A DNA stretch of 64,000 nucleotides, from positions 1,984,001 through 2,048,000 of the forward strand of contig CAVVPN010000003.1 in NCBI GenBank assembly GCA_963750165.1, written 5' to 3'. This DNA is from an uncultured Gemmataceae bacterium (lineage in GTDB: Bacteria; Planctomycetota; Planctomycetia; Gemmatales; Gemmataceae). The position numbers and the translations under genes are program-made. Of the stretch, positions 1 through 64,000 are shown in pieces. Below the pieces are notes generated by a model. It was not told the origin of the DNA, searched no databases, and was given only the letters and a program-made list of their open reading frames with translations. Every line of letters begins with the position of its first letter. The stretch's first letter is position 1.

Positions 1-293
1 GCGGGCGCCTTCACCGCTTGCCGCCTGGTATGCACCAGGCCATCAACATCCTTGCGAAAAACGGGATCGGCCAACAATCGCTTGATCCGGTCGCGCGAGG
101 CCGTCTGTAGGACAACCCAAGGGTTATGAGTGATCTCCCACAGTTCGGGATCAAGCTGCCGCCAGACTTGGTCGGTAGCATGATTCCACGACCAGCGAAG
201 ATTCAGGGCCAGTTCCGCCAGGGAATCGAATCCGTCGATTTCCGTGGACCGAAGGCTGTATATCGGCTGGTGGTCACGCGTTTGTTTGCTCAT
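1..293 (-). CDS. glgP: Alpha-glucan (glycogen) phosphorylase, N-terminal part; runs off the window edge
   Basis: Manual translation from ATG at 293: MSKQTRDHQ...DSLAELALNLRWSWNHATDQVWRQLDPELWEITHNPWVVLQT, the typical GlgP N-terminus. Not in the ORF track. Confidence 0.85.
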   Translation of the reverse strand, partial: MSKQTRDHQPIYSLRSTEIDGFDSLAELALNLRWSWNHATDQVWRQLDPELWEITHNPWVVLQTASRDRIKRLLADPVFRKDVDGLVHTRRQAVKAP

Positions 294-295
294 GC

Positions 296-404
296 TGTTT
301 CCTTCACCATCGTCTTGGCCGGCGTCCTCACTTGCTGCATCCCTTACGTCAAAGCCTAACCGATGATGGCCTGGGCTTCCTCGGTGATGCGCCGCAAATG
401 ATCC
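296..404 (-). repeat. Degenerate copy of the pgm 3' end (matches 4336-4444)
   Basis: About 109 bp aligns directly, e.g. gatggcctgggcttcctcggtgatgcg and cgtcttggccgg. Confidence 0.9.
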
Positions 405-420
405 TTGCTCTCCCACTCGG

Positions 421-3400
421 TTAGCCGAGCACGACTCGCACGTCGTGCGCCTGCGCGTCGTCCCGCAGCAGCACCCTGCTGCCCGGCTCCGGCTGCCCGT
501 CCACCGTGACCGACTGGACGTGGCAGCCGGCACCAGTTGGCTTGTCCACCCGTATTCGATACGTCGCTGACCGGTGGCGGTAGGTAACCTCATACCCCGG
601 CCAGCCCGCGGGGACGCACGGCTCGATGCGGAGCGTGTCCCCCGCCGGGCGGAGTCCGAGGATCGCCTCCAGGGCGACCCGATACATCCAGCCCGCCGAG
701 CCGGTGTACCACGTCCAGCCCCCGCGGCCGGTGTGCGGCGGAGCGCCGTAGACATCGCCACAGACGACGTATGGCTCGACCTTGTAATGCTCCACTTCCG
801 CCGGCGTGGTGGCGTGGTGGACTGGGTTGATCAGGTTCCACAGCTCCAGCGCCCGGTCGCCGCGCCCTTGCAGTGCCGTTGCCAGCACGACCCAGGTGGC
901 GGCGTGCGTGTACTGGCCACCGTTCTCCCGGATGCCCGGCACGTAGCCCTTGATGTAGCCTGGCTGGAGCACCCCCTTGTCGAAGGGCGGCTCGAATAGC
1001 TGGATGAGTTTGCTGTCGGTGTGAACCAGGTGGTCTTCGACAGCAGCCATGGCCTGACTCGATCGCGCCGGGTCCGCGGCGCCGGAGATCACCGCCCAGG
1101 CCTGGGGGATGGCGGTGATCTGGCACTCGTCGTTCTGGGCTGAGCCGAGAGGCGTGCCGTCGTCGAAGTACGCGCGGCGATACCATCCGCCGTCCCAGGC
1201 ATGCGCCTCCAGCGCGGCCCGCAGGGCCTCGGCCCGGTCTCGGCACCAGGCCGCACGCGCCGCGTCGCCGCGCGCCGTGGCCAATTCCGAGAATGCCTTC
1301 AGCACCGTGATGAAGAACCAGCCGTTCCAAACGCTCTCGCCCTTGCCGGCGACGCCGACCTTGTTCATGCCATCGTCCCAGTCCCCGGTGCCCATCAGGG
1401 GCAGGCCGTGCGACCCGAGCTGGTAGCCGTGCTCCAGCGCGCGGACGCAATGCTCGTAGACGGTCCCCGTTTGCTCGCTGACCGCCGGCAGGCCGTAGTC
1501 ATCCTCCTGGTCGGGCCGGAGCACGGGGGACTTCAAGAACGCCACGCGCTCCTCGATCAGTGCCGTGTCGCCTGTCGCGGTGACGTAGTGGTGAACCGCC
1601 AGCGGCAGGAAGTACAGGTCGTCGGTGATGCGGGTACGCACGCCGCGGCCGGACGGCGGGTGCCACCAATGTTGCACGTCACCCTCCTCGAACTGCCGTG
1701 CGGCCGAGCGCAGGATCTGCGCCCGCGTCTCCTGCGGGGCGCTGGTGACAAGGGCCATGACGTCCTGGAGCTGGTCGCGAAAGCCGTAGGCGCCGCTGGA
1801 CTGGTAGAAGGCCGACCGCCCCCAGACCCGGCAGGCCAGCACCTGGTAGGGCAGCCAGCGGTTGAGCATCAGGTCCAGCGCAGGGTCGGGTGTCCGCACC
1901 TGGACGGCCCCCAGGATTTGGTCCCACAGGCCCTCAACCGCCAGCAACGCCTCTCCGGCCTTGCCTGGGATGGTATAGGTCGTGACCAGGTGGCGCACCT
2001 GGTCCATCGTGTCTGCCTGTCCCAGGACGAAGACAACTTCCTCCGCCTGGCCAGGTGCCAGTGTGAGCAGCGTCATCAGTGCGGCACAGGGGTCGAGCAG
2101 CGGCCCAGCGCGACCGGACAGGCCGGAGCGCTTGAGGCCCGCGGGAGCGGACGGCGAGCCGTTCCGGCCCAGGAATTCAGTCCGGTCGGCGGTAGCGGAG
2201 TGCGGCCGCGGGCCGACGCCGGCGAACGCGACCCGGCCGGCAAAGTCACCCGCCCAGGCGCTGCGGGCAAGGACGGCGCCGATTCCCGCGTCGTACTCGC
2301 ACACGACTTGCAAAGGGGCGTTGTTCCGGACGGTGCCCAGCACCCATTCGGCGTAGAAAGTCGCCGACAGCCGCCGGGGGCGGTCGCCGTTATTGCGCAC
2401 GCTCAGGCGCACCAGCTTCACCGGGTCGTCGGGCGGCACCAACACCAGCAGCTCCAGCTCCAGCCCGTGGCTGTGGCGGGCGTAGCGAGTGTAACCCTGA
2501 CCGTGTCGAACGCACACCGGCGAGCCGGTGCCGGCCGGCAGTGGGGTCGGCGACCAGAACTCGCCACTCTCCTCGTCGCGCAGGTAGACCGCCTCGGCGG
2601 GCGGGTCGGAGACCGGGTCGTTGTTCCAGGGAGTCAGGCGGTTCAGCTGGCTGTTGCCCGCCCAGGAGCAGCCCAGGCCGGCCTCCGTCACCAGACAGCC
2701 GAAGCCGGGATTGGCGAGTACGTTGGCCCACGGTGCCGGCGGCAGGGCCGGGCCGCGGGAGGTCGCGCCGTCGATCACGATCACGTACTCACGGCCGACC
2801 GGCGTGAAGCCGCCGAGGCCGTTCCAGAACAACAGGTCTTCGGGCGGAGAGGCCGCCGGGCACCCGATTTCCGGGGTCGCGGATTGCGCGGTCACGGCCA
2901 GCGGCGGCGGCAGCGAAATCGGTTCCGGCCAGCGCATGAGCTGGTCGGCCAACGTGCCGCGGCCACCGCCGAGGACCGCCCGAGCCGCAGCGGTAAGCAG
3001 CACGGCTTCGTCCTTGGAAACCTTTGCTGTGGCCAGGATGAACAGTCCGCCGGCCTTGCCGAGCAAGGGTCCCCCGCAGCCGGCCTGGAGGTCGGCCTTG
3101 AGCCGAGCGACGGCATCGCCGGCGGCGCTCATCCAGGATGACCAGGTCCAGGTCCAGGCCACGGCGGCGCGCGTAGGCGTGCCAGCGCACGAGGTGGTGG
3201 ACCAGGGGTTCGTCGCCGGCGGTGGCGACGAGCGCCAGCACGATGGGGCGGTCGCCGGATATGGCGTGCCGCCACAAGCCCGACTGCCCCAGCCGGTTGG
3301 CAGCGACGGCGTCTGGCCGGCGCAGCGCGGGTCCGGTGAAGATCACGGCCCCTGCCAGGCGATTGAAGAGGGCGACATCGTTCGTTGTCAGACCCAGCTC

Positions 3401-4333
3401 CCGCAACTCCTTACGCCCCCACTCGCGGGCGCGGTCGAATGCACGGTCTGCGGCGTCCAGCTCCCGAAAGTGCTCGGTCAAGGCGGTCGCCGCTTCGCGC
3501 GTCTCCACCGCCCCTGTGACGAACGCGACGCGCGCCGTACCCCGTGGGGCGAGGCGGACGCGCCGCCGCAGGCTAAAGACTGGATCGAGCACTGGGCCGG
3601 TTGTGCCGGACAGGCAGGACCCCGTGTCCAGTGCCGCGGGGTTGGCCGAGGTCCGACCGCGGCCCAGGAAGCGGGCCCGGTCGGTCTCGTACTCCACCGA
3701 TCCGTTGACTGAGCCGTCCGCCGCCGAAACGTGGATCGCCCAGACAGGCTTTTCATCAGCGTCCCGCGGCCGGCGGCGAGCACTCAGAGCACCTGGGCCA
3801 TTCAGGAACTCCGTCTCCAGGAACAGCTTTGCAAAAGCCGGCGCGGCCTGATCCGTGCGGCGGTTGTTCAGACACACCTCCGCATAGCTGGTCAGATCGA
3901 ACTCCCGGGGCCGGGCATCGTGGTTGACCAGCGTGACCAGGCGCACTTCCGCGTCCTGGTCCGGTGCAACGCAGATGGCCAGACGGGTCTCGATATCGGC
4001 GTCCCGGCGGCGGAACTCGGCCCGGTCGGCGTGGAACGCGACTTCGTATCCATCGACCGACCGGCACAGGGGTTGGTGCCCGATCGACCAAAGCGTACCG
4101 TCGCTGAGATCGCGGACGCAGGCGAATTGCCCCCAGCAGTCGCGGGTCGCGTCCTCCCGCCACCGCGTCACGTCCAGGTCTCGCCAGGAGCTGGTCCCTG
4201 CCCCGGAGGCGGTGATCATGACGCTATACCGCCCGTTGGACAGGAGAGCAACTTGGGGCACCGGCGTGTCGGCTTTCGGACTGCCCACCCTCTGTGTCGG
4301 GAAGGCTCGGCGGCTGGGTTTGTCGGTAATCAC
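421..4333 (-). pseudogene. GH94 glycoside phosphorylase (C-terminal region of Cgs/NdvB cyclic beta-1,2-glucan synthase type), one frameshift near 3125
   Basis: ORF 2789..4333 (LLSNGRYSVMIT, TRWRED) continues in ORF 421..3162 (FYQSSGAYGFRDQLQD, MGTGDWDDG, RENGGQYTH, GGWTWYTGSAGW). One extra base at ...GAG CGC C GCC GGC. May be an assembly error. Confidence 0.85.
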
Positions 4334-6024
4334 GGTGTTTCCTTCACATTCGTCTTGGCCGGGGCCTTCACTTGCTGCGTTCCCATCGTCAAAGCCTTGT
4401 TGACGATGGCCTGGGCTTCCTCGGTGATGCGGCGCAGATGATCCGCTCCCCGGAAGCTCTCCGCATAGATCTTGTAGATACTCTCGGTCCCTGACGGACG
4501 GGCCGCGAACCAGCCGCTCTCGGCTATGACTTTCAACCCACCGATCGGGGCGCCGTTGCCCGGCGCGTGGGTGAGGACTGTCTGGATTTTTTCGCCCGCC
4601 AACTCGGTGCTCTTGACCTGATGGGGCGAGAGTTTCGCCAACAGTTCCTTTTGCTCCGGCGTGGCCGGCGCCTGAACGCGGTCATAGAAAGGCTCACCGA
4701 ACTCGCGCGTGAGGTCGCGGTAGATCTCGCCGAGATCGCTGCCCATCCGGGCTGTGATCTCCGCCGACAGCAAGGCCGGGACAATGCCGTCCTTGTCCGT
4801 CGTCCAGACGCTCCCATCCAGACGGACGAAAGACGCTCCCGCGCTCTCCTCTCCGCCAAAGCCAAGCGAGCCGTCAAGCAAGCCAGGAACGAACCATTTG
4901 AAGCCGACCGGCACCTCGTAGAGCTTTCGGCCAAGCTTGGCGGTCACGCGATCGATCATCTGGGTGCTCACGAGCGTCTTGCCAACCGCAGCATCCTTGC
5001 GCCATTTCGGCCGGTGCTGGAAGAGGTAGAAGATGGCGACCGAAAGGTAGTGATTGGGCGGAAGCAAGCCCGCGCTCCTGGTGACAATGCCGTGCCGGTC
5101 ATGGTCGGTATCGCAGGCAAAGGCGATCTCGAATTTGTCCTTTAGGCCGATCAACCTCTGCATCGCATAGGGTGAAGACGGATCCATGCGGATCTGGCCA
5201 TCCCAATCGACCGTCATGAAGCGGAAGGTCGGATCGACGGCCTTGTTGACGACCGTGAGGTCCAGCCCATAGCGCTCGGCAATCGGCTCCCAGTAGTGGA
5301 CGCCAGCTCCGCCGAGCGGATCGACCCCCAGGTGGATCTTGGCGCCGCGAATAATCTCCATGTCGATCACATTGCCGAGGTCTTTGGTGTAGGCGTCGAG
5401 GTAGTTGTGCCGGTGAGTTGTGGAGGCCCGAAGTGCTTTTTCGTACGGAATCCTGTTAACGCCGCGCAGGCCACTTGCGAGAAACTCGTTCGCCCTCACC
5501 TCGATCCAGCCAGTGACGGCTAGCTCCGCCGGGCCGCCGTGTGGGGGATTGTATTTGAAGCCGCCGTCATGGGGCGGATTATGCGAAGGCGTGATCACGA
5601 TGCCATCGGCAAGACCTGTCTTCCGCCCGCGGTTGTACGTCAGAATCGCGTGGGAAACGGCAGGGGTCGGGGTATACTCGTCTCCCTCCGCGATCATGAC
5701 TTCCACGCCGTTGGCAGCCAGTACTTCCAACGCGCTGGCATCAGCCGGCACCGAGAGTGCATGCGTATCCATGCCGAGGAACAACGGGCCGTTGATCTTC
5801 TGCTGCGCCCGGTACTGGCAGATGGCCTGACTGATGGCCAGTATATGCCACTCGTTGAAAGCCTTGTCGAACGCGGAACCGCGGTGCCCGGATGTGCCAA
5901 ACGTGACCCGTTGCGCTGGCACCGAAGGATCAGGCCTCTCGGTGTAATAGGCCGTGACCAGTTTGGGCACCTTGACGAGCATCGATGGCTCCGCCGGCTT
6001 TCCCGCAAACGGGCTCACTTTCAT
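4330..6024 (-). CDS. pgm: Phosphoglucomutase, alpha-D-glucose-phosphate specific
   Basis: FGTSGHRG, ITPSHNPP, DTDHDR, GGEESAG and RPSGTE motifs. Confidence 0.95.
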   Translation of the reverse strand: MKVSPFAGKPAEPSMLVKVPKLVTAYYTERPDPSVPAQRVTFGTSGHRGSAFDKAFNEWHILAISQAICQYRAQQKINGPLFLGMDTHALSVPADASALEVLAANGVEVMIAEGDEYTPTPAVSHAILTYNRGRKTGLADGIVITPSHNPPHDGGFKYNPPHGGPAELAVTGWIEVRANEFLASGLRGVNRIPYEKALRASTTHRHNYLDAYTKDLGNVIDMEIIRGAKIHLGVDPLGGAGVHYWEPIAERYGLDLTVVNKAVDPTFRFMTVDWDGQIRMDPSSPYAMQRLIGLKDKFEIAFACDTDHDRHGIVTRSAGLLPPNHYLSVAIFYLFQHRPKWRKDAAVGKTLVSTQMIDRVTAKLGRKLYEVPVGFKWFVPGLLDGSLGFGGEESAGASFVRLDGSVWTTDKDGIVPALLSAEITARMGSDLGEIYRDLTREFGEPFYDRVQAPATPEQKELLAKLSPHQVKSTELAGEKIQTVLTHAPGNGAPIGGLKVIAESGWFAARPSGTESIYKIYAESFRGADHLRRITEEAQAIVNKALTMGTQQVKAPAKTNVKETP

Positions 6025-6117
6025 GGCATTTCCCTCCCTCGCCGTGACGACATTTTCGCCAAGCTCTCCCTCAGCGTGCCGAACGGCTTGTTTTGTTTCT
6101 CGACGCCTTCGTCCGCA

Positions 6118-6294
6118 CTACGTCAGGCAGATCCAAAGGAGCATTGCGGTGCCAATCAACATCACCCCCACCACCACATACCAGGCGGGGTGAAGGGAGC
6201 CGAGGCGCCTCCCCGGTTCGGAGAGCGCGTGCTCCTCTTTCTTGTGCTCGCGCTTTTGTCGATGGGAGAGATCATGTTCGCGGTGGTGGTCCAT
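6118..6294 (-). CDS. Small His/charged protein with C-terminal transmembrane helix
   Basis: MDHHREH...PAWYVVVGVMLIGTAMLLWICLT, with a GGAG Shine-Dalgarno upstream. Confidence 0.6.
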   Translation of the reverse strand: MDHHREHDLSHRQKREHKKEEHALSEPGRRLGSLHPAWYVVVGVMLIGTAMLLWICLT

Positions 6295-6398
6295 GTCGTC
6301 TCCTGATTGCTGGCGTTCCTGGGAAACCGCCGTTGCCCGTAACGGGGGGAAGACGGGCCGGTACTCGTTGCGGCCGAGCCGCCTGGCCTGCCTGGCGA

Positions 6399-6842
6399 TC
6401 AGCGCAGCGCTTTGAGCAGGTCTTGCAACTGGTCGAAGGCGCGGGCGATATCTCGCAGCGCCTGCTTCTTGTTCCCCTCGAAATCGCTCCTGGCCGTTTC
6501 CAGCTCGCGCCTGGCCTCCCGCAGATCCTCCAGCGCTGCCCGGATGTTGGGATTGTCCTTCCACTTCTTGTAGAAGTCCTTGTCGCGCCGGATCGGGGAC
6601 GGGTCATCGACCCCGACGGCGAGGATCAGCCGGACGGACCGTACGGCATCGTCGATGGCGGAGAGGGATTTCTCTTTCCTGCCGCCGAGGTCGTCCTTGA
6701 GGCCGCTCACCACCTTACGGGCCTGCCGCAGTTCGTACAGCGCGGCGTGCATTTTCGGGTGCTGGATCTTTTTCTGCGCCTGCGAGGGCGCGGCCATCAC
6801 GGCCAGGGCGAGGACGGGAAGAACAAGGAGCTTGCGGAACAT
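6399..6842 (-). CDS. Secreted helical protein with two internal repeats
   Basis: Signal peptide; repeats HPKMHAALYELRQAR and NPNIRAALEDLREAR. Confidence 0.75.
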   Translation of the reverse strand: MFRKLLVLPVLALAVMAAPSQAQKKIQHPKMHAALYELRQARKVVSGLKDDLGGRKEKSLSAIDDAVRSVRLILAVGVDDPSPIRRDKDFYKKWKDNPNIRAALEDLREARRELETARSDFEGNKKQALRDIARAFDQLQDLLKALR

Positions 6843-6999
6843 CGAGGACTCCCGACGAATGACGGGCGTGGCCTCACGGCCGCGCTTTCTGTACTATTTG
6901 ACTGACGCAATAGGCTTAATTGTCCGGCCAGTCCTGGCCGAGTGGGCTCGCTGGCTGGCTGTGATCGCGGCGGGCAGTACCACGGTTGCGGCAGGCTTC

Positions 7000-8397
7000 T
7001 CATCCGGCCCCCTCCTTGGGCCTGGGGTTATGCCAGAAACCGTCTGCCGCGATCAGGTCGTCCGCCTCTTTCGGCCCCCAACTGCCTTTCGGATAGGGGC
7101 GGGTCAAGTGGTGGGTCTTCAGGACTGGCTCGACCACCGCCCAGGCGGCCTCAACCGCGTCCTCACGAGTGAAGAGCGCTCCGTCGCCGGCCATGGCATC
7201 GCCCAGGAGTCGCTCGTAGGGTGATTCCTCGCCGTGTTGTTCTTCGACCAGGTAGAGTTCTCGCTGGTCGCCAACGAACTCCTTCCCTGCGCGCTTGACG
7301 CGAGCGGCAAGGGCGACGGCGGAACTGGGAGCGAGCCGGAATCGCAGATAGTTGGCCAGCCCGGTCGCCGGCGCTGAGTCGGCGAAAAGCTTCTGTGGCG
7401 GAGGCTTCAACTCCACCAAGACCTCGTGCGCTGTTTCGGCCAGGCATTTGCCGGAGCGCAGATACCAGGGCACTCCCTCCCATCGCCACGAGTCGATGAA
7501 GAGCCGCAGGGCGCAGAACGTCTCGACGTCGGAGTCCTTCGCCACGTTTGGTTCCTTCCGGTAGTCGGTATACTGGCCGCGCACCACGTCATCGGGCATT
7601 AGCGGGCGCATGGCCTGGAAGATCCTGGCTTTCTCCCCATGCACGGCTCCAAAACCCCTATAGGCCGGCGGCTCCATGGCCAGCAGTGCGACGACCTGGA
7701 AGAGGTGGTTCTCGATCACGTCACGCAGACAGCCGGCGGTTTCGTAAAACGCGCCGCGGTTCTCCACGCCGAAGTTCTCGGACAGGGTTATCTGCACGCA
7801 GGCCACGTAGTTGCGGTTCCAGATCGGCTCCAGGAACGAGTTGGCGAAACGGAAATAGAGGATGTTCATGATCGCTTCCTTCCCGAGGAAGTGATCGATG
7901 CGGAAGATCGAGTCTTCCGGGAACACCGACCGCGCGACGCGGTTGAGTTCACGCGCCGAGGCCAGGTCGCGGCCGAAAGGCTTTTCGACGATGACTCTCG
8001 CATGGTCGGCCAAGTCCGCGGCGCCGAGCCCGGTGATCACCGTCGCGAAGAGCGCGGGCGGAATGGCGAGATAGTGTGCCGGGCGTCGAGCGCGCCCCAG
8101 TGTCTCTTTGATCTTCGTGAACGTGCCCTGGTCCTTATAATCCCCGCTCACATAGCTGAGCAGGGACAGAAGCTGGTCGAAGGCACGTCGGTCATCGATG
8201 CCGGCCGATCGCGTTATGCTGTCCTGTACGCGGTCGCGCAACTGCGCAAGGCTCCACTTCGGTGAGGCGACGCCGATGACCGGGACCTTCAGCGCGTCCC
8301 GTTTCACCATTGCATAGAGAGCCGGGAAGATCATCTTGTGGGCGAGATCGCCCGTCGCACCGAAGAGCACCAGAGCGTCCGAATGGGAGGCGGTCAT
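7000..8397 (-). CDS. zwf: Glucose-6-phosphate 1-dehydrogenase
   Basis: [15 protein letters not shown] and RIDHFLGKE motifs; start at 8397 overlaps the upstream stop (ATGA). Confidence 0.95.
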
Positions 8398-8699
8398 CGG
8401 GCATCTCCTTTTGGGGCAGCAGCCTTTTCCTCGTGGCCTTTCAAGGTAAACCCTCCGTGGTCCGCGGCGATGCCCACGCGCATCATGGGATGAAACTCGC
8501 CTTCCCGCAGCGGGGCCCCGGGGTCGAACCCTGCCATCGCCTGCTCGACGGTGGGACTGTACTCGGGCTGGCACGTCCATTCGCGTAAGAGCGGGTGCCA
8601 GTACCAGTGCTCGCCTGCGTTCCCTGTCAGCATCCAGACGAACCCCTGTTCTGACTGAACGAGGTTGTACGGGCCGCTCTGCCTGACCTGCGTCTCCAT
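8394..8699 (-). pseudogene. Chimeric ORF: unknown N-terminus + RpiB N-terminal 15 aa + Gnd-like C-terminal tail (deletion scar)
   Basis: [15 protein letters not shown] (RpiB start) is joined to [14 protein letters not shown] (typical end of short-chain Gnd), directly before zwf. Confidence 0.65.
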
Positions 8700-8726
8700 G
8701 TGACTTCTCCTGCTCCTGGAAGACGA

Positions 8727-10175
8727 TCAACGACGAGCCAGGGCATGCTCGTGATGGGCTTCGTTTCCTCTGTCGATACACAGCTCATCCAGACCGGGCT
8801 CCGCGGCACCGTGCGCGTCCAGCCAGCCACCTGAAAATCCTGCCCGACACAGCCCGCGAACAAGGTAAGGACATTGCCGCATGAGACGCCACAGCAAGCC
8901 CGAACGGTAGTTCTCGATCATCAGAACGATAGGCCCCTGATTGAGGCCCAGGTGCCAGGGGGACACCCAGCCCGGCGCATCCGCGGACTCGCTCGGGAAG
9001 GTCGGATTGAAGGTGGCCTTGTAGCCGTACGTGTTGGCCACCCGCAGGTTCAGGTTGTCAAAATACTGGAGGGTCGGCAGCACGATCTCCGGCGCAAAGG
9101 GGAGCGAGGCGACAACGCCCCAGGGCGCTATGGTGCCGTCGTCGGGGCCGTCGGGTACGCCACGCGCCAGGTAGCCGAAGAAGTGCCTCTCTCTGCCTTT
9201 GATGTTCCGGGTCACCCAGCCGGGGCCATCGCAGGCTGTGATTCCCCAGCAGTTTTCACCATACGCGCTGAATTGGCCCGGATTGCGGATGGCGTATTGC
9301 TGCTGCACGTAAGTCGCCCGGCGGCTGTTTTCAAAGTAATCGATGCCCTTGCCGCGCATGTACCCGTCCTGAATCCTCCGAAAGTCAACCCACAAGTGGG
9401 AAACCTGATGGGTAAAGAGCGGGCCGGAATGCAACAACTCGTGGTCGTAGACCTTCTTCCACTGGTAGGACGCGGTCCAGGCGGCGTAGCTTTCCTCGGG
9501 TAGCGGGTGAGTCGGCGAACCCAGGCCGAGCAAGTAGAGGAACAGCGCCTCGTCATAGCCCTGCCACCGGTACGGCAGAAAGCCGCTCTCCGGCTTCCAA
9601 CCGTGCGTGATGGTCGCCCCGCCGTCCTGGGCCCACTGCCAGTCGGCGCGCCGGTACAGTTCGTCGGCCAGTGTGCGGATTTCGCGCTCGTCCGCCGATT
9701 CGTTGGCGAAATAGGCAGCCGCGAGCAGCATGCCCGCGAGCAGAAAGGCCGAATCGACGGTGGACAATTCGCAGTTCCAAACACGCCTTCCGGTCTTCAT
9801 GTCGAGAAAGTGATAATAAAAGCCCTTGTAGCCCGTTGCCTCCGCTCCCTTGCCCTGCGAACTATTCCGGAAAAACCGCAAGGTCGTGAGCGTTCGTTCA
9901 ACGGCCTCCGCGCGGGTGATGAAACCGCGCTCCACACCAACCGGGTAGGCCGACAGGGCCAACCCGATTGCAGCGATGCTGGCGGGCGTGCCCTCCTGGG
10001 TTTTGTCCACAACCAGCCCGTTGAGAGGATTGACCTCGTAAACGAAATAGTCGAAGGTTTGGCGCTGGAGTGCGTCCAGCGGCTCCGAAGGTAGCCTGCG
10101 CTGGTTCATGTACAGGGGCCTCTCGGTTTGGGCCGCATCGAATCCCTGATCCACTGTTGCAATTCCTGTGCCCAT
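8727..10175 (-). CDS. Glucoamylase-like GH144 family protein (putative endo-beta-1,2-glucanase)
   Basis: [49 protein letters not shown] and [12 protein letters not shown] motifs. Confidence 0.85.
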
Positions 10176-10213
10176 CTCGATCTCCCGTTTCAGAGTGGCA
10201 CAGCTGGGCTTGC

Positions 10214-10780
10214 TCAGGGCAATGGGACGAAGACGCTGCCGGTGCCGCTATCACCTGCCAGTTCGTACGTCCGGTGCCGGGTGTGATGGTGTTCCGGTTG
10301 TTCCGCGACGCGGCGCAAGATGGCGACGGCTTCGTCGTAGCGGTCGCCGGCCTGGACTGTCACCAGGGAGTGGCCCGAGTGAAACTGCTGCTCGCAGTGA
10401 CGAGCCTCTGCCTCCGGAACGTTCAGGCCGATCAAGGCGCCGAGGATCCCTCCGCTCGCCCCACCCGTCACCGCCCCACCCAGGGCCCAGGCCAGCAGTC
10501 CGCCCACGATCACTGGGCCTGCTACCGGGAGGACGACCGCGGCCACCCCCAGTCCCAGGGCAGCACCGAGAACCCCACCGACGGTGGCCCCAACGGCCGC
10601 GTCCTTCCCCGCCTCTGTGCCCGACTCCACCGGAGGAGCCTCCTTCGTTGCCGGATCTTCCGCAATGAACCCGATCTGGTCGGACGCGAATCCGCTACTC
10701 CGCAACTCCTCGATGGCCTGCTCGGCGTGCGAGAAGTCCGTGAAGACGCCCACCGCCGTGTCTCGATCCGTTGTAGCCAT
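10214..10780 (-). CDS. General stress protein (YflT/17M-like with glycine zipper)
   Basis: AVGVFTDFSHAEQAIEELRSSGF, Gly-zipper helices, GLNVPEAEARH. Confidence 0.8.
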   Translation of the reverse strand: MATTDRDTAVGVFTDFSHAEQAIEELRSSGFASDQIGFIAEDPATKEAPPVESGTEAGKDAAVGATVGGVLGAALGLGVAAVVLPVAGPVIVGGLLAWALGGAVTGGASGGILGALIGLNVPEAEARHCEQQFHSGHSLVTVQAGDRYDEAVAILRRVAEQPEHHHTRHRTYELAGDSGTGSVFVPLP

Positions 10781-10866
10781 AGATCACCGCCCTTTCTTTC
10801 GTGAGCAAGCTGTGCGGTCGTTGGTATCCCCACAGGGGGAGGCGTCCGGCTGCGAGAACGTGGAAC

Positions 10867-11130
10867 TTACGGGTTTTCCTCCGGCTGAGCTGCCTCTTCG
10901 GAACGGTTTCGATGTTGACGGAGGATCTCTTCGGCGCGGGCCAGGTCCGCGGCCGCGACCCAGACCTCGGCCGAGAAGCCCGGAATGTCGCCGATACCGG
11001 CGTCCAGGTAATCGCCGAGCACCTGACAGCTAATGCCCTCTTGCTCGAGCGCTTGCTGCCAGACGTGGGCCTGAAAGGGTGTCGCGGCCGCGGCAAGGCG
11101 AACAACGTCGTGCTGATCTTTTGGGTTCAT
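10867..11130 (-). CDS. DUF2007 / putative signal-transducing protein
   Basis: QAHVWQQALEQEGISCQV...EVWVAAADLARAEEIL. Confidence 0.75.
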   Translation of the reverse strand: MNPKDQHDVVRLAAAATPFQAHVWQQALEQEGISCQVLGDYLDAGIGDIPGFSAEVWVAAADLARAEEILRQHRNRSEEAAQPEENP

Positions 11131-11152
11131 GACATCTCCTCGTTCACGCCGA

Positions 11153-11908
11153 TCAAGCCTGTCCAGGAACATCGGGTTTGGTCGCGATTAACCGCTGGAT
11201 CCTGGAAAGTTTGCCGAGTACAAACAAGACATTCGCCAGGGTCTGTTCCTGTCCCTGGCCACCCATCGTTTGCATGATCAGATCGCCTGACCCGAGGCCG
11301 ATGACCCAGTGACGAAAGAGGTCGTCTTGCCGTTTCTGAAAGACCATGTTATCGGTGTCATAACTCTTATCCACGATACCCCCAAAGTATTCATGCGTGA
11401 CCTGCCCCGGCCGAAATCTCCAGAAGCTCATATGGTCAATGACAAAAACGCTGACGAGCCAGGTCACACAAAGCACTGTGGAAGAGAAGAGGTAAAAGCC
11501 AAGGCTCAGGCAAATCGATTGGTTGCCGAGCCAGCTCAGTATTGTTCCCCACCAATCCAGGTGGACGAACAAGAGGGTGAAGAAAGCCAGGCCGGCGAGG
11601 ATTAGTGCCGCTTTCATGCCGCGAACGCGGGCACTCGTAACCACGATCAGCAAGAGGAAAAGCAAGGTGTAAATCACCCCCAGGTCTTTGCTGGGATTGA
11701 ACAACTCCGGCTTGCCGCCGATAATCACCTGTTCAGAGTGCAGCCAGCTCAGCAAAGCCATGACGTACCCCACCACCCAGAGCGGCCACCAGTAGAACAA
11801 CGCGGAATGGCCGTAGACGATCACCTGGAGGACTTTCGCGGGCTGGTCGACTTCCGCCCGATCGGGATGGCTCGAATGGCCGGGTGCCTGCTGTATGTGA
11901 GTGGACAT
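11153..11908 (-). CDS. Hypothetical membrane protein (about 4 TM)
   Basis: VYGHSALFYWWPLW, hydrophobic segments, DDLFRHWVIGLGSGDL; start chosen from the upstream AGGAG. Confidence 0.7.
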   Translation of the reverse strand: MSTHIQQAPGHSSHPDRAEVDQPAKVLQVIVYGHSALFYWWPLWVVGYVMALLSWLHSEQVIIGGKPELFNPSKDLGVIYTLLFLLLIVVTSARVRGMKAALILAGLAFFTLLFVHLDWWGTILSWLGNQSICLSLGFYLFSSTVLCVTWLVSVFVIDHMSFWRFRPGQVTHEYFGGIVDKSYDTDNMVFQKRQDDLFRHWVIGLGSGDLIMQTMGGQGQEQTLANVLFVLGKLSRIQRLIATKPDVPGQA

Positions 11909-11938
11909 CGTAAAGATCTCCTGAACATTGGATATGTA

Positions 11939-12003
11939 CCCGTAGGACGGATTTGCAATCTGTCCGCACTGAACTCGGACGGATTGCAAATCCGTCCTAC
12001 GGG
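11939..12003. repeat. REP/REPIN-like inverted pair (GTAG type)
   Basis: 28 bp arms cccgtaggacggatttgcaatctgtccg and cggacggattgcaaatccgtcctacggg with one mismatch; each arm is itself palindromic. Confidence 0.8.
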
Positions 12004-12053
12004 GAAACCAGCTTCTGCAGCCCGCCTTTCCTGGGTATCTCCCTGGCTTCCCG

Positions 12054-12632
12054 TTACACGCCGACGGCGGCCTGTTCGGCATGAACCGTGGTCGTCTTCG
12101 CTCGCGTCTGACGCAGCAGGTCCCTAGCCCGTTCCACCTCGTCGGCCGTTCCGTGGGCGACCAGGAGGAGTTTGCCGTTCTTGACCTCGGTCTCGTATTG
12201 CAGGACACTGTTCTTCGGAATGCCGATACTGGCCAGCGCGGCGCCGAGGGCGCTGACCCCGCCCACGACGGCGGCGCCTTCGAGGGCGCCGACGAACCAG
12301 GCCACCATGGGTCCCGCCACGAGCAGCGGACCAATGCCCGGCACCCAGAAGAACGCGGAGCCGAACAGCAGCCCCCAGAAGCCGCCCCAGAACGCCCCCA
12401 CCTTGCCCCAGTACAGCATGCGATCGCCGGTAGTGTAGTAGCCCACGACGTGTTCTTCCGTGTGGTAATCCTTGCCGACGATCGACAGCCTTTTCATGTC
12501 GAAGCCGTCCCTCTGAAGTTCGCGGATGGCTTCTTCAGCCCGGTCGTGCGATTCAAAGACGGCGACGACGGAGTTCGTGTTGGACATCATCTGATTCCTT
12601 GCCTTTCGTTGCAGAGCGATATGGTTCCTCAA
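12054..12632 (-). CDS. General stress protein (YflT/DUF1269-like), copy 1
   Basis: SVVAVFESHDRAEEAIRELQ, TEEHVVGYY, WGGFWGLLFGSAFF; close paralogue at 25489-26067. Confidence 0.85.
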   Translation of the reverse strand: MRNHIALQRKARNQMMSNTNSVVAVFESHDRAEEAIRELQRDGFDMKRLSIVGKDYHTEEHVVGYYTTGDRMLYWGKVGAFWGGFWGLLFGSAFFWVPGIGPLLVAGPMVAWFVGALEGAAVVGGVSALGAALASIGIPKNSVLQYETEVKNGKLLLVAHGTADEVERARDLLRQTRAKTTTVHAEQAAVGV

Positions 12633-12634
12633 GC

Positions 12635-13138
12635 TCAGCGCTCGTCCCAGCCGGCGAGAACGCGTTCGATCTCCTCCTTGTGCCGCGTCTCATCCGCGAC
12701 CTGGTTTTCCAGGCTCACCTTCAGGCCGACGTCCCCGATGGCATCCGCCTGACGCAGCCGCTGGTCGTAGTCCGCGATCGCTTGTTTCTCGGCGGCGAGC
12801 GCGTGCTCCAGCATTTCCCTCGGCTGCTCGGCGGGGGGGACCGGGCGCGGTTGGGTCGTCGGTTCGCCTCCGAGGGCGGCGATCTTGTCCGCCAGGAACT
12901 GAGCATGTCCCTGCTCATCGACAATCTCGGCCTGGAAGAGGGCGCGCAGTTCCCTGCGGTACGGCCCCGTCAGCTTGGCCGAGTATTGGATGTACATCAC
13001 GATGGCCTGGTATTCGCCGGCCAGGTCGTGGTTGAGGCCCTCGATAAGGGCCTTGCGATCCGCTCCTGGCGGGGTCGGCTTGTTATTCCCCGCGACGCGG
13101 GTGTTCGGCTCGCCTTTTGTCGGTGTTCCTACAGACAT
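12635..13138 (-). CDS. Ferritin/bacterioferritin-like di-iron protein
   Basis: LNHDLAGEYQAIVMY, DEQGHA, AEKQAI and DETRH metal-ligand pattern. Confidence 0.85.
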   Translation of the reverse strand: MSVGTPTKGEPNTRVAGNNKPTPPGADRKALIEGLNHDLAGEYQAIVMYIQYSAKLTGPYRRELRALFQAEIVDEQGHAQFLADKIAALGGEPTTQPRPVPPAEQPREMLEHALAAEKQAIADYDQRLRQADAIGDVGLKVSLENQVADETRHKEEIERVLAGWDER

Positions 13139-13254
13139 GGTTCGGACCTCCTCGTGGTTGTTGATCTTCTCGACACGCGAATTACGTGCCGGGCATGAGC
13201 ATCCTACCCGCCGTTTCCTTCACCGTTGCACGATCTCCTCACCCATCGCGAACG

Positions 13255-13423
13255 AAAAAAAAGCCGGCGTGGACGAACACCCTTGGTATTCGTCCACGCC
13301 GGCTTACTCGTCTAATGGGCCCCCCTGGCATGGCAGGGTTGCCCTTTAGTTAGTCTTCCGACGACTTCATAATGAAGTCTGTAGCGGAGCCGGTTGAAAG
13401 TTCACCAAGGCCCCGCAGTTTTT
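13255..13423 (-). ncRNA. Putative cis-regulatory leader RNA with intrinsic terminator, copy 1
   Basis: 17 bp perfect stem (13261-13277/13289-13305) plus U8 on the minus strand; upstream sequence conserved in three copies. Confidence 0.7.
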
Positions 13424-13451
13424 AATATACGCCTCTGACCAGGGAATGCAA
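13424..13451 (-). promoter_or_regulatory. sigma70-like promoter of leader copy 1
   Basis: TTGCAT-16 bp-TATATT; same position in all three copies. Confidence 0.6.
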
Positions 13452-13529
13452 GGGGCAGCCGGGATCGCTACGCCGACAGCGTGCCGCCGGGCCGCAGCAG
13501 GGGTGCCTACTCCGGGTCATAGACGCGGT

Positions 13530-13885
13530 AGGCGAGCAGTTTCACCTGGTCGTTCACCAGGAATCAGGCCCGGGCATACCCCCACACCAGCAGCGTCCAC
13601 TTCCAGCCTATTGGCGTCATCAGGTCCAGCACCCGATACACCGCGATCAGGGTCGCCAGAACCTGCGTGCCGACCCCCGCCACAAACAGGATGGGCGCCG
13701 GTGGAATCGACCAGAACGGGCCGCGAGTGTGCGTGACGAAGATGGTAATGCGCCCGGCGACCGACAGTTTCAAGTACATGAAGGTCAGGAGTGTCTCCCG
13801 GTCGAGGTGCAAAACGCGCTCCCCCAGGTAGAAGAGGCCAAACAAAACGAACACACCAGTGATGCCGAGGACGGTCGCCAGCCCT
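13530..13885 (-). pseudogene. C-terminal fragment of a P-type H+-ATPase
   Basis: TFMYLKLSVAGRITIFVTHTRGPFWS...TQVLATLIAVY...MTPIGW; no catalytic domains remain. Confidence 0.75.
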
Positions 13886-13889
13886 AGTC

Positions 13890-14597
13890 TCAGCCGCCGC
13901 TGGCTTCCTTGACCGCCAGGACGACCTCGACCGGGACCCAGATGCTACGGTGCTCTTGGTTGACGACTCGGAACCCCGCCGCTTCGAGTGCCCGGGCGAT
14001 GAAGATGGGCCGGCAGTCCACGAAGTTGGGGAAGTGCTTGTGCGTCCACTCGTAAAGGTGGAAGATCATGCCGTGCCCCTGCTCCTTCGACATGCCGACG
14101 ACCGCGATAGGGCCGCCCGGCCGGAGCACGCGCTTGCACTCCGCCAGGACGAGCGGGATCTCCGGGGTGTCGAACAGTTCCAGGGTAAAGCTCATGAAGA
14201 TCGCGTCGAGCGTCCCGGCGGGGTAGGGCAGGTGCAGAGCGTCGCCACACGTCAACTCGGCCCGGCCGCTCAGCCCGGCCTTTTGCAGGTTCTCGTCGGC
14301 GTGCTGGCGCATGGCGTCGGAGAGGTCGATGCCGTACACCTTGCCGGCCGGTCCGACCGCCTGGCCCAGGGCCACCAGGCAGTGGCCGGTGCCGAAGCCG
14401 ATCTCCAGCACCTTCTGGCCTGGCCGGACCGCGAGCAGATCGAGCCCGGCCTGGCGGGCCGGCGCCTCGCTGTGGTCGGCCATCAGGTCATAAATCCGCG
14501 CGATGCGGTCGTAATACTTCCTCGTCTCTTCCCGCGAGTTGAAGACGCGCAAGACGGCCGGCTCGACCGGGTCTTGGATCGATGCTTCTGTTGACAT
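13890..14597 (-). CDS. Class I SAM-dependent methyltransferase (UbiE/MenG-like)
   Basis: VLEIGFGTG, GIDLSDAM, GDALHLPY, RVLRPGG. Confidence 0.9.
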   Translation of the reverse strand: MSTEASIQDPVEPAVLRVFNSREETRKYYDRIARIYDLMADHSEAPARQAGLDLLAVRPGQKVLEIGFGTGHCLVALGQAVGPAGKVYGIDLSDAMRQHADENLQKAGLSGRAELTCGDALHLPYPAGTLDAIFMSFTLELFDTPEIPLVLAECKRVLRPGGPIAVVGMSKEQGHGMIFHLYEWTHKHFPNFVDCRPIFIARALEAAGFRVVNQEHRSIWVPVEVVLAVKEASGG

Positions 14598-14646
14598 GGA
14601 CTTGCCCTCGAAACACGCATTCCGGGCGAACACCCGAGTTGTTAGC

Positions 14647-16869
14647 TCACCGCTTCTGCGACGGGCGAGACAGTTTTTGCAGTTGCCTCTCCAGTTCGTC
14701 CCATTTGTGCTCCAGCTGCTGAAAGCGTTGATCGAAGTCGCTCGCGGGTGGCGAGGCCACCCTGGGTTCCGGCGGGCCGAACGCGCGTATGTAAGCAATC
14801 AGGTCACGAGCCTGGTCTGTGCTAAGCCGACCGCGGAAGGATGGCATGAATACCCCCTTGCCATCCAGGATGCTGGCCAGCAACTGCGGATCAGCCTGCC
14901 TTTCCTGCCAGGCGCGCTCGGTGAAATCGGGGATGGGGGGCATGCTGGGCCGCATCGCCGTGCCTCGCCCGTCGGGACCGTGGCAAGTTATGCAGTACTG
15001 CCGGAAAAGCCCCGTCGCCACGCGCAGTCTCGCTTCGACCTCGGCCGATGGTGTCGCCGGGCCCGATCGCGGGGTACGAATCTTCGGGCCCGGAATGACC
15101 GCCGGGTGTGCCGGCCCTGGCGGGATCGGATGGTGTTGTGGCTCCAGGGTAACCACATGCTTCCCCCCACGGAACGCCCTCACGTATGCGACCATTTGCT
15201 GCGCCTCGGTCTCGGGGACCTTGTCTTTCATGGGCAGCATGAACTTCCCTTTTCCATCCAGGATTGAGTGGCGGAGTTCGGCATCCGTGCGGGACTCCTG
15301 CCATTTGGCCCTGGTAAAATCCGGGATTTCGGCCATCGCCTTACGCACCGTTTCACCACGCCCGTCCGCGTCATGGCACGCCAGGCAGTAAGCGCGGTAG
15401 ATTTGGACCGGGGTCATTTGGGACGCGGCCGGAGCGGGCGGTGGTTGTTTCGGCTTCGGACCGATCGGCGCACTTGGGTGGACCGCAAATGCCCGGACGT
15501 ACACCGCCAGGCCGAGAATCTCTTGCCTGGAAAGCTTGTCCCGATACGCAGGCATCAACGGCTCTTTCCCGGAGAGGATTTGGTGAGTGATCTCGAGATC
15601 GGTCTGCGACATTTGCCAGGCAAGGCTGGTAAAGTTCGGAATGGTCGGCATTCCTTTGCGAACCTGGTTTGCCGTGCCATCCACCCCGTGGCATGCGGCA
15701 CAGTTGGTATTGAAAACCCTGGCAATGTCCAGCTTCTGAACCGGTCCGGCCGGTTCAGCGGGCAAAGTCTTGGCGGCAGCGGAGGCCGGCTCCTCCATCC
15801 GCACGTCGGTAGTAATGGCGAAAATCGTCAGGCCCACCAATCCAACCGTTCCGAAGCCCAGAAGGGTCATGGCCAGCGGCCGGCGGCGCGGGTCACAGTG
15901 CGGATTGCGGTCCATGAGTGGCCAGAAAAACAGTAGCAAAAAGAAGACGGCAGGCAGCACGAAGGTGCCCACAATTTCGTAGGGTCCTTCAAAATACCGC
16001 AGGAGCCGGAAAAGGAACATGAAGTACCACTCTGGACGTGCCTCGTAGGGCTGGGCGGGGTCGGCCCTGGCCGCCAGGGGAGCTGGCCGATAGTAGCACC
16101 ACACTCCCAGCCCGACCAGAAGGACAAGAGCGAGCACGCCATCTTTCCACGCCTGGCACGGCCAGAATGGCTCAGCCTCCGCTTCGAGTTGGCCGTGGGA
16201 TTCCCACCAAGGAGGAGTAACACCGTGCAGGCGGAACAGATAGAGATGCACCACCACGAGCAGAATTAGGAGGCCAGGGAGTATAAAGGCATGCAGACTG
16301 AAAAACCGAGTCAGAGTCAGGTTGCCCATCTCGGGCCCGCCTTGCAGGAACGTGTGCAGGCCATCCCCGATGACCGGCACCGTGCTGACTATGTCCAGCC
16401 CCACCTTCGACGCCCAGTACGCCTTCTGATCCCAGGGCAACAGGTAACCCGTAAAGGCAAGTCCGAGGGTGCAGAAGAGCAACACCACGCCAACCATCCA
16501 GGTAAGCTCGCGGGGGCGCTTGCAGGCGCCCCAGACGAACACCTGCACCATGTGAAACAGCAACAGGATCACCATGGCGCTGGCACCCCAGTGGTGCAGA
16601 GCCCGGATAAACCAGCCGAAGGGTACATCTTCCTGGATGAACTTCACACTCGGGTAAGCAGTTTCCACCGACGGAGCATAGTTCATCGTCATCAGAATGC
16701 CCGTGATCACTTGGAGCGCGATCGTGAACAAGAGGAGGCTGCCGAAAGCTGCGGCCCAGCGCGAGCCTCCCGGAAGGGGTTCAAGGAGCAGTGCGCGTTT
16801 CAGCCAACTCCATGAGGTTCGCGATTCCCAGAATCCAGGTGCTTTCTGCTGGACAGGTCCTGTACTCAT
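14647..16869 (-). CDS. Cytochrome b (bc complex) fused to three c-type heme domains
   Basis: RALHHWGAS, TGYLLPWDQKAYW and PEWYF, then CAACH, CLACH and CITCH. Confidence 0.9.
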   Translation of the reverse strand: MSTGPVQQKAPGFWESRTSWSWLKRALLLEPLPGGSRWAAAFGSLLLFTIALQVITGILMTMNYAPSVETAYPSVKFIQEDVPFGWFIRALHHWGASAMVILLLFHMVQVFVWGACKRPRELTWMVGVVLLFCTLGLAFTGYLLPWDQKAYWASKVGLDIVSTVPVIGDGLHTFLQGGPEMGNLTLTRFFSLHAFILPGLLILLVVVHLYLFRLHGVTPPWWESHGQLEAEAEPFWPCQAWKDGVLALVLLVGLGVWCYYRPAPLAARADPAQPYEARPEWYFMFLFRLLRYFEGPYEIVGTFVLPAVFFLLLFFWPLMDRNPHCDPRRRPLAMTLLGFGTVGLVGLTIFAITTDVRMEEPASAAAKTLPAEPAGPVQKLDIARVFNTNCAACHGVDGTANQVRKGMPTIPNFTSLAWQMSQTDLEITHQILSGKEPLMPAYRDKLSRQEILGLAVYVRAFAVHPSAPIGPKPKQPPPAPAASQMTPVQIYRAYCLACHDADGRGETVRKAMAEIPDFTRAKWQESRTDAELRHSILDGKGKFMLPMKDKVPETEAQQMVAYVRAFRGGKHVVTLEPQHHPIPPGPAHPAVIPGPKIRTPRSGPATPSAEVEARLRVATGLFRQYCITCHGPDGRGTAMRPSMPPIPDFTERAWQERQADPQLLASILDGKGVFMPSFRGRLSTDQARDLIAYIRAFGPPEPRVASPPASDFDQRFQQLEHKWDELERQLQKLSRPSQKR

Positions 16870-16890
16870 AGCTTCCCCCTCTCGCAAGCA

Positions 16891-17427
16891 TCAAACCTCA
16901 ACGGGGATACGCCGGGCCACGCCGATCTTGAAGTCTTCCCATTTGACCCACAATTGACCATCGTGAATCTCGTAAGGCAGCGGGTCCATCGAGCGGGGCG
17001 GCGGCCCGGCGATATGCTGTCCCTTGGCGTCAAAGGTACCCCCGTGACAGGGGCAAATAAACTCTTTCACGTCGGGGTGCCAGTTGACCGGGCATCCCAG
17101 GTGAGGACATATCGGTGACAGCACGGTCAACTCTGCATCGGAATTGCCGTCCCTCCGTACCCAGACCGCGTGTCGTTGGCGGGCTTTTTCCCAGCCGTCC
17201 TCGCGAACCACTTCCAGCGACAGGAGCCGCCATTCACCGACCGAGAGGTCGTTGATGGGCCCTAATTCCACGTAAGCTGTCCCCCCGCTGCCGCCGCGCC
17301 GCTTTCTCAAGAAGGGGGCACTCATGTAGCCGAAGACCGGAATTGCCAGCAGCAGGCCGATAACTGCCAACAGTGCATCTGTGCATAGACGCAGGAAACG
17401 CCTGCGATTCGTTGTCGAGTCTGCCAT
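16891..17427 (-). CDS. Rieske 2Fe-2S subunit
   Basis: Tat-like RRRFL plus TM helix, CPHLGC and CPCHG. Confidence 0.92.
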   Translation of the reverse strand: MADSTTNRRRFLRLCTDALLAVIGLLLAIPVFGYMSAPFLRKRRGGSGGTAYVELGPINDLSVGEWRLLSLEVVREDGWEKARQRHAVWVRRDGNSDAELTVLSPICPHLGCPVNWHPDVKEFICPCHGGTFDAKGQHIAGPPPRSMDPLPYEIHDGQLWVKWEDFKIGVARRIPVEV

Positions 17428-17492
17428 GAAGTTGTACCCTCCGATTGCCGAGAGCTGTTTTGCCTGGAGCGGCGGAGCCTGGCCGAGTGGGC

Positions 17493-17822
17493 TCACTGCC
17501 AGACCACCGGCGGAATTTGGGCCAGCGCTGGGGCAATCTGGTCCGCTGCCGTAAGCCGCTCGGCAGGAAAGCTGGTGGTCAAGGCCAGGCAACGGCAACC
17601 GGCCGCCTTTGCCGCCTCCACCCCGGCGACAGTATCCTCGACGACCAGGCAGTCGGCCGGGGGGAGCCCCGGCCGCTGTGCCGCCGTCGGGAACAGGTCG
17701 GGATGCGGCTTTTTACGGTGGACGTCACACTTGATGCCTTCACCTTCAAGGACATTCTTGAGGATCTCCGCTTCGGCGGGGTTGGTGGTTGTCTGAATCT
17801 CCACAGGCTCGTTCATGTCCAC
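17493..17822 (-). pseudogene. Chimera of a DUF2007 N-terminus and a HAD phosphatase C-terminus
   Basis: NPAEAEILKNVLEGEGIKC joined to KKPHPDLF...CLVVEDTVAGVEAAKAAG; the HAD DxD motif I is absent. Confidence 0.65.
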
Positions 17823-18007
17823 GAATCAGTCTCCTTTTCGGGATGGATCGTATTCGCCACGTTCCCGAGCGCGACTGGCGACCTCGCCTTTTCGCTGCAA
17901 CACGTTCTCTCCAGAATCCTTGCGGCGCAGAGAAAAAGCGAGGTCGCCAGTTCGCCATGTGCCGGGTGACTCTGCCGGGCTCTGATTGACCATGCGACAA
18001 AGTCATC

Positions 18008-19228
18008 TTAGTGATGCAGAAGCGCATCTTCGTGCATGCTCTCGCTGGCGTGGTCCTCGTGCTGCGGGGGACCATCGTCTGGACCTTCGAGATCGACCTT
18101 CAGGTTCAAGAAACGAAGCAAGTCCTTGAGGCAGACGATCCCCACCAGCCGCCCACCTTCGTTGACGAGCAGGCGGCTGGAGCTGGTCTGCTGCATCTTG
18201 CTCAAGGCCTCCATCGCGTCGGCGTCTGGGGCGATGGTGACGGCCCCGAGGTCAGACGACATCACCTCGCCGACGGAGCGGTGGGCCCACTCGTCGCGGG
18301 GAATTTGCAGGATGGCCTGAGTCGTGACAACGCCCTCCAGCCGTCCGTTTGCAACCACGGGGAACGCGCGGTGGTGGTAGCGATAGACGTAGCCCTCGAC
18401 CCATTGAAGCAGGTCCAGCGACGGTGAGACGACAATCGGGTCGGGGTTCATGAACCGGCGCACCGGCTCGCCCTCGAGAGCCTGCCGGATCAGCACCTGC
18501 TGGTAGCCACTCTTGGCCGCTCCGTTCAGGAACATCCCGATCAGGACGCTCCAGATTCCGCCCACCCAGTTGTGGGAGAAAAACTGGATCACGCCCCAGC
18601 CGATCAGCACCCAGGCGAAGACCTGGCCGGCGTTGGAGGCCCAGCGCGTCGCCCGCCGCACGTTGCCGGTTGCGCCCCAGAGGATCGAGCGCAGCACGCG
18701 GCCCCCGTCGAGCGGGAAGGCGGGAACCATGTTGAAGACGAGCACCACCGCGTTGATGGTGGCCAGGTAGCCGAGGACGATCACGACAGGATGCGGCCAG
18801 TTGCCGTGGTAACCAACCTCGGCCACGACCCAGAAAACAACGGCCAGGACGGCACTGACGAGGGGACCCGCGATGGCCATGAGGAACTCAGTCCCGGCGG
18901 ACTTGGGCTCTTCACCAAGCTCGGAAACCCCGCCGAACAGAAAGAGAGTGATGCCGCTGATAGGCATCCCGCGGGACCGGGCCACGAGGGCATGTCCGAA
19001 CTCGTGCAAGACGATGCAGGTGAAGAAGGCCAGTGCCGTTATCAGGCCCATGATCCAGTAATCGGCCTGCGCCAGTTGCTGCGTGTCCCCGGGGAAGTAT
19101 TCGTGCAGGATGACCGGGAAGCCCTCGGCAAAGCTCAGCGTGAGCAGGGCGAGGATCAGCAACCAGCTCACGTCCACGCTGACCGGAATTCCCAGAAGGC
19201 GAAACAACCGCCAACGCATGCCAAACAT
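18008..19228 (-). CDS. Site-2 protease (M50) with CBS domain pair
   Basis: HEFGH, AIAGP, NMVPAFPLDGGR, C-terminal CBS repeats. Confidence 0.92.
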   Translation of the reverse strand: MFGMRWRLFRLLGIPVSVDVSWLLILALLTLSFAEGFPVILHEYFPGDTQQLAQADYWIMGLITALAFFTCIVLHEFGHALVARSRGMPISGITLFLFGGVSELGEEPKSAGTEFLMAIAGPLVSAVLAVVFWVVAEVGYHGNWPHPVVIVLGYLATINAVVLVFNMVPAFPLDGGRVLRSILWGATGNVRRATRWASNAGQVFAWVLIGWGVIQFFSHNWVGGIWSVLIGMFLNGAAKSGYQQVLIRQALEGEPVRRFMNPDPIVVSPSLDLLQWVEGYVYRYHHRAFPVVANGRLEGVVTTQAILQIPRDEWAHRSVGEVMSSDLGAVTIAPDADAMEALSKMQQTSSSRLLVNEGGRLVGIVCLKDLLRFLNLKVDLEGPDDGPPQHEDHASESMHEDALLHH

Positions 19229-19398
19229 AAGTTCCCTCCAATCACCCAAGCTCAGCAGTGGCGGCCTGCTGCGCCGAAACTTGCGAGAGCCAATGAAGCG
19301 GCCCCCGTCTGCTTTATCGATTGGTTCAGCGAGGCAGACTTGGATGCACCGAGGTCAGAGTACCGAGCCCGGTGGCCCGTCTTTGATTTTCCCAATCC

Positions 19399-19617
19399 TC
19401 AGGGAGCTTTGTCCACCGGCCGCCGCGATTTAGGCGGCGGGTAAACGGCCCTGGCGATCGTGGCTGAGAGCCACCCGAGCACCCATCCAAGGAAGAGCAA
19501 GAGGAAGGTGTGCGCAGTGTCTTTGCTGGCTACGGACGCAACACCCGCCAGGATGATAGCCCATACAACTGCACAGCCGATGCTGTATGCCGCGTAGGTA
19601 TTGAACGACAGTTTCAT
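19399..19617 (-). CDS. Small two-TM hypothetical protein
   Basis: MKLSFNTYAAYSIGCAVVWAIILA...GWLSATIARAVYPPP; GGAGG upstream. Confidence 0.6.
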   Translation of the reverse strand: MKLSFNTYAAYSIGCAVVWAIILAGVASVASKDTAHTFLLLFLGWVLGWLSATIARAVYPPPKSRRPVDKAP

Positions 19618-19725
19618 TCCATCATCCTCCTTCACCAAGCCGCCGAAGATGTGATCTGATCCGGCCTCAGCCTCTCCTGCCGTCACAGGTGATGGCGATC
19701 TCGTAGGCCAGCATCGGCAGAATGG

Positions 19726-20307
19726 TTAGCTCCGTTTCGGGCCAGGAGACGTCTTGCCTCCAAACCACCGGCCCAGGCGAGACGACAAGCTGAAGAACGG
19801 AGCCGCCGCCTTCGCATCAATTGCCTTGAGGCTGCGAGCAGCTTGCTTGCGAACGGCTCCGTGCTCGTCGCTCAGCAATTCGCTCAGTGCCGAGAACGCC
19901 GCATTTGCGTCCGGACCGAAGCAGCCCAGGGCTTCGGCGGCATTCCGGCGCACGTCTTCTTCTTTATCCTTCAGCGCGTTCGCGAGAGCAGGGACGACGG
20001 CGTTCGCATCCCGCGCGATTTGTCCGAGGGCCGTGGCCGCGTTACCGCGGAGGTATTTATCCTCATCCCGGAGGGCAGCAATCAGGGCCGATGTCGCGGT
20101 CGCCGCTGCCGGCCCGATGGTCCCCAGCGCGACGACCGCTTGATTGCGGACTTGCCATTCCGACGTCTTCAGCAGCTCCATCACGCTTGGGACCGCGGCC
20201 ACGCCGATGCGAGCCAACGCCTGGATCGCTCGCTGTCGCGCTGTTCTGTCCTCGTTCGCCAGCTCCTTCATCCAGTATTCCTTTTTCCCCAGATCCTCAG
20301 CGGACAT
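19726..20307 (-). CDS. HEAT-repeat (PBS lyase-like) protein
   Basis: Repeated LxDxxxxVRxxAAxALG units. Confidence 0.85.
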   Translation of the reverse strand: MSAEDLGKKEYWMKELANEDRTARQRAIQALARIGVAAVPSVMELLKTSEWQVRNQAVVALGTIGPAAATATSALIAALRDEDKYLRGNAATALGQIARDANAVVPALANALKDKEEDVRRNAAEALGCFGPDANAAFSALSELLSDEHGAVRKQAARSLKAIDAKAAAPFFSLSSRLGRWFGGKTSPGPKRS

Positions 20308-20421
20308 GATGAGGTCCTCCCTTCTCAGTGGTTGCTTTTCTTTAGCCGGAAGTCACATGCTTGCTTTCTGCATTGGGCAGCGGAGTTACTCGCTCGGCGG
20401 CCCCCTTGGTCCGGGCCACGT

Positions 20422-20550
20422 TCAGGTGGATGTACTGTCCGGGAACGCAGTTTTCACGACGAGCACCGGACAGGTCGCCTTGCGCAACACCTGTTCGGCG
20501 ACGCTGCTCATCAGCAAGCGCGACAACCTGGTGCGGCCGTGAGGGCCCAT
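20422..20550 (-). pseudogene. Universal stress protein C-terminal fragment
   Basis: Manual translation MGPHGRTRLSRLLMSSVAEQVLRKATCPVLVVK. Confidence 0.75.
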
Positions 20551-20558
20551 TCCTCGGT

Positions 20559-21335
20559 TCACGAAGATGGCGGCAGCGATGTCTTCTCCGTCCCAGGAGC
20601 TTGCAGGCGATGAAGCGTCTCGACAATCAACTCGGCAACCTGGGTGACAGACAGACGCATGGCGTTAAGGACGAGATCGTAATGCGAGGGATCGAGCGTG
20701 TCCTTGAAAAAATGGTCCCAGACGAAGTCTTTGCGCTCGCGGTCGATGGTCCGCACCTGCTGGGCTGCTTCACGTTCGGTAATGCCGCGCTGGCGGGCCA
20801 GCGCCGCGATGCGTTCGCGCGCTGAACCCACGAGGCGAACGCGCAAGGTCGTTGCGGCGGGCAGGATGAAGGCGGCGGCGCGACCAACGATCACGCATTC
20901 ACCGTGGACGCCGAGAGCGTGTACGGTCTCGATCAGCTCGTGAACGTAGGCGGCTTCGCTCGCCCAGGGGGACACACCGCCCGTCACGAGAGAAGCCAGG
21001 GAAGCCTCGATGGATTCGCGCAGCCAGCTCTGCTGGCGCTTATCCACGCTCTCCAGCAAGGCCGTCCGCAGGCCCATCGCCTGGGCGATCTGCTCGAGAA
21101 GTTCGTGATCGTAAACGTGCCAGCCCAACAGTCTGCCCACCTCTTTGGCGACCAAAGTGCCCTGCGTCCCCGCTTCGCGCGACAGGGTAATGGTGAAGGC
21201 ATGAGACGTCCGCGGCTGGACGTTCTGCTGCGCAGTGGTAGCCTGGCGCCGCGCCTCCCAGTGCCGGTAAGCCTTTTCGACCGGTTGCGACGAAGTGCTG
21301 TCGTGTGACAGTGCGGACGATCGGTCGTGGTTCAT
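20559..21335 (-). CDS. Cytidylate kinase-like family protein, copy 1
   Basis: ITLSREAGTQG, CVIVGR, IDRER, YDLVLN. Confidence 0.85.
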   Translation of the reverse strand: MNHDRSSALSHDSTSSQPVEKAYRHWEARRQATTAQQNVQPRTSHAFTITLSREAGTQGTLVAKEVGRLLGWHVYDHELLEQIAQAMGLRTALLESVDKRQQSWLRESIEASLASLVTGGVSPWASEAAYVHELIETVHALGVHGECVIVGRAAAFILPAATTLRVRLVGSARERIAALARQRGITEREAAQQVRTIDRERKDFVWDHFFKDTLDPSHYDLVLNAMRLSVTQVAELIVETLHRLQAPGTEKTSLPPSS

Positions 21336-21365
21336 GTCAACCTCCTGAGTCTTGCCGTTTCGTCG

Positions 21366-21668
21366 TTACCACCCGAACGTCACGCTTTGCAGTCCCAGAT
21401 AGGCGATGACCAGGTCCAGAGCGAGGGCGGCGACAGATACGAGCATCGCGACGATGGAGAGCCGGTAGTCCAGGGACCGCCGGCGCGCCATCGTGCAATC
21501 AACGAAACCGAGCACCAGCCCGGTAAGACCCCAAACGATTCCCAGGGGAACCCACCAATAGAACACCCCTCCAAGGACCCCAAAAACGAGCGAAGCGACA
21601 CTCAGACCGCGGAGGTTCTGTGTGGTTTTTTCGGCGGTCACCTTGTCGTCTTTGATTTCCGTGTTCAC
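21366..21668 (-). CDS. Small membrane protein
   Basis: Three hydrophobic segments; overlaps the upstream stop codon. Confidence 0.65.
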   Translation of the reverse strand: MNTEIKDDKVTAEKTTQNLRGLSVASLVFGVLGGVFYWWVPLGIVWGLTGLVLGFVDCTMARRRSLDYRLSIVAMLVSVAALALDLVIAYLGLQSVTFGW

Positions 21669-22462
21669 GTTGTTCTCCTGGTTAGAGAAGCTTGCAGGCG
21701 ATGGAGCGCCTCGACAATTAGTTCGGCGCTTTCGGCGACGGACAGACGCGACGTATTGAGGACGAGATCGTAGTTCCGCGGATCGACCGGGGCCTTGCCA
21801 AAATGGTCCTGGACGAAGTCGGTCCGCTCTCGATCGATGTTCCGGACACGGCGTGCCGCGTCACGTTCGGTGATGCCGAGCTTCCGGCTCAGCGCCGCGA
21901 TACGCTCTCGCACCGGGCCCACAAGACGAACGCGTAGGGTCGTTGCGGGAGGTAGAATGAAGCCGGCGCCACGACCGACGATCACGCATTCGCCGTGGAT
22001 CCCAAGGGCAAGGACGGTTTCAACCAGTTGATGAAAGTAGGCACCCTCGCTTACCAGGGGACTCCATTCGCTCTTCAGAGGTGCCGACCTGAAGGCCTCG
22101 ACGGATTCCAGCAGCCGGCTCTGCGCTGGATCATCCACACTTTCCAGCAAGGCGGTTCGTAAACCCATTTCCTGGGCGATCCACTCCAGGAGTTCGTGAT
22201 CGTAGACGTGCCAGCCCAACAGGCTTCCCACCTCCCGTGCGACCGCAGTGCCTTGCGTCCCAAACTCGCGCGACAGCGCAACAGTGAAGGCGTGGCAAGC
22301 CGGGGATGAGAGGTCTCGTTGAACAGAGCCAGGCTGCCTCAGTGCCTCCCAGTGCCGGCGGGCGTTTTCTGCCATCTGCGACAAAGAGCTTTCGCGGGTG
22401 TGCGCTGCGGGACTTTCGTGATTCATGGCAACCTCTTGGCTCATACTGTCGATCACTGTCAA
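21665..22462 (-). CDS. Cytidylate kinase-like family protein, copy 2
   Basis: VALSREFGTQG, CVIVGRG, YDLVLNT; paralogue of 20559-21335. Confidence 0.85.
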   Translation of the reverse strand: MTVIDSMSQEVAMNHESPAAHTRESSLSQMAENARRHWEALRQPGSVQRDLSSPACHAFTVALSREFGTQGTAVAREVGSLLGWHVYDHELLEWIAQEMGLRTALLESVDDPAQSRLLESVEAFRSAPLKSEWSPLVSEGAYFHQLVETVLALGIHGECVIVGRGAGFILPPATTLRVRLVGPVRERIAALSRKLGITERDAARRVRNIDRERTDFVQDHFGKAPVDPRNYDLVLNTSRLSVAESAELIVEALHRLQASLTRRTT

Positions 22463-22662
22463 GATCGGCTAAGTTTGGCAATCACCTTTTCGATGATTGC
22501 CTCCTGGTGAAGGACATACTTCCTGTAGTCAGCGTGATCGGTGCGGTGCTCCTCGACGAGCGTGTTTCGACGCCTTTGCTGGAGCCAGTTCAGCAATTCC
22601 GCGCGTTCCCCCTCAGTCAGGGTCAGAGTAAACTCGGTGGACAGATCATTGAGTGTTGACAT
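22459..22662 (-). CDS. Small hypothetical protein
   Basis: MSTLNDLSTEFTLTLTEGERAELL...; GGAGG upstream. Confidence 0.6.
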   Translation of the reverse strand: MSTLNDLSTEFTLTLTEGERAELLNWLQQRRRNTLVEEHRTDHADYRKYVLHQEAIIEKVIAKLSRS

Positions 22663-22741
22663 CAGTAACCTCCGACAGATGGGTACCCTAAACTGATGTC
22701 CCTCACGCAGAGAGACCTCAAGCAACACGCATGCAGAGGCA

Positions 22742-23796
22742 TTACGGCCGATTGAGGTGGTGTTCCCGATACCATCGGGACGGGTCCGCCTTCAACGCCG
22801 CTACCATGTTCGGGAGCGTTTCACGCAGCGACCGCCTGGGCACCCACCCGAGCAGCTTTGCGCCCGGCTTATGTCGAGCGCGTAATGGTCCTCCGCCCGG
22901 TCAATCATCCAAGGGCGTAGAAACGGATCGTTATGTTTCAGAAGCATCGTCTCCGCCCACATCCCTGCCCTGGCAAGCACCTTGGGGACGCCATAAGTCG
23001 CCCATTCGTGTCCATGAATGAGGATTCCGAGATCGTGCTGGATTTCCCTGTAGCTGAGCGTCTCCGGCTCACCAATCAGCAGCGTCAACTCAGGCGGCAA
23101 TTCTGTCCGGCGCTCGATAAGCCGGCGGAACACATCGACAAGATCATCGAGGTGGATGAACGCCTGGCCGTGTGACGCGTGGCCCGGAAAGACATGACCG
23201 TGGAGCTGGTGCTCGTAGATGCGCTGGATCTGATGAGCAAGCGGAAGCGAATGGCAATAGTCGTCGTACACGCCGGCCACGCGCAACAGAACAACGGGGG
23301 TGTCTCCATGATGCTTCCGAATGGTGTTCTCCGTCTTCAAGCACGAGCGCGGATGCTCCCACTGGGGCTTCAGGGGTGAATCCTCGTTAATGCGTTCGCC
23401 AGGCTGGCACGGGGCGTAGACGAGCATGGTGCTGGAGTAAATGATCTGCTCAACCATCACGCGCCGCAATTCGGCCAGAAACCGAGCGGTCCCCTCGATG
23501 TTGATCTCTTCATAGCGAGGGCTTTCCTCCCCTGAAAAGTCATAATAAGCTGCCAGGTGAATCACCGACGCGATCGGCGCGTGGTGGCTCTCGCGGAGGT
23601 ATTTGACCGCAAGCTGGATATTCTCCTTGCAACCGAGATTCAGGTACACTTCTTCGGTTCCACCCGGGCGCTGGAGCAGAGGTTGATCGACGTCACAACC
23701 TACCACGTCAAAGCGCATGGAAAGTTGATTCGTGAGCGTGGAACCAATCAGCCCGTTGCTCCCTGTGACCAACACAACTTCTCGTATAGAACTCAT
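22742..23796 (-). pseudogene. NAD-dependent epimerase/dehydratase, frameshift near 22858
   Basis: VTGSNGLIG and HLAAYYDF; the C-terminus KLLGWVPRRSLRETLP continues in another frame (one A missing). Confidence 0.8.
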
Positions 23797-23862
23797 GAAA
23801 AGCCCTTTCATCCAGGGACTACTCCCTCCGGTCCCGCAGCCAGCTGGCTCTCATTTCTAGAC

Positions 23863-24381
23863 CTATGCAGGCATATTCGCCGTCCTGGCGTTGTCCATCG
23901 ACTCCTGGTGCTCGCGGTTGGGGAGTGCCTCACGCTTGCCAAGCACCTCGATGGCGAGGGGAATGGTGCTGAGCGCTCCCACCACGGCAAGAGCCCAGCC
24001 TGCGGCCCTCCGCTGACTGTCGGTCAGCCTGCCGGCCAGCAGGAGGCCGAGCCCCGCACCGAGCACCACGCGGGTGCCGGCCAGCAGGGCCAGTTCGGGC
24101 AGCGTCACTCTTCGCTCTTGCATGTTGAATCCCTCCGAATGAGATGGGAACAAGTCCTGCTCACGCTGTGATGAGTCTTCCACATGGGCTGGAGGTCCCA
24201 GCCCCTTGACAGACGACCAGGCCGGAGCATCGCTGGCCGGGAACGACTCCTCGGAAGCCTCCTGCACCGGGTCATGGACCGTCGGCGACCCGCTTCTCTC
24301 TGTTCCGCCCGGTGCTCCAACCGCCGACGCGTCCGAGAGACGGTCGGCCGTTGGAGTCAGATCCGATTCACGCGCGCCCAT
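23863..24381 (-). CDS. Hypothetical protein: acidic VQEASEESFPASDAPAW motif plus a two-TM domain (possibly two genes fused)
   Basis: Known small-protein motif; internal start MQERRVTLPEL at 24123. Confidence 0.55.
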   Translation of the reverse strand: MGARESDLTPTADRLSDASAVGAPGGTERSGSPTVHDPVQEASEESFPASDAPAWSSVKGLGPPAHVEDSSQREQDLFPSHSEGFNMQERRVTLPELALLAGTRVVLGAGLGLLLAGRLTDSQRRAAGWALAVVGALSTIPLAIEVLGKREALPNREHQESMDNARTANMPA

Positions 24382-25488
24382 TCTGCATCTCCGCAGCGAT
24401 CGGTTTTTTTCACCCGTCGGACGTTGTCACTGGTTACTGAAGTGCAACTCTCGTGCCGCCTCGTGCTCTGCTCACGTCGTCTCCATATCGTTCGTCCGGA
24501 TTGGCGCAGGGCCATTTTTCAGAAGCAGCCCTTCTCGATTTCCTCGGCGACGAGTTGCTTGATGCAAGCCACACCGGCACACTCCTTGCCCGAGTCAATA
24601 GTGGCAGGGGACCGAAGCAATGGCCGAGATCACCTCCTCGTCCGAGACATCGTCCGCTGTGCCCGTGAAGGACGTGTCCTTCCGATCCATGACGATGGCC
24701 TGCCCAGAGCAGGCATTCCCCCGCAATGCCTCGATCAGTTGCCCGCGCTCCGTCTCACTCAACGGTCTGTGGTCCATGATTCCTCTCCTTTGGAAGTTGT
24801 CCAGCCTGGGAGGGGGAAGCACGATTCGCACCGCGCGATCTACCACTCACCCTGCCATTGCTGGGAATCACTCATTTGCCTTCCAGCAGCTCCTTCTGCG
24901 CCTCCTGTTCACGTCACCTCGATAACAGGGCGTTCGCACAGGGCCAACCACCTTGCCGGGCCTCGAACCCGGACCATCGACCGATGGCATATCCCCAAAC
25001 GGACAAGGCAGAGAGTCGTTTTGCTTCAGGCACGACACAGCCTGTTTGACCTCGCGTTGACTTCAACCGCCAGCCCGCACTGTCGCTGCGGGTCTGGGAG
25101 ACGTGCAGACTATCTTCCCGTCTGCAAGGGGTCGGTAGACCTGTCTGTCTGCCCGGACATGCCCTTGCCCGGAACTGGCGGCAAACAGTACGTTCGCGTG
25201 TCACCCCCCGATCTACTTGGAGGAGCACCCATCCCCGAGAGGCAGCACGCTGCGTGCGTGCATTCCCCACATAGGGATTCCGGCGTCTCAGCCGGATGCT
25301 AGATTGTCGGCCATCAGCAGACGAGCATTCGCCGGCCCGCGTGCGTGTGTCAGTTTGTGTCGCGTTCTCCCTTCGAGTTTGCCGTGATCGGTGTCGAATT
25401 CGCGCCGTCACGCGAGCGCGAACGCGATGTCAGTCCGCACGCTGTTGACGCCCAGGCGTGCCAAGCGGAGTATCTCCGTGGCTTCCCG

Positions 25489-26067
25489 TTACACGCCAAC
25501 GGCGGCCGGTTCGGCATGGACCGTTGTCGTCTTCGCTCGACTCTGATGCAGGAGGCCTCTGGCCCTCTCCACCTCGTCGGCCGTTCCGTGGGCGATCAGG
25601 AGGAGCTTGCCGCTCTTCACCTCGGTCTCGTACTGCACGATGCTCTTCTTCGGAATTCCGATGCTGTACAATCCGGCGCCGAGGGCGCTGACCCCTCCCA
25701 CCAAGGCAGCCTCTTCGAGCGCGCCGACGATCCACATGACGAGCGGCCCCGCGACGAGCACCTGGCCAATGCCCGGCACCCAGAAGAACGCGGAGCCGAA
25801 CAGTAGCCCCCAGAAACCACCCCAAAAGGCTCCCAGCTTGCCCCAGTACAGCATGCGATCGCCGGTGGTGTAGTAGCCGACGACGTGCTCGTCCGTGTGG
25901 TAATCCTTGCCGACGATCGACAGCTTCTTCATGTCGAAGCCGTCCTTCTGAAGCTCGCGGATGGCGTCTTCAGCCCTGTCGTGCGATTCAAAGACGGCGA
26001 CGACGGAATTCGTGTTGGACATCATCTGGTTCCTTACCTTTCGTTGCAGAGTTACGTGGATCCTCAA
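25489..26067 (-). CDS. General stress protein (YflT/DUF1269-like), copy 2
   Basis: Near-identical to 12054-12632, including the flanks. Confidence 0.85.
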   Translation of the reverse strand: MRIHVTLQRKVRNQMMSNTNSVVAVFESHDRAEDAIRELQKDGFDMKKLSIVGKDYHTDEHVVGYYTTGDRMLYWGKLGAFWGGFWGLLFGSAFFWVPGIGQVLVAGPLVMWIVGALEEAALVGGVSALGAGLYSIGIPKKSIVQYETEVKSGKLLLIAHGTADEVERARGLLHQSRAKTTTVHAEPAAVGV

Positions 26068-26178
26068 ACAGAAGCACTGTGCTCCTGTTTCCCTTTCGGT
26101 TCATCCCTCGCAAGCGCGCCTCTCCCTCAGCTGACCGAGAATGCGGAGGCGAGTCGGCCGGCCTCAGTACGTCGCGAA

Positions 26179-26532
26179 CTAGAACGCGGCCATGTACTGC
26201 CCGCCGTAGCGGTGGAGGATGTCCATCGCCTCGGGGTAGCGGTCCCCCGCACGGACCATCACCAGCGTGCGGCCTTCCTGGAGGGCCTCCTCGTAGTAGC
26301 GGACCTCGTCATCGGGGATTTCCACTCCGATCAGCGAGCGAAACATCGCGCCAGCCCACAACGCGGTCGGCGCGGCCCCCGCCGTCCCCGCGACGGGGGC
26401 CACGGCGTCGGGAAGCACGATACCGACCTGGTCCGACCCGAACGCCGCCCCTAGCAGGCCGCTGACCGCCTGCTCGGCCTCGGCCCGTGACGGGAACGCC
26501 CCGATCGTCGTTGACCGTATGGCAATGACCAT
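26179..26532 (-). CDS. General stress protein, short paralogue of 10214-10780
   Basis: IGAFPSRAEAEQAV, GVEIPDDEVRYYEEAL, VRAGDRYPEAMDIL. Confidence 0.75.
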   Translation of the reverse strand: MVIAIRSTTIGAFPSRAEAEQAVSGLLGAAFGSDQVGIVLPDAVAPVAGTAGAAPTALWAGAMFRSLIGVEIPDDEVRYYEEALQEGRTLVMVRAGDRYPEAMDILHRYGGQYMAAF

Positions 26533-26599
26533 GATTCTCCTCCAATCTGCACTCCTCGTTGTCCTCGCCATTCTCCGTCCGAGAAACGGGAAGGATCTT

Positions 26600-27048
26600 T
26601 CAGCTTCGCTCAGCCAAGGCACCTTCGGCTTGCCCTTTGGGGTCCTTCCTGTGCCCGATGAACAGCCAGATAGCCCAGGCGATCCCACCTACCAATCCAC
26701 CGGCGAATTGGCCGCCGATTTGACCGACATCTCCCCAGGGGAGCTGTCCGGCAACACCACCGGCGGAGGCGCCGGCGAACATCGCCATCAGAAGCACCAA
26801 GAAGCGCGGGTTCTTTATCAAGCCCAGGAGCGCCCCGCCAGTACTCCCACCGCGCCTCCGACCGGTAACGCAATAGTAAACTCCCCTACCGCGACGCCTC
26901 GGACGCGCCAAATGCTCTCCATGATCTTGATCCCGGCGGCTCCACCGAGGAGCATCCAGAAAACCATCATGAGTACGGGCGCCAAGACCGGAGGAATGGG
27001 CGCGGTTGACGTCGCGGCATCCGTAACCGCTTGCTGCGTGTCTTGCAT
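26600..27048 (-). pseudogene. Glycine-zipper membrane protein, frameshift near 26835
   Basis: ORF 26818..27132 (VFWMLLGGAAG) continues in ORF 26600..27175 (GALLGLIKNP); one G missing in a G-run. Confidence 0.6.
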
Positions 27049-27198
27049 GAAGGAAATCCCTCCACGAGCCTTGGGGCAAGGCGACTCCCAACTCGCCCGG
27101 TCCGACGCCGGAGCCTCTGCCCGGCGTCTCATTGTTTTTCCCCTTCGCCGACGGGCGGGGGGAGTGTTCCTTCACCCCCCACTCTCATTGCCTGACGA

Positions 27199-27780
27199 CT
27201 ACTTGCGGACCGGCTTCTTTGCGGAAGCCGACTCGTCTTTCTTCTTTATCTTGGTGATCTTGCCCTCGCGCTCGACGACCAGCACCAGGTCACCCGAAGT
27301 GAAGAGATCGACGGTCGCCACCCTGCCCGTGCTGTCCATGTACTCGATGTCCTCGGCGAGCTTGAAGGTCTTCTCGACCTCCTTGCCCTCGTACTGCATC
27401 TTGACGGTCACGGTGCCCGTCTTGGCATCCACCCTGATGATCTTGGCTTCGTTGGCTTCCTTCTTCATCTTGGTGATCTCGCCTGCGTGCTCGTTGATCA
27501 GCACCAGGTCACCCGCAGTGAAGATGCCGGCGGTCGCCACCTTGCCCGTGCTGTCCGAGTACTCGATGTCCGCGGCGAGCTTGAACGTCTTCTCGACCTC
27601 CTTGCCCTTGCTCTGCATCTTGACCGTCACGGTGCCCTTCTTGGCATCCATCTTGGTGATCTGGGCTTCCTTGGCATCCTTGCCGGTGTCGTCCTTGCTA
27701 ACGCTCTTCACCTTGTCAGCAACCACGAAGCACGCGCACGCGCCCAGAATCACCACGGAACACAGCATCGAACGGAACAT
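27199..27780 (-). CDS. Secreted protein with two tandem OB-fold-like repeats
   Basis: Signal peptide; DAKKGTVTVKM...GKEVEKTFKLA.DIEY.DSTG occurs twice. Confidence 0.75.
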   Translation of the reverse strand: MFRSMLCSVVILGACACFVVADKVKSVSKDDTGKDAKEAQITKMDAKKGTVTVKMQSKGKEVEKTFKLAADIEYSDSTGKVATAGIFTAGDLVLINEHAGEITKMKKEANEAKIIRVDAKTGTVTVKMQYEGKEVEKTFKLAEDIEYMDSTGRVATVDLFTSGDLVLVVEREGKITKIKKKDESASAKKPVRK

Positions 27781-28012
27781 GAAACATTCTCCTTTGCTGC
27801 TCCATGCAGCTATCAGATTCCGGCCAAGTAACGCACTCGGCCGCTGAATCTCACAACACATCAGACCAACTTGTCGCTCTCGCATTACGCGCCGGGCATG
27901 AGCATGCTACCGGCCGTTTCCTCCCACCGCCGCGGGTGTTGCTTCGATGCCGTTGGGCTTCTCTGATTGGGCCGGCTCCCTCACGCCCGGGGATGCCGGC
28001 TCGGGTCGCCCA

Positions 28013-28795
28013 TCAGCCTGGGCACCCGCGGTGCCGGCCGGGCTTGAGGAACGCCCCCAACAATTCGAGCGGCAACGGGAAGATGATGGTGGAATTCTGA
28101 TCCGAGGCCACGTCGGCGAGGGCCTGGAGATAGCGCATCTGCATCGCCATCGGATAGGGCGTCATGATCTCGGCGGCTTGCCGGAGCTTGTCCGCGGCCT
28201 GGAACTCCCCCTGCGCGTTGATCACCTTCGCGCGCCGCAATCGTTCAGCTTCCGCCTGAGCGGCCATGGACCGCTTCATCGGCTCGGGAAGGTCCACGTC
28301 CTTGACTTCCACGACGGAGACTTTCACACCCCACGGCTCGGTGTGCCCATCGATGATCTCTTGCAAGCGGCGGTTCACTTTATCCCGCTCCGTCAAGAGG
28401 TCATCGAGTTCCGCCTGACCCAGCGTGCTGCGCAAGGTCGTCAAGGCCACCTGCGCGGTGGCGTACAGGGAATTCTCCACCTCCAACACGGACCGCATCG
28501 GATCCACGATCCGGAAATAAAGCACGGCATTGACACGGACCGAGACGTTGTCCTTGGTGATGATGTCCTGGGGCTCGATGACCTTCGTCACCGTTCGTAA
28601 GCCAACGCGCATCATCGTGTCAACCGGCCAGAAGACCATGATCAGCCCCGGTCCCTTGGGTTTGGGCATGGCCCGGCCCAGGCGGAAGATAACACCCCGC
28701 TCGTATTCGTTCAGAACACGGATGCAGGTCAACAGGTAGAGGGCGAACAGTGCCAAGGCGATCCCCAGACCGATTGCCGTTTCGATCATCCACAT
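28013..28795 (-). CDS. SPFH/band-7 (stomatin-like) protein
   Basis: EYERGVIFRLGR, ITKDNVSV, QAEAERLRRAKVI, MQMRYLQ. Confidence 0.93.
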   Translation of the reverse strand: MWMIETAIGLGIALALFALYLLTCIRVLNEYERGVIFRLGRAMPKPKGPGLIMVFWPVDTMMRVGLRTVTKVIEPQDIITKDNVSVRVNAVLYFRIVDPMRSVLEVENSLYATAQVALTTLRSTLGQAELDDLLTERDKVNRRLQEIIDGHTEPWGVKVSVVEVKDVDLPEPMKRSMAAQAEAERLRRAKVINAQGEFQAADKLRQAAEIMTPYPMAMQMRYLQALADVASDQNSTIIFPLPLELLGAFLKPGRHRGCPG

Positions 28796-28858
28796 GACTG
28801 AACCTCCCAAGGTGGTTTTCCGGAAAGGTGGTTCGCCTCGCCGAATCTCAATCTCTCG

Positions 28859-29071
28859 TCACTTGTTGTTGTCGAGCATCTTCTGTGCCGCGACGCCGTA
28901 GGAAACACCGAACGGCACATGGAGCCTTCCGTGCTGGCAATAGCCCGCGGGCAACTCGTCGGTGCAGGAGCGCAGTTCCTTCAACTTGGCGACGGCCTCG
29001 TCGTCCATTTGCCCGTTGTCGCCGTCGAGCCACTCGAGAAACCATTGGCGAAGTTCGGAGCTGGCGTGCAT
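28859..29071 (-). CDS. Small hypothetical protein
   Basis: ORF in operon orientation with AAAGGGG upstream. Confidence 0.5.
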   Translation of the reverse strand: MHASSELRQWFLEWLDGDNGQMDDEAVAKLKELRSCTDELPAGYCQHGRLHVPFGVSYGVAAQKMLDNNK

Positions 29072-29148
29072 TGTGGTGCCCCTTTCTGCTGTGGTAAGAG
29101 AACCAGGTAACCTCAGGGATCCATCCGTATCGCCCCCCCGGCTCCGAT

Positions 29149-29979
29149 TCACGTCAAGTACGTTCCCGCGTGCTGTTGTTGACCACGGTAGCCGAAATTC
29201 TCCAACACCTCCGAATGTGCGGGTAAGCGCACGACGAACTCGCTGCCGCGGCCCAGTCCCGCGCTATACGCGCTCGCGCTGCCGCCGTGCATCTCCGCCA
29301 GCTTGCGAACCAGCGCCAGGCCGATGCCCAGTCCGCCCTGCGAATGATCGAACGTGCGCTCCACCTGCCAAAAGGGATCGAAAATATGCGGGAGCATCTC
29401 CGGATGGATACCGATCCCGCTATCCCGGACCCGCAACACAACATCGGCGCCCTGCACCTCCGCCGTCACCCAGATGCGGCCGCCTGTCGCCATGTACTTG
29501 GCTGCATTGTTCAAGAGGTTCGTGAGCACCTGCTCCAAGCGGACGGGATCCGCATCAAAGACCACGGACTCCGCCGGCAGGGTAACTTCAATCTTGTGGC
29601 CGCGCCCTTCGGCGGACGCGCGTATCGTCTCGACCGCTCGGGTCACGGTTTGGGCCAGATCCAGCGGCTGTCTGCGCAACTGGATCTTGCCGTGTTCGAT
29701 ACGGGAAACCTCCAGCATGTCTTCGACCAGGCGGCCGATGGATTGCGTTTGCCGTTCCATCAAGCTCCGGACCCATTCCCGCGTAGCCGTATCGTCCCCC
29801 TGCTGTTCGAGGATGCGCAGGGCGTTACGGATCGCGGTCAAAGGGCTGCTCAACTCGTGTCCCAGTAAGGCCAGGAACTCGTGCATGTGCCGGTTGGCTT
29901 CGCGGAGTTCTCCGTCGGACCGAGCATCCCCTTTCGCTTCTTGAGTTCGTTCACGTCTCCTCATAACTGGGCTCGCCAT
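29149..29979 (-). CDS. Sensor-less histidine kinase (HisKA + HATPase)
   Basis: EFLALLGHELSSPL, NLLNNAAKY, DSGIGI, GGLGIGL. Confidence 0.9.
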   Translation of the reverse strand: MASPVMRRRERTQEAKGDARSDGELREANRHMHEFLALLGHELSSPLTAIRNALRILEQQGDDTATREWVRSLMERQTQSIGRLVEDMLEVSRIEHGKIQLRRQPLDLAQTVTRAVETIRASAEGRGHKIEVTLPAESVVFDADPVRLEQVLTNLLNNAAKYMATGGRIWVTAEVQGADVVLRVRDSGIGIHPEMLPHIFDPFWQVERTFDHSQGGLGIGLALVRKLAEMHGGSASAYSAGLGRGSEFVVRLPAHSEVLENFGYRGQQQHAGTYLT

Positions 29980-30168
29980 TGAAGACTCCTTTCCAAAGAG
30001 ATGCCCCTTCTCGTTCCAGCCCCGATTCGTCTCGTCTCTTTTTTCGCGTCCCGTTTCCGGATCCTTTTACGCCCGCCGTTGTCCGTCTCGATGGCCGCCG
30101 GCCAAGCCGCCGTTGTGCCTCTCCGCGTCGGCACGTCCTGGTTCTCGCACTTGCCCCGCGAGTGGGCT

Positions 30169-30420
30169 TCAGTCCAATCTCGCGAGATAGATCGAGATCA
30201 AGCGACGAAGCAATTCTCCCGTTGTCAGACCCACATGCGAAGCCGCCATTTCCAGTTCCATCAGCTGCCAGCTGGGCAAGAGCAAATCTAACTCCTTGAA
30301 AGATTCTTCTTCTTGCCCGTACGAGGTTCCGTTGGTAAGCCCGCGGCCCGTGCGCCGCAGTTCAAAAGCACGCACCGATTGGGCGTTCCGGTGGACCATG
30401 GCAGCATCCGATTCATCCAT
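30169..30420 (-). CDS. Small ribbon-helix-helix-like protein; first gene after leader copy 2
   Basis: ELDLLLPSWQLMELEMAASHVGLTTGELLRRLI; start uncertain. Confidence 0.5.
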   Translation of the reverse strand: MDESDAAMVHRNAQSVRAFELRRTGRGLTNGTSYGQEEESFKELDLLLPSWQLMELEMAASHVGLTTGELLRRLISIYLARLD

Positions 30421-30466
30421 GGGATTCGTCCAAGTGCTTTGTGGCCTTGCCGCGCCATCGCGAGCG

Positions 30467-30636
30467 AAAAAAAAGCCGGCGTGGACGAAGACCCTGAGGT
30501 ATTCGTCCACGCCGGCTTACTCGTCTAACGGGCCCCCCCTGGCACGGCAGGGTTGCCCTCTAGTTAGTCTTCCGACGACTTCAAATGAAGTCTATAGCGG
30601 AGCCGGTTGAAAGTTCACCAAGGCTCCCAATTTTTC
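30467..30636 (-). ncRNA. Putative cis-regulatory leader RNA with intrinsic terminator, copy 2
   Basis: Stem 30473-30489/30502-30518 plus U8; highly similar to copy 1. Confidence 0.7.
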
Positions 30637-30664
30637 AGTGTACGCCTCTGACCAGGGAATGCAA
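30637..30664 (-). promoter_or_regulatory. sigma70-like promoter of leader copy 2
   Basis: TTGCAT-16 bp-TACACT. Confidence 0.6.
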
Positions 30665-30900
30665 GCGGAGTTTAGCCGGAATCGCTCCCAATCCGACGCG
30701 AACCACGACGCGGCAATCACTTGCGGCAATTCCAAGGTGCGAGGATTATCTCACTTCGCGTCGCTGAGGTGGATTGCCCACCCGCGCGCGCTATCATAAT
30801 CTCCTGATGGACCACGAACCCCCACGAACCCTGGCTCCTGCCGTGCCTAAATGGCACCGTGCGGGCACCGACCGGGTCTGGAAACACTTTCGAGGTCACC

Positions 30901-31277
30901 ATGAAAACACGAGGCGAAATCGAAGCCGCCATCTGCGAAGGGATGGCACGCCTTCAACAGGAGTACATGGGCCGGGGACCCAAGGACATTCACGCCCACC
31001 TGTTTGGTGACCTTTTCCTGGTTCGCTTGCAGGGTGTCCTGACCCAGGCCGAAAAGCAACTGGTAAAGTCGGAGTCTGCCGAAAAGGTCGGGATCTGCTC
31101 AAAGAAGTCCGGGCGCAGCTAATCGAGACGGCGCGGCCGGTCCTGGAAGCAATGATCCAGGAGGCCACAGGCGTCAAGGTGTTGAGCCTGCACCACGACA
31201 TAAGCACCGTTACCGGCGAAGAGGTCGTGCTCTTCACCTTGGTTGCAACCCCTCCCTTCCGCGATGCAAAGAAGTAA
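30901..31277 (+). pseudogene. DUF2294 (MpsC-like) protein, frameshift near 31087
   Basis: MKTRGEIEAAICEGMARLQQEYMGRGPKDI; LHHDISTVTGEEVVLF follows in another frame. Confidence 0.85.
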
Positions 31278-31300
31278 TAGGCCCTTCCGGGCGGCGTCGC

Positions 31301-32578
31301 TTACGGGCTTTTCGCCGGCAGGGCAGGTCGCGGTCCCCACCCCTGTCCTTCCAGCCACGATAGCCCAAGGAAGAGCACCAGGCACCCGGCCACGTACTCC
31401 ACGAAGACTTCCGTCAACAACTGTTCGCGCGACCAGACCACGCTGAATCCGATGAGGAGGGCGAGGGTGACCGCCAGGGCCCCGATCGTGCGACCCCACG
31501 CCGGACGCGCCCGCTCCAAGAGATGGGCCATCATCCCGTAGACCGCCGCCCCCCGAAGCGGGGCCAACCCGGCGAAGCCAAAGGGCCAGGCCAAGGCCTT
31601 GGCCGGCTCGATGTCCTCGTGCCGGAGCAGGCCGAGGAGAACAAGTCCCACCCCTTCGCTGGCCACGAGGGCCCAGAGCAGCGCGGCGGCTTCTCGCCAC
31701 GGGCGGCCGTCGTACCACAATCGCAGCATGAAAAGAGCCACGACCGCAACCACGGCGGGGAGGCTTCCCAGATAGCTCCCACCGGTCGCCACGGCGTCGA
31801 GCCACGGGACGTGACGGTCCGCGATCCATTCCTTGACGTGCCGGTCCTCATTCGACGGCTCGGCGTGACGCTCGGCCACGATCACGACCACCGCCAGGCA
31901 GACCACGACGAGGACTGCCGCGACGACCCCTTGCCAGACCTGGGAGCGGAGCAGGCCATCCCACGAGCCTGCCGGCAGCCGCCGGACACGCCGCCACAGG
32001 TAGGGCAGCCCGAGAAGGACTATCGCGCAGCCCAGGATGATCAGCCCACCCCGGCCCAGCCACTTGTGGAGGACGTCCCAGCTCTGCCCGCAATAGTAGC
32101 CAAGCAAGGACATGCTCACGGCCCAGGCCACCGCGCCCCCCACGTTGGCCAGGAGGAAGCGCGGCCAGGCCATCCCCGAAGTACCCGCGGCCAACGCTGC
32201 CACCACCCGCAGACCGGCGATGAACCGGGAGAAGAAGATGGTCAACGTACCGTAGTGCTCGAAGTAGCCCTCGACAACCTGTAGGGTCCGGGGTGTCAGG
32301 AAGAGGAAGCGCTTGCTCTGCTGGAGCCGGCGCCGGGCCCAGCGCCGCCCGAGCCAGAAGCCCAGGTTGTCGCCCAGCACGGCGGCGATCGCGGTGACGA
32401 CCATGACGCAGACGAGGGAGAGCGGCGAGCCGGACCGGCTGGCGAGCAGGCTGGCCAACAGGACGGCGGTCTCGCCTGGTACCGGCAGCCCGGCGCTTTC
32501 CGCCAATACGGCGGCGAAGAGGACAGGGTAGCCATAGAGGCTGAGCCACCCAGCCAGGGCCTGGAAGTTCTCATCCAC
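31301..32578 (-). CDS. DedA family membrane protein with degenerate PAP2-like C-terminus, copy 1
   Basis: AESAGLPVPGETAV, GDNLGFWLGR, RFIAGLR; GTG start. Confidence 0.88.
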   Translation of the reverse strand: MDENFQALAGWLSLYGYPVLFAAVLAESAGLPVPGETAVLLASLLASRSGSPLSLVCVMVVTAIAAVLGDNLGFWLGRRWARRRLQQSKRFLFLTPRTLQVVEGYFEHYGTLTIFFSRFIAGLRVVAALAAGTSGMAWPRFLLANVGGAVAWAVSMSLLGYYCGQSWDVLHKWLGRGGLIILGCAIVLLGLPYLWRRVRRLPAGSWDGLLRSQVWQGVVAAVLVVVCLAVVVIVAERHAEPSNEDRHVKEWIADRHVPWLDAVATGGSYLGSLPAVVAVVALFMLRLWYDGRPWREAAALLWALVASEGVGLVLLGLLRHEDIEPAKALAWPFGFAGLAPLRGAAVYGMMAHLLERARPAWGRTIGALAVTLALLIGFSVVWSREQLLTEVFVEYVAGCLVLFLGLSWLEGQGWGPRPALPAKSP

Positions 32579-32600
32579 GGGTTTCCCCTTCGATCGGACC

Positions 32601-32858
32601 CTACCGCCTCTGCGGCGCCGCCCCAAACCACTGAATCAGACCGCAGTTGTCGCACATCAAGTTCGTGACTTTCTTCTCCGTCGCCCAGTTGAGGTGAGCG
32701 AACGAGATGCCCACGGTACTCAGCAGGGCCGAACCCTCAATGAGTTCTTCGGCATGGCAGTGAGGGCAGCGCACCGGAAGTCCACCGGCGACGAACCGGC
32801 TCGGACCTGGGTGGACGGCCGCATTCACATCCTGCGTGATCTCGTGCCAGATGCTCAT
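32601..32858 (-). CDS. Small Zn-ribbon protein
   Basis: CPHC...CDNCG. Confidence 0.65.
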   Translation of the reverse strand: MSIWHEITQDVNAAVHPGPSRFVAGGLPVRCPHCHAEELIEGSALLSTVGISFAHLNWATEKKVTNLMCDNCGLIQWFGAAPQRR

Positions 32859-32914
32859 GGGGTTTCTCTCTTCTTAGTTCATGCCTTGCCCGGCCACCCC
32901 GAGCCTCTCCGCCA

Positions 32915-33291
32915 TCATCCTTGGACGACCAGCAGGTCTGCATGGATCCACGCTTCGGCCTGCTCAGCCTCGCTAGTGCGGTCGAAGTACCGGATCGTGG
33001 CGGTGGTAAAAGGCTTGCAGAACACGGTCATGCCGTGCTCCCACGCTTTCTCGCCAACCAGAGCGAGGCGTTCGATGTCACGGAAGTGCTTCAGATCGAA
33101 CTTGATGTCCTGCCAGAGCGCACCGCCGTCCAGCCGTGGAAATCGTGCATTTGAACCAGCATCCGCAGCTTGCCGTGCTGCTTGACCAGACGCTCCACTT
33201 CCGGGATGAAACGCTCGTAGTCATCCTTTGTGAGCTTGCCCGTGAGGTTGATCACCAGAATCTTCCCATCCTCGTGCAAATCAACTGACAT
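32915..33291 (-). pseudogene. SpoIIAA-like (STAS/SEC14) protein, frameshift near 33122
   Basis: TGKLTKDDYE...DFHGWTA, then ALWQDIKFDLKHFRDIERLALVGEKAWE in another frame. Confidence 0.8.
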
Positions 33292-33348
33292 GACTCATCT
33301 CCTCAAATGCTTTGAAATCCCGTATCACACGTGATCACCGTAGCGCGG

Positions 33349-33573
33349 CTAACACACCTCGATCTCGTTTGCCAGGATAGGCAGGTCTGTTATTTCCATG
33401 ACTAAATGTTGGGCGAGTTGCTTGGCATGGTAGGTGCGCGCACTCCCGTGAAGGACAACCCCGTCGTTTCGACACAACACCCGAAGCTGACGAACGCGTG
33501 AGCCCAACCGAGTCTGAAGATGCGTCGCAAGCCGGGTTTCCTTTTCCGAGGTTCTGTCATCTACGTCTGTCAT
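33349..33573 (-). CDS. BON-domain-like small protein
   Basis: GVVLHGSARTYHAKQLAQH...LANEIEV. Confidence 0.7.
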   Translation of the reverse strand: MTDVDDRTSEKETRLATHLQTRLGSRVRQLRVLCRNDGVVLHGSARTYHAKQLAQHLVMEITDLPILANEIEVC

Positions 33574-33669
33574 CGTGATCTCCGTAGCGAAGTCCCTGGA
33601 GAATCTGTCCGGACTCCTCGAACTCGTGGGCCGACCGTCAGCCGGCCCACGAAGTGTCGCCTGGGAGCA

Positions 33670-33948
33670 CTACGCCTTGGTGGCCATCGCCGGAATATGC
33701 TTTCCGGATTCGATGGCCGTCGCCACGGTCTTGTCGTCCTTGGACGTGGTCACACGGACGCACGTCCCCGCCTTCAGGTCCGCGGCCTTGCTGGCCTTAC
33801 CGTCACAGGTCACCTTGGCGTCCTTGGCCATCGTGTGACAGTGCTGTTTGCCTTCGTTGCACGTCGTCGTGAGCTTGTCGCCTGCCACGCTGACGACTTT
33901 GCCTTCGTGCGTCTTGCCGTCGTGCGTCTTCGCGCAAGTTTCCGTCAT
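33670..33948 (-). CDS. Small beta-barrel hypothetical protein
   Basis: THEGKVVSVAGDKL...DAKVTCDGK..KAADLKAG; AAGGAG upstream. Confidence 0.7.
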   Translation of the reverse strand: MTETCAKTHDGKTHEGKVVSVAGDKLTTTCNEGKQHCHTMAKDAKVTCDGKASKAADLKAGTCVRVTTSKDDKTVATAIESGKHIPAMATKA

Positions 33949-34200
33949 AACAGTCTCCTTGAATGTGAAACGAACCCTTCGAGCAGACGCAACATGCGGC
34001 CGCCCAGACCAATGTGTGCCTCGTTGCGGGAGGGACAGCGGCGAGTCACCTCGCGAGTGCTGCCCATTTCGACCAGAGGCGGTCGAATTCAACCGCCACG
34101 CGTACGAGACGACGATGTCGTTCGGGACGCTGTTGACGCCTCGCCACGCGAAGGGCAGGCCCGGATGTTCCGGGCCTGCGGTGCATCGTTTCCCGATCTC

Positions 34201-34626
34201 TTACGCCGGCGCGGCTACTGGCGCTTTGGGCTGTTGGCCAGCCGGTGCCTTCCCACTAACGCGCGCAGCTGCCGGCAGCTCCCCTCCAGTTGCAATTGTT
34301 TTGGGCTTGGTTTCCGCGGCTCCCGATTTGATGGCGACTTTCACAGCATCTTCCATCGGATCTTTGAAGGGCACCTCGATCCGGAGGAGGCCGTTCTCGT
34401 AGGTCGCTTCGGCCTTGCCAGGCTTGACCGCCCAACCTAAAGCCAGTGCTGCAACATACTCGATGTCCCGTGCTGGCGCTGTCAGGTGAACGCTGTCTTC
34501 CAGGATCTTCACATCGATGGTATCCGATGGCGCTCCTGGGATGGCGAACTCCACAACCAGCTTGTGGTTCTCGCCGTCAGCATACGCCACGGTATCGGGC
34601 GCAACCTTCATTTGAAATTTCGGCAT
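34201..34626 (-). CDS. Hsp20/alpha-crystallin family protein
   Basis: AEATYENGLLRIEVP. Confidence 0.8.
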   Translation of the reverse strand: MPKFQMKVAPDTVAYADGENHKLVVEFAIPGAPSDTIDVKILEDSVHLTAPARDIEYVAALALGWAVKPGKAEATYENGLLRIEVPFKDPMEDAVKVAIKSGAAETKPKTIATGGELPAAARVSGKAPAGQQPKAPVAAPA

Positions 34627-34715
34627 TTTGACACTCTCCTTTTGGGTAACTGTTTACACACGATGCATGTGAACTTGTGGGGGTCTCCAGTTTGTGGCCC
34701 CCTCCAGAGGGACGG

Positions 34716-35474
34716 TTACTTCTTGCTAACCGCGAGCTTGAAATCGTGCTCAGCATCAGGACCATTGGACGGGTGTCCTGTGACTTTGATCGTGAAGTCG
34801 CCCGTGGCAGCATCGTCCGCAACCTTGACCATCAGTTTTGCTTCGGTCTCTCCGTGCTTGATGATCGGAGCGGCGGGATCGATGGTAACCCCTTTGGGCA
34901 TGTCGTCGAACTTGAGCGCGACGTCCTCGTCAAAGTGCTTATCGCGCTTGATGCTGATCGAGACCTCTTTCCTCTCACCCTGCTTGAGTCCGGTGGACGA
35001 AGATGGCACACTCAGTGTAAACGTGTCTTTCTTCTCCACGCTGATTTTGAATTCATTGGCGGCGTCAGCGCCCTTGGTCGGGTGGCCCGTCACCTTGACC
35101 ATAAAGTCACCCAGGGAGGCGTTCTGCCCGGCTTTAAGCATCAATTTCGCTTCCGTCTCCCCGTGCTTGATGACGGGAGCGGCGGGATCGATGGTAACCC
35201 CTTTGGGCAGCTCGTTGAACTTGAGCGTGACATCCTGGTCGAAGTTCTTGCCCCGCTTCAAGCTGATAACGACTTTGGCCGTCTCTCCCTGCTTGACGGT
35301 GGTTGAGTTGAGAGGCAGGTTGGAAGGCACGCTCAGATCGAACGTGTTGTCTGCTTCTCCATAGAGAGGTTTCTTTTGGTCCGAGCCGGCTCCCGGACCT
35401 CCCGGAGTGCCCTTATCGCAACCAGTAAGGGAGACCAGCGCCAGCACCAACAACACGGTTAATGAACTCTTCAT
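34716..35474 (-). CDS. Lipoprotein with two Ig-like repeats
   Basis: Lipobox LTGC; KQGE...PKGVTIDPAAP.IKHGETEAKLM occurs twice. Confidence 0.8.
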   Translation of the reverse strand: MKSSLTVLLVLALVSLTGCDKGTPGGPGAGSDQKKPLYGEADNTFDLSVPSNLPLNSTTVKQGETAKVVISLKRGKNFDQDVTLKFNELPKGVTIDPAAPVIKHGETEAKLMLKAGQNASLGDFMVKVTGHPTKGADAANEFKISVEKKDTFTLSVPSSSTGLKQGERKEVSISIKRDKHFDEDVALKFDDMPKGVTIDPAAPIIKHGETEAKLMVKVADDAATGDFTIKVTGHPSNGPDAEHDFKLAVSKK

Positions 35475-35629
35475 ACGGAAGCACCTTTCTGAACGCCGGA
35501 GCCGCATGTATTCACTATGTGTGAGATCCACGGGGCTCCGTAACAAGGTCGTTAGGAACAGCAAGTAGAAACTGAGATAACGCGGATTGCGTGGAGGGCT
35601 GGGGCCACCCGCCATTCGCTGCCATGCGG

Positions 35630-35791
35630 TTAGATTCTCCCCATGAGGACAAACACCAGGACGATCACCAGGATCAGTCCCAGGCCTCCGGTTGGCCCGT
35701 AACCCCAATTCCGGCTATGCCCCCAGGTCGGCAAGGCTCCCAGGATAAGCATGACCAGGAAGACCATCAGAATGATGCCTAGCAAAGACAT
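35630..35791 (-). CDS. DUF3309 family small membrane protein
   Basis: Manual translation MSLLGIILMVFLVMLILGALPTWGHSRNWGYGPTGGLGLILVIVLVFVLMGRI; too short for the ORF track. Confidence 0.85.
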   Translation of the reverse strand: MSLLGIILMVFLVMLILGALPTWGHSRNWGYGPTGGLGLILVIVLVFVLMGRI

Positions 35792-35836
35792 GAGAGATAC
35801 CTTTCATCGGTTAGAGAGTCCCCATAACACACCGCC

Positions 35837-36238
35837 CTAACGAACGCCATGTCGATGGCCTCGTTCCCCGTGATTCTGGAACATCCTGTTGTTGTCCCGG
35901 TAGTGGCTGTCCACGCTCGCCTGGCTCTCCTTGACGGCCTTCTCGGCGTCCAGCCTTTCATGCTCGTGACGCGCCTCCGAGCCGACCCGCCGGTCGGAGT
36001 TCTCATTCTTTCCTTCCACCAACTCTTGCTCCGCTTCCAGCCAGAACTGGACACCGTCCCCGGTCGGCTGTCCGGCGGCCTCCCATTTCTGGTAGGCACA
36101 AAGCCGAATGGCCTCCTCCGAAACCAACATTCCATGGTGGTTGTTGTCGCAGGAGGCAACGGCTGCCTTCATCGGAGTCGTCGATTGGTCTGGATGAGCG
36201 TCTGCCGGGACTGCATGTTTGTGGTGGCGTTTGGTCAT
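35837..36238 (-). CDS. DUF2934 domain protein
   Basis: EEAIRLCAYQKWEAAGQPTGDGVQFWLEAEQEL. Confidence 0.8.
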   Translation of the reverse strand: MTKRHHKHAVPADAHPDQSTTPMKAAVASCDNNHHGMLVSEEAIRLCAYQKWEAAGQPTGDGVQFWLEAEQELVEGKNENSDRRVGSEARHEHERLDAEKAVKESQASVDSHYRDNNRMFQNHGERGHRHGVR

Positions 36239-36275
36239 GATTTCGCTCCTTTGATCCCGAGAATAGCTGGAGTTG

Positions 36276-36788
36276 TTACTGTTGCGAATCCACGTGTCTG
36301 GTCTTGCTGTGCCGGTCCGCATCCTGGCTATGGTCGTGCGCGGAGGCAGCCTGCTTCGGGGCATTGACATCAAGATCGCCCGGTGCATTGCCGCTCCACG
36401 TTTCTGGAGGAGCACTGCCAGCCAGTTGGAAGACTTGCACAACATTACCGGTCGTGAACGCCTGCACGACGGCACCGCTTTTCGGCTCGATTTCCGCAGT
36501 CGCCTCGCGCACGTCCATCCCGGTGATTCTTCTGATCTCCTGCCGCAACGAGTCAGAGGAGTTGGCGAACAGTTGTCGGTGGAACTCCTGCATCTGAGCG
36601 GCACCTTCCGGAGTCTTGGCCAGGTTTCTTTCGGCCGGCGACAAGGCATCGTGAAGCGTGATCACCAGGGTTCCCTCGCTCAGGACCACGGTCACGGATT
36701 TGGGCACGTGGTTGCCCGTTCGTCGCTGCTCGAAAGCGATAGCCGCCTGGGCAATCTGTTGCGCCATGGTTGATTTGGCCCTGTCCAC
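36276..36788 (-). CDS. DUF2294 (MpsC-like) protein, divergent subtype; first gene after leader copy 3
   Basis: AFEQRRTGNHVPKSVTVVLSEGTLVITLHDALSPAERNL...IRRITG. Confidence 0.8.
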   Translation of the reverse strand: MDRAKSTMAQQIAQAAIAFEQRRTGNHVPKSVTVVLSEGTLVITLHDALSPAERNLAKTPEGAAQMQEFHRQLFANSSDSLRQEIRRITGMDVREATAEIEPKSGAVVQAFTTGNVVQVFQLAGSAPPETWSGNAPGDLDVNAPKQAASAHDHSQDADRHSKTRHVDSQQ

Positions 36789-36836
36789 TGAGGTTCCCCC
36801 TTCGTCCCCGGCAACCGTCGAGTACCACCGCGAGCG

Positions 36837-37004
36837 AAAAAAAAAGCCGGCGTGGCCGAACACCCCAAGGTATTCGACCACGCCGGCTTACTCGTCTGAC
36901 GGACCCCTCGGCACGGCCGGGTTGTCGTTCAGCTAGTCTTCCGACAAGATCAACCGAAGTCTTTTGCGGAGCCGGTAAAGAACCGAAACTCCCCTTCACC
37001 CTTT
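36837..37004 (-). ncRNA. Putative cis-regulatory leader RNA with intrinsic terminator, copy 3 (diverged)
   Basis: Stem 36844-36860/36873-36889 plus U9; its mismatch reads as G-U only on the minus strand. Confidence 0.7.
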
Positions 37005-37033
37005 AATGTACGCCTCGCGACGGGGAACGACAA
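37005..37033 (-). promoter_or_regulatory. sigma70-like promoter of leader copy 3
   Basis: TTGTCG-17 bp-TACATT. Confidence 0.55.
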
Positions 37034-37191
37034 GGGGAAGGCCGGGAAGGCCGGTGGATCATCGCCCCGCGCCCGGTATCATCATCCCTGGGACGGTCCG
37101 GGAACCGCAGGCCCGCATGCTCCTGCCGTGCCGTCCAGGCCCGGCGCTCGCGCGGGTGCCGAACAGGACTCGGAACGATTTGGAAGTTGCC

Positions 37192-37572
37192 ATGAAGACG
37201 CAGGGGGAAATCGAAGCCGGCATCTGCGAAGGGATGACGCGGTTTGAGCAGGAATACATGGGCCGGGGGCCCAAGGACATTCACGCCCACCTGATCGGTG
37301 ACCTGCTCGTGGTCCGCCTCCAGGGCGTCCTGACCGCAGCCGAACGGCAACTGGTCAAGACGCTGCCGACCGAAAAGGGGCGGAACCTGCTCAAAGAAGT
37401 CCGCACGCAGCTGATGGAAACGGCGCGACCGGTCCTGGAAGCGCTGGTCCAGGAGGTCACTGGCGTCAAGGCATTGAGCCTGCACCACGACATCAGCACC
37501 GTTACCGGCGAAGAGGTCGTGCTCTTCACCCTGTCCGGATCGCCTGCGTTCTGCGAAATGAAGAAGAAATAA
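37192..37572 (+). CDS. DUF2294 (MpsC-like) protein
   Basis: MKTQGEIEAGICEG..FEQEYMGRGPK...LHHDISTVTGEEVVLF. Confidence 0.9.
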   Translation: MKTQGEIEAGICEGMTRFEQEYMGRGPKDIHAHLIGDLLVVRLQGVLTAAERQLVKTLPTEKGRNLLKEVRTQLMETARPVLEALVQEVTGVKALSLHHDISTVTGEEVVLFTLSGSPAFCEMKKK

Positions 37573-37592
37573 GGCCCTCTGGGCGGCGTCGC

Positions 37593-38870
37593 TTACGGGC
37601 TTTTCGCCGGCAGGGCAGGTCGGGGTCCCCACCCCTGCCCTTCCAGCCACCACAGCCCGAGGAAGAGCACCAGGCCCCCCGCCACGTACTCCACGAGGAC
37701 TTCCGTCAACAGCTGTTCGTGCGACCAGACCACGCTGAATCCGATGAGGAAGGCGAGGGTGACCGCCAGGGCGCCGACCGTGCGACCCCACGCCGGGAGT
37801 GGCCGCTGGAAGAGATGTGCCATCATCCCGTAGACCGCCGCCCCTCGGAGCGGGGCCAACCCGGCGAAGCCAAAGGGCCAGGCCAGGGCCTTGGCCGGCT
37901 CGACGTCCTCGTGCCGGAGCAGGCCGAGGAGAACAAGTCCCACCCCTTCGCTCGCCACGAGGGCCCACAAGAGCGCGACCGCCTCCCGCCACGGGCGACC
38001 GTCCTGCCACAACCGCACCATGAAGAGCGCCACGACGGCAGCAACGGCGGGGAGGCTCCCCAGATAGCTCCCCCCGGTCGCCATGGCGTCCAGCCACGGA
38101 ACGTGCCGGTCCGCGATCCATTGCTCGACCTGCCGGTCCTCATTCGGCGGCGCGGGGTGACGCTCGGCCAGCATCACGATCACCTCCAGGCAGACCACGA
38201 CGAGGACTGCCGCGACGACCCCTTGCCAGACCTGGGAGCGGAGCAGGCGGTCCCATGAGCCGGCCGGCAGCCGCTGGACACGCCGCCACAGGTAGGGCAG
38301 CCCGAGAAGGAGGACCGCGCAGCCCAAGAGGATCAGCCCACCCCGGCCCAGCCACTTGTGCAGGGCGTGCCAGCTCTGCCCGCAGTAGTAACCCAGTAAA
38401 GACATGCTCACGGCCCAGGCCACCGCGCCCCCCGCGTTGGCCAGGAGGAAGCGCGGCCAGGCCATCCGCGAGGTGCCGGCGGCCAGCGCTGCCACCACGC
38501 GCAGCCCGGCGATGAACCGGGCGAAGAAGATGGTCAAGGTGCCGTAGTGCTCGAAGTAGCCCTCGACAACCAGCAAGGTTCGGGGGGTCAGGAAAAGGAA
38601 GCGCTTGCCCTGCTGAAGCCGGCGCCGAGCCCAGCGCCGCCCGAGCCAGAAGCCCAGGTTGTCGCCCAGCACGGCGGCGACGGCGGCGACGACCATGACC
38701 CAGACGAGGGAGAGCGGCGAGCCGGGCCGGCTGGCGAGCAGGCCGGCCAGAAGGACGGCGGTCTCACCGGGTACTGGCAGCCCGGCGGTTTCTGCGAGTA
38801 CGGCGGCAAAGAGGATAGGGTAGCCATAGAGGCTGAGCCACCCGGCCAGGGCCTGGAAGATCTCATCCAC
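37593..38870 (-). CDS. DedA family membrane protein with degenerate PAP2-like C-terminus, copy 2
   Basis: Close paralogue of 31301-32578. Confidence 0.88.
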   Translation of the reverse strand: MDEIFQALAGWLSLYGYPILFAAVLAETAGLPVPGETAVLLAGLLASRPGSPLSLVWVMVVAAVAAVLGDNLGFWLGRRWARRRLQQGKRFLFLTPRTLLVVEGYFEHYGTLTIFFARFIAGLRVVAALAAGTSRMAWPRFLLANAGGAVAWAVSMSLLGYYCGQSWHALHKWLGRGGLILLGCAVLLLGLPYLWRRVQRLPAGSWDRLLRSQVWQGVVAAVLVVVCLEVIVMLAERHPAPPNEDRQVEQWIADRHVPWLDAMATGGSYLGSLPAVAAVVALFMVRLWQDGRPWREAVALLWALVASEGVGLVLLGLLRHEDVEPAKALAWPFGFAGLAPLRGAAVYGMMAHLFQRPLPAWGRTVGALAVTLAFLIGFSVVWSHEQLLTEVLVEYVAGGLVLFLGLWWLEGQGWGPRPALPAKSP

Positions 38871-39312
38871 GGCTTCCCCTTGATCGGGCTTTCGGGAGTC
38901 TCACGATCGCGCCATTCCTTTTGCCGATGCGGACGGCGGCGGTGCGGACCTTGTCGGCGAGTTTCGTTTCGAGCAGGTCGTAATTGAAGCCGATGACGAC
39001 CAACTCGCCCTTGGGCTGTTTGGCCACGGTTTGCTCTCCGGTGCAGGCGATGGTTTTGCTGCCGTGGGCGGATACCGTTAACTGCGTCTACCTCTCTACA
39101 CATCTGCCGTTGTTTCGGCAACGCCTGGTTTTGCTTGGGGGAATCGTGGCAATTGTTCCTTCGGGTGATTTCAGAGCGCGTGAAAAGAAGACGCTTGTAT
39201 CGATGCGCCAGCTGGCGGCCCAAAGCTCGCCGTACAGAAGGGTTGACGCACCGCCTGGGAAGTCCGCAGCGGCTGTCCGACCATCAACCGTTTCAAGGCT
39301 TCCACCATGCGG

Positions 39313-40167
39313 CTACCCGAAGCGAGGCGCTCCGGCCAGGGAAAAGATGACCACTTCTTCGCCGGTCACGGTGCTGATGTCATGGTGCATACTCAACACC
39401 TTGACGCCAGTGACCTCGTGGACCAGAGATTCCAGCATCGGGCGTGCCAACTCCAGCAGTTGCTTCCGTACTTGCTTGATGAGATCCCTTCCTTTCTCCG
39501 GCGACAACGATTTGCCGAGTTGGCGTTCGGCCAGCGTCAAAACACCTTGAATGCGGACCACCAGGAGGTCTTTGATGAGATGGGTGTGGATGTGCTCCGA
39601 CCGCCATCCCAGATACTCCTCTTGAAAGCGAATGATCCCATCACAGATCGCCGCCTCGCACTCTGCTTGCGTAAGGGTTTTTGACTTGCGCTCGTTCCTG
39701 ATTCGTCGAGCTTCGTCAATCGGCAAGCGCCGCTCTGCTCCGACACCCGCACGCTCTTTCGCCCGTTTTGGCGCTTGGCCCGCACCTGAGACCGCGACAC
39801 TGGCTAAGACCGCTTTTATTTCTGTCAGAGCAACGGGCTTGACGAGGACTGCATCGCACCCGGCCTTCATCGCCGAGGATCTGTGTTCCTCGTCTTTCTG
39901 GCCTGTGATGGCCACGATTTTCGTTTGAGCGAAGGCACGAATCTGGCGAAAGCGCGTAACGAGACCACAGCCATTCATGTCAGGCATGACCAAATCGACC
40001 AGCATCAGATCCGGCCGAAATGCGGTTGCAACTTCCAGTGCCTTCGCCCCGCCATAGGTCACATGCACCTGGTTGCCGAGTTCCTCAATCAGCAAACCCA
40101 AGGCGTCAGCGCCGTCGCGGTTGTCATCAACTACGAGAACCCGAAGAGTCTTATCGGTCGCAGGCAT
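39313..40167 (-). CDS. Response regulator: receiver domain + DUF2294 output domain
   Basis: VLVVDD, LVDLVMP, AITG and LVKP, then KTLTQAECEAAICDG...HHDISTVTGEEVVIF. Confidence 0.88.
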   Translation of the reverse strand: MPATDKTLRVLVVDDNRDGADALGLLIEELGNQVHVTYGGAKALEVATAFRPDLMLVDLVMPDMNGCGLVTRFRQIRAFAQTKIVAITGQKDEEHRSSAMKAGCDAVLVKPVALTEIKAVLASVAVSGAGQAPKRAKERAGVGAERRLPIDEARRIRNERKSKTLTQAECEAAICDGIIRFQEEYLGWRSEHIHTHLIKDLLVVRIQGVLTLAERQLGKSLSPEKGRDLIKQVRKQLLELARPMLESLVHEVTGVKVLSMHHDISTVTGEEVVIFSLAGAPRFG

Positions 40168-40242
40168 AAGGTCCTTTCCTTTCGCGAGCCTACGGCTTTG
40201 GTGATGCCAGAACCGCAAGTCATCATCGCCGCTCCGTGGGCA

Positions 40243-43200
40243 TCACGTCGCCTTCTCCGGGACGCTCGCCAGTATTTCCTGCACCTTCTCGAACTTGGCG
40301 GGTTTGACCAGGAAGTGATCGAACCCGGCTTCCTGCGAACGCCGCCGGTCTGACTCCTTCCCGTAGCCCGTCATGGCAACCAGGACGACCCTCTGGAAAA
40401 CCGGTTGCTGACGCATCCTCTTCGCTACCTCATAACCGTCGAGCCCCGGCAAGCCAATGTCCAACAGGGCCACGTGAGGCCGGTAGTCGAGGGCCGCTTC
40501 CAGCGCGGTCGGGCCGTCTGGAGCCGTCCGAACATCATGCCCTGACTCCGTCAAGAGCAGCGCTAAACTCGCAGCCGTATCTGCGTTGTCATCAACCACC
40601 AGCACCCGCAAGGATGGTCCGGTCGGTTTGGCCGTTTCAGTAGGAGGCGACGGCGGCTGCGGTTCGGCTGTCAGCACCACCGGCAGGCGCACGACGAACT
40701 CGCTGCCTTGCCCCAAAGCACTGGAGGCCGCCACCTTTCCTCCGTGCATTGCCACAATCCGTTGCACCAACGCCAGCCCAATGCCCAACCCGCCTTGCGA
40801 GCGGGCCAGGGATCGTTCGGCTTGCGTGAACAAGTCGAAGATGCGTGGCAGGAGGTCGGGGGCGATGCCGACGCCCGAATCCCGCACTTGCAGCACAGCT
40901 TCATTGCCCTCTTGTTGAAGGCTCAGCCCAATCTGACCGCCTTCGTCCGTGTATTTCGCGGCGTTGTTGAGCAGGTTAACGACCACCTGGACCAGACGGG
41001 TCGAGTCGCCGTCGATCCAAATGGGCGAAGGCGGGAGATGCACGGCGAGGGTGTGCCGACGCTGCTCGATCATGGAACGAACCGTCTCTACGCCATCTTC
41101 CACAATGGCCCGCATGTCCAATTGCTCCCGCCGGAGATGAATCCTACCCGTCGAAAAGCGGGACACTTCCAAAAGATCATCGACCAGATGGACCAGTTGC
41201 CCAACTTGACGCTCAATGATCATCCCGGCCTGTTGCAGAAGCCCGCTCTCGCCCCGCCGAAGCTGAAGAAGTTGCACAGCGTTCAAGATGGGGGCAAGGG
41301 GGTTGCGGAGTTCGTGCGACAGCATCGCCAAGAACTCGTCCTTGCGGCGGTCGGAGTCCCGTAGCTTGTTCAGCAGCCGCAGCCGCTCGTAGGCCACCGC
41401 GACGTAGTGGGCGACGGTTTGCAGAACGGCCAGTTCGTCGGGATCGAACTCGTCCCTCGTCCGGCTGGCGAAGGAGAGCGTGCCGATCAGCAGTTTGTCG
41501 GACATCAGCGGGTTGCAGGCGTAAGCCCGGAGGCCGAACGACTTGGCCAACTGGGCCTTCGGGTCGTCGGTCTGCTGGATGTGGGTCGCCACGATGGGCT
41601 GGCGCTGCAAGGCCACCATGCCGCAGATGTGTTGGCCGAACTTCAGCCGCTCGATGGAACGGGCCGTGTCTTCGGGGATGCCGACGTACGATGCCAGCCG
41701 CAGGGCATCGCCGCTATCGTCCACCATGTAATTGAAGTAAGCGTCCACGCCAAGCGGCGGGCCGATCTTGTCGAGCAGGCCGTGCAGCATGGCGTCTGGG
41801 GCGCCGGTGGACAGCAGCACTCCCGCCGCCTCCCAGAGGAGATGCAACCGCTCGTTCTGGGTCTTGACGGCGGCTTCGGCGCGCTTGCGGTCGGTCATGT
41901 CCACCAGCATCACGACCACGCCGTCAATCTTGTTCTCCAGGGTCCGATACGGGCGAAGGCGCAAGGAGTACCAGCGGCCGCCCTTGTCCCGGACATCACA
42001 CTCCTTGGTGCTGACCGTGTCGAACACCTCCGCCAGGAGCAGCTCCAGGTCGGGGAGGTCGTCGAGGTTGTGCATGATGTCGGCCAACGGCCGGCCCAGG
42101 GCGGCGGGGCCAAGGTTAAGCAGCTTCTCCGCTGCCGGCGTGAACCGCCGCACACACAGGTCCGGCCCAAGCATGACGATGGCCATCTGGACGCTGCCGA
42201 GCAGGTTGACGAGGTCGTTGTTGACCCGGTTCAGCTCCGCGTTGCGGTTGTTCAGCTCGTCGTTGACGGTGGCCAGCTCTTCGTTGCTCGACTGGATCTC
42301 CTCCTTGGAGGTTTCCAGCTCTTCGTTCGTGCTTTGCAGCTCTTCGTTGGCCGACTGGACCTCCTCGTTGGCGGATTGCAGTTCCTCGTTGGCGGCCTCC
42401 TGCTGCTCGATCAACGATTGCAGATACTCGCGCGTGGCGGATAACTCTTGCGCCAGGCGTGCGTTGTCAGGGTCTGGCGAGCCGGGTTGCGTTTGCACCC
42501 GGAGCGCTGCTTCGCTCGCATCTCCTGCGAGAGCTGACGGCGCCTTGCTCGCCTGGGACGAATCTTCGAACAGGACCAGGAAGCCGCCTTCCTTTCCCCC
42601 GCTACCCTTAATCGGAATCACTTCGATAGCGACCTCGCGGTAGCCGCCGTTGGACTTGACGCGCAAGCCCTCCTCCCGCACCGGAGCCTGCTCCTTGCCC
42701 GCCCGGAGGACGGCCGCGCGGACGGCGACGAGCAGTCCTTCACGGAGCATCTTCAGCAGGCTCAGGCTGGCCTTGCCGGGGGACGGCGCCAGGTACGGGC
42801 CGGTGTCGCCGCGGTATTGCAGGATGTCCAGGTCGGCGGTGACGAGCACGCCGGGCGGGGCGAACTTGGCCGAGAGGACGCGGTCCGCCTCCCGGTGCAG
42901 GTCCGCGCCGTCGTTCGGCCGCGCCGTGATGGGCGTGAACGGGGACTGTAGTGCCCCGCCGTGTTGCAGTGGGAAATGGCCGTGCCCCGGACCGGAACCC
43001 GGTTTCCTGGAGTAGATCTTGTGCTTGGCATCCTCCGCCTCGAACAGGTTCCGGTAGGTGCCGATCGTCTCCGAGCCGCCCAGCCACAGGCAACCCGCCG
43101 GCTTGAGCGCATAGTGCAGGGTCGGCACGATCTTCTGTTGCAGCACCGGCTCCAGGTAGATGAGCAGGTTGCGGCAGCTAATCAGGTCGATGCGCGAGAA

Positions 43201-44472
43201 AGGCGGGTCGGCCAGCACGTTGTGCCGGGAGAAGACGCAGGCATCGCGGATCGACTTGCTGATCCGGTAGCTGCCGTCCACCTCGGTGAAGAATCGCCGC
43301 AGGCGTTCCGGCGAAACGTCCTGGGCGATGTCCTTTGAGTAGACGCCCGCGCGGGCTTTCTCGATGCCCGCGGGGTTCAGGTCGGTGGCGAAGAGCTGGA
43401 GCGGCACGGAGCTGCCCGCGGCCTCGGCGGCCTCCGCGAACACCATTGCCAGGGAGTACGCTTCCTGCCCGGTCGAGCAGCCAAGCGTCCAGAGCCGCAC
43501 CGGGTCCTGCCGGGACCGGTCTTTGAGCAAGCGAGGGAACACTTTGCTTTTGAGCGCCTCGAACGACTCCTTGTCGCGGAAGAAGCTGGTGACGCTGATC
43601 AGGATGTCCTGGTACAGGGCGTCCACTTCGGCCGGCGTCTCGCGCAGGAACCGCACGTATTCGGGCAGCGTGTCCATCTTCTGAAAGACCATGCGGCGGG
43701 TGACGCGGCGGAAGAGGGTGTTGAACTTGTAGTGGGTGAAATCGACGCCGGTGGCGTGGTGGAGCAGTTGCACGACCTCGGCGAGGTTCGGCTTGTCGTC
43801 CGTCTCCCGGGCCTCCGCCACCGGCGCCGCATACGGGTGTTGACTGATGCGGACGATCTCCCGGGCGATCCCGTCCGGAGGCAGCACGAAGTCCACGCAC
43901 CCGGAGGCGATGGCGCTGTGCGGCATCCCCTCGTGCTGGGCCGTCGCGTCCTGGGCGAAGGTGATGCCGCCCTCCCCCTTGATCGCTTCCAGGCCGACGG
44001 TTCCGTCCGAGGCCGTGCCGGACAGAACCACACCGATGGCCTGGTGCCGCCGGTCTTCCGCCAGCGCGCGGAAGAACTGATCCACCGGCCGGTGCAGCCC
44101 GCCCTCGCGCGGCAGGAGCTGCAACGCCCCGCGGACGAGGATCATGCTTCGGTCAGGCGGGATTACGTAGACGTGGTTCGGCTCGACCGTCGCCTCTTCG
44201 TTAACCTCCATGACCGGCATTTTCGTTGCCCGCGACAGGATTTCCGCCAGGGCGCTGGGATGCGTGGGCGCCAGGTGCTGCACCAGGACGAAGGCCATGC
44301 CGGTATCGGCCGGCAGCGCCTTGAGCAGTTGCGTGAACGCCTCCAGCCCGCCGGCCGAGGCGCCGACGCCGACAATCGGGAACGCCTCGCCTTCGACCAG
44401 CACGTCGCATTCGTCCGCGGCATCGTTCGCCGCCGGCGATTCAGGAAGTTGGTCGGCTGGCGTTTTTGTCAT
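40243..44472 (-). CDS. CheB-CheR-PAS-GAF hybrid histidine kinase with C-terminal receiver
   Basis: GASAGG, VTSFFRD, GCSTGQEAYS, ISCRNLLIY, EELQS coiled coil, GAF, MLSHELRNPL, VDDN...DIGLP. Confidence 0.95.
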   Translation of the reverse strand: MTKTPADQLPESPAANDAADECDVLVEGEAFPIVGVGASAGGLEAFTQLLKALPADTGMAFVLVQHLAPTHPSALAEILSRATKMPVMEVNEEATVEPNHVYVIPPDRSMILVRGALQLLPREGGLHRPVDQFFRALAEDRRHQAIGVVLSGTASDGTVGLEAIKGEGGITFAQDATAQHEGMPHSAIASGCVDFVLPPDGIAREIVRISQHPYAAPVAEARETDDKPNLAEVVQLLHHATGVDFTHYKFNTLFRRVTRRMVFQKMDTLPEYVRFLRETPAEVDALYQDILISVTSFFRDKESFEALKSKVFPRLLKDRSRQDPVRLWTLGCSTGQEAYSLAMVFAEAAEAAGSSVPLQLFATDLNPAGIEKARAGVYSKDIAQDVSPERLRRFFTEVDGSYRISKSIRDACVFSRHNVLADPPFSRIDLISCRNLLIYLEPVLQQKIVPTLHYALKPAGCLWLGGSETIGTYRNLFEAEDAKHKIYSRKPGSGPGHGHFPLQHGGALQSPFTPITARPNDGADLHREADRVLSAKFAPPGVLVTADLDILQYRGDTGPYLAPSPGKASLSLLKMLREGLLVAVRAAVLRAGKEQAPVREEGLRVKSNGGYREVAIEVIPIKGSGGKEGGFLVLFEDSSQASKAPSALAGDASEAALRVQTQPGSPDPDNARLAQELSATREYLQSLIEQQEAANEELQSANEEVQSANEELQSTNEELETSKEEIQSSNEELATVNDELNNRNAELNRVNNDLVNLLGSVQMAIVMLGPDLCVRRFTPAAEKLLNLGPAALGRPLADIMHNLDDLPDLELLLAEVFDTVSTKECDVRDKGGRWYSLRLRPYRTLENKIDGVVVMLVDMTDRKRAEAAVKTQNERLHLLWEAAGVLLSTGAPDAMLHGLLDKIGPPLGVDAYFNYMVDDSGDALRLASYVGIPEDTARSIERLKFGQHICGMVALQRQPIVATHIQQTDDPKAQLAKSFGLRAYACNPLMSDKLLIGTLSFASRTRDEFDPDELAVLQTVAHYVAVAYERLRLLNKLRDSDRRKDEFLAMLSHELRNPLAPILNAVQLLQLRRGESGLLQQAGMIIERQVGQLVHLVDDLLEVSRFSTGRIHLRREQLDMRAIVEDGVETVRSMIEQRRHTLAVHLPPSPIWIDGDSTRLVQVVVNLLNNAAKYTDEGGQIGLSLQQEGNEAVLQVRDSGVGIAPDLLPRIFDLFTQAERSLARSQGGLGIGLALVQRIVAMHGGKVAASSALGQGSEFVVRLPVVLTAEPQPPSPPTETAKPTGPSLRVLVVDDNADTAASLALLLTESGHDVRTAPDGPTALEAALDYRPHVALLDIGLPGLDGYEVAKRMRQQPVFQRVVLVAMTGYGKESDRRRSQEAGFDHFLVKPAKFEKVQEILASVPEKAT

Positions 44473-44725
44473 GGGGAGTTCTCCGTCGGCAGTGCCGCTG
44501 CCAGTGCCGTCGCCAGCACTGCCACGAGTCGCCCCCCCCCCACCTGAATTTGTGTACATCATCGTTTCCACGGCTGTATTCCCTTCAACCACCTGGCGAC
44601 GACAAGAGGAAGAAATGCGATCAGTATATCGGATCGTGCCGCTGACGGACACGCTCGCCACGGGCGGTCCACGGCGCTCGCGCATTGGGAACAGGTGATG
44701 GGGCAGGCGAAAAAGTGCGTTAAGC

Positions 44726-45140
44726 ATGATCCGAAGTAAAAGTAACCAAACCGCAGAGAAACGGGTCGCCAGCGTCTTGATCGTTGATGATCACCCGGCC
44801 GTCCGCGAGGCCCTAACCATCCGATTGTCTCGCGAACGCGACCTGGACGTTTGCGGCGACGCAGCCGATGTCACCGAAGCCTTACGGGTGTTCGACGCCA
44901 CCAACCCCGATGTGGCCGTCATCGACATCTCGCTCAAGGGCGGCGACGGCATCGACCTGATCAAGCGGATCAAGGCACGCAACGATTCCGGCTGTTGATT
45001 TGGTCCATGTATAGCGAGAAGCGAGAGCCTCTGTGCCGAGCGGGCTTTGCCAGCCGGAGCGCTGGGCTACATCAACTAAGGAACAGGCGACCGATCAGAT
45101 CATCTTGGCGATTCGCCGCGTGCCGTACAGAAGCGATGAG
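44726..45140 (+). pseudogene. NarL-type response regulator remnant
   Basis: VLIVDDHPAVRE and DISL, then frameshifted LIWSMYSE and GALGYIN; no HTH. Confidence 0.75.
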
Positions 45141-45379
45141 CTTTCAGGTAGGGACGGTGCGGCCCGGTCGGCATAACGCTTGTAGGGCCTTTCTGTGGAC
45201 CTGCAAAGGGCTATTGGATTGCAGGGTTCGGTACTCTTTCGGTGGGTGAAGGGTGGACTCTGTGGCGCGGCCTTTTTGTCCCGGTGGCTGTTTCGGCGAG
45301 CCCCTCGTTGCTTCCGTGCGGTACAGGCCAGGCTCTCGCGCCGGTGCAGTACAGGACACTTAACGATTGGGAGGTTGCC

Positions 45380-45760
45380 ATGAAGACGCAGGGTGAAATC
45401 GAAGCCGGCATCTGCGAAGGCATGGCGCGGTTTGAGCAGGAATACATGGGCAGGGGGCCCAAGGACATTCACGCCCACCTGATCGGTGACCTGCTCGTGG
45501 TCCGCCTCCAGGGCGTCCTGACCGCGGCCGAACAGCAACTGGTCAAGACGCTGCCGGCCGGGAAGGGGCGGAACCTGCTCAAAGAAGTCCGGACGCAGCT
45601 GATAGAAACGGCGCGACCGGTCCTGGAAGCGCTGGTCCAGGAGGTCACCGGCGTCAAGGTGTTGAGCCTGCACCACGACATCAGCACTGTTACCGGCGAA
45701 GAGATCGTGCTCTTCACCCTGGCCGGATCGCCTGCGTTCCGGGAAACGAAGAAGAAATAG
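45380..45760 (+). CDS. DUF2294 (MpsC-like) protein
   Basis: Near-identical to 37192-37572. Confidence 0.9.
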   Translation: MKTQGEIEAGICEGMARFEQEYMGRGPKDIHAHLIGDLLVVRLQGVLTAAEQQLVKTLPAGKGRNLLKEVRTQLIETARPVLEALVQEVTGVKVLSLHHDISTVTGEEIVLFTLAGSPAFRETKKK

Positions 45761-46409
45761 GCCCTTCAAAGGCTGCCACAAACATTTGTCGTCTGTGACC
45801 AAGGCGAGACTTCTGGCGGGTGAGTTCCTTGCCGCCCCGGGCCATCGGCTCGGCCGCCTCGGTGTCGTGGGTTTGGTCTCCTCCGCGCCGCTGGTACTTT
45901 GGTGGTACTTTGGTGGTTGCGGGCTTTAGCGGGCCCGACAAGCGGCGCCGATCTTGCAGATGATATAGCGTGCGGCCCCCAACGCGCGACGGTACAACAC
46001 CAGCTTTGCTGATCAACACCTCGGGAAGGCCTCGGGAAGGCCCGGGGCAAAGTGAACGCAAGCACCCAGCCGGATTCCGACGGTGACCAGCCAAATCCAG
46101 ATCAGGCGGGCTGCGCGCTTGTCGGTGGGAGTACGAGGCGCCCTTCGACGCCGCACCTATTCATAGCATCGACGACGGTATACCTTCGAGCACGGCGCTG
46201 GCCGGTCCAAGCGACCGCCTGAATCCAGGTCAGGCGCGCCTTCCTTGTCAGACATAGAGAAGGGCATTGCCTGGCGCGTCTCGGTCAAGGAGATTGGACA
46301 GCCGAAGTGGGACCGAGGTACTTCATCCGGGCGAACTCATCCCGGCCTCTGAAGAATTGCCGAGAGCTTTTCCTCACCAGCCCTGCGAGACAAAATGGTA
46401 AAGCAGAGG

Positions 46410-46950
46410 GTCATTCGGCCGGCCTCACCTTGTGGGCCAGCAGGGTGTCGCTCGCCACATCCTGGCCGTTCGCTAGTAGGGCCACCTCGTATTTCCCCGG
46501 TCCCGGAATCTGCATCGGCAGATGGTGGAGGGGAATCATCCAAATCTGAAGAGGGTCGTGAGTCTCGAACGGTGCCTCCAGCTTGCAGCTAAAGAGGAAG
46601 TCCCCCTCAAGAACCCCTCAAGGGTCCGCAGCTGCACCTCGACGACGTATGAGCCGTGAGCGTTCGTCCAGCGGGCGACGACCCCGAAGTCTTCGGTCAG
46701 AGGATAGCGAGCGGAAAAAACCTGATGAACCGGCGAGACGATGGTGCAGTCCTGCCGAGCGGGATCGACGAAAAGGTCACGGCAGGGTACGAAGCACCTG
46801 CACCCTGGAGTCGGTCGGCGTTCCACGGCTACGGCCTCTGAAGGAACTGACCCAGTTCCTTCTGGAAGGGGAACCCGCTCGGCGGGTTTTCGGGGCTCCG
46901 AAGAAGGTTGAGGACGGGCAACTCCATCGTTTTCGCCACGCCCCCTCGGC
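46410..46950 (-). pseudogene. Frameshifted hypothetical protein (DUF6941-like beta-sandwich)
   Basis: ARWTNAHGSYVVEVQL continues as IPGPGKYEVALLANG in another frame. Confidence 0.4.
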
Positions 46951-47290
46951 GAACGCTTCCTCGACTTCGTACTCGCAAAGTTTGTGAACGAAACCCGCGA
47001 GATGCCGTTATCAGCTGGTTCTCCCAGGTTTCTCGGCGTCGCCCGCGTTAACAAGATGTCATCGTTATCAACGTGATAACGCCACAAGCCGCACGGAAAG
47101 GCCGGTACCGCCTACAGTTGCATACCTGGGCGAGCGATTTCGTTCCCGCGGCGGTGCACGGGTGTGGGATTACAGTTCGGTATCAGTGAGAACTCTCGTC
47201 GTGAATGATTGAGGGGTATCGACAGTCGATATGGTGCATGGGTCAACAACGCAAAAACGCGCCGGGAAAGAGGATAACCGACCGAAAACC

Positions 47291-47325
47291 GGGTTCCGCC
47301 CGAAGCCTCGCCTCGGGCGGAACCC
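47291..47325 (-). terminator. Hairpin immediately after the radC stop
   Basis: gggttccgcccga/tcgggcggaaccc followed by a short U tract. Confidence 0.5.
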
Positions 47326-47329
47326 ATCT

Positions 47330-47815
47330 TCAGAGTAACCCGTGTTCCGCAAAACTGTAGGCACCGTCTCTCCCAAGGATAATGTGGTCGAGAAGTGGAA
47401 TTCGGAGAAGCTCTCCAGCTTCTTTCAGTTTTCTCGTCATGGCTTTGTCCTCGGGTGAAGGCGAGAGCGAACCAGCGGGATGGTTATGCGCCACAATAAT
47501 CCGAGTCGCCGCCGTCTGGAGCGCCACTCCGAACACAATTCGTGGATCGACCGCAGCATAATCGAGCCCGCCCGTCGCCACTCGTACCCAGCCCAAAGGC
47601 TCAACTGCGTTATTGAGGCAAAGCACAACAAAGTCTTCCGCGTACTCGATTCGGTCCTTGTCCCAGACGGACCGCAAATACTCCTCCGCCGTCTGTGGCG
47701 TCGAGCACACCCAGGGCATCCTCACCTGCCCGGTCTCAGCCTTCCTAATCCTCTTGTACGACACCTTGAGTTCAGCGAGCCTCGCACTCCGTTCAAACGT
47801 CTTTAGCACGATCAT
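47330..47815 (-). CDS. radC: RadC/JAB domain protein
   Basis: AHNHPAGSLSPSPED and LLDHIIL motifs. Confidence 0.9.
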   Translation of the reverse strand: MIVLKTFERSARLAELKVSYKRIRKAETGQVRMPWVCSTPQTAEEYLRSVWDKDRIEYAEDFVVLCLNNAVEPLGWVRVATGGLDYAAVDPRIVFGVALQTAATRIIVAHNHPAGSLSPSPEDKAMTRKLKEAGELLRIPLLDHIILGRDGAYSFAEHGLL

Positions 47816-47873
47816 GATGAAATCCTCCGTGATGCAAGCCGGGGGTTCTCACCCCGGCTCCTCGTTTGTTTCG

Positions 47874-48251
47874 CTAGTCCTCGTCCGGAAGCATCACGGT
47901 GATGCACGGCGATGCGTCGTCACTTGGTCCGCAGACGGCTTTCAGCGTCACGGGTTTCGGTTCCCCCTCGTCGTTTTGAACGAGGAGGCTGTAAAGAATT
48001 GTCGAAGCTTCCCAGCGGGAACGGCGCACCGCATCCCGGAGCATCCAGAGAATGTCCCAGAGTCGCCCGCGTTCATCCTGTCCGGTGACACCCTCCGGCA
48101 CCGTCACATACTTCCCGTAGGCCGTCCCGGTGATGGCGACCGGGAAGCGGATGCCCGCTTCCTTTGCCGTTTCCGTCACGTCGACAAGAACGCCGTCCGC
48201 AATCGCCTCTTTCCTCGTGTAAGCAAAGATAACGTTCCAATCATCTGACAT
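47874..48251 (-). CDS. DUF6573-like mobile-element protein
   Basis: YTRKEAIADGVLVDV...GQDERGRLWDIL...ITVMLPDED. Confidence 0.75.
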   Translation of the reverse strand: MSDDWNVIFAYTRKEAIADGVLVDVTETAKEAGIRFPVAITGTAYGKYVTVPEGVTGQDERGRLWDILWMLRDAVRRSRWEASTILYSLLVQNDEGEPKPVTLKAVCGPSDDASPCITVMLPDED

Positions 48252-48605
48252 GGTGGTTCTCCAAAGCGGGCCGACCTTCACCCGCCACCCGTGGCGGTCG
48301 ACCGCGGTTTCGAGCCTCCATCCCGGAAACCGGACTCCCGGAAGAGGAGGGGGCAGCGGGCTTCATTCGAAATTGCTCATGAAGCCCGCTGCCCCCTCCG
48401 ACGGGAGTTAAAAAACAAAGCCTCGGGCCTTCAGGCCCGAGACGATATAGTGCGACGGCTCAAGCGTCCTCCGGGTGCGGAGCAAAGCAAGGGGCGTGAC
48501 AGGCAAAGCCTGGCGCGACCGTTGCTGCGGAGTGCCCGGAGGACGCGCCGGCCGTCGCCAAAAAAACCACTTCCCTCAATTGATTCTCGGAAGAGACTCG
48601 AAGTG

Positions 48606-48836
48606 CTACTCGCCCAGTAACCGCTCAATGACCGCGTCTCCCTCGGATGGCTCCATTCCTCGATTGACGTAGTCGGTGAAGTCCACAACGGCACCGAGGA
48701 AACGGGACCTGGCCTCGCGGTCCATTTGCTCGTACCGGATTCTCTTTTCAGTCCCGTCTTCTTGGGGAATGACTTGGGCTCCTTCGGCAATTGCCGCCGT
48801 CAATTCCCGCGTAAATTCTTCGATAAGTGTGTCCAT
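48606..48836 (-). CDS. Small hypothetical protein
   Basis: Strong AAGGAGGAG Shine-Dalgarno; operon orientation. Confidence 0.6.
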   Translation of the reverse strand: MDTLIEEFTRELTAAIAEGAQVIPQEDGTEKRIRYEQMDREARSRFLGAVVDFTDYVNRGMEPSEGDAVIERLLGE

Positions 48837-48918
48837 GCTCCTCCTTGGTTAATTGGGACCACACCACTAACAAAGGCCGACTATCGGCCGCTTTCTGTGG
48901 CGGCGGTCCCGAAAAGCC

Positions 48919-49125
48919 TCACTTTCGCCTGCTTCCTCGAATCGGCCTCGCCGTATCCTGCACTACGCTGTCCAGCCATCCGCGAAGGAAGCAAATATCA
49001 CCGTAAATGTGATTTGCCCGGTCGTGTTCAGGCGCACGTTGGTAGTCCTTCTCTTCGTCCAATTCGAGGTAATTCAGAAGCCTCGTCAACGTGTCGATTA
49101 CTTCGGGGGTAATTTTCTGCTGCAT
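48919..49125 (-). CDS. Small hypothetical protein
   Basis: MQQKITPEVID...NHIYGD; AAGGAG upstream. Confidence 0.5.
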   Translation of the reverse strand: MQQKITPEVIDTLTRLLNYLELDEEKDYQRAPEHDRANHIYGDICFLRGWLDSVVQDTARPIRGSRRK

Positions 49126-49191
49126 GCTGCTCCTTGCCGGAAAATGGCCGGGGGGATTTCTCTCCAGATATGTCTCCCCCGGCACGTTCAT

Positions 49192-49992
49192 TTACTGCAC
49201 GGCCTTTTCAAGCTCCTCCGCGAGCCGCCAAAGCTCCCGGTTTATCCGCAGGTCCTCGTCGATGTTTTTCACGGCTCGGCTGCGGAAGCGGCGTCCATCG
49301 CTCCGAACGTTCGGAACTCCTCCTCGCATCAGATTCTCTTGCACCGAGTTCAGCACGTTCCAAAGGGTCGGCTCCGTCTGCTCGAACCGGCGCGGCAAAA
49401 GAACCTCCTTCGGGTCAACCTCGACGGCCTGGGGGTCGAAGCGGAGCGAAATTGCGGCGTCGGCGAAGGCGAACTGCTCATCAAGCTTGAGTCGAATTCC
49501 CCTCCAGCGTTCCCGCTGCTCGAAGGTCGCGGGAATCGACGCCGTGAAATGCCTGACGGCTCCCTCAACGAAAAAAGCCACGTCCCCGACGTGCGGAATT
49601 GAGAGACGGTCTTGAACCTCCCGCCAGACGACGAGACCATTTCCGCACACAAATTCGAGAAGCCCCGAGAATAGGTGCAAGCTCGATTGTCCGTTGTGGG
49701 CGTGCTTCACGAGGATTTCCGGGGCGGCGTCCTTACTCCGAAGTTCGGCGTGTTGAAGCCGGACCATGTGCCCCTGGAAGCCCCGATTTTCAGGCTTTCT
49801 GACACGGGCCTCGATGACGGAGGCGGGGTGCCAGTCGAATTCCGCGAAGGCGTCCAGAACCTCCTTCGTGCTGATAAACCGATACTGCTCAGAGGTTTTC
49901 GAGGGGTGACGGTTTTCCTGCTGGACGGTGGCGAAATGCTCCACGTTCAGCGGAGAATATTCGAGGACAGTGGCGAATCGATTCGTTTGCAT
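49192..49992 (-). CDS. DUF932/DUF945 family protein
   Basis: SEQYRFIST, HMVRL, FVCGNGLV, LWNVLNSVQENLMRGG, INRELW. Confidence 0.85.
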   Translation of the reverse strand: MQTNRFATVLEYSPLNVEHFATVQQENRHPSKTSEQYRFISTKEVLDAFAEFDWHPASVIEARVRKPENRGFQGHMVRLQHAELRSKDAAPEILVKHAHNGQSSLHLFSGLLEFVCGNGLVVWREVQDRLSIPHVGDVAFFVEGAVRHFTASIPATFEQRERWRGIRLKLDEQFAFADAAISLRFDPQAVEVDPKEVLLPRRFEQTEPTLWNVLNSVQENLMRGGVPNVRSDGRRFRSRAVKNIDEDLRINRELWRLAEELEKAVQ

Positions 49993-50330
49993 TTTCGTTC
50001 CTTCGGTTACGCCAACCCTCCCTCACCGGACTTTCGGGAAGGGGGGATCGACTGTTGTTTCGCCCCTTTTGAACAACAGTCGATCCCCCCTTCCCGAATA
50101 CGGCGAAGCCGACAATAATGCCGAGCGAAGCGAGACCGCTGGTTGCCGCCGGATCGGGCCGGAGACGGAAGCAGGAAGCATGACAGGGGTGCTGTTTCCC
50201 TGGCATGCTTCCTGCGTGTCGGAGGACCGACCGCCGGGAGAGAAAAAGGCCGGGCGAAGCCCGACCTCAGAGAGGCTTTCCAGATGCGATGGCGAAGACC
50301 CTTCCGTGTGGTCTCAGCCATCGCGGCATG

Positions 50331-51080
50331 TCATCTCGGTGGGCGTTGAGACTCGAGGACGAGGCACACATCGTGAAGGCGCGGGATGAAGGCTGTCCGA
50401 TAGACCCGACCTGACGAGGTCGCACCGTGGCTGAAGCGGATAATCTCTGGTGCTGCGAGCCAATACCCCTCAGCCACTGCGGCGTTCAGCGTTCGGAAAG
50501 GGAGACCCAGGTAGCGGCCCTCGTGTTTCCCGTCGCCCATCAGAACCGCAAGCTTCCCGCCTTCGGCAAGGACGCCACGACAGTTCCTGAGAACCGAGCG
50601 AAGCTGCGTCACGAATTCCGGAACGCTCCCGGCACTCGACAAGCATCGGCCATCGCCCCCGTTGTACCGGACCATGTTCCAGTAAGGCGGATGAAGCCAG
50701 ATGAAGTCGAACTTGCCGAGGTCCTGGAAGAACTCCGCCCGTGTGGCGTCGAATCCGGATTTCAAGTCTCGTCCCACGTACTCAAGCCCGAGTTCCTTGC
50801 ACACGTCGCGGCAGGTGCCGCCACCCTCCATTGGGTCCAGGACCCGCCGGGCCCTGTAGAAAAGGAGAAGGTCCCTGATGAGGAGCCCCGAGCAGTTCCC
50901 TCGGTAGGCCGGGTCGCCGTAGTCGCCCCGTCCCGGTATCGCGTGGATACTCGTGAGCCAGGGAACGGGGCTTGCCGTCCGCGGGCATTCGGGGAGGGGA
51001 ACGGTTGTGGGTCCGTTGTCAGGCTGATTAATTCTCGACGCGAGTGTCTTTTTGCAATTCTTCGTGTCCATCGTCTTCAA
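50331..51080 (-). CDS. Putative amino-DNA methyltransferase (orphan)
   Basis: LDPMEGGGT SAM-binding motif and FDFIWLHPPY catalytic motif. Confidence 0.75.
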   Translation of the reverse strand: MKTMDTKNCKKTLASRINQPDNGPTTVPLPECPRTASPVPWLTSIHAIPGRGDYGDPAYRGNCSGLLIRDLLLFYRARRVLDPMEGGGTCRDVCKELGLEYVGRDLKSGFDATRAEFFQDLGKFDFIWLHPPYWNMVRYNGGDGRCLSSAGSVPEFVTQLRSVLRNCRGVLAEGGKLAVLMGDGKHEGRYLGLPFRTLNAAVAEGYWLAAPEIIRFSHGATSSGRVYRTAFIPRLHDVCLVLESQRPPR

Positions 51081-51118
51081 AATTAAGGGATGGGCCGGAA
51101 ACCCCGGCCCACCGCGTT

Positions 51119-51712
51119 TTAATATTCGTCCGGGAGCAACACCGTGGTCACGCTCCTGTCTGCCTCGGTCAACACCCAGAACTTTTGACCGCCACTCGTC
51201 CGGTAGGCCGAGAGAAGCCGGTCACCGTCCCGGAGGGCAGCATCGTTTTCTGCCTTGTCCGAATCACATACGTCGCCCCAGTCGCACGCCAGGTGGCGTC
51301 CGAGCGCGTCCTGGATGTCGGCTTGCGACAACGCCTCAAGGGCTCCGGGCGTCGCGACAAGGCGGCCCGCCAGGAACTTGGCCTCAGTCGGCACCTCGAC
51401 AGGTGAGGGAATCGTCCGCACCAGGTCGTCCCACGAAGTGGTGAAGGTCAAGCCGTGGAACGGACTGTCCGGACGGATGAGGGCCGTTAGGGCCGGGCCG
51501 TTGCAGGCGGCATTGTCCAACTCCCCCGCAGTAACGCCGTGCTGCATGACGGCATGCTGAAGAGCCGCATAGTGTCGTTCCGAGTCGATGCCGAAGTCCA
51601 CGACTGCCGCAGGGCTGGGCCAGGAGTCGAGAATGAGCGCTAGATAGAGTTGCTGAGTGACGGGCCGCACCGGCGGCCGGGAGTGTGCGTCTGCTTTCCT
51701 GTCTTTTTTCAT
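51119..51712 (-). CDS. Plasmid-related hypothetical protein
   Basis: C-terminal GRLVATPGA...RHLACDWGD...LLSAY...TEADRSVTTVLLPDEY. Confidence 0.75.
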   Translation of the reverse strand: MKKDRKADAHSRPPVRPVTQQLYLALILDSWPSPAAVVDFGIDSERHYAALQHAVMQHGVTAGELDNAACNGPALTALIRPDSPFHGLTFTTSWDDLVRTIPSPVEVPTEAKFLAGRLVATPGALEALSQADIQDALGRHLACDWGDVCDSDKAENDAALRDGDRLLSAYRTSGGQKFWVLTEADRSVTTVLLPDEY

Positions 51713-52144
51713 GGTGTTTCCTCCGTGTTGTTGCGTGTCACGACTATCCGCGCCGGATGTTACGCCTTTTAGAGCCCGCACCCGCGCTGATGAATCATCC
51801 TTCCGTTGGCCCCGCCTCCAGAAAACCGCTTTTTCGGCGGAAGGTGGGCTTTTTTTGCTGTTCGTCACTTCTGACAGCAAAAAAAGCCCACCTTCTGACG
51901 AAGAACGGCGAAGCCGAAAAGATAAGGCCGGGCGAAGCCCGACCTTGTAGATGCCGCCGGATCGCGACGGAGGCGAAAAGCACGGGACATGACGGGCGGC
52001 TTTTTGCCCGGCGTGGCCCGTGCGGGCCGGAGGAGGGCCGCCGGCCGGTAAGTGGTCAGGCGAAGCCTGACGATTGGGTCCCGTCGCAGCATTCGCTCCG
52101 GGGACGTCACCTGGCGTTACTTGGTCCCTCCCGCTTGCGCCGTG

Positions 52145-52327
52145 TGTCAGAAGCGGTTTGAAAGTATACCACTTTCGCGGAGCCAGTTGAGCCACCCTCG
52201 GAGAGGGTGTGGTCGCCGTAAGTCCAAGTACGGGTTCCTCTTCTCTGTTGCCGGTCGCTGGAAAAGGGCCTGCGGGGTGGCTCACTTCTGGCCGCGAAAA
52301 TGGTACACTTTCTGGCCGCGATTGACA
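52145..52327. mobile_element. 183 bp non-autonomous IS21-like MITE
   Basis: TGTCA...TGACA ends, subterminal inverted repeats, flanking 6 bp direct repeat GCCGTG. Confidence 0.8.
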
Positions 52328-52679
52328 GCCGTGACGGCGGCACGTGTAGAATCCTTCCGTTCCTTGCAAACTTCCTTCGGTTTCACCCCACTCCATCGAG
52401 CCAATGGAGGGCCGACGGAGTGGGGCCTTTTCCTCTCTGAAGGTGGAGGCCACGGCCAGTGGCTCAGGCTTGTTTCAGATCCGTCCACCATTCACGCTTT
52501 TCCTCCCGGACCAGAGTCACGAGGGTTGACGCGGAGCAGCAGAGCGTGCCAGAGTCTCCCGAACATTTCCAATTTGGGTAGAAGGGCCTTCTTCCACCTC
52601 CCAACCGACCATTGGGAGGTGGGCGATAGCACGAAGGTTTTTTGTGCCCCGCCTCTCCTGTCTTCTGGGGAGAGCATTC

Positions 52680-53429
52680 ATGGCTACGGCCAGTCTGGTC
52701 CTCCACCGCGGGGCGCGCCCCGTCAACGTGGAGGAACTGCAGGAGTTCCGGGCCCCGCCGCCCGAAGGGCGCTGGTTCCCGGTCTGTCATTCCCGTGTCG
52801 TGGAGACCGTGAAATCCACGCTCCGGGAAGCCGGCTACGAGATCCGCAAGGAGCAGTATGGCGTGATGCGGGACGGCGGCCGTTTCTTCGGCACGCTCGA
52901 TCTCGGCACGCCCATCGCGTCTGGCGTTACGCTCGCGGTCGGCATCCGCAACTCTGTGGACAAGTCGTTCCCGCTGGGCTTCTGTGCCGGCAACCGCGTG
53001 TTCGTGTGCGACAACCTCGCCTTCCGGTCGGAACTTCTCGTCCGGAAGAAGCACACGCTCAACGGCGAGCGGAACTTCGTGAAGTCGATTGCCGGTGCGG
53101 TCACGTCGCTCACGAGTTTCAAAGAGCAGGAGGCGGACCGTATCCGGCGCTTCATGCGTCTTGAACTCTCGCCCGAACTCGCGGACGCGCTCATCCTGCG
53201 TGCCTACGAGAAAGGCATCGTGGGGGCGCATCAGCTGGCCCGGGTCATTCACGAGTGGCGGAATCCCGCCTACGAGGAATTCCGGGAGCGGAACGTCTGG
53301 AGCCTCTTCAACGCCTTCACTTCGGCACTTCGGGACAGGTCGGTCGAGCAGCCGCACGCTTTCGCGGTCCAGACCATGCAACTCAACGGCCTGCTCGACT
53401 TTCGCCCGGAATTGGCTGTCTCAGCGTAA
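52680..53429 (+). CDS. DUF932-like protein
   Basis: PVCH, GIRNSVDKS, VFVCDNLAF, KKHT, WSLFNAFT. Confidence 0.8.
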   Translation: MATASLVLHRGARPVNVEELQEFRAPPPEGRWFPVCHSRVVETVKSTLREAGYEIRKEQYGVMRDGGRFFGTLDLGTPIASGVTLAVGIRNSVDKSFPLGFCAGNRVFVCDNLAFRSELLVRKKHTLNGERNFVKSIAGAVTSLTSFKEQEADRIRRFMRLELSPELADALILRAYEKGIVGAHQLARVIHEWRNPAYEEFRERNVWSLFNAFTSALRDRSVEQPHAFAVQTMQLNGLLDFRPELAVSA

Positions 53430-53573
53430 GTTCACGCGGGAAGAGGGCCGGCGCGGCGTTCTTCCGGCACATCCGAAGTCACCACCGCGAAAGTCACAAC
53501 CGTGGATGAAGACCATCTCTGTGGTTGCATGTTGAACCGAACCCATTACTCACAAGAAAGGCAGGTATCGGAC

Positions 53574-53912
53574 ATGGCAAAGAAAGACGGCCCGCCCGCC
53601 GGGCCAAAGCCGGAACGGCAGCGGCCGGCACACGAATGCCGCATCGGGCGCATCCGCGCGACGATCTGGGCAAACCAGCACGAGACGCAAGGCACCTGGT
53701 ACAGCATCACCCTCTCCCGGTCGTACAAGACCGGTGAGGGACAGTGGAAGTCAGCATCGAGCTTCGGCCGCGATGACCTTCTGGTTGTCGGGGAAGTCAC
53801 CCGCATGGCCTTCCACTGGATCCAGCGACAATACCAGGAGAAAAACAACGGGGCTGGACAAAAGGAGCCGGGAGAAGAAGCTCCTTCGGACGAAATGGAC
53901 ATCCCCTTCTGA
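53574..53912 (+). CDS. Putative ssDNA-binding protein with SSB-like acidic tail
   Basis: RIGRIRATIW...SRSYK..WKSASSFGRDDL; ends in EMDIPF. Confidence 0.7.
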   Translation: MAKKDGPPAGPKPERQRPAHECRIGRIRATIWANQHETQGTWYSITLSRSYKTGEGQWKSASSFGRDDLLVVGEVTRMAFHWIQRQYQEKNNGAGQKEPGEEAPSDEMDIPF

Positions 53913-53971
53913 TCTGTGATTGCGGGAACCTGGGCAGGGAAGCCCTGGTTTTCTTCGCCGCCAGAAAGGGG

Positions 53972-54418
53972 GTGTTCGTGAAAACTGTCACAAGTTGGGA
54001 CCAGCTTCGCCCGTTCGGCATCGACGTGCTGACCGGCGAAGCGTGCGGGCTCGGCTACCGGCTTCTTTGTGACCTGACCGCCAAGGGAAAGGTCATCGTC
54101 GAGAAGTGCCTGGGCATGCCGGACTTGCCGCTCTACGAGCAGTGGAACAGCGGGAGCAAGGAGGAGCCGCACGTCGGGTGCATCATGCTCGTTCCCGAGA
54201 TGTTCACGCCGCTGGCGGTCTTCGCCGTTCTCGAATCCGGCTACAAAGAATGCTGGGTAACCAAGAACGGGAGCGTTTACGCCATCGACCCGGACGATCC
54301 GCAGGACGCCATCGAAGCGGTTCGCACTTGGCTCGGCGTTGAGTCCATGCGGCGGTTCTCCTACCGGGGAACTGCTCGCGACCGGAACGTTCACGTCATG
54401 TCAGGAAGGACGCAGTGA
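53972..54418 (+). CDS. Hypothetical protein
   Basis: LTGEACGLGYRLLCDL...RNVHVMSGR; operon orientation. Confidence 0.6.
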   Translation: MFVKTVTSWDQLRPFGIDVLTGEACGLGYRLLCDLTAKGKVIVEKCLGMPDLPLYEQWNSGSKEEPHVGCIMLVPEMFTPLAVFAVLESGYKECWVTKNGSVYAIDPDDPQDAIEAVRTWLGVESMRRFSYRGTARDRNVHVMSGRTQ

Positions 54419-54676
54419 CAGACCGGGCGACCTCGCGAGGGAATGTCCTGGGCTAACCGCGGCTGACGCAGCCCAGGGGTTCGGCACGGTGTCTTCGGAC
54501 ACGACCTCACCCGAGCGCGAACCAGCCGCAAGCGAGGCGCCCGTCCTTCTTCGGAGAGGTTTTTGCAAAGGATTCTGCATCGCTCCACCTCTCCACTCAT
54601 TTGACTACAGGTCGGCCGCGGTGCATTCTGTCAGTTTAACGCCTGGTCATCTTCCAACCCATTTCCCAAATACTCT

Positions 54677-55189
54677 ATGTCGCTAGCCGGCAGCATCCTT
54701 GTCTGTGCAGGTCTCGGATCGCTCACCGGTCTTGCGGTCCGGCTTCTCTGGCTGTGGCGATTACGACGCAAGTTTCGGGAGCCGGTTCCCGACGTGTTTC
54801 CCTACCGGCCGCGCTGCGCCCTCCTCAGCCCTACGGAACTCGACTTCTACAAAGCTCTCGAACGCAGCCTGGGAGGGCGCTACACCGTCTGCATGAAGGT
54901 ACGGCTGGCGGACGTGATCGATTGCCCCAGGGCGGCCTGGAGCATGGGCTACGGCCGGTTGATCGCGCAGAAACACCTCGACTTCGTTCTCATCGACCCG
55001 GCGACCACTCGGATCCGGGCTGCAATCGAATTGGATGATCGCTCGCACAGGCTTCAGGTTCGCCGGGCCAGGGACCGGTTCGTCGAGGCGGCCATGCACG
55101 CCGCCGGCGTCCCCTTAGTTCGCCTGCCGGCCGCGAGCGCGTACCGGCCGCACGAAGTCTGGCGGACGGTCAAGAAAGCGCTGGGGTAG
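54677..55189 (+). CDS. DUF2726 (PD-(D/E)xK-like) protein with N-terminal TM
   Basis: LLSPTELDFY, KVRLAD, KHLDFV, IELDDRSH, RDRF. Confidence 0.85.
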   Translation: MSLAGSILVCAGLGSLTGLAVRLLWLWRLRRKFREPVPDVFPYRPRCALLSPTELDFYKALERSLGGRYTVCMKVRLADVIDCPRAAWSMGYGRLIAQKHLDFVLIDPATTRIRAAIELDDRSHRLQVRRARDRFVEAAMHAAGVPLVRLPAASAYRPHEVWRTVKKALG

Positions 55190-55248
55190 GGTCCCGGCGG
55201 CGACGACCCACTTGTTTTGCGTGCGGGTTATCGCATAAAGTACGCTCG

Positions 55249-56166
55249 ATGAAGAAAAACAGCCGCACACCCGAAACCCGCTCCGTCCTCTTCAGCTTCA
55301 AGTTCGTCAGCATCGCCCTTGTCGGCTCGCTGACGATGGCGCTGGTCTCCACCTTCGCGCCCGTGCCGGCGCAGGTGGCGGTCCTCGGCGCCTGCGTGAG
55401 CATTCTCGCCGGGCTCTTCGTGGCCTACGCGGAACAAGAAGAGGCCCGCGAGCGCCGGCGGGCGGAACTGCTCGAACGGCTCCGCATTCCACTGGCGCTG
55501 GCGCGCGAGCACGATCTCTTCGACCAGTATTGCGTCATCGCCGAGGCGCTTGCCGACCTCGCCGGCCAGCCGGACGCCGTCCTCCGCCAGTTCGCGCTGC
55601 TCAAGCTGTCGTCCATCGCCGGCCAGGTCGAATCGCTCGCCCAGGGGACGGTGGTTTTCTCAAGCACGGAAACGTGGCGTACCGTCTACGAGCAGCTCCT
55701 GGAATGCGACCTGTCGCTCTATCAGTCAGTCGCATGGGTCAAGACGAAGGACTACTGGCAGGACCGGCCCGGTTGGCAGAGCATGCGCCTGAATTTCGAC
55801 CTCGTTCGGCGGGGGCTGCGCATCGAGCGGGTCGTGATCCTCCGCAACCACCTCTGGCCCGTCGGCGAACGATTGCCAACGGACGAAGTTTGCCCGTGGA
55901 TTCAGGAGCAGCACGACCACGGCATCTGGATTCTCCTCGTTCGCGAGTCCGACATCGCCAGCGAACCCGATTTACTTGCCGACTTTGGAATTTACGGCGA
56001 GAGAGCGACTGGCCTACAGGAGCTCGATGACCAGTCGCGAACCCTTCGCTTCATCCTCCACTTCGACCCCCAAAACGTTCGGCTGGCGCGCGACCGCTGG
56101 ACCCGGCTGCTGCTGTACACCACGTCATTCGCAGGTCTACTGGATCAAACAAATCTCAATGGATAA
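55249..56166 (+). CDS. Two-TM protein with C-terminal PLD-like (DUF6879-like) domain
   Basis: Two N-terminal TM helices, coiled coil, RGLRIERVVIL, DFGIYG; fold is inferred. Confidence 0.6.
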   Translation: MKKNSRTPETRSVLFSFKFVSIALVGSLTMALVSTFAPVPAQVAVLGACVSILAGLFVAYAEQEEARERRRAELLERLRIPLALAREHDLFDQYCVIAEALADLAGQPDAVLRQFALLKLSSIAGQVESLAQGTVVFSSTETWRTVYEQLLECDLSLYQSVAWVKTKDYWQDRPGWQSMRLNFDLVRRGLRIERVVILRNHLWPVGERLPTDEVCPWIQEQHDHGIWILLVRESDIASEPDLLADFGIYGERATGLQELDDQSRTLRFILHFDPQNVRLARDRWTRLLLYTTSFAGLLDQTNLNG

Positions 56167-56213
56167 GATCGGATCAGCTGCAAGGCGCCCGTGTCCCCGT
56201 GCCCGGAACCGCG

Positions 56214-57428
56214 ATGCCGACCGACCTTTACCTGGATACCGCCCGGTTCGGACTGATGGTCCCCGCCACCCAGCGGGCTCAGGTCGATTTCGCGCGCGTC
56301 TGCGGGGAGGAAGGCGGCTCGGCCCACATCGACGAGCTGCTGCGTGGTGGGTCTGAAGCGTGGCCGGTGAGCATGCGCCAGCGCTATCCGGGGTTGGCCG
56401 ACTGGCACGGCACCGCACGGCTCAAAGAACTGCTCGCTCGCCTGGCCGGCGCGCCGCCACGGACCCCCATGCTGCTGGCCAACCGCTCGGCCGAGCTGAT
56501 GAAGCTCGCCGCGCGAGCCCTGTTCCGCCGTTGTGGATCTGTCCTCCACACCGACCTGGAATGGCCCGGCTTCCTGGCAATCCTGGACGCCGAACGCCGC
56601 CGTGCTCGGGGCCGTCTGGTTGTATTCCCGGCCCGCGAGGCATGCTTCCGTCGGGGGCTGCAAGCCGCAGAATTCGTGAGGGCGCTCGCCACCCAGTATC
56701 GGCGTGAGCAGTGCGAGGGCCTTTTTCTGAGCGCGGTCAGCTTCGAGGGACTCCGGCTACCCATTGGGGAAGTCATCGCCTCGCTCTCCGACGTGCGGCC
56801 GCCGCGGTTTGTCGTGGTGGACGGCGCCCAGGCCCTGGCCCACGTGCCGGGAGACATTCCCGCCTGCGACGTGTACCTGGCCGGCTGCCACAAGTGGTTG
56901 GCCGCCGGTCATCCCATGGGACTGGCTTTCCACCCCCGGCAAAACTCCCAGGACTTTCTGCGGACTCTCGCCGACGAGATGGTGGCGGACGGCGACCTGG
57001 ACGACCCGCTTCTCCTCTTCACCGCGCAACTGGAAAACCGTTGCCTGAAACCTTTCTCCGAGACCGTTAGCCTCGCCGGTTTGTTCTCCAGCGCTGCCGC
57101 GGCGGCCGACCTGGCGGACCCGCTTGGGCCTGCTGCCTGTTTTCCAGCTCGCCTCGAGAACGCCGACCTGCTGGCGGAAGCAGCCCGGCCGAGTGGCTGG
57201 GAGCCAGTCATTCCCGACGCCCCCTTGCGGTGCGGGATCCTTCTGCTCCAGGGCCGCGATCCCCACGTCCAGGCGGCACCGGCGGAAGAACTTCGGGCAG
57301 GCTTTCAGCAGCACGGGGTCGCGGTCACGACGTACCCGGCCGGAATCGCCCGAGTCTCCCTTCCGCCCCGGCCGTGGAAAGGAAAGGAACTGGACCGGCT
57401 GCGGTCCGTCCTGCAAGCCTGCGCCTGA
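56214..57428 (+). CDS. PLP-dependent class V aminotransferase-like protein
   Basis: YLDTA, VVDGAQA and GCHKWL motifs. Confidence 0.75.
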   Translation: MPTDLYLDTARFGLMVPATQRAQVDFARVCGEEGGSAHIDELLRGGSEAWPVSMRQRYPGLADWHGTARLKELLARLAGAPPRTPMLLANRSAELMKLAARALFRRCGSVLHTDLEWPGFLAILDAERRRARGRLVVFPAREACFRRGLQAAEFVRALATQYRREQCEGLFLSAVSFEGLRLPIGEVIASLSDVRPPRFVVVDGAQALAHVPGDIPACDVYLAGCHKWLAAGHPMGLAFHPRQNSQDFLRTLADEMVADGDLDDPLLLFTAQLENRCLKPFSETVSLAGLFSSAAAAADLADPLGPAACFPARLENADLLAEAARPSGWEPVIPDAPLRCGILLLQGRDPHVQAAPAEELRAGFQQHGVAVTTYPAGIARVSLPPRPWKGKELDRLRSVLQACA

Positions 57429-57701
57429 TCACGGCTCATTCGTTGGCGGAATGCGAGCCTCACGCCTGGCGCGGAGGGCCAGAACGTTTTTCAACGCGAG
57501 TTGCCGGGCTTCTTCCGACACTACCGGCAGCGCCCTGTCCGCGGCCGCCCGGGCCGCCTCCGCGAGTCTTCTTTCATCGTCGCGGATGATCAGGAGCGCG
57601 ACGTACGTCGCGAGATCCGTGTGTTCGGCCGCGGCCCCTGCTCTCGCCATTTCTTCCACGAACTCTGGTAAATCGAAAGTCATCGTTACCCTCCAAGCCA
57701 T
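57429..57701 (-). CDS. Hypothetical protein
   Basis: Fills the gap downstream of the DUF218 gene. Confidence 0.4.
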   Translation of the reverse strand: MAWRVTMTFDLPEFVEEMARAGAAAEHTDLATYVALLIIRDDERRLAEAARAAADRALPVVSEEARQLALKNVLALRARREARIPPTNEP

Positions 57702-57722
57702 CTCCCGGAAACAATGAGGGGC

Positions 57723-58283
57723 CTAACCTTGCCGTCGCCTCAGTGCACGTACAACCTCGCTGTAAAGTGCCAGTTCGGTGGCGACGCATGTCCGGCCCTC
57801 GGCCGACTGTTGCCAGCTATCGGCGCTGACACCGTCTTCGTGCGGACAGGCCAGGAGGCAGACACCCGCCGGGAAGATGGCCCGCGCGAGCAGCCGGGCC
57901 CGGCCCATGTGGTATCCGCACGAGACCAGGATGACCGTCGAGAGCGATTCCAAAAGGTCACGTTCGCGGAGCAACGCGAGAGACCGCGTAACATTCTCCA
58001 TCGTCGTCCGCGCCAGGGGTTCTACAAGGACACCTTCCGGACGGACGCCGGCCTCGACAGCAACTGCGGCCATCAACTTCGCCTCCGCAGGGCCGCCGGG
58101 CGCCGTGACCCCGCCGGTCACGAGGAGCCGGGGGACGAACCTCTCGGTGTAGAGGCGAGCCGCTTGCCTCACCCGCCGGGCTGACGTATCCGGGTCGTGG
58201 TGACCGAAGACCAGCGCAAGGTCCGCCCGTTCCGGTTCGTCCCGCACGAACAGCCAACGGGCGACTTCTTCCACTTGCTTCAC
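57723..58283 (-). CDS. YdcF/DUF218 family protein
   Basis: LVTGG, AEA, EPLARTTMEN, YHMGRA. Confidence 0.85.
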   Translation of the reverse strand: MKQVEEVARWLFVRDEPERADLALVFGHHDPDTSARRVRQAARLYTERFVPRLLVTGGVTAPGGPAEAKLMAAVAVEAGVRPEGVLVEPLARTTMENVTRSLALLRERDLLESLSTVILVSCGYHMGRARLLARAIFPAGVCLLACPHEDGVSADSWQQSAEGRTCVATELALYSEVVRALRRRQG

Positions 58284-58399
58284 GGCGAAGCCTCCACGCG
58301 TGCGACGTTTTCTCTTCCCCCGGAAGAGCCTGTCCTGAAAGAATAGCGAGTATGTAGCCCCGGCCAGGGAGCCCGAGAAAAAAGGAAAAAGAAAGCTAG

Positions 58400-58708
58400 C
58401 TAGAACGGAAGCCCGGTGCGCACGTCATGCACGACGCGCAGGATGGAACGCACACGGTCTTCATGCGCTTCCATCTCACGCTCGATCACGTACGGGTACA
58501 GATCGGGATGATGCGAACCTTCCAGTTCCTTGATGCGCCGGCGGGCGGTCCGCAGCGATTCGGCGATGAGGAACTTCTCGGTCCGGTCCAACTCCGCTTT
58601 CGTTTCAAGATTCGGATCGAGACTCGCCCCCAGGTCCCAGACCGAATACTCAGGTTGATGAAAACCGTTGTTCATCATCGCCTTCCTCCCCAGCAACAAG
58701 TCGCTCAC
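58400..58708 (-). CDS. Hypothetical protein
   Basis: Plausible helical ORF. Confidence 0.45.
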   Translation of the reverse strand: MSDLLLGRKAMMNNGFHQPEYSVWDLGASLDPNLETKAELDRTEKFLIAESLRTARRRIKELEGSHHPDLYPYVIEREMEAHEDRVRSILRVVHDVRTGLPF

Positions 58709-58949
58709 GGCCTGTCTCGCTGCTCAAGACAATGCGCACAGGGTTGAACCCGGACAGAACGTGCGACCCAACCCTCAAAATACGATCGCGCTCCGTCTCT
58801 TGTCGATGCCCGTTGGCCTACTTTCCACAAAAAGTTCAGGCTCGCGTGCGGCTCCCTCTTGGAGCACACGACATCTTTATGAAGGAGGGTAAGCGTCAGC
58901 CGGGAGGGCCGGAATTCCCTTGCCCAATGCCGTTTTGAAAATAATTGAG

Positions 58950-59140
58950 GGCATTGAGGCGCGCTCACTCCTGGACACCATCGACGGGTGCGGCATCTCG
59001 GGCTTGCGCGACAGGGCTTTTATCGGTCAAATGGTCTACTCGTTCGCCTTTGCCAGAGCAGCCGTCGGAATGAACGTGGAGGGCTACTTTCAGCAAGGAA
59101 AGCGGTGGTGGCTCCATCTGCATGAGAAGGACGGCCGAAA
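58950..59140 (+). pseudogene. Tyrosine recombinase internal fragment
   Basis: EARSLLDTID..GLRDRAFIGQMVYSFA...GKRWWLHLHEKDG; no catalytic C-terminus. Confidence 0.75.
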
Positions 59141-59150
59141 AGGGCCACGC

Positions 59151-59438
59151 CTACTCGGATTTGTTCATGCCGAGCGGACTCTCCTCGAATGGGATGGAGT
59201 CGTAAAGCTCGTAGACCAGAATGGGATTCCCTTCGGCATCGTGGGTGTGGGTCACATCCACCTCACCCGATTCAGTCGGGACGATATACATATCGTTGTC
59301 GGGATCGACGACAAAGAACAGTTTGCCGCCTTCCCAATACCACTGTTTTAGTTCGTGTTTCTGGATGGAAACACCTCGATCACCGAACCAGTTCAAAACC
59401 TGCTGCTTGGTCCAGCCAGATTTCGGTGTTCTCGGCAT
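59151..59438 (-). CDS. Hypothetical protein
   Basis: MPRTPKSGWTKQQVLNW...; AGAGGG upstream. Confidence 0.5.
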   Translation of the reverse strand: MPRTPKSGWTKQQVLNWFGDRGVSIQKHELKQWYWEGGKLFFVVDPDNDMYIVPTESGEVDVTHTHDAEGNPILVYELYDSIPFEESPLGMNKSE

Positions 59439-59632
59439 TTTGAAGCCCTCTAGGTGATACGGGTTCGTTTGCTTGTACTGCAACGGACGCACGTGGCCAG
59501 CACCGCGCATGCCCCACAACCACACCGTTTCTTCCAGGGGGCGCTTACGACGAGAGCAACAGGCTACGATTGGGGCCCTCGCACTGTCTGGTATTGGAGC
59601 CATGCCGAGTCAGCAGATCGATGCCCCTTAAG

Positions 59633-59893
59633 TTACGGGTCGATCCTCGCCAAAGCCCATCGGACCACGTCCCGAATGTAGGGACTTTCATCATTGCACA
59701 GGGCCTTCAGTGCTGGAATAGCTTCCACTGCAGGGCGGCCGATGTATCCCAAACCGCGAACCGCCTTCTTGCGAATCCGCGGGTTACTGTCGTGCAGCCC
59801 GGCCAGATAATTCTGAACCAACCTTTGTTGAAGCGTCTGGATTCCCATGGCAAGTTCGTCGTTCGGGGTCGATGTAAAATGAGTCCGTTTCAT
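59633..59893 (-). CDS. Small HEAT-repeat protein
   Basis: LHDSNPRIRKKAVRGLG...NDESPYIRDVVRWALARI. Confidence 0.7.
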   Translation of the reverse strand: MKRTHFTSTPNDELAMGIQTLQQRLVQNYLAGLHDSNPRIRKKAVRGLGYIGRPAVEAIPALKALCNDESPYIRDVVRWALARIDP

Positions 59894-60013
59894 AGGGGAA
59901 CCTTATCATGCTGCCTCGGGGGACAAAAGGCTGTTAAGAGGATCCGTAAAAACTCTATTGCATTCCACCTCAGCCCACTCTAATCCAATCCACACGAAAA
60001 CAAGGAGGCGACA

Positions 60014-60289
60014 ATGGGCAAAAACAAGCCAATCCACGAAATCCGCATCGGTCGGCTCCGGGCAGCCATTTGGCAGAACGAGACCGAGGCCGGCGTCCGC
60101 CACAACGTCACCTTCGCGAGGCTCTACAAGGACGGCGACCGGTGGAAGGACTCGGCCAGCTTCGGCCGTGACGACCTGCCGCTCTTGGAGAAGCTCGCGG
60201 ACGCGGCCCACGGGTGGCTGTATCGGGGCGGGGTCGAGCCCCAGCCCCAGGAGGAATGCAACGAGGAGCCCGACCCCGTGGCCGGGTAA
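60014..60289 (+). CDS. Paralogue of the putative ssDNA-binding protein at 53574
   Basis: EIRIGRLRAAIW...RLYK..WKDSASFGRDDL; AAGGAGG upstream. Confidence 0.75.
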   Translation: MGKNKPIHEIRIGRLRAAIWQNETEAGVRHNVTFARLYKDGDRWKDSASFGRDDLPLLEKLADAAHGWLYRGGVEPQPQEECNEEPDPVAG

Positions 60290-60593
60290 GTGGCCCGGCC
60301 TACTGTTTCCCGCTGGTCGCCGCCCCGGTTTTCGCCTGGCTGAGGAAACGCGCGCCGCGTTCGGAGTAGAGTCGCTTCCAGCCACGTTCGGCCTGCTCAA
60401 GAGTGGGCAACCCCTTGCGCTCGATCCGCGCGGTAATCGCCGGGCTGAACACCGAGTATCCCCCGCGGGTCTTCTTTCCTGGTCGCCAGGAGCATGACCG
60501 CCCACACACCAGCGACAGGTATTCTGAGCCACGCTAGGTTCAGTTCGTCGAAGAATGCGAGCTTGCCGCCCCAGAACGACAACAACGCGGCCG

Positions 60594-62807
60594 TCATCGA
60601 AGACGCTCCCGCGCTGCCTTTCCTGGCTCGCCTTTTAACTTGGAAAGGGCTTCGAGGGTTTCCCTCGACGTGCTCTGGTGAAGCGCCACAAGCAGTTTGA
60701 CTGACGGGAACCGCGACCTGGCCAGCTGGCCAAGCACGCTCGCCGGCGTCACCGCATTCTTCGCCAGCGCCTCCTGTACCTCCTTCTCGCCGTCCTGCCC
60801 CTGGCAACGTTCCGCGACCGCTTGGAGTATCTGCGCTGGGGCTTGGTCGTTCCCAGCCAGTGCTTCGGCCATCCGCCAACCCTGGCCAGGCCACTCACTC
60901 AGCGCAAGCTCCGTTAACAACCCCGCGTCCGAACAGTTCCCGGCGAGGCTCCTGCCAATCCCTGTATCGTGCCCGAACCTGCCGAGGAGCAGCCGGCCTT
61001 CATCCCCGGTAACGTCCTTCCGCTCGGCCAGGCATCCGGCCAACTCCCGCGGAGCCGCCTCGGCGATAGGCCGCCGCAGGCCGACGGGCAGGGCGGCCGA
61101 GCGGGCGAAGAGAAGGGCATTCCCGGTCACATTCTTCCCTATGCCCAGCGCGTCCATGAGGAGGTAACGCTCGGCGTCACCCACCTTCGGGTGCTCCCAC
61201 ACTTCAACGAAACCCTCTTCCGCGGCGGCCTGCAAGCCCCGTTCGGGCAGGTTCGGGTGCTTCAGGGCCACTTCGACGAGCTCCGAGTACCGGCAAGCGT
61301 CCAGAAGCAACTCCGGCGGCGTCGAGGCCGCTTCCAGCAACTCCTTCACTTCGTACACGCTCAAGCACCCGGCCCCGGCTGACTTTTCCGGGGTGCCCTC
61401 GTAGACCATGCGCTGCACCTCGTCGTCATAGCGGTACTCCAGAGGGCGGAGTTCCGGCGCCGCCGCGAAGAAAACACTCCGTGCTTTCTCGGCCAGCAGG
61501 CGGGCCTCTTCCTCCCTTCGCTCGCCGACGGCGATCCGTGCCCTCAAAGTGTCCGGCGTTTCCCGCGAGCTTTGTGCAGTCTCCAGCAGCGCCTTCGTCA
61601 GGATGTCCCCGGTCGCCTCGGCCAAAGCGTCCGGCCGTGTCAGCGCCTCCAGCAGGAGGGAGGCCATGCCCACGCCCCCCCGCGTCCCCAACTCCGCCAG
61701 CCGCGTGAAGACGTAATCGGCAAGCTTCTCCCGGTCACACGCGCCGGCACTGCGCCAGCACACGAGGCCGACAAGTCCCGCCGCCTGCAGGCACAGCTCC
61801 GCCTGGCCGGGGAAGACCCGCCACCATTTCGTCGGCACCTTGGGCACCCACACCCCAATGAGCGGCCCACTCTGGCGAACCACGGGGTGAACGCCCACCG
61901 ACCGGGCCTCCCGCGGGACCTCGACGTAATGGAACCTCAGGTGGCGCCCCGCCGGCCACAACGCGGGCTCCAGCTCCAGCAGCCGCGCCACCGACGAATC
62001 GGGGCTCTTGCCATGAAAGAGGTCCTTGCGTTCAATCACTGTCTCCACCGGCCCGGCCACCGACTGTTGCAGTTCTTGAACGACGTCGTGCTGGGGGCAC
62101 GGTGTTGCCCGGGGGTACACGCTGACCACCCCCTGAAGCCCGACCAGGGCGTACCTGTCGTCGGGCAGATGGCAAACCCGGCACAGTTCCTGGCGACCCG
62201 CCAGGCGGACCAGGGAGCCGTCCCTGGGAACGGTCGTTCGGGCAGCCACGACCTCACTCGCCGACGCGTCAGCCCGTGCAACAACCTGGTAGGGGGCAAA
62301 GACGTGAAGACTTGCCAGCGGGCCGCCGTGGAGGGGCTCGATGACGAGGCGGTCACCGTCCTTGCGCAGGACGGTCCAGGGCTTCCGGTCCCATTCGATC
62401 CGTGAGCCGCCGGGGGGGCCGTTCAACCGGCCGGCAAGGCTCTGCGTTTCCTCGTTGGTCGCCTCTCGAACGGGCGTCCCCTCACGCCAGCGAATTCGTC
62501 CGGCACCGGTGAAATCGGTCCGCACGACGACAACCCAGACCTTCGCCGACTTCAGCACGTGGTAAGTGTTCCCCTGGAACGTCACGACCTGACCCGTTCT
62601 CGGTAACATGAACTCGCCTCCTTTCCTCACATCGGTCGGGCGAAGCCTGCGGATGGTCCCGTACGTGGCGGTAGCAAGCCGCTCCTGCCATATCTCCCAG
62701 TGCGGCTTCGCGAGCTGATGCAGGCCAAGCTCTCCCGGGTGCTGGTGATGGTAGCCTCCACGAAGGATGCTGGCGAAGGGCGTCAAAACCACCGCCAGGA
62801 ACGGCAT
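60594..62807 (-). CDS. Large hypothetical protein with C-terminal LRV/HEAT-like repeats
   Basis: ALAGNDQAP, ALAKNAVTP and VALHQSTS repeats; start uncertain. Confidence 0.55.
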   Translation of the reverse strand: MPFLAVVLTPFASILRGGYHHQHPGELGLHQLAKPHWEIWQERLATATYGTIRRLRPTDVRKGGEFMLPRTGQVVTFQGNTYHVLKSAKVWVVVVRTDFTGAGRIRWREGTPVREATNEETQSLAGRLNGPPGGSRIEWDRKPWTVLRKDGDRLVIEPLHGGPLASLHVFAPYQVVARADASASEVVAARTTVPRDGSLVRLAGRQELCRVCHLPDDRYALVGLQGVVSVYPRATPCPQHDVVQELQQSVAGPVETVIERKDLFHGKSPDSSVARLLELEPALWPAGRHLRFHYVEVPREARSVGVHPVVRQSGPLIGVWVPKVPTKWWRVFPGQAELCLQAAGLVGLVCWRSAGACDREKLADYVFTRLAELGTRGGVGMASLLLEALTRPDALAEATGDILTKALLETAQSSRETPDTLRARIAVGERREEEARLLAEKARSVFFAAAPELRPLEYRYDDEVQRMVYEGTPEKSAGAGCLSVYEVKELLEAASTPPELLLDACRYSELVEVALKHPNLPERGLQAAAEEGFVEVWEHPKVGDAERYLLMDALGIGKNVTGNALLFARSAALPVGLRRPIAEAAPRELAGCLAERKDVTGDEGRLLLGRFGHDTGIGRSLAGNCSDAGLLTELALSEWPGQGWRMAEALAGNDQAPAQILQAVAERCQGQDGEKEVQEALAKNAVTPASVLGQLARSRFPSVKLLVALHQSTSRETLEALSKLKGEPGKAARERLR

Positions 62808-62876
62808 CCGCGGCGTGAGGCTGGGGGTTGGAGTCCGCCGCCTCGACTGTCCCCCAACACCTTCGGTTCATGCCGG

Positions 62877-63500
62877 TCAGGGTTCGGACAGCGCGGCCTC
62901 GAAGGCCCGCAGCGTCACCGAGATTCGGCGGCCCCGGTGCCGGCCCGACTTGGGGACCGCGTGCTTCCACACCTCGTTCGTGTCTTGCGGGAGGATGAAC
63001 ACGGTCCCCGCTGGGGCGGGGAAGTCCCGGACGCGGCGAACGGCTCCCGACCCCCGGCTCAGGCGAAACACCCGCGTCTCGCCGAACGAAACGGTGACGA
63101 TCGGCGCCCCGGCAGCCATGCCGCGGGTGCTGTCGTGGTGCGCGCCGATGTAGTGGGCCGGCCCCTCATACCAGTTGAGCAGGAGCCCGTTGAGCCTGGG
63201 ATCAACGGCCTGCCGCGCCCAGTCCCGGAGCGGCAGCAGCACCGGGGGCGCCGGCAGCGCGCGGCTCGTCTGACCGCTGAAATGGTAGTCGGCGCCGTAG
63301 GCCTGCTGCCACCGCGGGATCTCGACTTCCTTGTTGATCATGCGGATGCGGGGCTTCGTCGTCGGGTGCAGCCGCCACACCTCCTCGAAGGTGTGGTCGT
63401 CCCAGAGGAGTTCCTCGGGAAGGCAACCGCAGTAGAACGGCGAGCCATCGTCCAGGGCTTGCTCCTTGAAGCCGTTGTCCCGCCAGGTTGTTCCGGTCAT
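62877..63500 (-). CDS. AlkB-like 2OG-Fe(II) dioxygenase
   Basis: PRWQQAYG, LLNWY, GAHHD, WKHAVPK, RISVTLR. Confidence 0.88.
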   Translation of the reverse strand: MTGTTWRDNGFKEQALDDGSPFYCGCLPEELLWDDHTFEEVWRLHPTTKPRIRMINKEVEIPRWQQAYGADYHFSGQTSRALPAPPVLLPLRDWARQAVDPRLNGLLLNWYEGPAHYIGAHHDSTRGMAAGAPIVTVSFGETRVFRLSRGSGAVRRVRDFPAPAGTVFILPQDTNEVWKHAVPKSGRHRGRRISVTLRAFEAALSEP

Positions 63501-63558
63501 GCTCTGTTTCCCCAGATGATTGCATCTTCGCCCGGCACAGCCGCTCGGTCAAAGCGTC

Positions 63559-64000
63559 TCAAACGAGATCGCTCGGATCGCGCACAACAACGGCCGGCAC
63601 GCAACATTCCTGGGCCTCCTCCGACAGCACGAGCAGCGGCATCCTTACCGGCATCTCGTCCCACATGCGACCGTCCAGGGAGCGACCGGCTGCTTTCTTG
63701 TTCCGTCCGCCCCACTGTTTGAAAAAGAATGGCACCCCGGCGGTCTGACATTGGTCCCTGACGGACTGCACCCAGGCCGCCTCCATCGGCCGGGCGGAGG
63801 GACCACTCTCACCGCCGGCGATGACCCAACGGATGCCGGTCAGGTCGAGCGGCCCGAGATCCTCGAGCAACGGCTCGACGGACAGGAAGCGGACCTGGGC
63901 CGGAGTCTGCCGCAGATGCTCGATCCTCGGCACGCCGTGCCGCCTGTTCTCGACGCTCGTTCCCCACCAGACGTGTGGCATCTCAGCGAACTCGCGCAGT
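63559..64000 (-). CDS. DUF5131 (phage Gp37/Gp68) protein, C-terminal part
   Basis: WWGTSVEN, RFLSVEPLL, WVIAGGESG, FFFKQWGG. Confidence 0.9.
   Translation of the reverse strand, partial: LREFAEMPHVWWGTSVENRRHGVPRIEHLRQTPAQVRFLSVEPLLEDLGPLDLTGIRWVIAGGESGPSARPMEAAWVQSVRDQCQTAGVPFFFKQWGGRNKKAAGRSLDGRMWDEMPVRMPLLVLSEEAQECCVPAVVVRDPSDLV

Follow-up and report, generated by a model that had tools for sequence, protein, structure and literature searches.

Three described antitermination systems come closest to the leader RNA considered here. In the hutP-hutH system of Bacillus subtilis, as presented in PMC12591593, HutP is a small alpha/beta protein encoded just upstream of the terminator that gates its target gene, and its antitermination is activated by ligand. 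HutP acts as a hexamer on single-stranded NAG sites inside the terminator and senses histidine and Mg2+ (PMC12591593). In the BglG/SacY/LicT systems, the RAT is an imperfect hairpin with internal loops that lies on the 5′ arm of the terminator, the default state is OFF, and the hairpin is stabilized by the protein (PMC12591593; PMC5393181). ANTAR proteins (EutV, AmiR, NasR) are described as carrying an RNA-level output domain that is often fused to a receiver, serving a dispersed regulon, and binding dual hairpins through a three-helix bundle (PMC12591593).

The protein family at issue is Pfam PF10057 (DUF2294), which includes the MpsC protein of the Staphylococcus aureus mpsABC genes and B. 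subtilis YbcI, and which is linked to a bicarbonate transporter. As reported in PMC6689103, S. aureus mpsA is down 1.7-2.5-fold in 5% CO2, and deletion of mpsC brings no growth defect in air. RNAs have also been noted upstream of ndhF in both organisms. S. aureus RsaX05 is a terminator-bearing candidate listed as "Cis-acting leader of ndhF?" (PMC2790875), and B. subtilis ncr181 is a 158-nt RNA between adaB and ndhF (PMC2965217). These uncharacterised RNAs may belong to the leader family described below.

The locus was found in a stretch of 64,000 nucleotides from an uncultured Gemmataceae bacterium, here called the window. Its leader element represents a real, uncatalogued attenuator family with a probable new RNA-binding regulator, the type A form of MpsC.

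Three leader copies and their surroundings

The sequence-only reading of the window had reported a non-coding element in three places, and all three copies are present there on the minus strand (Table 1). Their pairwise identities are 92%, 77%, and 77%, with copies 1 and 2 forming the 92% identical pair. The promoter hexamers of all three copies match the earlier description, as do the terminators with their U8-9 tracts. Around copy 3, the sole copy scanned, a consensus scanner returned no promoter-like site at its threshold. Of 166 homologues, 108 have a loose TTG-N19-21-TANNNT pattern in the 150 nt upstream, where shuffling predicts 13. Folding z-scores reach -9.7 for copy 1 and -4.9 for copy 3.

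Table 1. Predicted leader elements and associated genes in the window (positions counted from its first nucleotide).
Feature	Position	Strand	Basis or remark
Copy 1, promoter hexamers, sigma70-type	13424..13451	-	TTGCAT-16 bp-TATATT; predicted from sequence
Copy 1, two 5′ hairpins with ACCGGCUCCGC and AGACUUC blocks	13363..13417	-	Local to the subfamily; not the switch
Copy 1, antiterminator rod	13298..13362	-	GUCGG/CCGGC base, 3x3 internal loop AAG/AAG, ACU/AGU helix, upper stem
Copy 1, intrinsic terminator	13255..13305	-	5′ arm is the 3′ base of the rod
Ferritin-like protein gene behind copy 1	12635-13138	-	Domain search
YflT-domain stress protein gene behind copy 1	12054-12632	-	Domain search
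Copy 2, promoter hexamers	30637..30664	-	TTGCAT, 16 bp, TACACT
Copy 2, antiterminator rod	30511..30576	-	Folding
Copy 2, intrinsic terminator	30467..30518	-	Predicted
83-aa ORF behind copy 2	30169-30420	-	No family match
Histidine kinase gene behind copy 2	29149-29979	-	Domain search
Type A mpsC, divergent, near copy 2	30907..31241	+	Gene broken by a frameshift in this assembly
Copy 3, promoter hexamers	37005..37033	-	TTGTCG, 17 bp, TACATT; below threshold of consensus scanner
Copy 3, antiterminator rod	36882..36945	-	Folding
Copy 3, intrinsic terminator	36837..36889	-	Predicted
Type B (degenerate) MpsC gene, first behind copy 3	36276..36773	-	Domain search
Type A MpsC gene (126 aa), divergent from copy 3	37192..37572	+	Candidate RNA-binding antiterminator
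REC-MpsC fusion	39313..40218	-	Candidate phosphorylation-gated regulator form
CheB-CheR-PAS-histidine kinase-REC hybrid, directly upstream of REC-MpsC gene	40243..44727	-	Candidate input
Second intact type A MpsC gene	45380..45760	+	92% identical to the gene at 37192; no leader adjoining

With nhmmer, five further copies were located on the contig outside the window (E 7e-28 to 1e-13), which excludes chance as the source of the repeat, and the broad covariance model brings the genome total to eight. Four blocks had been called invariant, and they are so across the three window copies, but ACCGGCUCCGC and AGACUUC are absent from the five other copies of the genome, which share only the stretch from GUCGGANGACU to the terminator. 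A leader-peptide reading, based on an AUG inside GGAUGACU, was ruled out, as that base is U in 62%, C in 29%, and A in 9%.

Around copy 3, the genes form a module of the order mpsC-B, copy 3, mpsC-A, with the type B gene read to the left and the type A gene to the right. The DUF2294 paralogue that had been noted behind copy 3 is confirmed as a gene; it had been taken for one unrelated target among others, but its family proves to be the constant companion of the RNA. The divergent type A gene on the other side of copy 3 had gone without mention. Contigs of soil metatranscriptomes (small shares of five runs, relatives at ≥80% identity) cover the leader and both mpsC genes; none covers 36999-37139, and one spans the leader and the type B gene. 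These contigs carry no strand, start, or end, DNA may contribute to them, and they are not counted as evidence.

Other repeats and gene clusters surround the leaders. A segment with the type A mpsC gene occurs three times (30832-31381, 37123-37673, and 45311-45861). The first two segments also carry the following opposite-strand VTT/DedA gene, the mpsC of the first is frameshifted, and the third has no adjoining leader. A 42-nt stretch 3′ of the copy 1 terminator (13178-13219) recurs at 90% identity at 27881-27922, where it is the start of an ORF without a leader (27199-27885). Stress-type genes in a single orientation make up a long cluster at 7000-29979, both between the leaders and behind them, with four YflT-domain genes, ferritin, two cytidylate-kinase-like genes, a CBS-M50 peptidase, Rieske/cytochrome b-c, G6PD, and GH94. 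Genes for RadC, DUF6573, DUF932, a DNA methylase, a 2OG-Fe(II) oxygenase, and DUF5131 (47330-51080 and 62877-63981) suggest a mobile element beside the cluster.

Homologues and comparison with catalogued RNA families

By DNA search, 9 of 41 related genomes match the leader. Species genomes were also scanned with a pattern, which gave at least 137 stretches, 134 titled as Planctomycetota and three on one contig titled delta proteobacterium; the core letters in these 137 loci are partly fixed by the search pattern itself. In the 26 copies found without the pattern, there is likewise no variation in GGA and AC (5′ half) or in GCCG (3′ half). Altogether, 172 distinct copies were extracted, nearly all from Planctomycetota, and 159 of them include the 3′ arm of the terminator. 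These sets contain kin, so counts drawn from them are not independent.

Some loci carry leaders in tandem (L136:291-523, L155:291-524, L111:963-1211, L199:3440-3655, and L208:3450-3611), and in L199 and L208 the first copy has a variant core, as judged by eye. One genome holds well over ten leader copies, four of them within 3 kb (G002:C1035:2503-5510; L011, L016), including one before csrA and one before a fatty acid desaturase. At L290:178-289 (G016:C133), the rod is intact and the U tract is absent; this copy is perhaps decayed or translational.

A search of the window against Rfam 15, one of the checks proposed with the sequence-only reading, returned no match at the gathering threshold, which places the element in an uncatalogued family. 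Likewise, no Rfam match was obtained in 20 loci from other taxa, and relaxed E-values yielded only sub-threshold, mutually inconsistent matches. The loose likeness to cobalamin riboswitches that had been remarked upon does not hold. Copy 1 has no cobalamin match at E≤10, conservation does not extend to the GGUGAA…CCGC part, and a B12-binding domain occurs in 1 of 55 Pfam-named downstream ORFs. Burkholderiales-2 RNA (RF02917) weakly resembles the apical hairpin and the GCCGR with which the terminator begins (18.2 bits, E 1.3); its gathering score of 67.9 lies far above, the conserved basal loop falls outside the match, and no RF02917 row was found at E≤1 in 14 homologous loci. A description of the system was not found in the literature searched, which extended to the main text of the motif survey PMC11109978, where it goes without mention.

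Structure, covariation, and the computed switch

The leader folds as a single irregular rod, consisting of a UCGG/CCGR base, a 3x3 loop, an ACU/AGU helix, a second 3x3 loop, and an upper stem. In the mutual information of 157 representatives, the upper stem, an A-G/G-A swap, and the terminator stand out, and no long-range or pseudoknot pairs appear. Across a set of 87 of the 172 copies, two-sided changes occur at 11 of the 12 pairs of the upper stem, a score reached by none of 500 shuffles, and at 15 of the 19 pairs of the terminator. For the upper stem and the terminator alike, covariation exceeds all 500 shuffles and every slid register. The exchange of GGC/GCC for GAC/GUC, first seen in the window copies, thus extends across 87 homologues, but a pairing of UCGUC with GACGA, suggested on the same grounds, is absent from the 45 top covarying column pairs.

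Across taxa, a conserved core of the form GG-NNG-AY…RU-ARR-CC could be parsed in 55 of 61 diverse copies. It spans about 14 nt, with 27-61 nt between its halves in nearly all of the 55 copies and a freely variable apex. The variable core pair is C-G in 29 of these copies, U-A in 18, U-G in 8, and C-A in none. In a cross-taxon alignment of 58 copies, the core helix reads C-G 31, U-A 18, and U-G 6, and the adjacent pair U-A 26, C-G 12, and A-U 5. The GG/CC basal pairs give no covariation because they are invariant, and the pairs beneath them hold in only about 60% (35 of 58 copies); the base of the rod is therefore short in many taxa.

The base of the rod is also the 5′ arm of the terminator, and the two folds exclude each other. 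In the window copies, the basal pairs have a probability of 0.84-1.0 in the nascent RNA and of 0.0 once the 3′ arm of the terminator is present, and forcing the rod at full length costs 9.5-11 kcal/mol relative to the terminator fold. The same order, with the rod formed first and then displaced by the terminator, is computed for 140 of 145 testable representatives. By computation, the leader thus has what defines an attenuator in general, an antiterminator that is exclusive with an intrinsic terminator and forms before it. The proposal of a cis-acting transcription attenuator with promoter, structured leader, and intrinsic terminator is supported by these folds and by the covariation.

The switch originally proposed within that attenuator, a pairing of CCGGCU with AGCCGG, is contradicted by the same folds. 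Its pairing probability is at most 0.02 at every transcript length tested and it costs 14-20 kcal/mol relative to the terminator fold, with CCGGCU locked in a local 5′ hairpin; in addition, the ACCGGCUCCGC switch block is present upstream of only 4 of 170 copies. The actual antiterminator is GUCGG paired with CCGRC.

Association of the RNA with mpsC

MpsC is encoded in all nine genomes with a leader DNA match, compared with 18 of the 41 related genomes overall. A divergent type A mpsC lies ≤1 kb upstream of 28 of 103 copies, a type B mpsC is the first downstream gene of 23 of 103, and an mpsC of any kind lies within ~1.5 kb in 38 of 86 loci with long flanks. Within the Gemmataceae genome itself, five of the eight copies sit 12-22 kb from any mpsC, so the controlling factor would act in trans.

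The first covariance model represented the planctomycete subtype only. Nevertheless, of three Bacillota plasmid records, it found the RNA in two, each time immediately after DUF2294: in Acetoanaerobium with 40.1 bits and in Anoxybacillus with 32.1 bits, the latter between DUF2294 and a sodium-dependent bicarbonate permease. When 80 metagenomic mpsC loci were fetched by protein alone and regardless of RNA, 51 carried an RNA match at E≤0.01, in 48 of the 80 on the same strand and ≤500 nt downstream; the other 29 gave no match at this threshold with the first model, and later searches recovered a few of them. Because a covariance model also rewards terminators, a descriptor of the two-sided core was run as well, and it matched 36 of the 80 loci against none in a 1-Mb control contig. 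The core occurs at 7 of 271 GGY-U5 terminators of the Gemmataceae genome, and six of these are known copies; hence, only 1 of 265 others is rod-like. A loose rod-like motif at a terminator at G000:C3:3259047 (+) is left unscored by the covariance model and is probably due to chance.

With the broad model, 8 of 151 genomes of the phylum score. All eight belong to the 14 that encode MpsC, and no score is obtained in the 137 that lack it. Only this negative side is informative, as five of the eight scoring genomes fed the model and the search was shallow, with 24 candidates scored per genome. Five of the 14 MpsC-positive genomes give no match with either model. Model matches in three MpsC-lacking genomes (G012, G023, and G174) were rejected as terminator hairpins without the two-sided core, of which G174 keeps part. 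Among 20 mpsC loci from genomes without a strong match, 15 show a weak model match beside mpsC, and about half of these (L181, L184, L185, L187, and L189-L191) may be mainly terminator. The seven are terminator-bearing leaders behind mpsC and before carbonic anhydrase, SulP, or isocitrate dehydrogenase; their core is different or reduced, and they are possibly further subtypes. Taken together, the RNA and MpsC probably mark an undescribed regulatory system made up of a protein and an RNA.

MpsC proteins

Two types of MpsC can be distinguished, a conserved type A and a degenerate type B, with ~25-28% identity between them. R24, K67, and R70 are invariant in 61 of 61 type A sequences; of these, type B is missing K67 and the invariant GRG arginine (R24), and it also lacks the DxST-GE motif found at the C terminus of type A. 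A quick tree unites planctomycete type A with the REC-MpsC fusions in one group and type B in another. Receiver domains are found in 59 of the best 120 longer MpsC homologues, and the hybrid kinase beside the window's fusion gene may be connected to the leader RNA through it. Among 16 candidates, no MpsC relative lies on a viral contig.

The structure predicted for MpsC (pLDDT 90.7) has the order H-E-E-H-H-E-E. Foldseek found no match to this model at E≤0.001, and the best VIA-align match reached Z 6.4 among mixed folds. An RNA-binding fold was considered from RbfA (KH-type, Z 5.3) and a Jag-like RNA-binding protein (Z 4.5) and was set aside, since both scores are at background level. HutP is not among the structural matches listed, an absence that excludes nothing. 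No PDB sequence falls below E 0.26, and the ESM Atlas search gave no match. The predicted complex of type A with type B scores 0.10, which is evidence in neither direction.

Genes behind the leaders

Domain searches confirm that ferritin and YflT genes, a histidine kinase, and MpsC/DUF2294 follow the three window copies, as had been read from the sequence; the label "RHH-like" for the 83-aa ORF is unconfirmed, since this ORF has no match in Pfam or NCBIfam. For the planctomycete subtype, 140 candidate ORFs were scanned (148 listed, with nine overlapping or duplicate frames dropped and one added by hand), and 55 carry a Pfam name; the loci include kin, so the counts are not independent. Twenty-one of the 55 are of what we take to be general-stress type (CsbD 3, Hsp20 3, YflT 3, Transgly_assoc 3, ferritin 2, BON 2, DUF1328 2, and one each of DnaK, PRC, and DUF2934). 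Ten are regulators, namely five sigma factors, two CsrA, KaiC, REC, and a PAS kinase, and four are fatty acid desaturases. None of the 55 is an inorganic-carbon gene.

Inorganic-carbon genes do follow the leaders of other groups. Of 56 metagenomic leaders, 52 had a readable ORF behind them: PEP carboxykinase in 11, NdhF/DabB-like proteins in 10, mpsC in 8, SbtA in 4, DUF4914 in 3, and AIR carboxylase, a gamma-carbonic-anhydrase-like protein, and a CO dehydrogenase subunit in one each, the remaining 13 being other or unnamed. Among the ten NdhF/DabB-like cases, DabA comes next in four and the first ORF call is spurious in one, and isocitrate dehydrogenase follows one of the eight leader-controlled mpsC genes. 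Variant leaders of other Planctomycetota precede PEPCK, SbtA, beta-carbonic anhydrase with SulP, and isocitrate dehydrogenase. DUF4914 (~620 aa) replaces or follows PEP carboxykinase behind the leader in L262, L241, L224, L229, and L176; it has no PDB relative and is a candidate carboxylating enzyme.

Proposed mechanism and alternatives

It is proposed that type A MpsC is an activating RNA-binding antiterminator of the leader, a reading to which we give a probability of roughly 0.6. By computation, a promoter starts a leader of 110-165 nt, the nascent RNA folds into the rod, and the basal GG/CC stem ties up the sequence of the terminator's 5′ arm. Synthesis of the 3′ arm then lets the terminator displace this stem, leaving the default OFF; termination is taken as the default because the terminator is favored over the rod by ~10 kcal/mol. 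A factor that holds the basal loop (GG-NNG-AY / RU-ARR-CC) would then permit read-through. An ON switch is inferred from this default together with the conserved loop, which exists only in the read-through fold. The factor would be a diffusible protein, most likely type A MpsC, whose gene, lying just upstream or divergent, appears not to be part of the controlled transcript even as the targets change. A small cytoplasmic protein encoded beside the RNA in this manner has the pattern of a dedicated regulator. The absence of a growth defect in air on mpsC deletion in S. aureus and the lack of a clear structural relative for the MpsC model count against this assignment.

More loosely, the ancestral signal might be a shortage of inorganic carbon or of a carboxylation product, and the planctomycete subtype might have expanded into a multi-copy stress regulon. 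The REC-MpsC fusions might allow kinase input, and the leader-controlled type B paralogue could serve as a feedback modulator. It is conceivable, at somewhat less than even odds, that MpsC and the rod constitute a widespread CO2/bicarbonate-sensing antitermination system, acting through a new RNA-binding protein family or through the RNA, which planctomycetes rewired to stress. DAB and SbtA transporters, carbonic anhydrases, and carboxylases would then be controlled in several phyla, and soil planctomycetes would have done the rewiring by means of multi-copy leaders, REC-MpsC fusions, and a degenerate paralogue, so that antitermination would take the place of an alternative sigma factor in the stress response.

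The rod could instead be a riboswitch aptamer for CO2/bicarbonate, pH, an ion, or a carboxylation metabolite (e.g., oxaloacetate or PEP) that turns genes ON, with MpsC merely a co-selected member of the regulon. In favor of this reading, the inorganic-carbon targets form a coherent set across taxa and the purine-rich internal loops are conserved, with an A-G/G-A swap; 8 of 52 leaders control an mpsC gene, and the S. aureus data, with mpsA down in 5% CO2 and no growth defect on mpsC deletion, fit as well (PMC6689103). However, a core of only ~14 nt in one rod with a freely variable apex, and no junction or pseudoknot among the covarying pairs, speaks against an aptamer. Position also places mpsC beyond the controlled unit, since the gene is upstream of the leader at 48 of 80 loci and divergent at 28 of 103; the 137 MpsC-lacking genomes yielded no full copy, and the receiver fusions of MpsC point to a regulator. 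A riboswitch is therefore considered unlikely.

Another arrangement would make MpsC, or CsrA in planctomycetes, a negative factor that binds the 5′ strand (GGANG in a GUC-GGAN-GAC hairpin), blocks the rod, and favors termination. The small hairpin does form in the terminated fold of copies 1 and 2, its GGA(U/A/C)G presumably resembles a CsrA site, csrA is the first gene behind two copies, and a negative role would explain the silent mpsC deletion of S. aureus. The CsrA-type GGA is present in all copies of the planctomycete subtype, partly by construction, but across taxa just 28 of 55 copies have it, while the two-sided loop and its helix persist. Moreover, no covariation is seen in the small hairpin, whose closing pair cannot form in 27 of 87 copies, and the terminator already wins by ~10 kcal/mol unaided, all of which makes a repressor improbable. 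Lastly, attenuation might be absent altogether, with the terminated transcript of 110-165 nt acting in trans as a small RNA or as a sponge for protein, or with the leaders being a dispersed repeat spread by local duplication. A promoter of its own, a terminator of great strength, the 92% identity of copies 1 and 2, the duplicated segment on the flanks of copies 2 and 3, and tandem copies (L136, L155) speak for this reading. Against it, 140 of 145 copies form the antiterminator and then switch, same-strand genes follow at short distance in coherent sets, the helix covariation spans distant taxa, and the rod-like motif is found at only 1 of 265 other GGY-U5 terminators of the genome; the reading is very improbable.

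If the activating role of type A MpsC is true, it would provide a function for a DUF found from Bacillus and Staphylococcus to planctomycetes, and a new family would join the short list of RNA-binding antiterminators. It would also offer a directly testable account of inorganic-carbon sensing in non-photosynthetic bacteria and of the way they adjust carboxylation and bicarbonate uptake, and the RNA motif would define a predicted planctomycete stress regulon. Both parts are small (a protein of ~120 aa and an RNA of ~110 nt), which makes them cheap to test.

Comparison with known antitermination systems

The leader works like the RAT, HutP, and ANTAR systems, but it fails their defining features where these are testable. 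It shares with the RAT an imperfect hairpin that overlaps the terminator. The RAT measures ~30 nt, whereas the rod is longer, at ~45-75 nt, and contains a symmetric 3x3 loop; its targets are not those of sugar catabolism, and a scan of 76 window ORFs and of downstream ORFs detected no CAT or PRD domain.

The gene order recalls HutP, with the regulator directly upstream of the gated terminator, in 48 of the 80 metagenomic loci; in the window, the gene is divergent instead. The small alpha/beta protein and the activation by ligand that characterize HutP (PMC12591593) also correspond to the model proposed for MpsC. In contrast to the HutP sites, which lie inside the terminator, a separate two-sided rod overlaps the terminator here, MpsC has a different order of secondary-structure elements, and up to eight or more leaders occur in one genome.

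As for ANTAR, its three-helix bundle and dual hairpins differ from MpsC, which is alpha/beta, and from an RNA that is one rod. What is ANTAR-like is that REC-MpsC fusions are common, the one in the window lying beside a hybrid kinase.

Follow-up and report, generated by a model that had tools for sequence, protein, structure and literature searches.

Genes and leader RNAs at the locus

The window (the whole 64-kb stretch of DNA that was analysed) contains five genes that matched PF10057 (MpsC/DUF2294) above the cut-off, with 38–125 bits versus a cut-off of 23, and these are of three kinds. Clade A is represented by genes at 30901..31277 (+), 37192..37572 (+) and 45380..45760 (+), a REC-DUF2294(A) response regulator with the phospho-acceptor Asp present is encoded at 39313..40167 (-), and a clade B gene lies at 36276..36788 (-), starting with either GTG 36788 or ATG 36767. 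Clade B is a distinct clade, with 29% identity to clade A, a division that went beyond the preliminary description of this DNA. The gene at 30901 is frameshifted as assembled, a 1-nt deletion near 31085 splitting it into two PF10057 pieces (profile positions 1–59 and 69–109); the gene at 37192 is intact and is the candidate antiterminator, and that at 45380 is its recent duplicate, without a leader. The five DUF2294 genes in 15 kb that had been counted earlier are all present as PF10057 matches, but one is broken, and the number is inflated because of local duplications (30768–32597 versus 37053–38887, 87%; 37123–37578 versus 45311–45765, 93%). A DedA/VTT membrane protein gene (31301..32626, -) was duplicated along with DUF2294-A, and another is found at 37593..38870 (-). 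Directly upstream of the REC-DUF2294 gene and co-oriented with it is a CheB-CheR-PAS-GAF-HisKA-HATPase-REC hybrid kinase (40243..44727, -), whose adjacency makes it a candidate cognate kinase. The reported absence of MpsB genes extended beyond the window, with DabA/MpsB (PF10070) giving no match in the whole 93%-complete genome. Neither the ANTAR domain (PF03861) nor CAT or PRD domains were matched in the five DUF2294 proteins of the window; the genome has two ANTAR genes, both far from all leaders.

Three copies of a leader RNA were located in the window, all on the (-) strand and with about the same promoter spacing. Copy 1, at about 13255–13364 (13255..13451 including promoter and terminator), is followed by a ferritin-like gene (12635–13138) and then YflT (12054–12632). 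Copy 2, at about 30467–30578, has a putative sigma70-type promoter, TTGCAT-16-TACACT (30637..30664), a conserved hairpin that constitutes the antiterminator fold (30512..30578), and an intrinsic terminator (30467..30518) whose 5' arm doubles as the 3' strand at the base of the antiterminator; an 83-aa ORF of no known family (30169..30420, -) comes first behind it, and then a histidine kinase (29149–29979). The corresponding elements of copy 3 (about 36837–36947) are a putative promoter, TTGTCG-17-TACATT (37005..37033), the hairpin (36883..36947) and the terminator (36837..36889). As originally described, copy 2 lies divergent to the DUF2294 gene at 30901 and copy 3 to that at 37192, with about 250–330 nt from the start of the hairpin to the ATG, and copy 3 directly precedes the clade B paralogue at 36276, which starts about 50–70 nt beyond its end. 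The stress-type genes that follow DUF2294-B (33349..36238, -), probably co-transcribed with it to judge by their orientation, include DUF2934 (35837–36238), an Ig-like lipoprotein, Hsp20 (34201–34626) and BON (33349–33573), and the general-stress regulon suggested earlier found support behind the leaders. The whole 9.6-Mb genome has 8 leader copies and 8 DUF2294 genes. All 8 copies lie within 22 kb of a DUF2294 gene, a zone that makes up 1.7% of the genome, and the pairing is therefore not due to chance.

Folding of the leader

The leader is a hairpin of ~65 nt, and its base and an intrinsic terminator cannot form together. The antiterminator fold was 94% paired, with 100 double-change cells versus 21 in shuffles, and the terminator fold had 312 versus 72, showing that both mutually exclusive folds covary. 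In predicted folding, the terminator dominated in 145/145 leaders, and the antiterminator base formed in 139/145 nascent RNAs. Because the terminator is ahead by about 10 kcal/mol in predicted energy, although the antiterminator hairpin is the first to form, the prediction is that a stabilising factor is required.

A search of the 64-kb window against Rfam 15 returned no matches at the gathering score, and the best E value for copy 2 was 4.1. The icd-II and carA motifs were set aside, being beta-proteobacterial and acting at the ribosome-binding site according to the available part of PMC8632094, and a leader-peptide mechanism is unlikely, with the AUG of GGAUGAC present in only 86/145 leaders. 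Two soil RNA runs, in the form of contigs of related organisms that are silent on transcript ends and levels, cover the leader together with DUF2294-B; in public sequencing runs, at most 17% of the words were matched.

Co-occurrence of leader and DUF2294 across genomes

The preliminary description had proposed that motif and gene be compared across genomes for co-occurrence and adjacency, and the association held in both directions. DUF2294 was present in 12/12 other leader-positive genomes (9/9 among relatives and 3/3 in the phylum sample), the leader was found in 0/160 genomes without DUF2294 (0/23 and 0/137, respectively), and a divergent leader accompanied 48 of the 58 metagenome DUF2294-A loci for which 400 nt or more of upstream sequence was available. 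The Fisher p-values for co-occurrence (9e-5 and 5e-4) overstate the case, because kin are not independent. The layout in which DUF2294-A points away from a promoter and leader that read towards DUF2294-B, often with csrA, recurs across Planctomycetota in records titled Gemmataceae, Isosphaeraceae, Pirellulales and Phycisphaerae, and the gene-leader pairing is also found in Bacillota. Across phyla, the positions of leader and gene are coupled. Clade A was the first gene after the leader in 0/114 cases, and was instead outside its control, either divergent (30/117) or upstream in tandem (6/117), which is the position of a regulator rather than that of a target. Clade B came first behind the leader in 25/114 cases, in agreement with the feedback on a paralogue that had been postulated. 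Clade B and the stress regulon were encountered only in Planctomycetota-type loci. Diverged forms of the leader immediately follow solitary DUF2294 genes in Bacillota and another phylum, often preceding PEPCK, ICD, SbtA or SulP; the sole leader match in the 2.6 Mb of Acetoanaerobium is about 20 nt behind its only DUF2294 gene. The wider DUF2294 family is tied to CO2/bicarbonate genes, an observation additional to those made previously.

Against DUF2294 as the factor that acts on the leader, 8/17 DUF2294-positive relatives had no match to the first leader model, and 4/16 DUF2294-A loci examined by eye had no leader downstream; absences are soft, because the genome searches scored only 24–111 candidates per genome. 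With the broad model R3, all matches at E <1e-6, most of them the model's own training sequences, were in DUF2294-positive genomes or in G191, a genome of only 1.5 Mb that has a relic only. Twelve weak R3 matches (E 0.001–0.01) fell in genomes without DUF2294, and nine of these were inspected: one, in G346, was a real leader, while the other eight proved to be ordinary terminators or coding sequence. In a 150-genome sample of the phylum of one further genome, DUF2294 was found only on that genome's own 1.5-kb contig, which is probably misbinned. One viral-contig scan revealed no relative.

What reads the leader

The terminator-bearing leader, which precedes stress genes here, occurs almost only beside DUF2294 genes, and for this reason DUF2294 is a likely candidate for the read-through switch. 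The leader could alternatively be a riboswitch that needs no protein and responds to bicarbonate, an ion or a metabolite, with DUF2294 serving the same physiology and travelling along. The highly conserved, purine-rich internal loops would suit a ligand pocket, and the CO2 theme is common to the targets of the solitary form. In G346 and G191, leaders also appear to have outlived the gene: intact-looking copies lie beside DUF2294 relics, and Pfam found no DUF2294 in either genome. That the blind match in G346 fell directly behind a relic overlooked by Pfam nevertheless speaks for the proposed role of DUF2294. However, the RNA is one unbranched hairpin, clade A remains adjacent in two geometries while outside the leader's control, and the pairing with the protein stays when the targets shift from CO2 to general-stress genes. 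REC-DUF2294 fusions, moreover, need an output target. We therefore regard a riboswitch as unlikely.

DUF2294 might instead act indirectly, as a DNA-binding activator of the promoter next to it, or as a sensor that controls either RNA polymerase or some other RNA-binding protein by which the leader is read. A divergent or upstream position is typical of transcription factors as well, and a REC fusion is compatible with any output. The protein itself is not basic, its median pI of 6.5 (A) and 5.8 (B) being neutral to acidic, which counts against RNA binding, and its predicted alpha/beta fold has no clear match to an RNA-binding fold. VIA-align of the model gave a best Z of 6.4 and no clear fold, with ANTAR and HutP absent among the listed matches; RbfA (Z 5.3, rmsd 4.0, 88 aligned) and 3gku (Z 4.6) were outscored by unrelated folds. 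Foldseek with the model found no match at E <= 0.001, a PDB sequence search matched no solved structure, and Protein Atlas, queried with a clade B homologue, returned PF10057 clusters only. Against indirect action, conservation resides in the RNA hairpin and not in the promoter flank, which varies among the 8 copies in the genome; the distance from A to the leader is variable (114 to 665 nt), and no third gene constant across the leader loci was found. Indirect action of either sort seems to us improbable.

The csrA paralogue belongs to the module, which the preliminary description had not recorded. Operation of the leader by this paralogue through a GGA in the 5' arm is a very remote prospect. 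csrA lies within 2 kb behind 11/72 leaders and directly behind genome copy 5, GGA is present in 141/145 leaders (the leader scan pattern required GGA), and it can occupy a small hairpin loop in the terminated state. The target consensus of CsrA is, however, ANGGA, which was present in 0/145 leaders; in many diverged leaders the sequence is GGCAGAU, which has no GGA, and module-type CsrA was found with this query in only 3/9 leader-positive relatives. Finally, segmental duplication within this genome can be dismissed with near certainty as the source of the adjacency: three of the five copies did arise from local duplications (87–93% identity), which explain local copy number only and are contradicted as the cause of the pairing by the recurrence of the layout in several Planctomycetota groups and of the pairing in Bacillota.

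Proposed mechanism and significance

We propose that DUF2294 is probably the trans-acting component of a novel system of antitermination, one that would work like ANTAR or HutP without being a member of the ANTAR family. The leader would be a transcription attenuator, stopping by predicted default at its own terminator. Clade A, either alone or in the REC fusion, would probably bind the nascent hairpin, directly or with a partner, and RNA polymerase would then read through into the stress genes. In favour of this, REC-DUF2294 fusions are common among homologues, with a REC domain in 62 of the 120 longer homologues listed, and in the 26 fusions aligned by BLAST the REC domain was N-terminal and the Asp was kept in 26/26. 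The REC form would presumably be activated by phosphorylation, and the free form by a small signal; CO2/bicarbonate is a guess, based on which genes the solitary form targets. Feedback could be provided by clade B and csrA, located behind the leader. The residues conserved in clade A are Arg in both GRGP and VRL, together with K..R of helix 3; clade B lacks the conserved K..R and HxD of clade A, which makes a role as modulator or antagonist more probable for it than one as a further activator. A predicted A+B complex, run without controls, scored 0.01 and carries no weight for or against.

A broader reading is possible, although we hold it more tentatively. DUF2294/MpsC/YbcI could be an RNA-binding antiterminator domain of a new type, paired with an RNA class of its own, and response regulators would then have a second RNA-acting output besides ANTAR. 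The ancestral form might have been a CO2/bicarbonate sensor that switched carboxylation and bicarbonate-uptake genes, and in Planctomycetota the duplicates A (activator) and B (feedback), together with a kinase-driven REC form, might jointly run a general stress regulon by attenuation rather than by an alternative sigma factor.

To our knowledge, only a handful of protein families operate terminator leaders. The leader RNA is uncatalogued, DUF2294 is a small, unstudied protein, and the candidate pair consists of one 126-aa protein and one 115-nt RNA. If the proposal is correct, it would provide a function for a widespread uncharacterised family that includes S. aureus MpsC and B. subtilis YbcI, identify a general-stress regulon in planctomycetes, and offer a testable route to the control of bicarbonate-uptake and carboxylation genes in non-autotrophic bacteria. 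In the available parts of the sources, mpsA is down-regulated at 5% CO2 (PMC6689103), and a 2026 B. subtilis preprint describes mechanisms as still to be explored (10.64898/2026.09.08.750065). For B. subtilis 168, PMC2965217 lists a 158-nt RNA, ncr181, in the adaB–ndhF interval, a candidate for a related leader. We found no literature on a DUF2294-leader system; the supplement of PMC11109978, with about 100 protein-binding candidates, might hold the motif.

Comparison with known systems

MpsC of the S. aureus mpsABC genes and YbcI belong to the same family, PF10057, and share the link to inorganic-carbon genes, but MpsB/DabA is missing from the genome studied here. MpsC is dispensable for MpsAB activity in S. 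aureus, as stated in the available part of PMC6689103, and the Pfam name is therefore no description of a transport role. According to the same portion, deleting mpsC does not impair growth at air CO2, which counts against an essential activator of mpsAB, since loss of such an activator would be expected to do so.

In BglG/SacY/LicT, where CAT acts on RAT, a protein-stabilised hairpin overlaps the 5' arm of the terminator, as we propose here. RAT elements contain internal loops. Unlike those regulators, DUF2294 has no CAT or PRD domain, its leader hairpin is longer and without an Rfam match, and there is no sugar-PTS context. HutP of the Bacillus subtilis hut operon is a small alpha/beta regulator encoded directly upstream of a terminator (PMC12591593, available part), resembling the solitary order of DUF2294, leader and target, whereas in this window DUF2294-A is divergent from the leader. 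HutP melts the terminator and binds NAG repeats in single-stranded RNA; the DUF2294 leader, by contrast, conserves a structured hairpin as the alternative and carries a promoter of its own.

The ANTAR antiterminators (EutV, AmiR, NasR; PF03861) resemble DUF2294 in having a small output domain, alone or behind REC, and the phosphorylatable REC fused ahead of the output domain at 39313 and in its homologues is an ANTAR-like feature. ANTAR regulators are further characterised by signal-induced dimerisation and RNA binding. They likewise serve leaders of multiple operons, in which an upstream fold and an intrinsic terminator exclude each other (PMC3369931; PMC12591593; available parts). ANTAR RNA consists of two tandem hexaloop hairpins with A at position 1 and G at position 4, as described in the accessible part of PMC3369931; dual hexaloops were found in 1/145 of our leaders, each leader being one long hairpin with internal loops. 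DUF2294 lacks an ANTAR domain, its predicted fold is alpha/beta, and its system, unlike that of ANTAR, has a paralogue inside the regulon. The ANTAR-like circuit first suggested for this locus, having neither an ANTAR domain nor a dual-hexaloop RNA, stands as an analogy.

Leader RNA and its two folds

In each copy in the window, a sigma70-like promoter comes before a hairpin of ~65 nt, whose purine-rich internal loops are conserved, and the 3' strand of the hairpin base doubles as the 5' arm of the terminator that follows. Scanning the species collection with a sequence pattern recovered at least 137 leader loci; among the 137 listed, 133 were titled Planctomycetota, a single 'delta proteobacterium' contig accounted for three, and the last was on a 1.5-kb Silvibacterium contig. 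Some genomes have leaders placed back-to-back or as many as four of them clustered within 3 kb (loci L042, L061, L006/L030).

Across 145 aligned leaders, pairing was 94% in both folds and dropped to 27–51% in slid controls, and double changes exceeded those in shuffled alignments for both the antiterminator (100 cells versus 21) and the terminator (312 versus 72). Because the scan pattern left few bases of the two basal helices free to vary, support for these was taken from a hand-picked alignment of 22 sequences (17 double-change cells versus 5). Predicted folds gave the terminator in 145/145 full leaders, by a median margin of 10.3 kcal/mol; of the nascent leaders, 139/145 formed the antiterminator base, so the leader is predicted to be off by default and to require a stabilising factor. 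No Rfam family matched it. The leader is a real attenuator RNA, absent from catalogues and tightly paired with DUF2294. The window also contains long near-perfect inverted repeats with arms of 27–53 nt (11939-12003, 50033-50098, 51830-51905 and 52145-52327), which are not leader-related.

DUF2294 genes in the window and its genome

All five DUF2294-like genes that the preliminary description had placed within 15 kb matched PF10057 in a Pfam profile search, although a 1-nt deletion near 31085, inside an AAAAGG run, breaks the reading frame of 30901. Both halves still resemble 37192 closely, with 20 synonymous and 24 non-synonymous codon differences, indicating that the break is a recent event or an assembly error. 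Gene 36276 belongs to a distinct clade B, 29% identical to clade A and a supported branch of its own when 68 of 187 sequences were placed in a quick tree; 39313 encodes a REC-DUF2294 fusion 25 nt 3' of a CheB-CheR-PAS-GAF-kinase-REC hybrid gene. Three of the window copies arose by local duplication; a truncated REC gene (44726-44998) and a DedA 3' fragment (45766-45861), which border the copy at 45380, are end marks of a partial duplication. A gene at 14647-16887, 5' of leader copy 1, encodes a fusion of cytochrome b with several cytochrome c domains.

The genome (9.6 Mb, 93% complete) has eight DUF2294 genes and eight leader copies, confined to two regions of contig C3; a search of it found no DabA/MpsB. 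The second region (C3:538762-553400; L001, L002) is a complete module in which DUF2294-A and DUF2294-B diverge from a leader, with csrA about 3 kb downstream and a further leader, 14 kb off, directly before a csrA. Two of the genome's seven csrA genes lie behind leaders. The module-type CsrA (L001:12471-12644) carries an insertion within the N-terminal strands and, with one query, was found in 3/9 leader-positive relatives versus 0/31 others.

Coupling of the leader to DUF2294

The association of motif and DUF2294 that the preliminary description had drawn from one window held across genomes. Among 40 relatives, a genome search found the leader in nine, all with DUF2294, and in 0/23 genomes lacking the gene (DUF2294 occurred without the leader in eight); among 150 genomes of the phylum it was present in three, again all with DUF2294, and in 0/137 without (DUF2294 alone in 10), with 24–111 candidates scored per genome and kin genomes not independent. 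Among leaders with 700 nt of flank, A was divergent in 30/117 and upstream in tandem in 6/117, and the first gene behind the leader was B in 25/114, csrA in 3/114 and A in 0/114. Upstream sequence of 400 nt or more was available for 58 of 80 metagenome loci of close A relatives; a divergent leader was present at 48 of these 58, and B was the next gene in 24/42.

Outside this arrangement, where a genome has one DUF2294 gene from the broader group, that gene is mostly followed directly by a promoter and then a diverged leader that overlaps a terminator; the leaders that were folded mostly adopted the same two states. By eye, 16 DUF2294-A loci showed the same core (7), the promoter and AGGCCG terminator arm alone (5), or nothing (4). 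In the phylum of G191, a 1.5-Mb genome, a promoter and terminator leader lay behind the gene in 5/5 DUF2294-positive genomes among 150, and the model built from Planctomycetota scored two of the five (E 1.5e-6 and 0.002). The sole model match in the 2.6 Mb of Acetoanaerobium (Bacillota) lies directly behind its sole DUF2294 gene, and its base helix shows a compensatory change. Anoxybacillus has a similar hairpin, recognised by eye and given no score by the model, between DUF2294 and sbtA; in S. pettenkoferi, where DUF2294 is the last gene of a dabBA operon, the leader has a terminator and its core is not recognisable. In two related genomes (L282, L283), a second conserved stretch starting CCCAACGGCGCAAGGG follows or replaces the leader downstream of DUF2294. 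In other lineages the gene between the leader and PEPCK or SbtA is a second B-like DUF2294, itself very diverged (L183:6010-6399, L292:604-924, L282), suggesting that the leader-paralogue layout originated more than once.

Genes behind the leader

Genes recurring behind leaders encode DUF3309, DUF1328, DUF5670, CsbD, YflT, ferritin-like proteins, Hsp20, DUF3185, BrkB/YihY, CsrA and DUF2294-B. CsbD and YflT are general-stress families, and this make-up supports the general-stress regulon proposed in the preliminary description. Targets of the solitary form included PEPCK (four loci by Pfam), SbtA (two), SulP, ICD, DUF4914 and Usp; in the G191 phylum they were, by eye, ICD, SbtA, Usp, HtpX and an unnamed protein. 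DUF4914 (L181:4652-6682) occupies the slot behind the leader held elsewhere by PEPCK, a hint of a role in carboxylation. In one genome a second copy of the leader lies apart from DUF2294, ahead of an mnhE (Na+/H+ antiporter) gene (L318; G387:C142:35773-35860).

DUF2294 protein

The model of 37192 has the order alpha-beta-beta-alpha-alpha-beta-beta (pLDDT 89); a sequence search found no solved relative, and its fold matches, RbfA included (Z 5.3), were at noise level. Clade A conserves the motifs GRGP, VRLxGVLT, G..L.K..R..L and HxDIST.TGE; in clade B, the more acidic of the two (pI 5.8 versus 6.5), the K..R and HxD residues are missing. Among the best 120 of 332 longer homologues, 62 have a REC domain, which is N-terminal with its phospho-Asp retained in 26 BLAST-aligned homologues, so the DUF2294 domain is a response-regulator output.

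Proposed mechanism and alternatives

Clade A lies beside the leader and never under its control, in two geometries, in at least three phyla and with changing targets. The simplest cause of this coupling, and the one we consider probable, is that the DUF2294-A product operates the leader. The effector role put forward in the preliminary description is thus well backed by comparative evidence, and RNA binding or antitermination stays a candidate activity. DUF2294-A would act on the leader as its operator, presumably by activation, given the predicted default-off fold; the input may be bicarbonate/CO2, a guess from the targets of the solitary form, and the REC form would receive its input from the adjoining kinase.

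Two genomes bear on the alternatives. In G346, a promoter and leader that look intact precede an hdrA-like gene, and the only trace of DUF2294 in front of them is a C-terminal relic; G191 has three intact leaders and, at the divergent position, only an A relic. Both confirm the positional link, and in both the leaders outlast the gene, consistent with either recent loss of the gene or a switch that works independently of protein. A riboswitch, which would account for such survival, seems unlikely to us. An indirect or DNA-level role of DUF2294 is more doubtful still, and we give very little credence to operation of the leader by CsrA.

Comparison with known systems

A literature search found no account of a regulatory role for DUF2294 or of the leader RNA, with one relevant supplement outside its reach. 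In B. subtilis, ybcI sits in the ndhF operon. A 158-nt RNA upstream of ndhF is on record in that species (excerpt of PMC2965217), and S. aureus mpsC is described as dispensable for MpsAB activity and for growth in the available part of PMC6689103. The circuit had been called ANTAR-like; the two ANTAR genes of the genome both lie elsewhere in it, and membership of ANTAR fails on the domain and on the RNA alike. The likeness that stands is one of proposed working: DUF2294 and its leader would operate in the manner of the ANTAR, HutP and BglG systems, as these are described in excerpts of PMC3369931 and PMC12591593.
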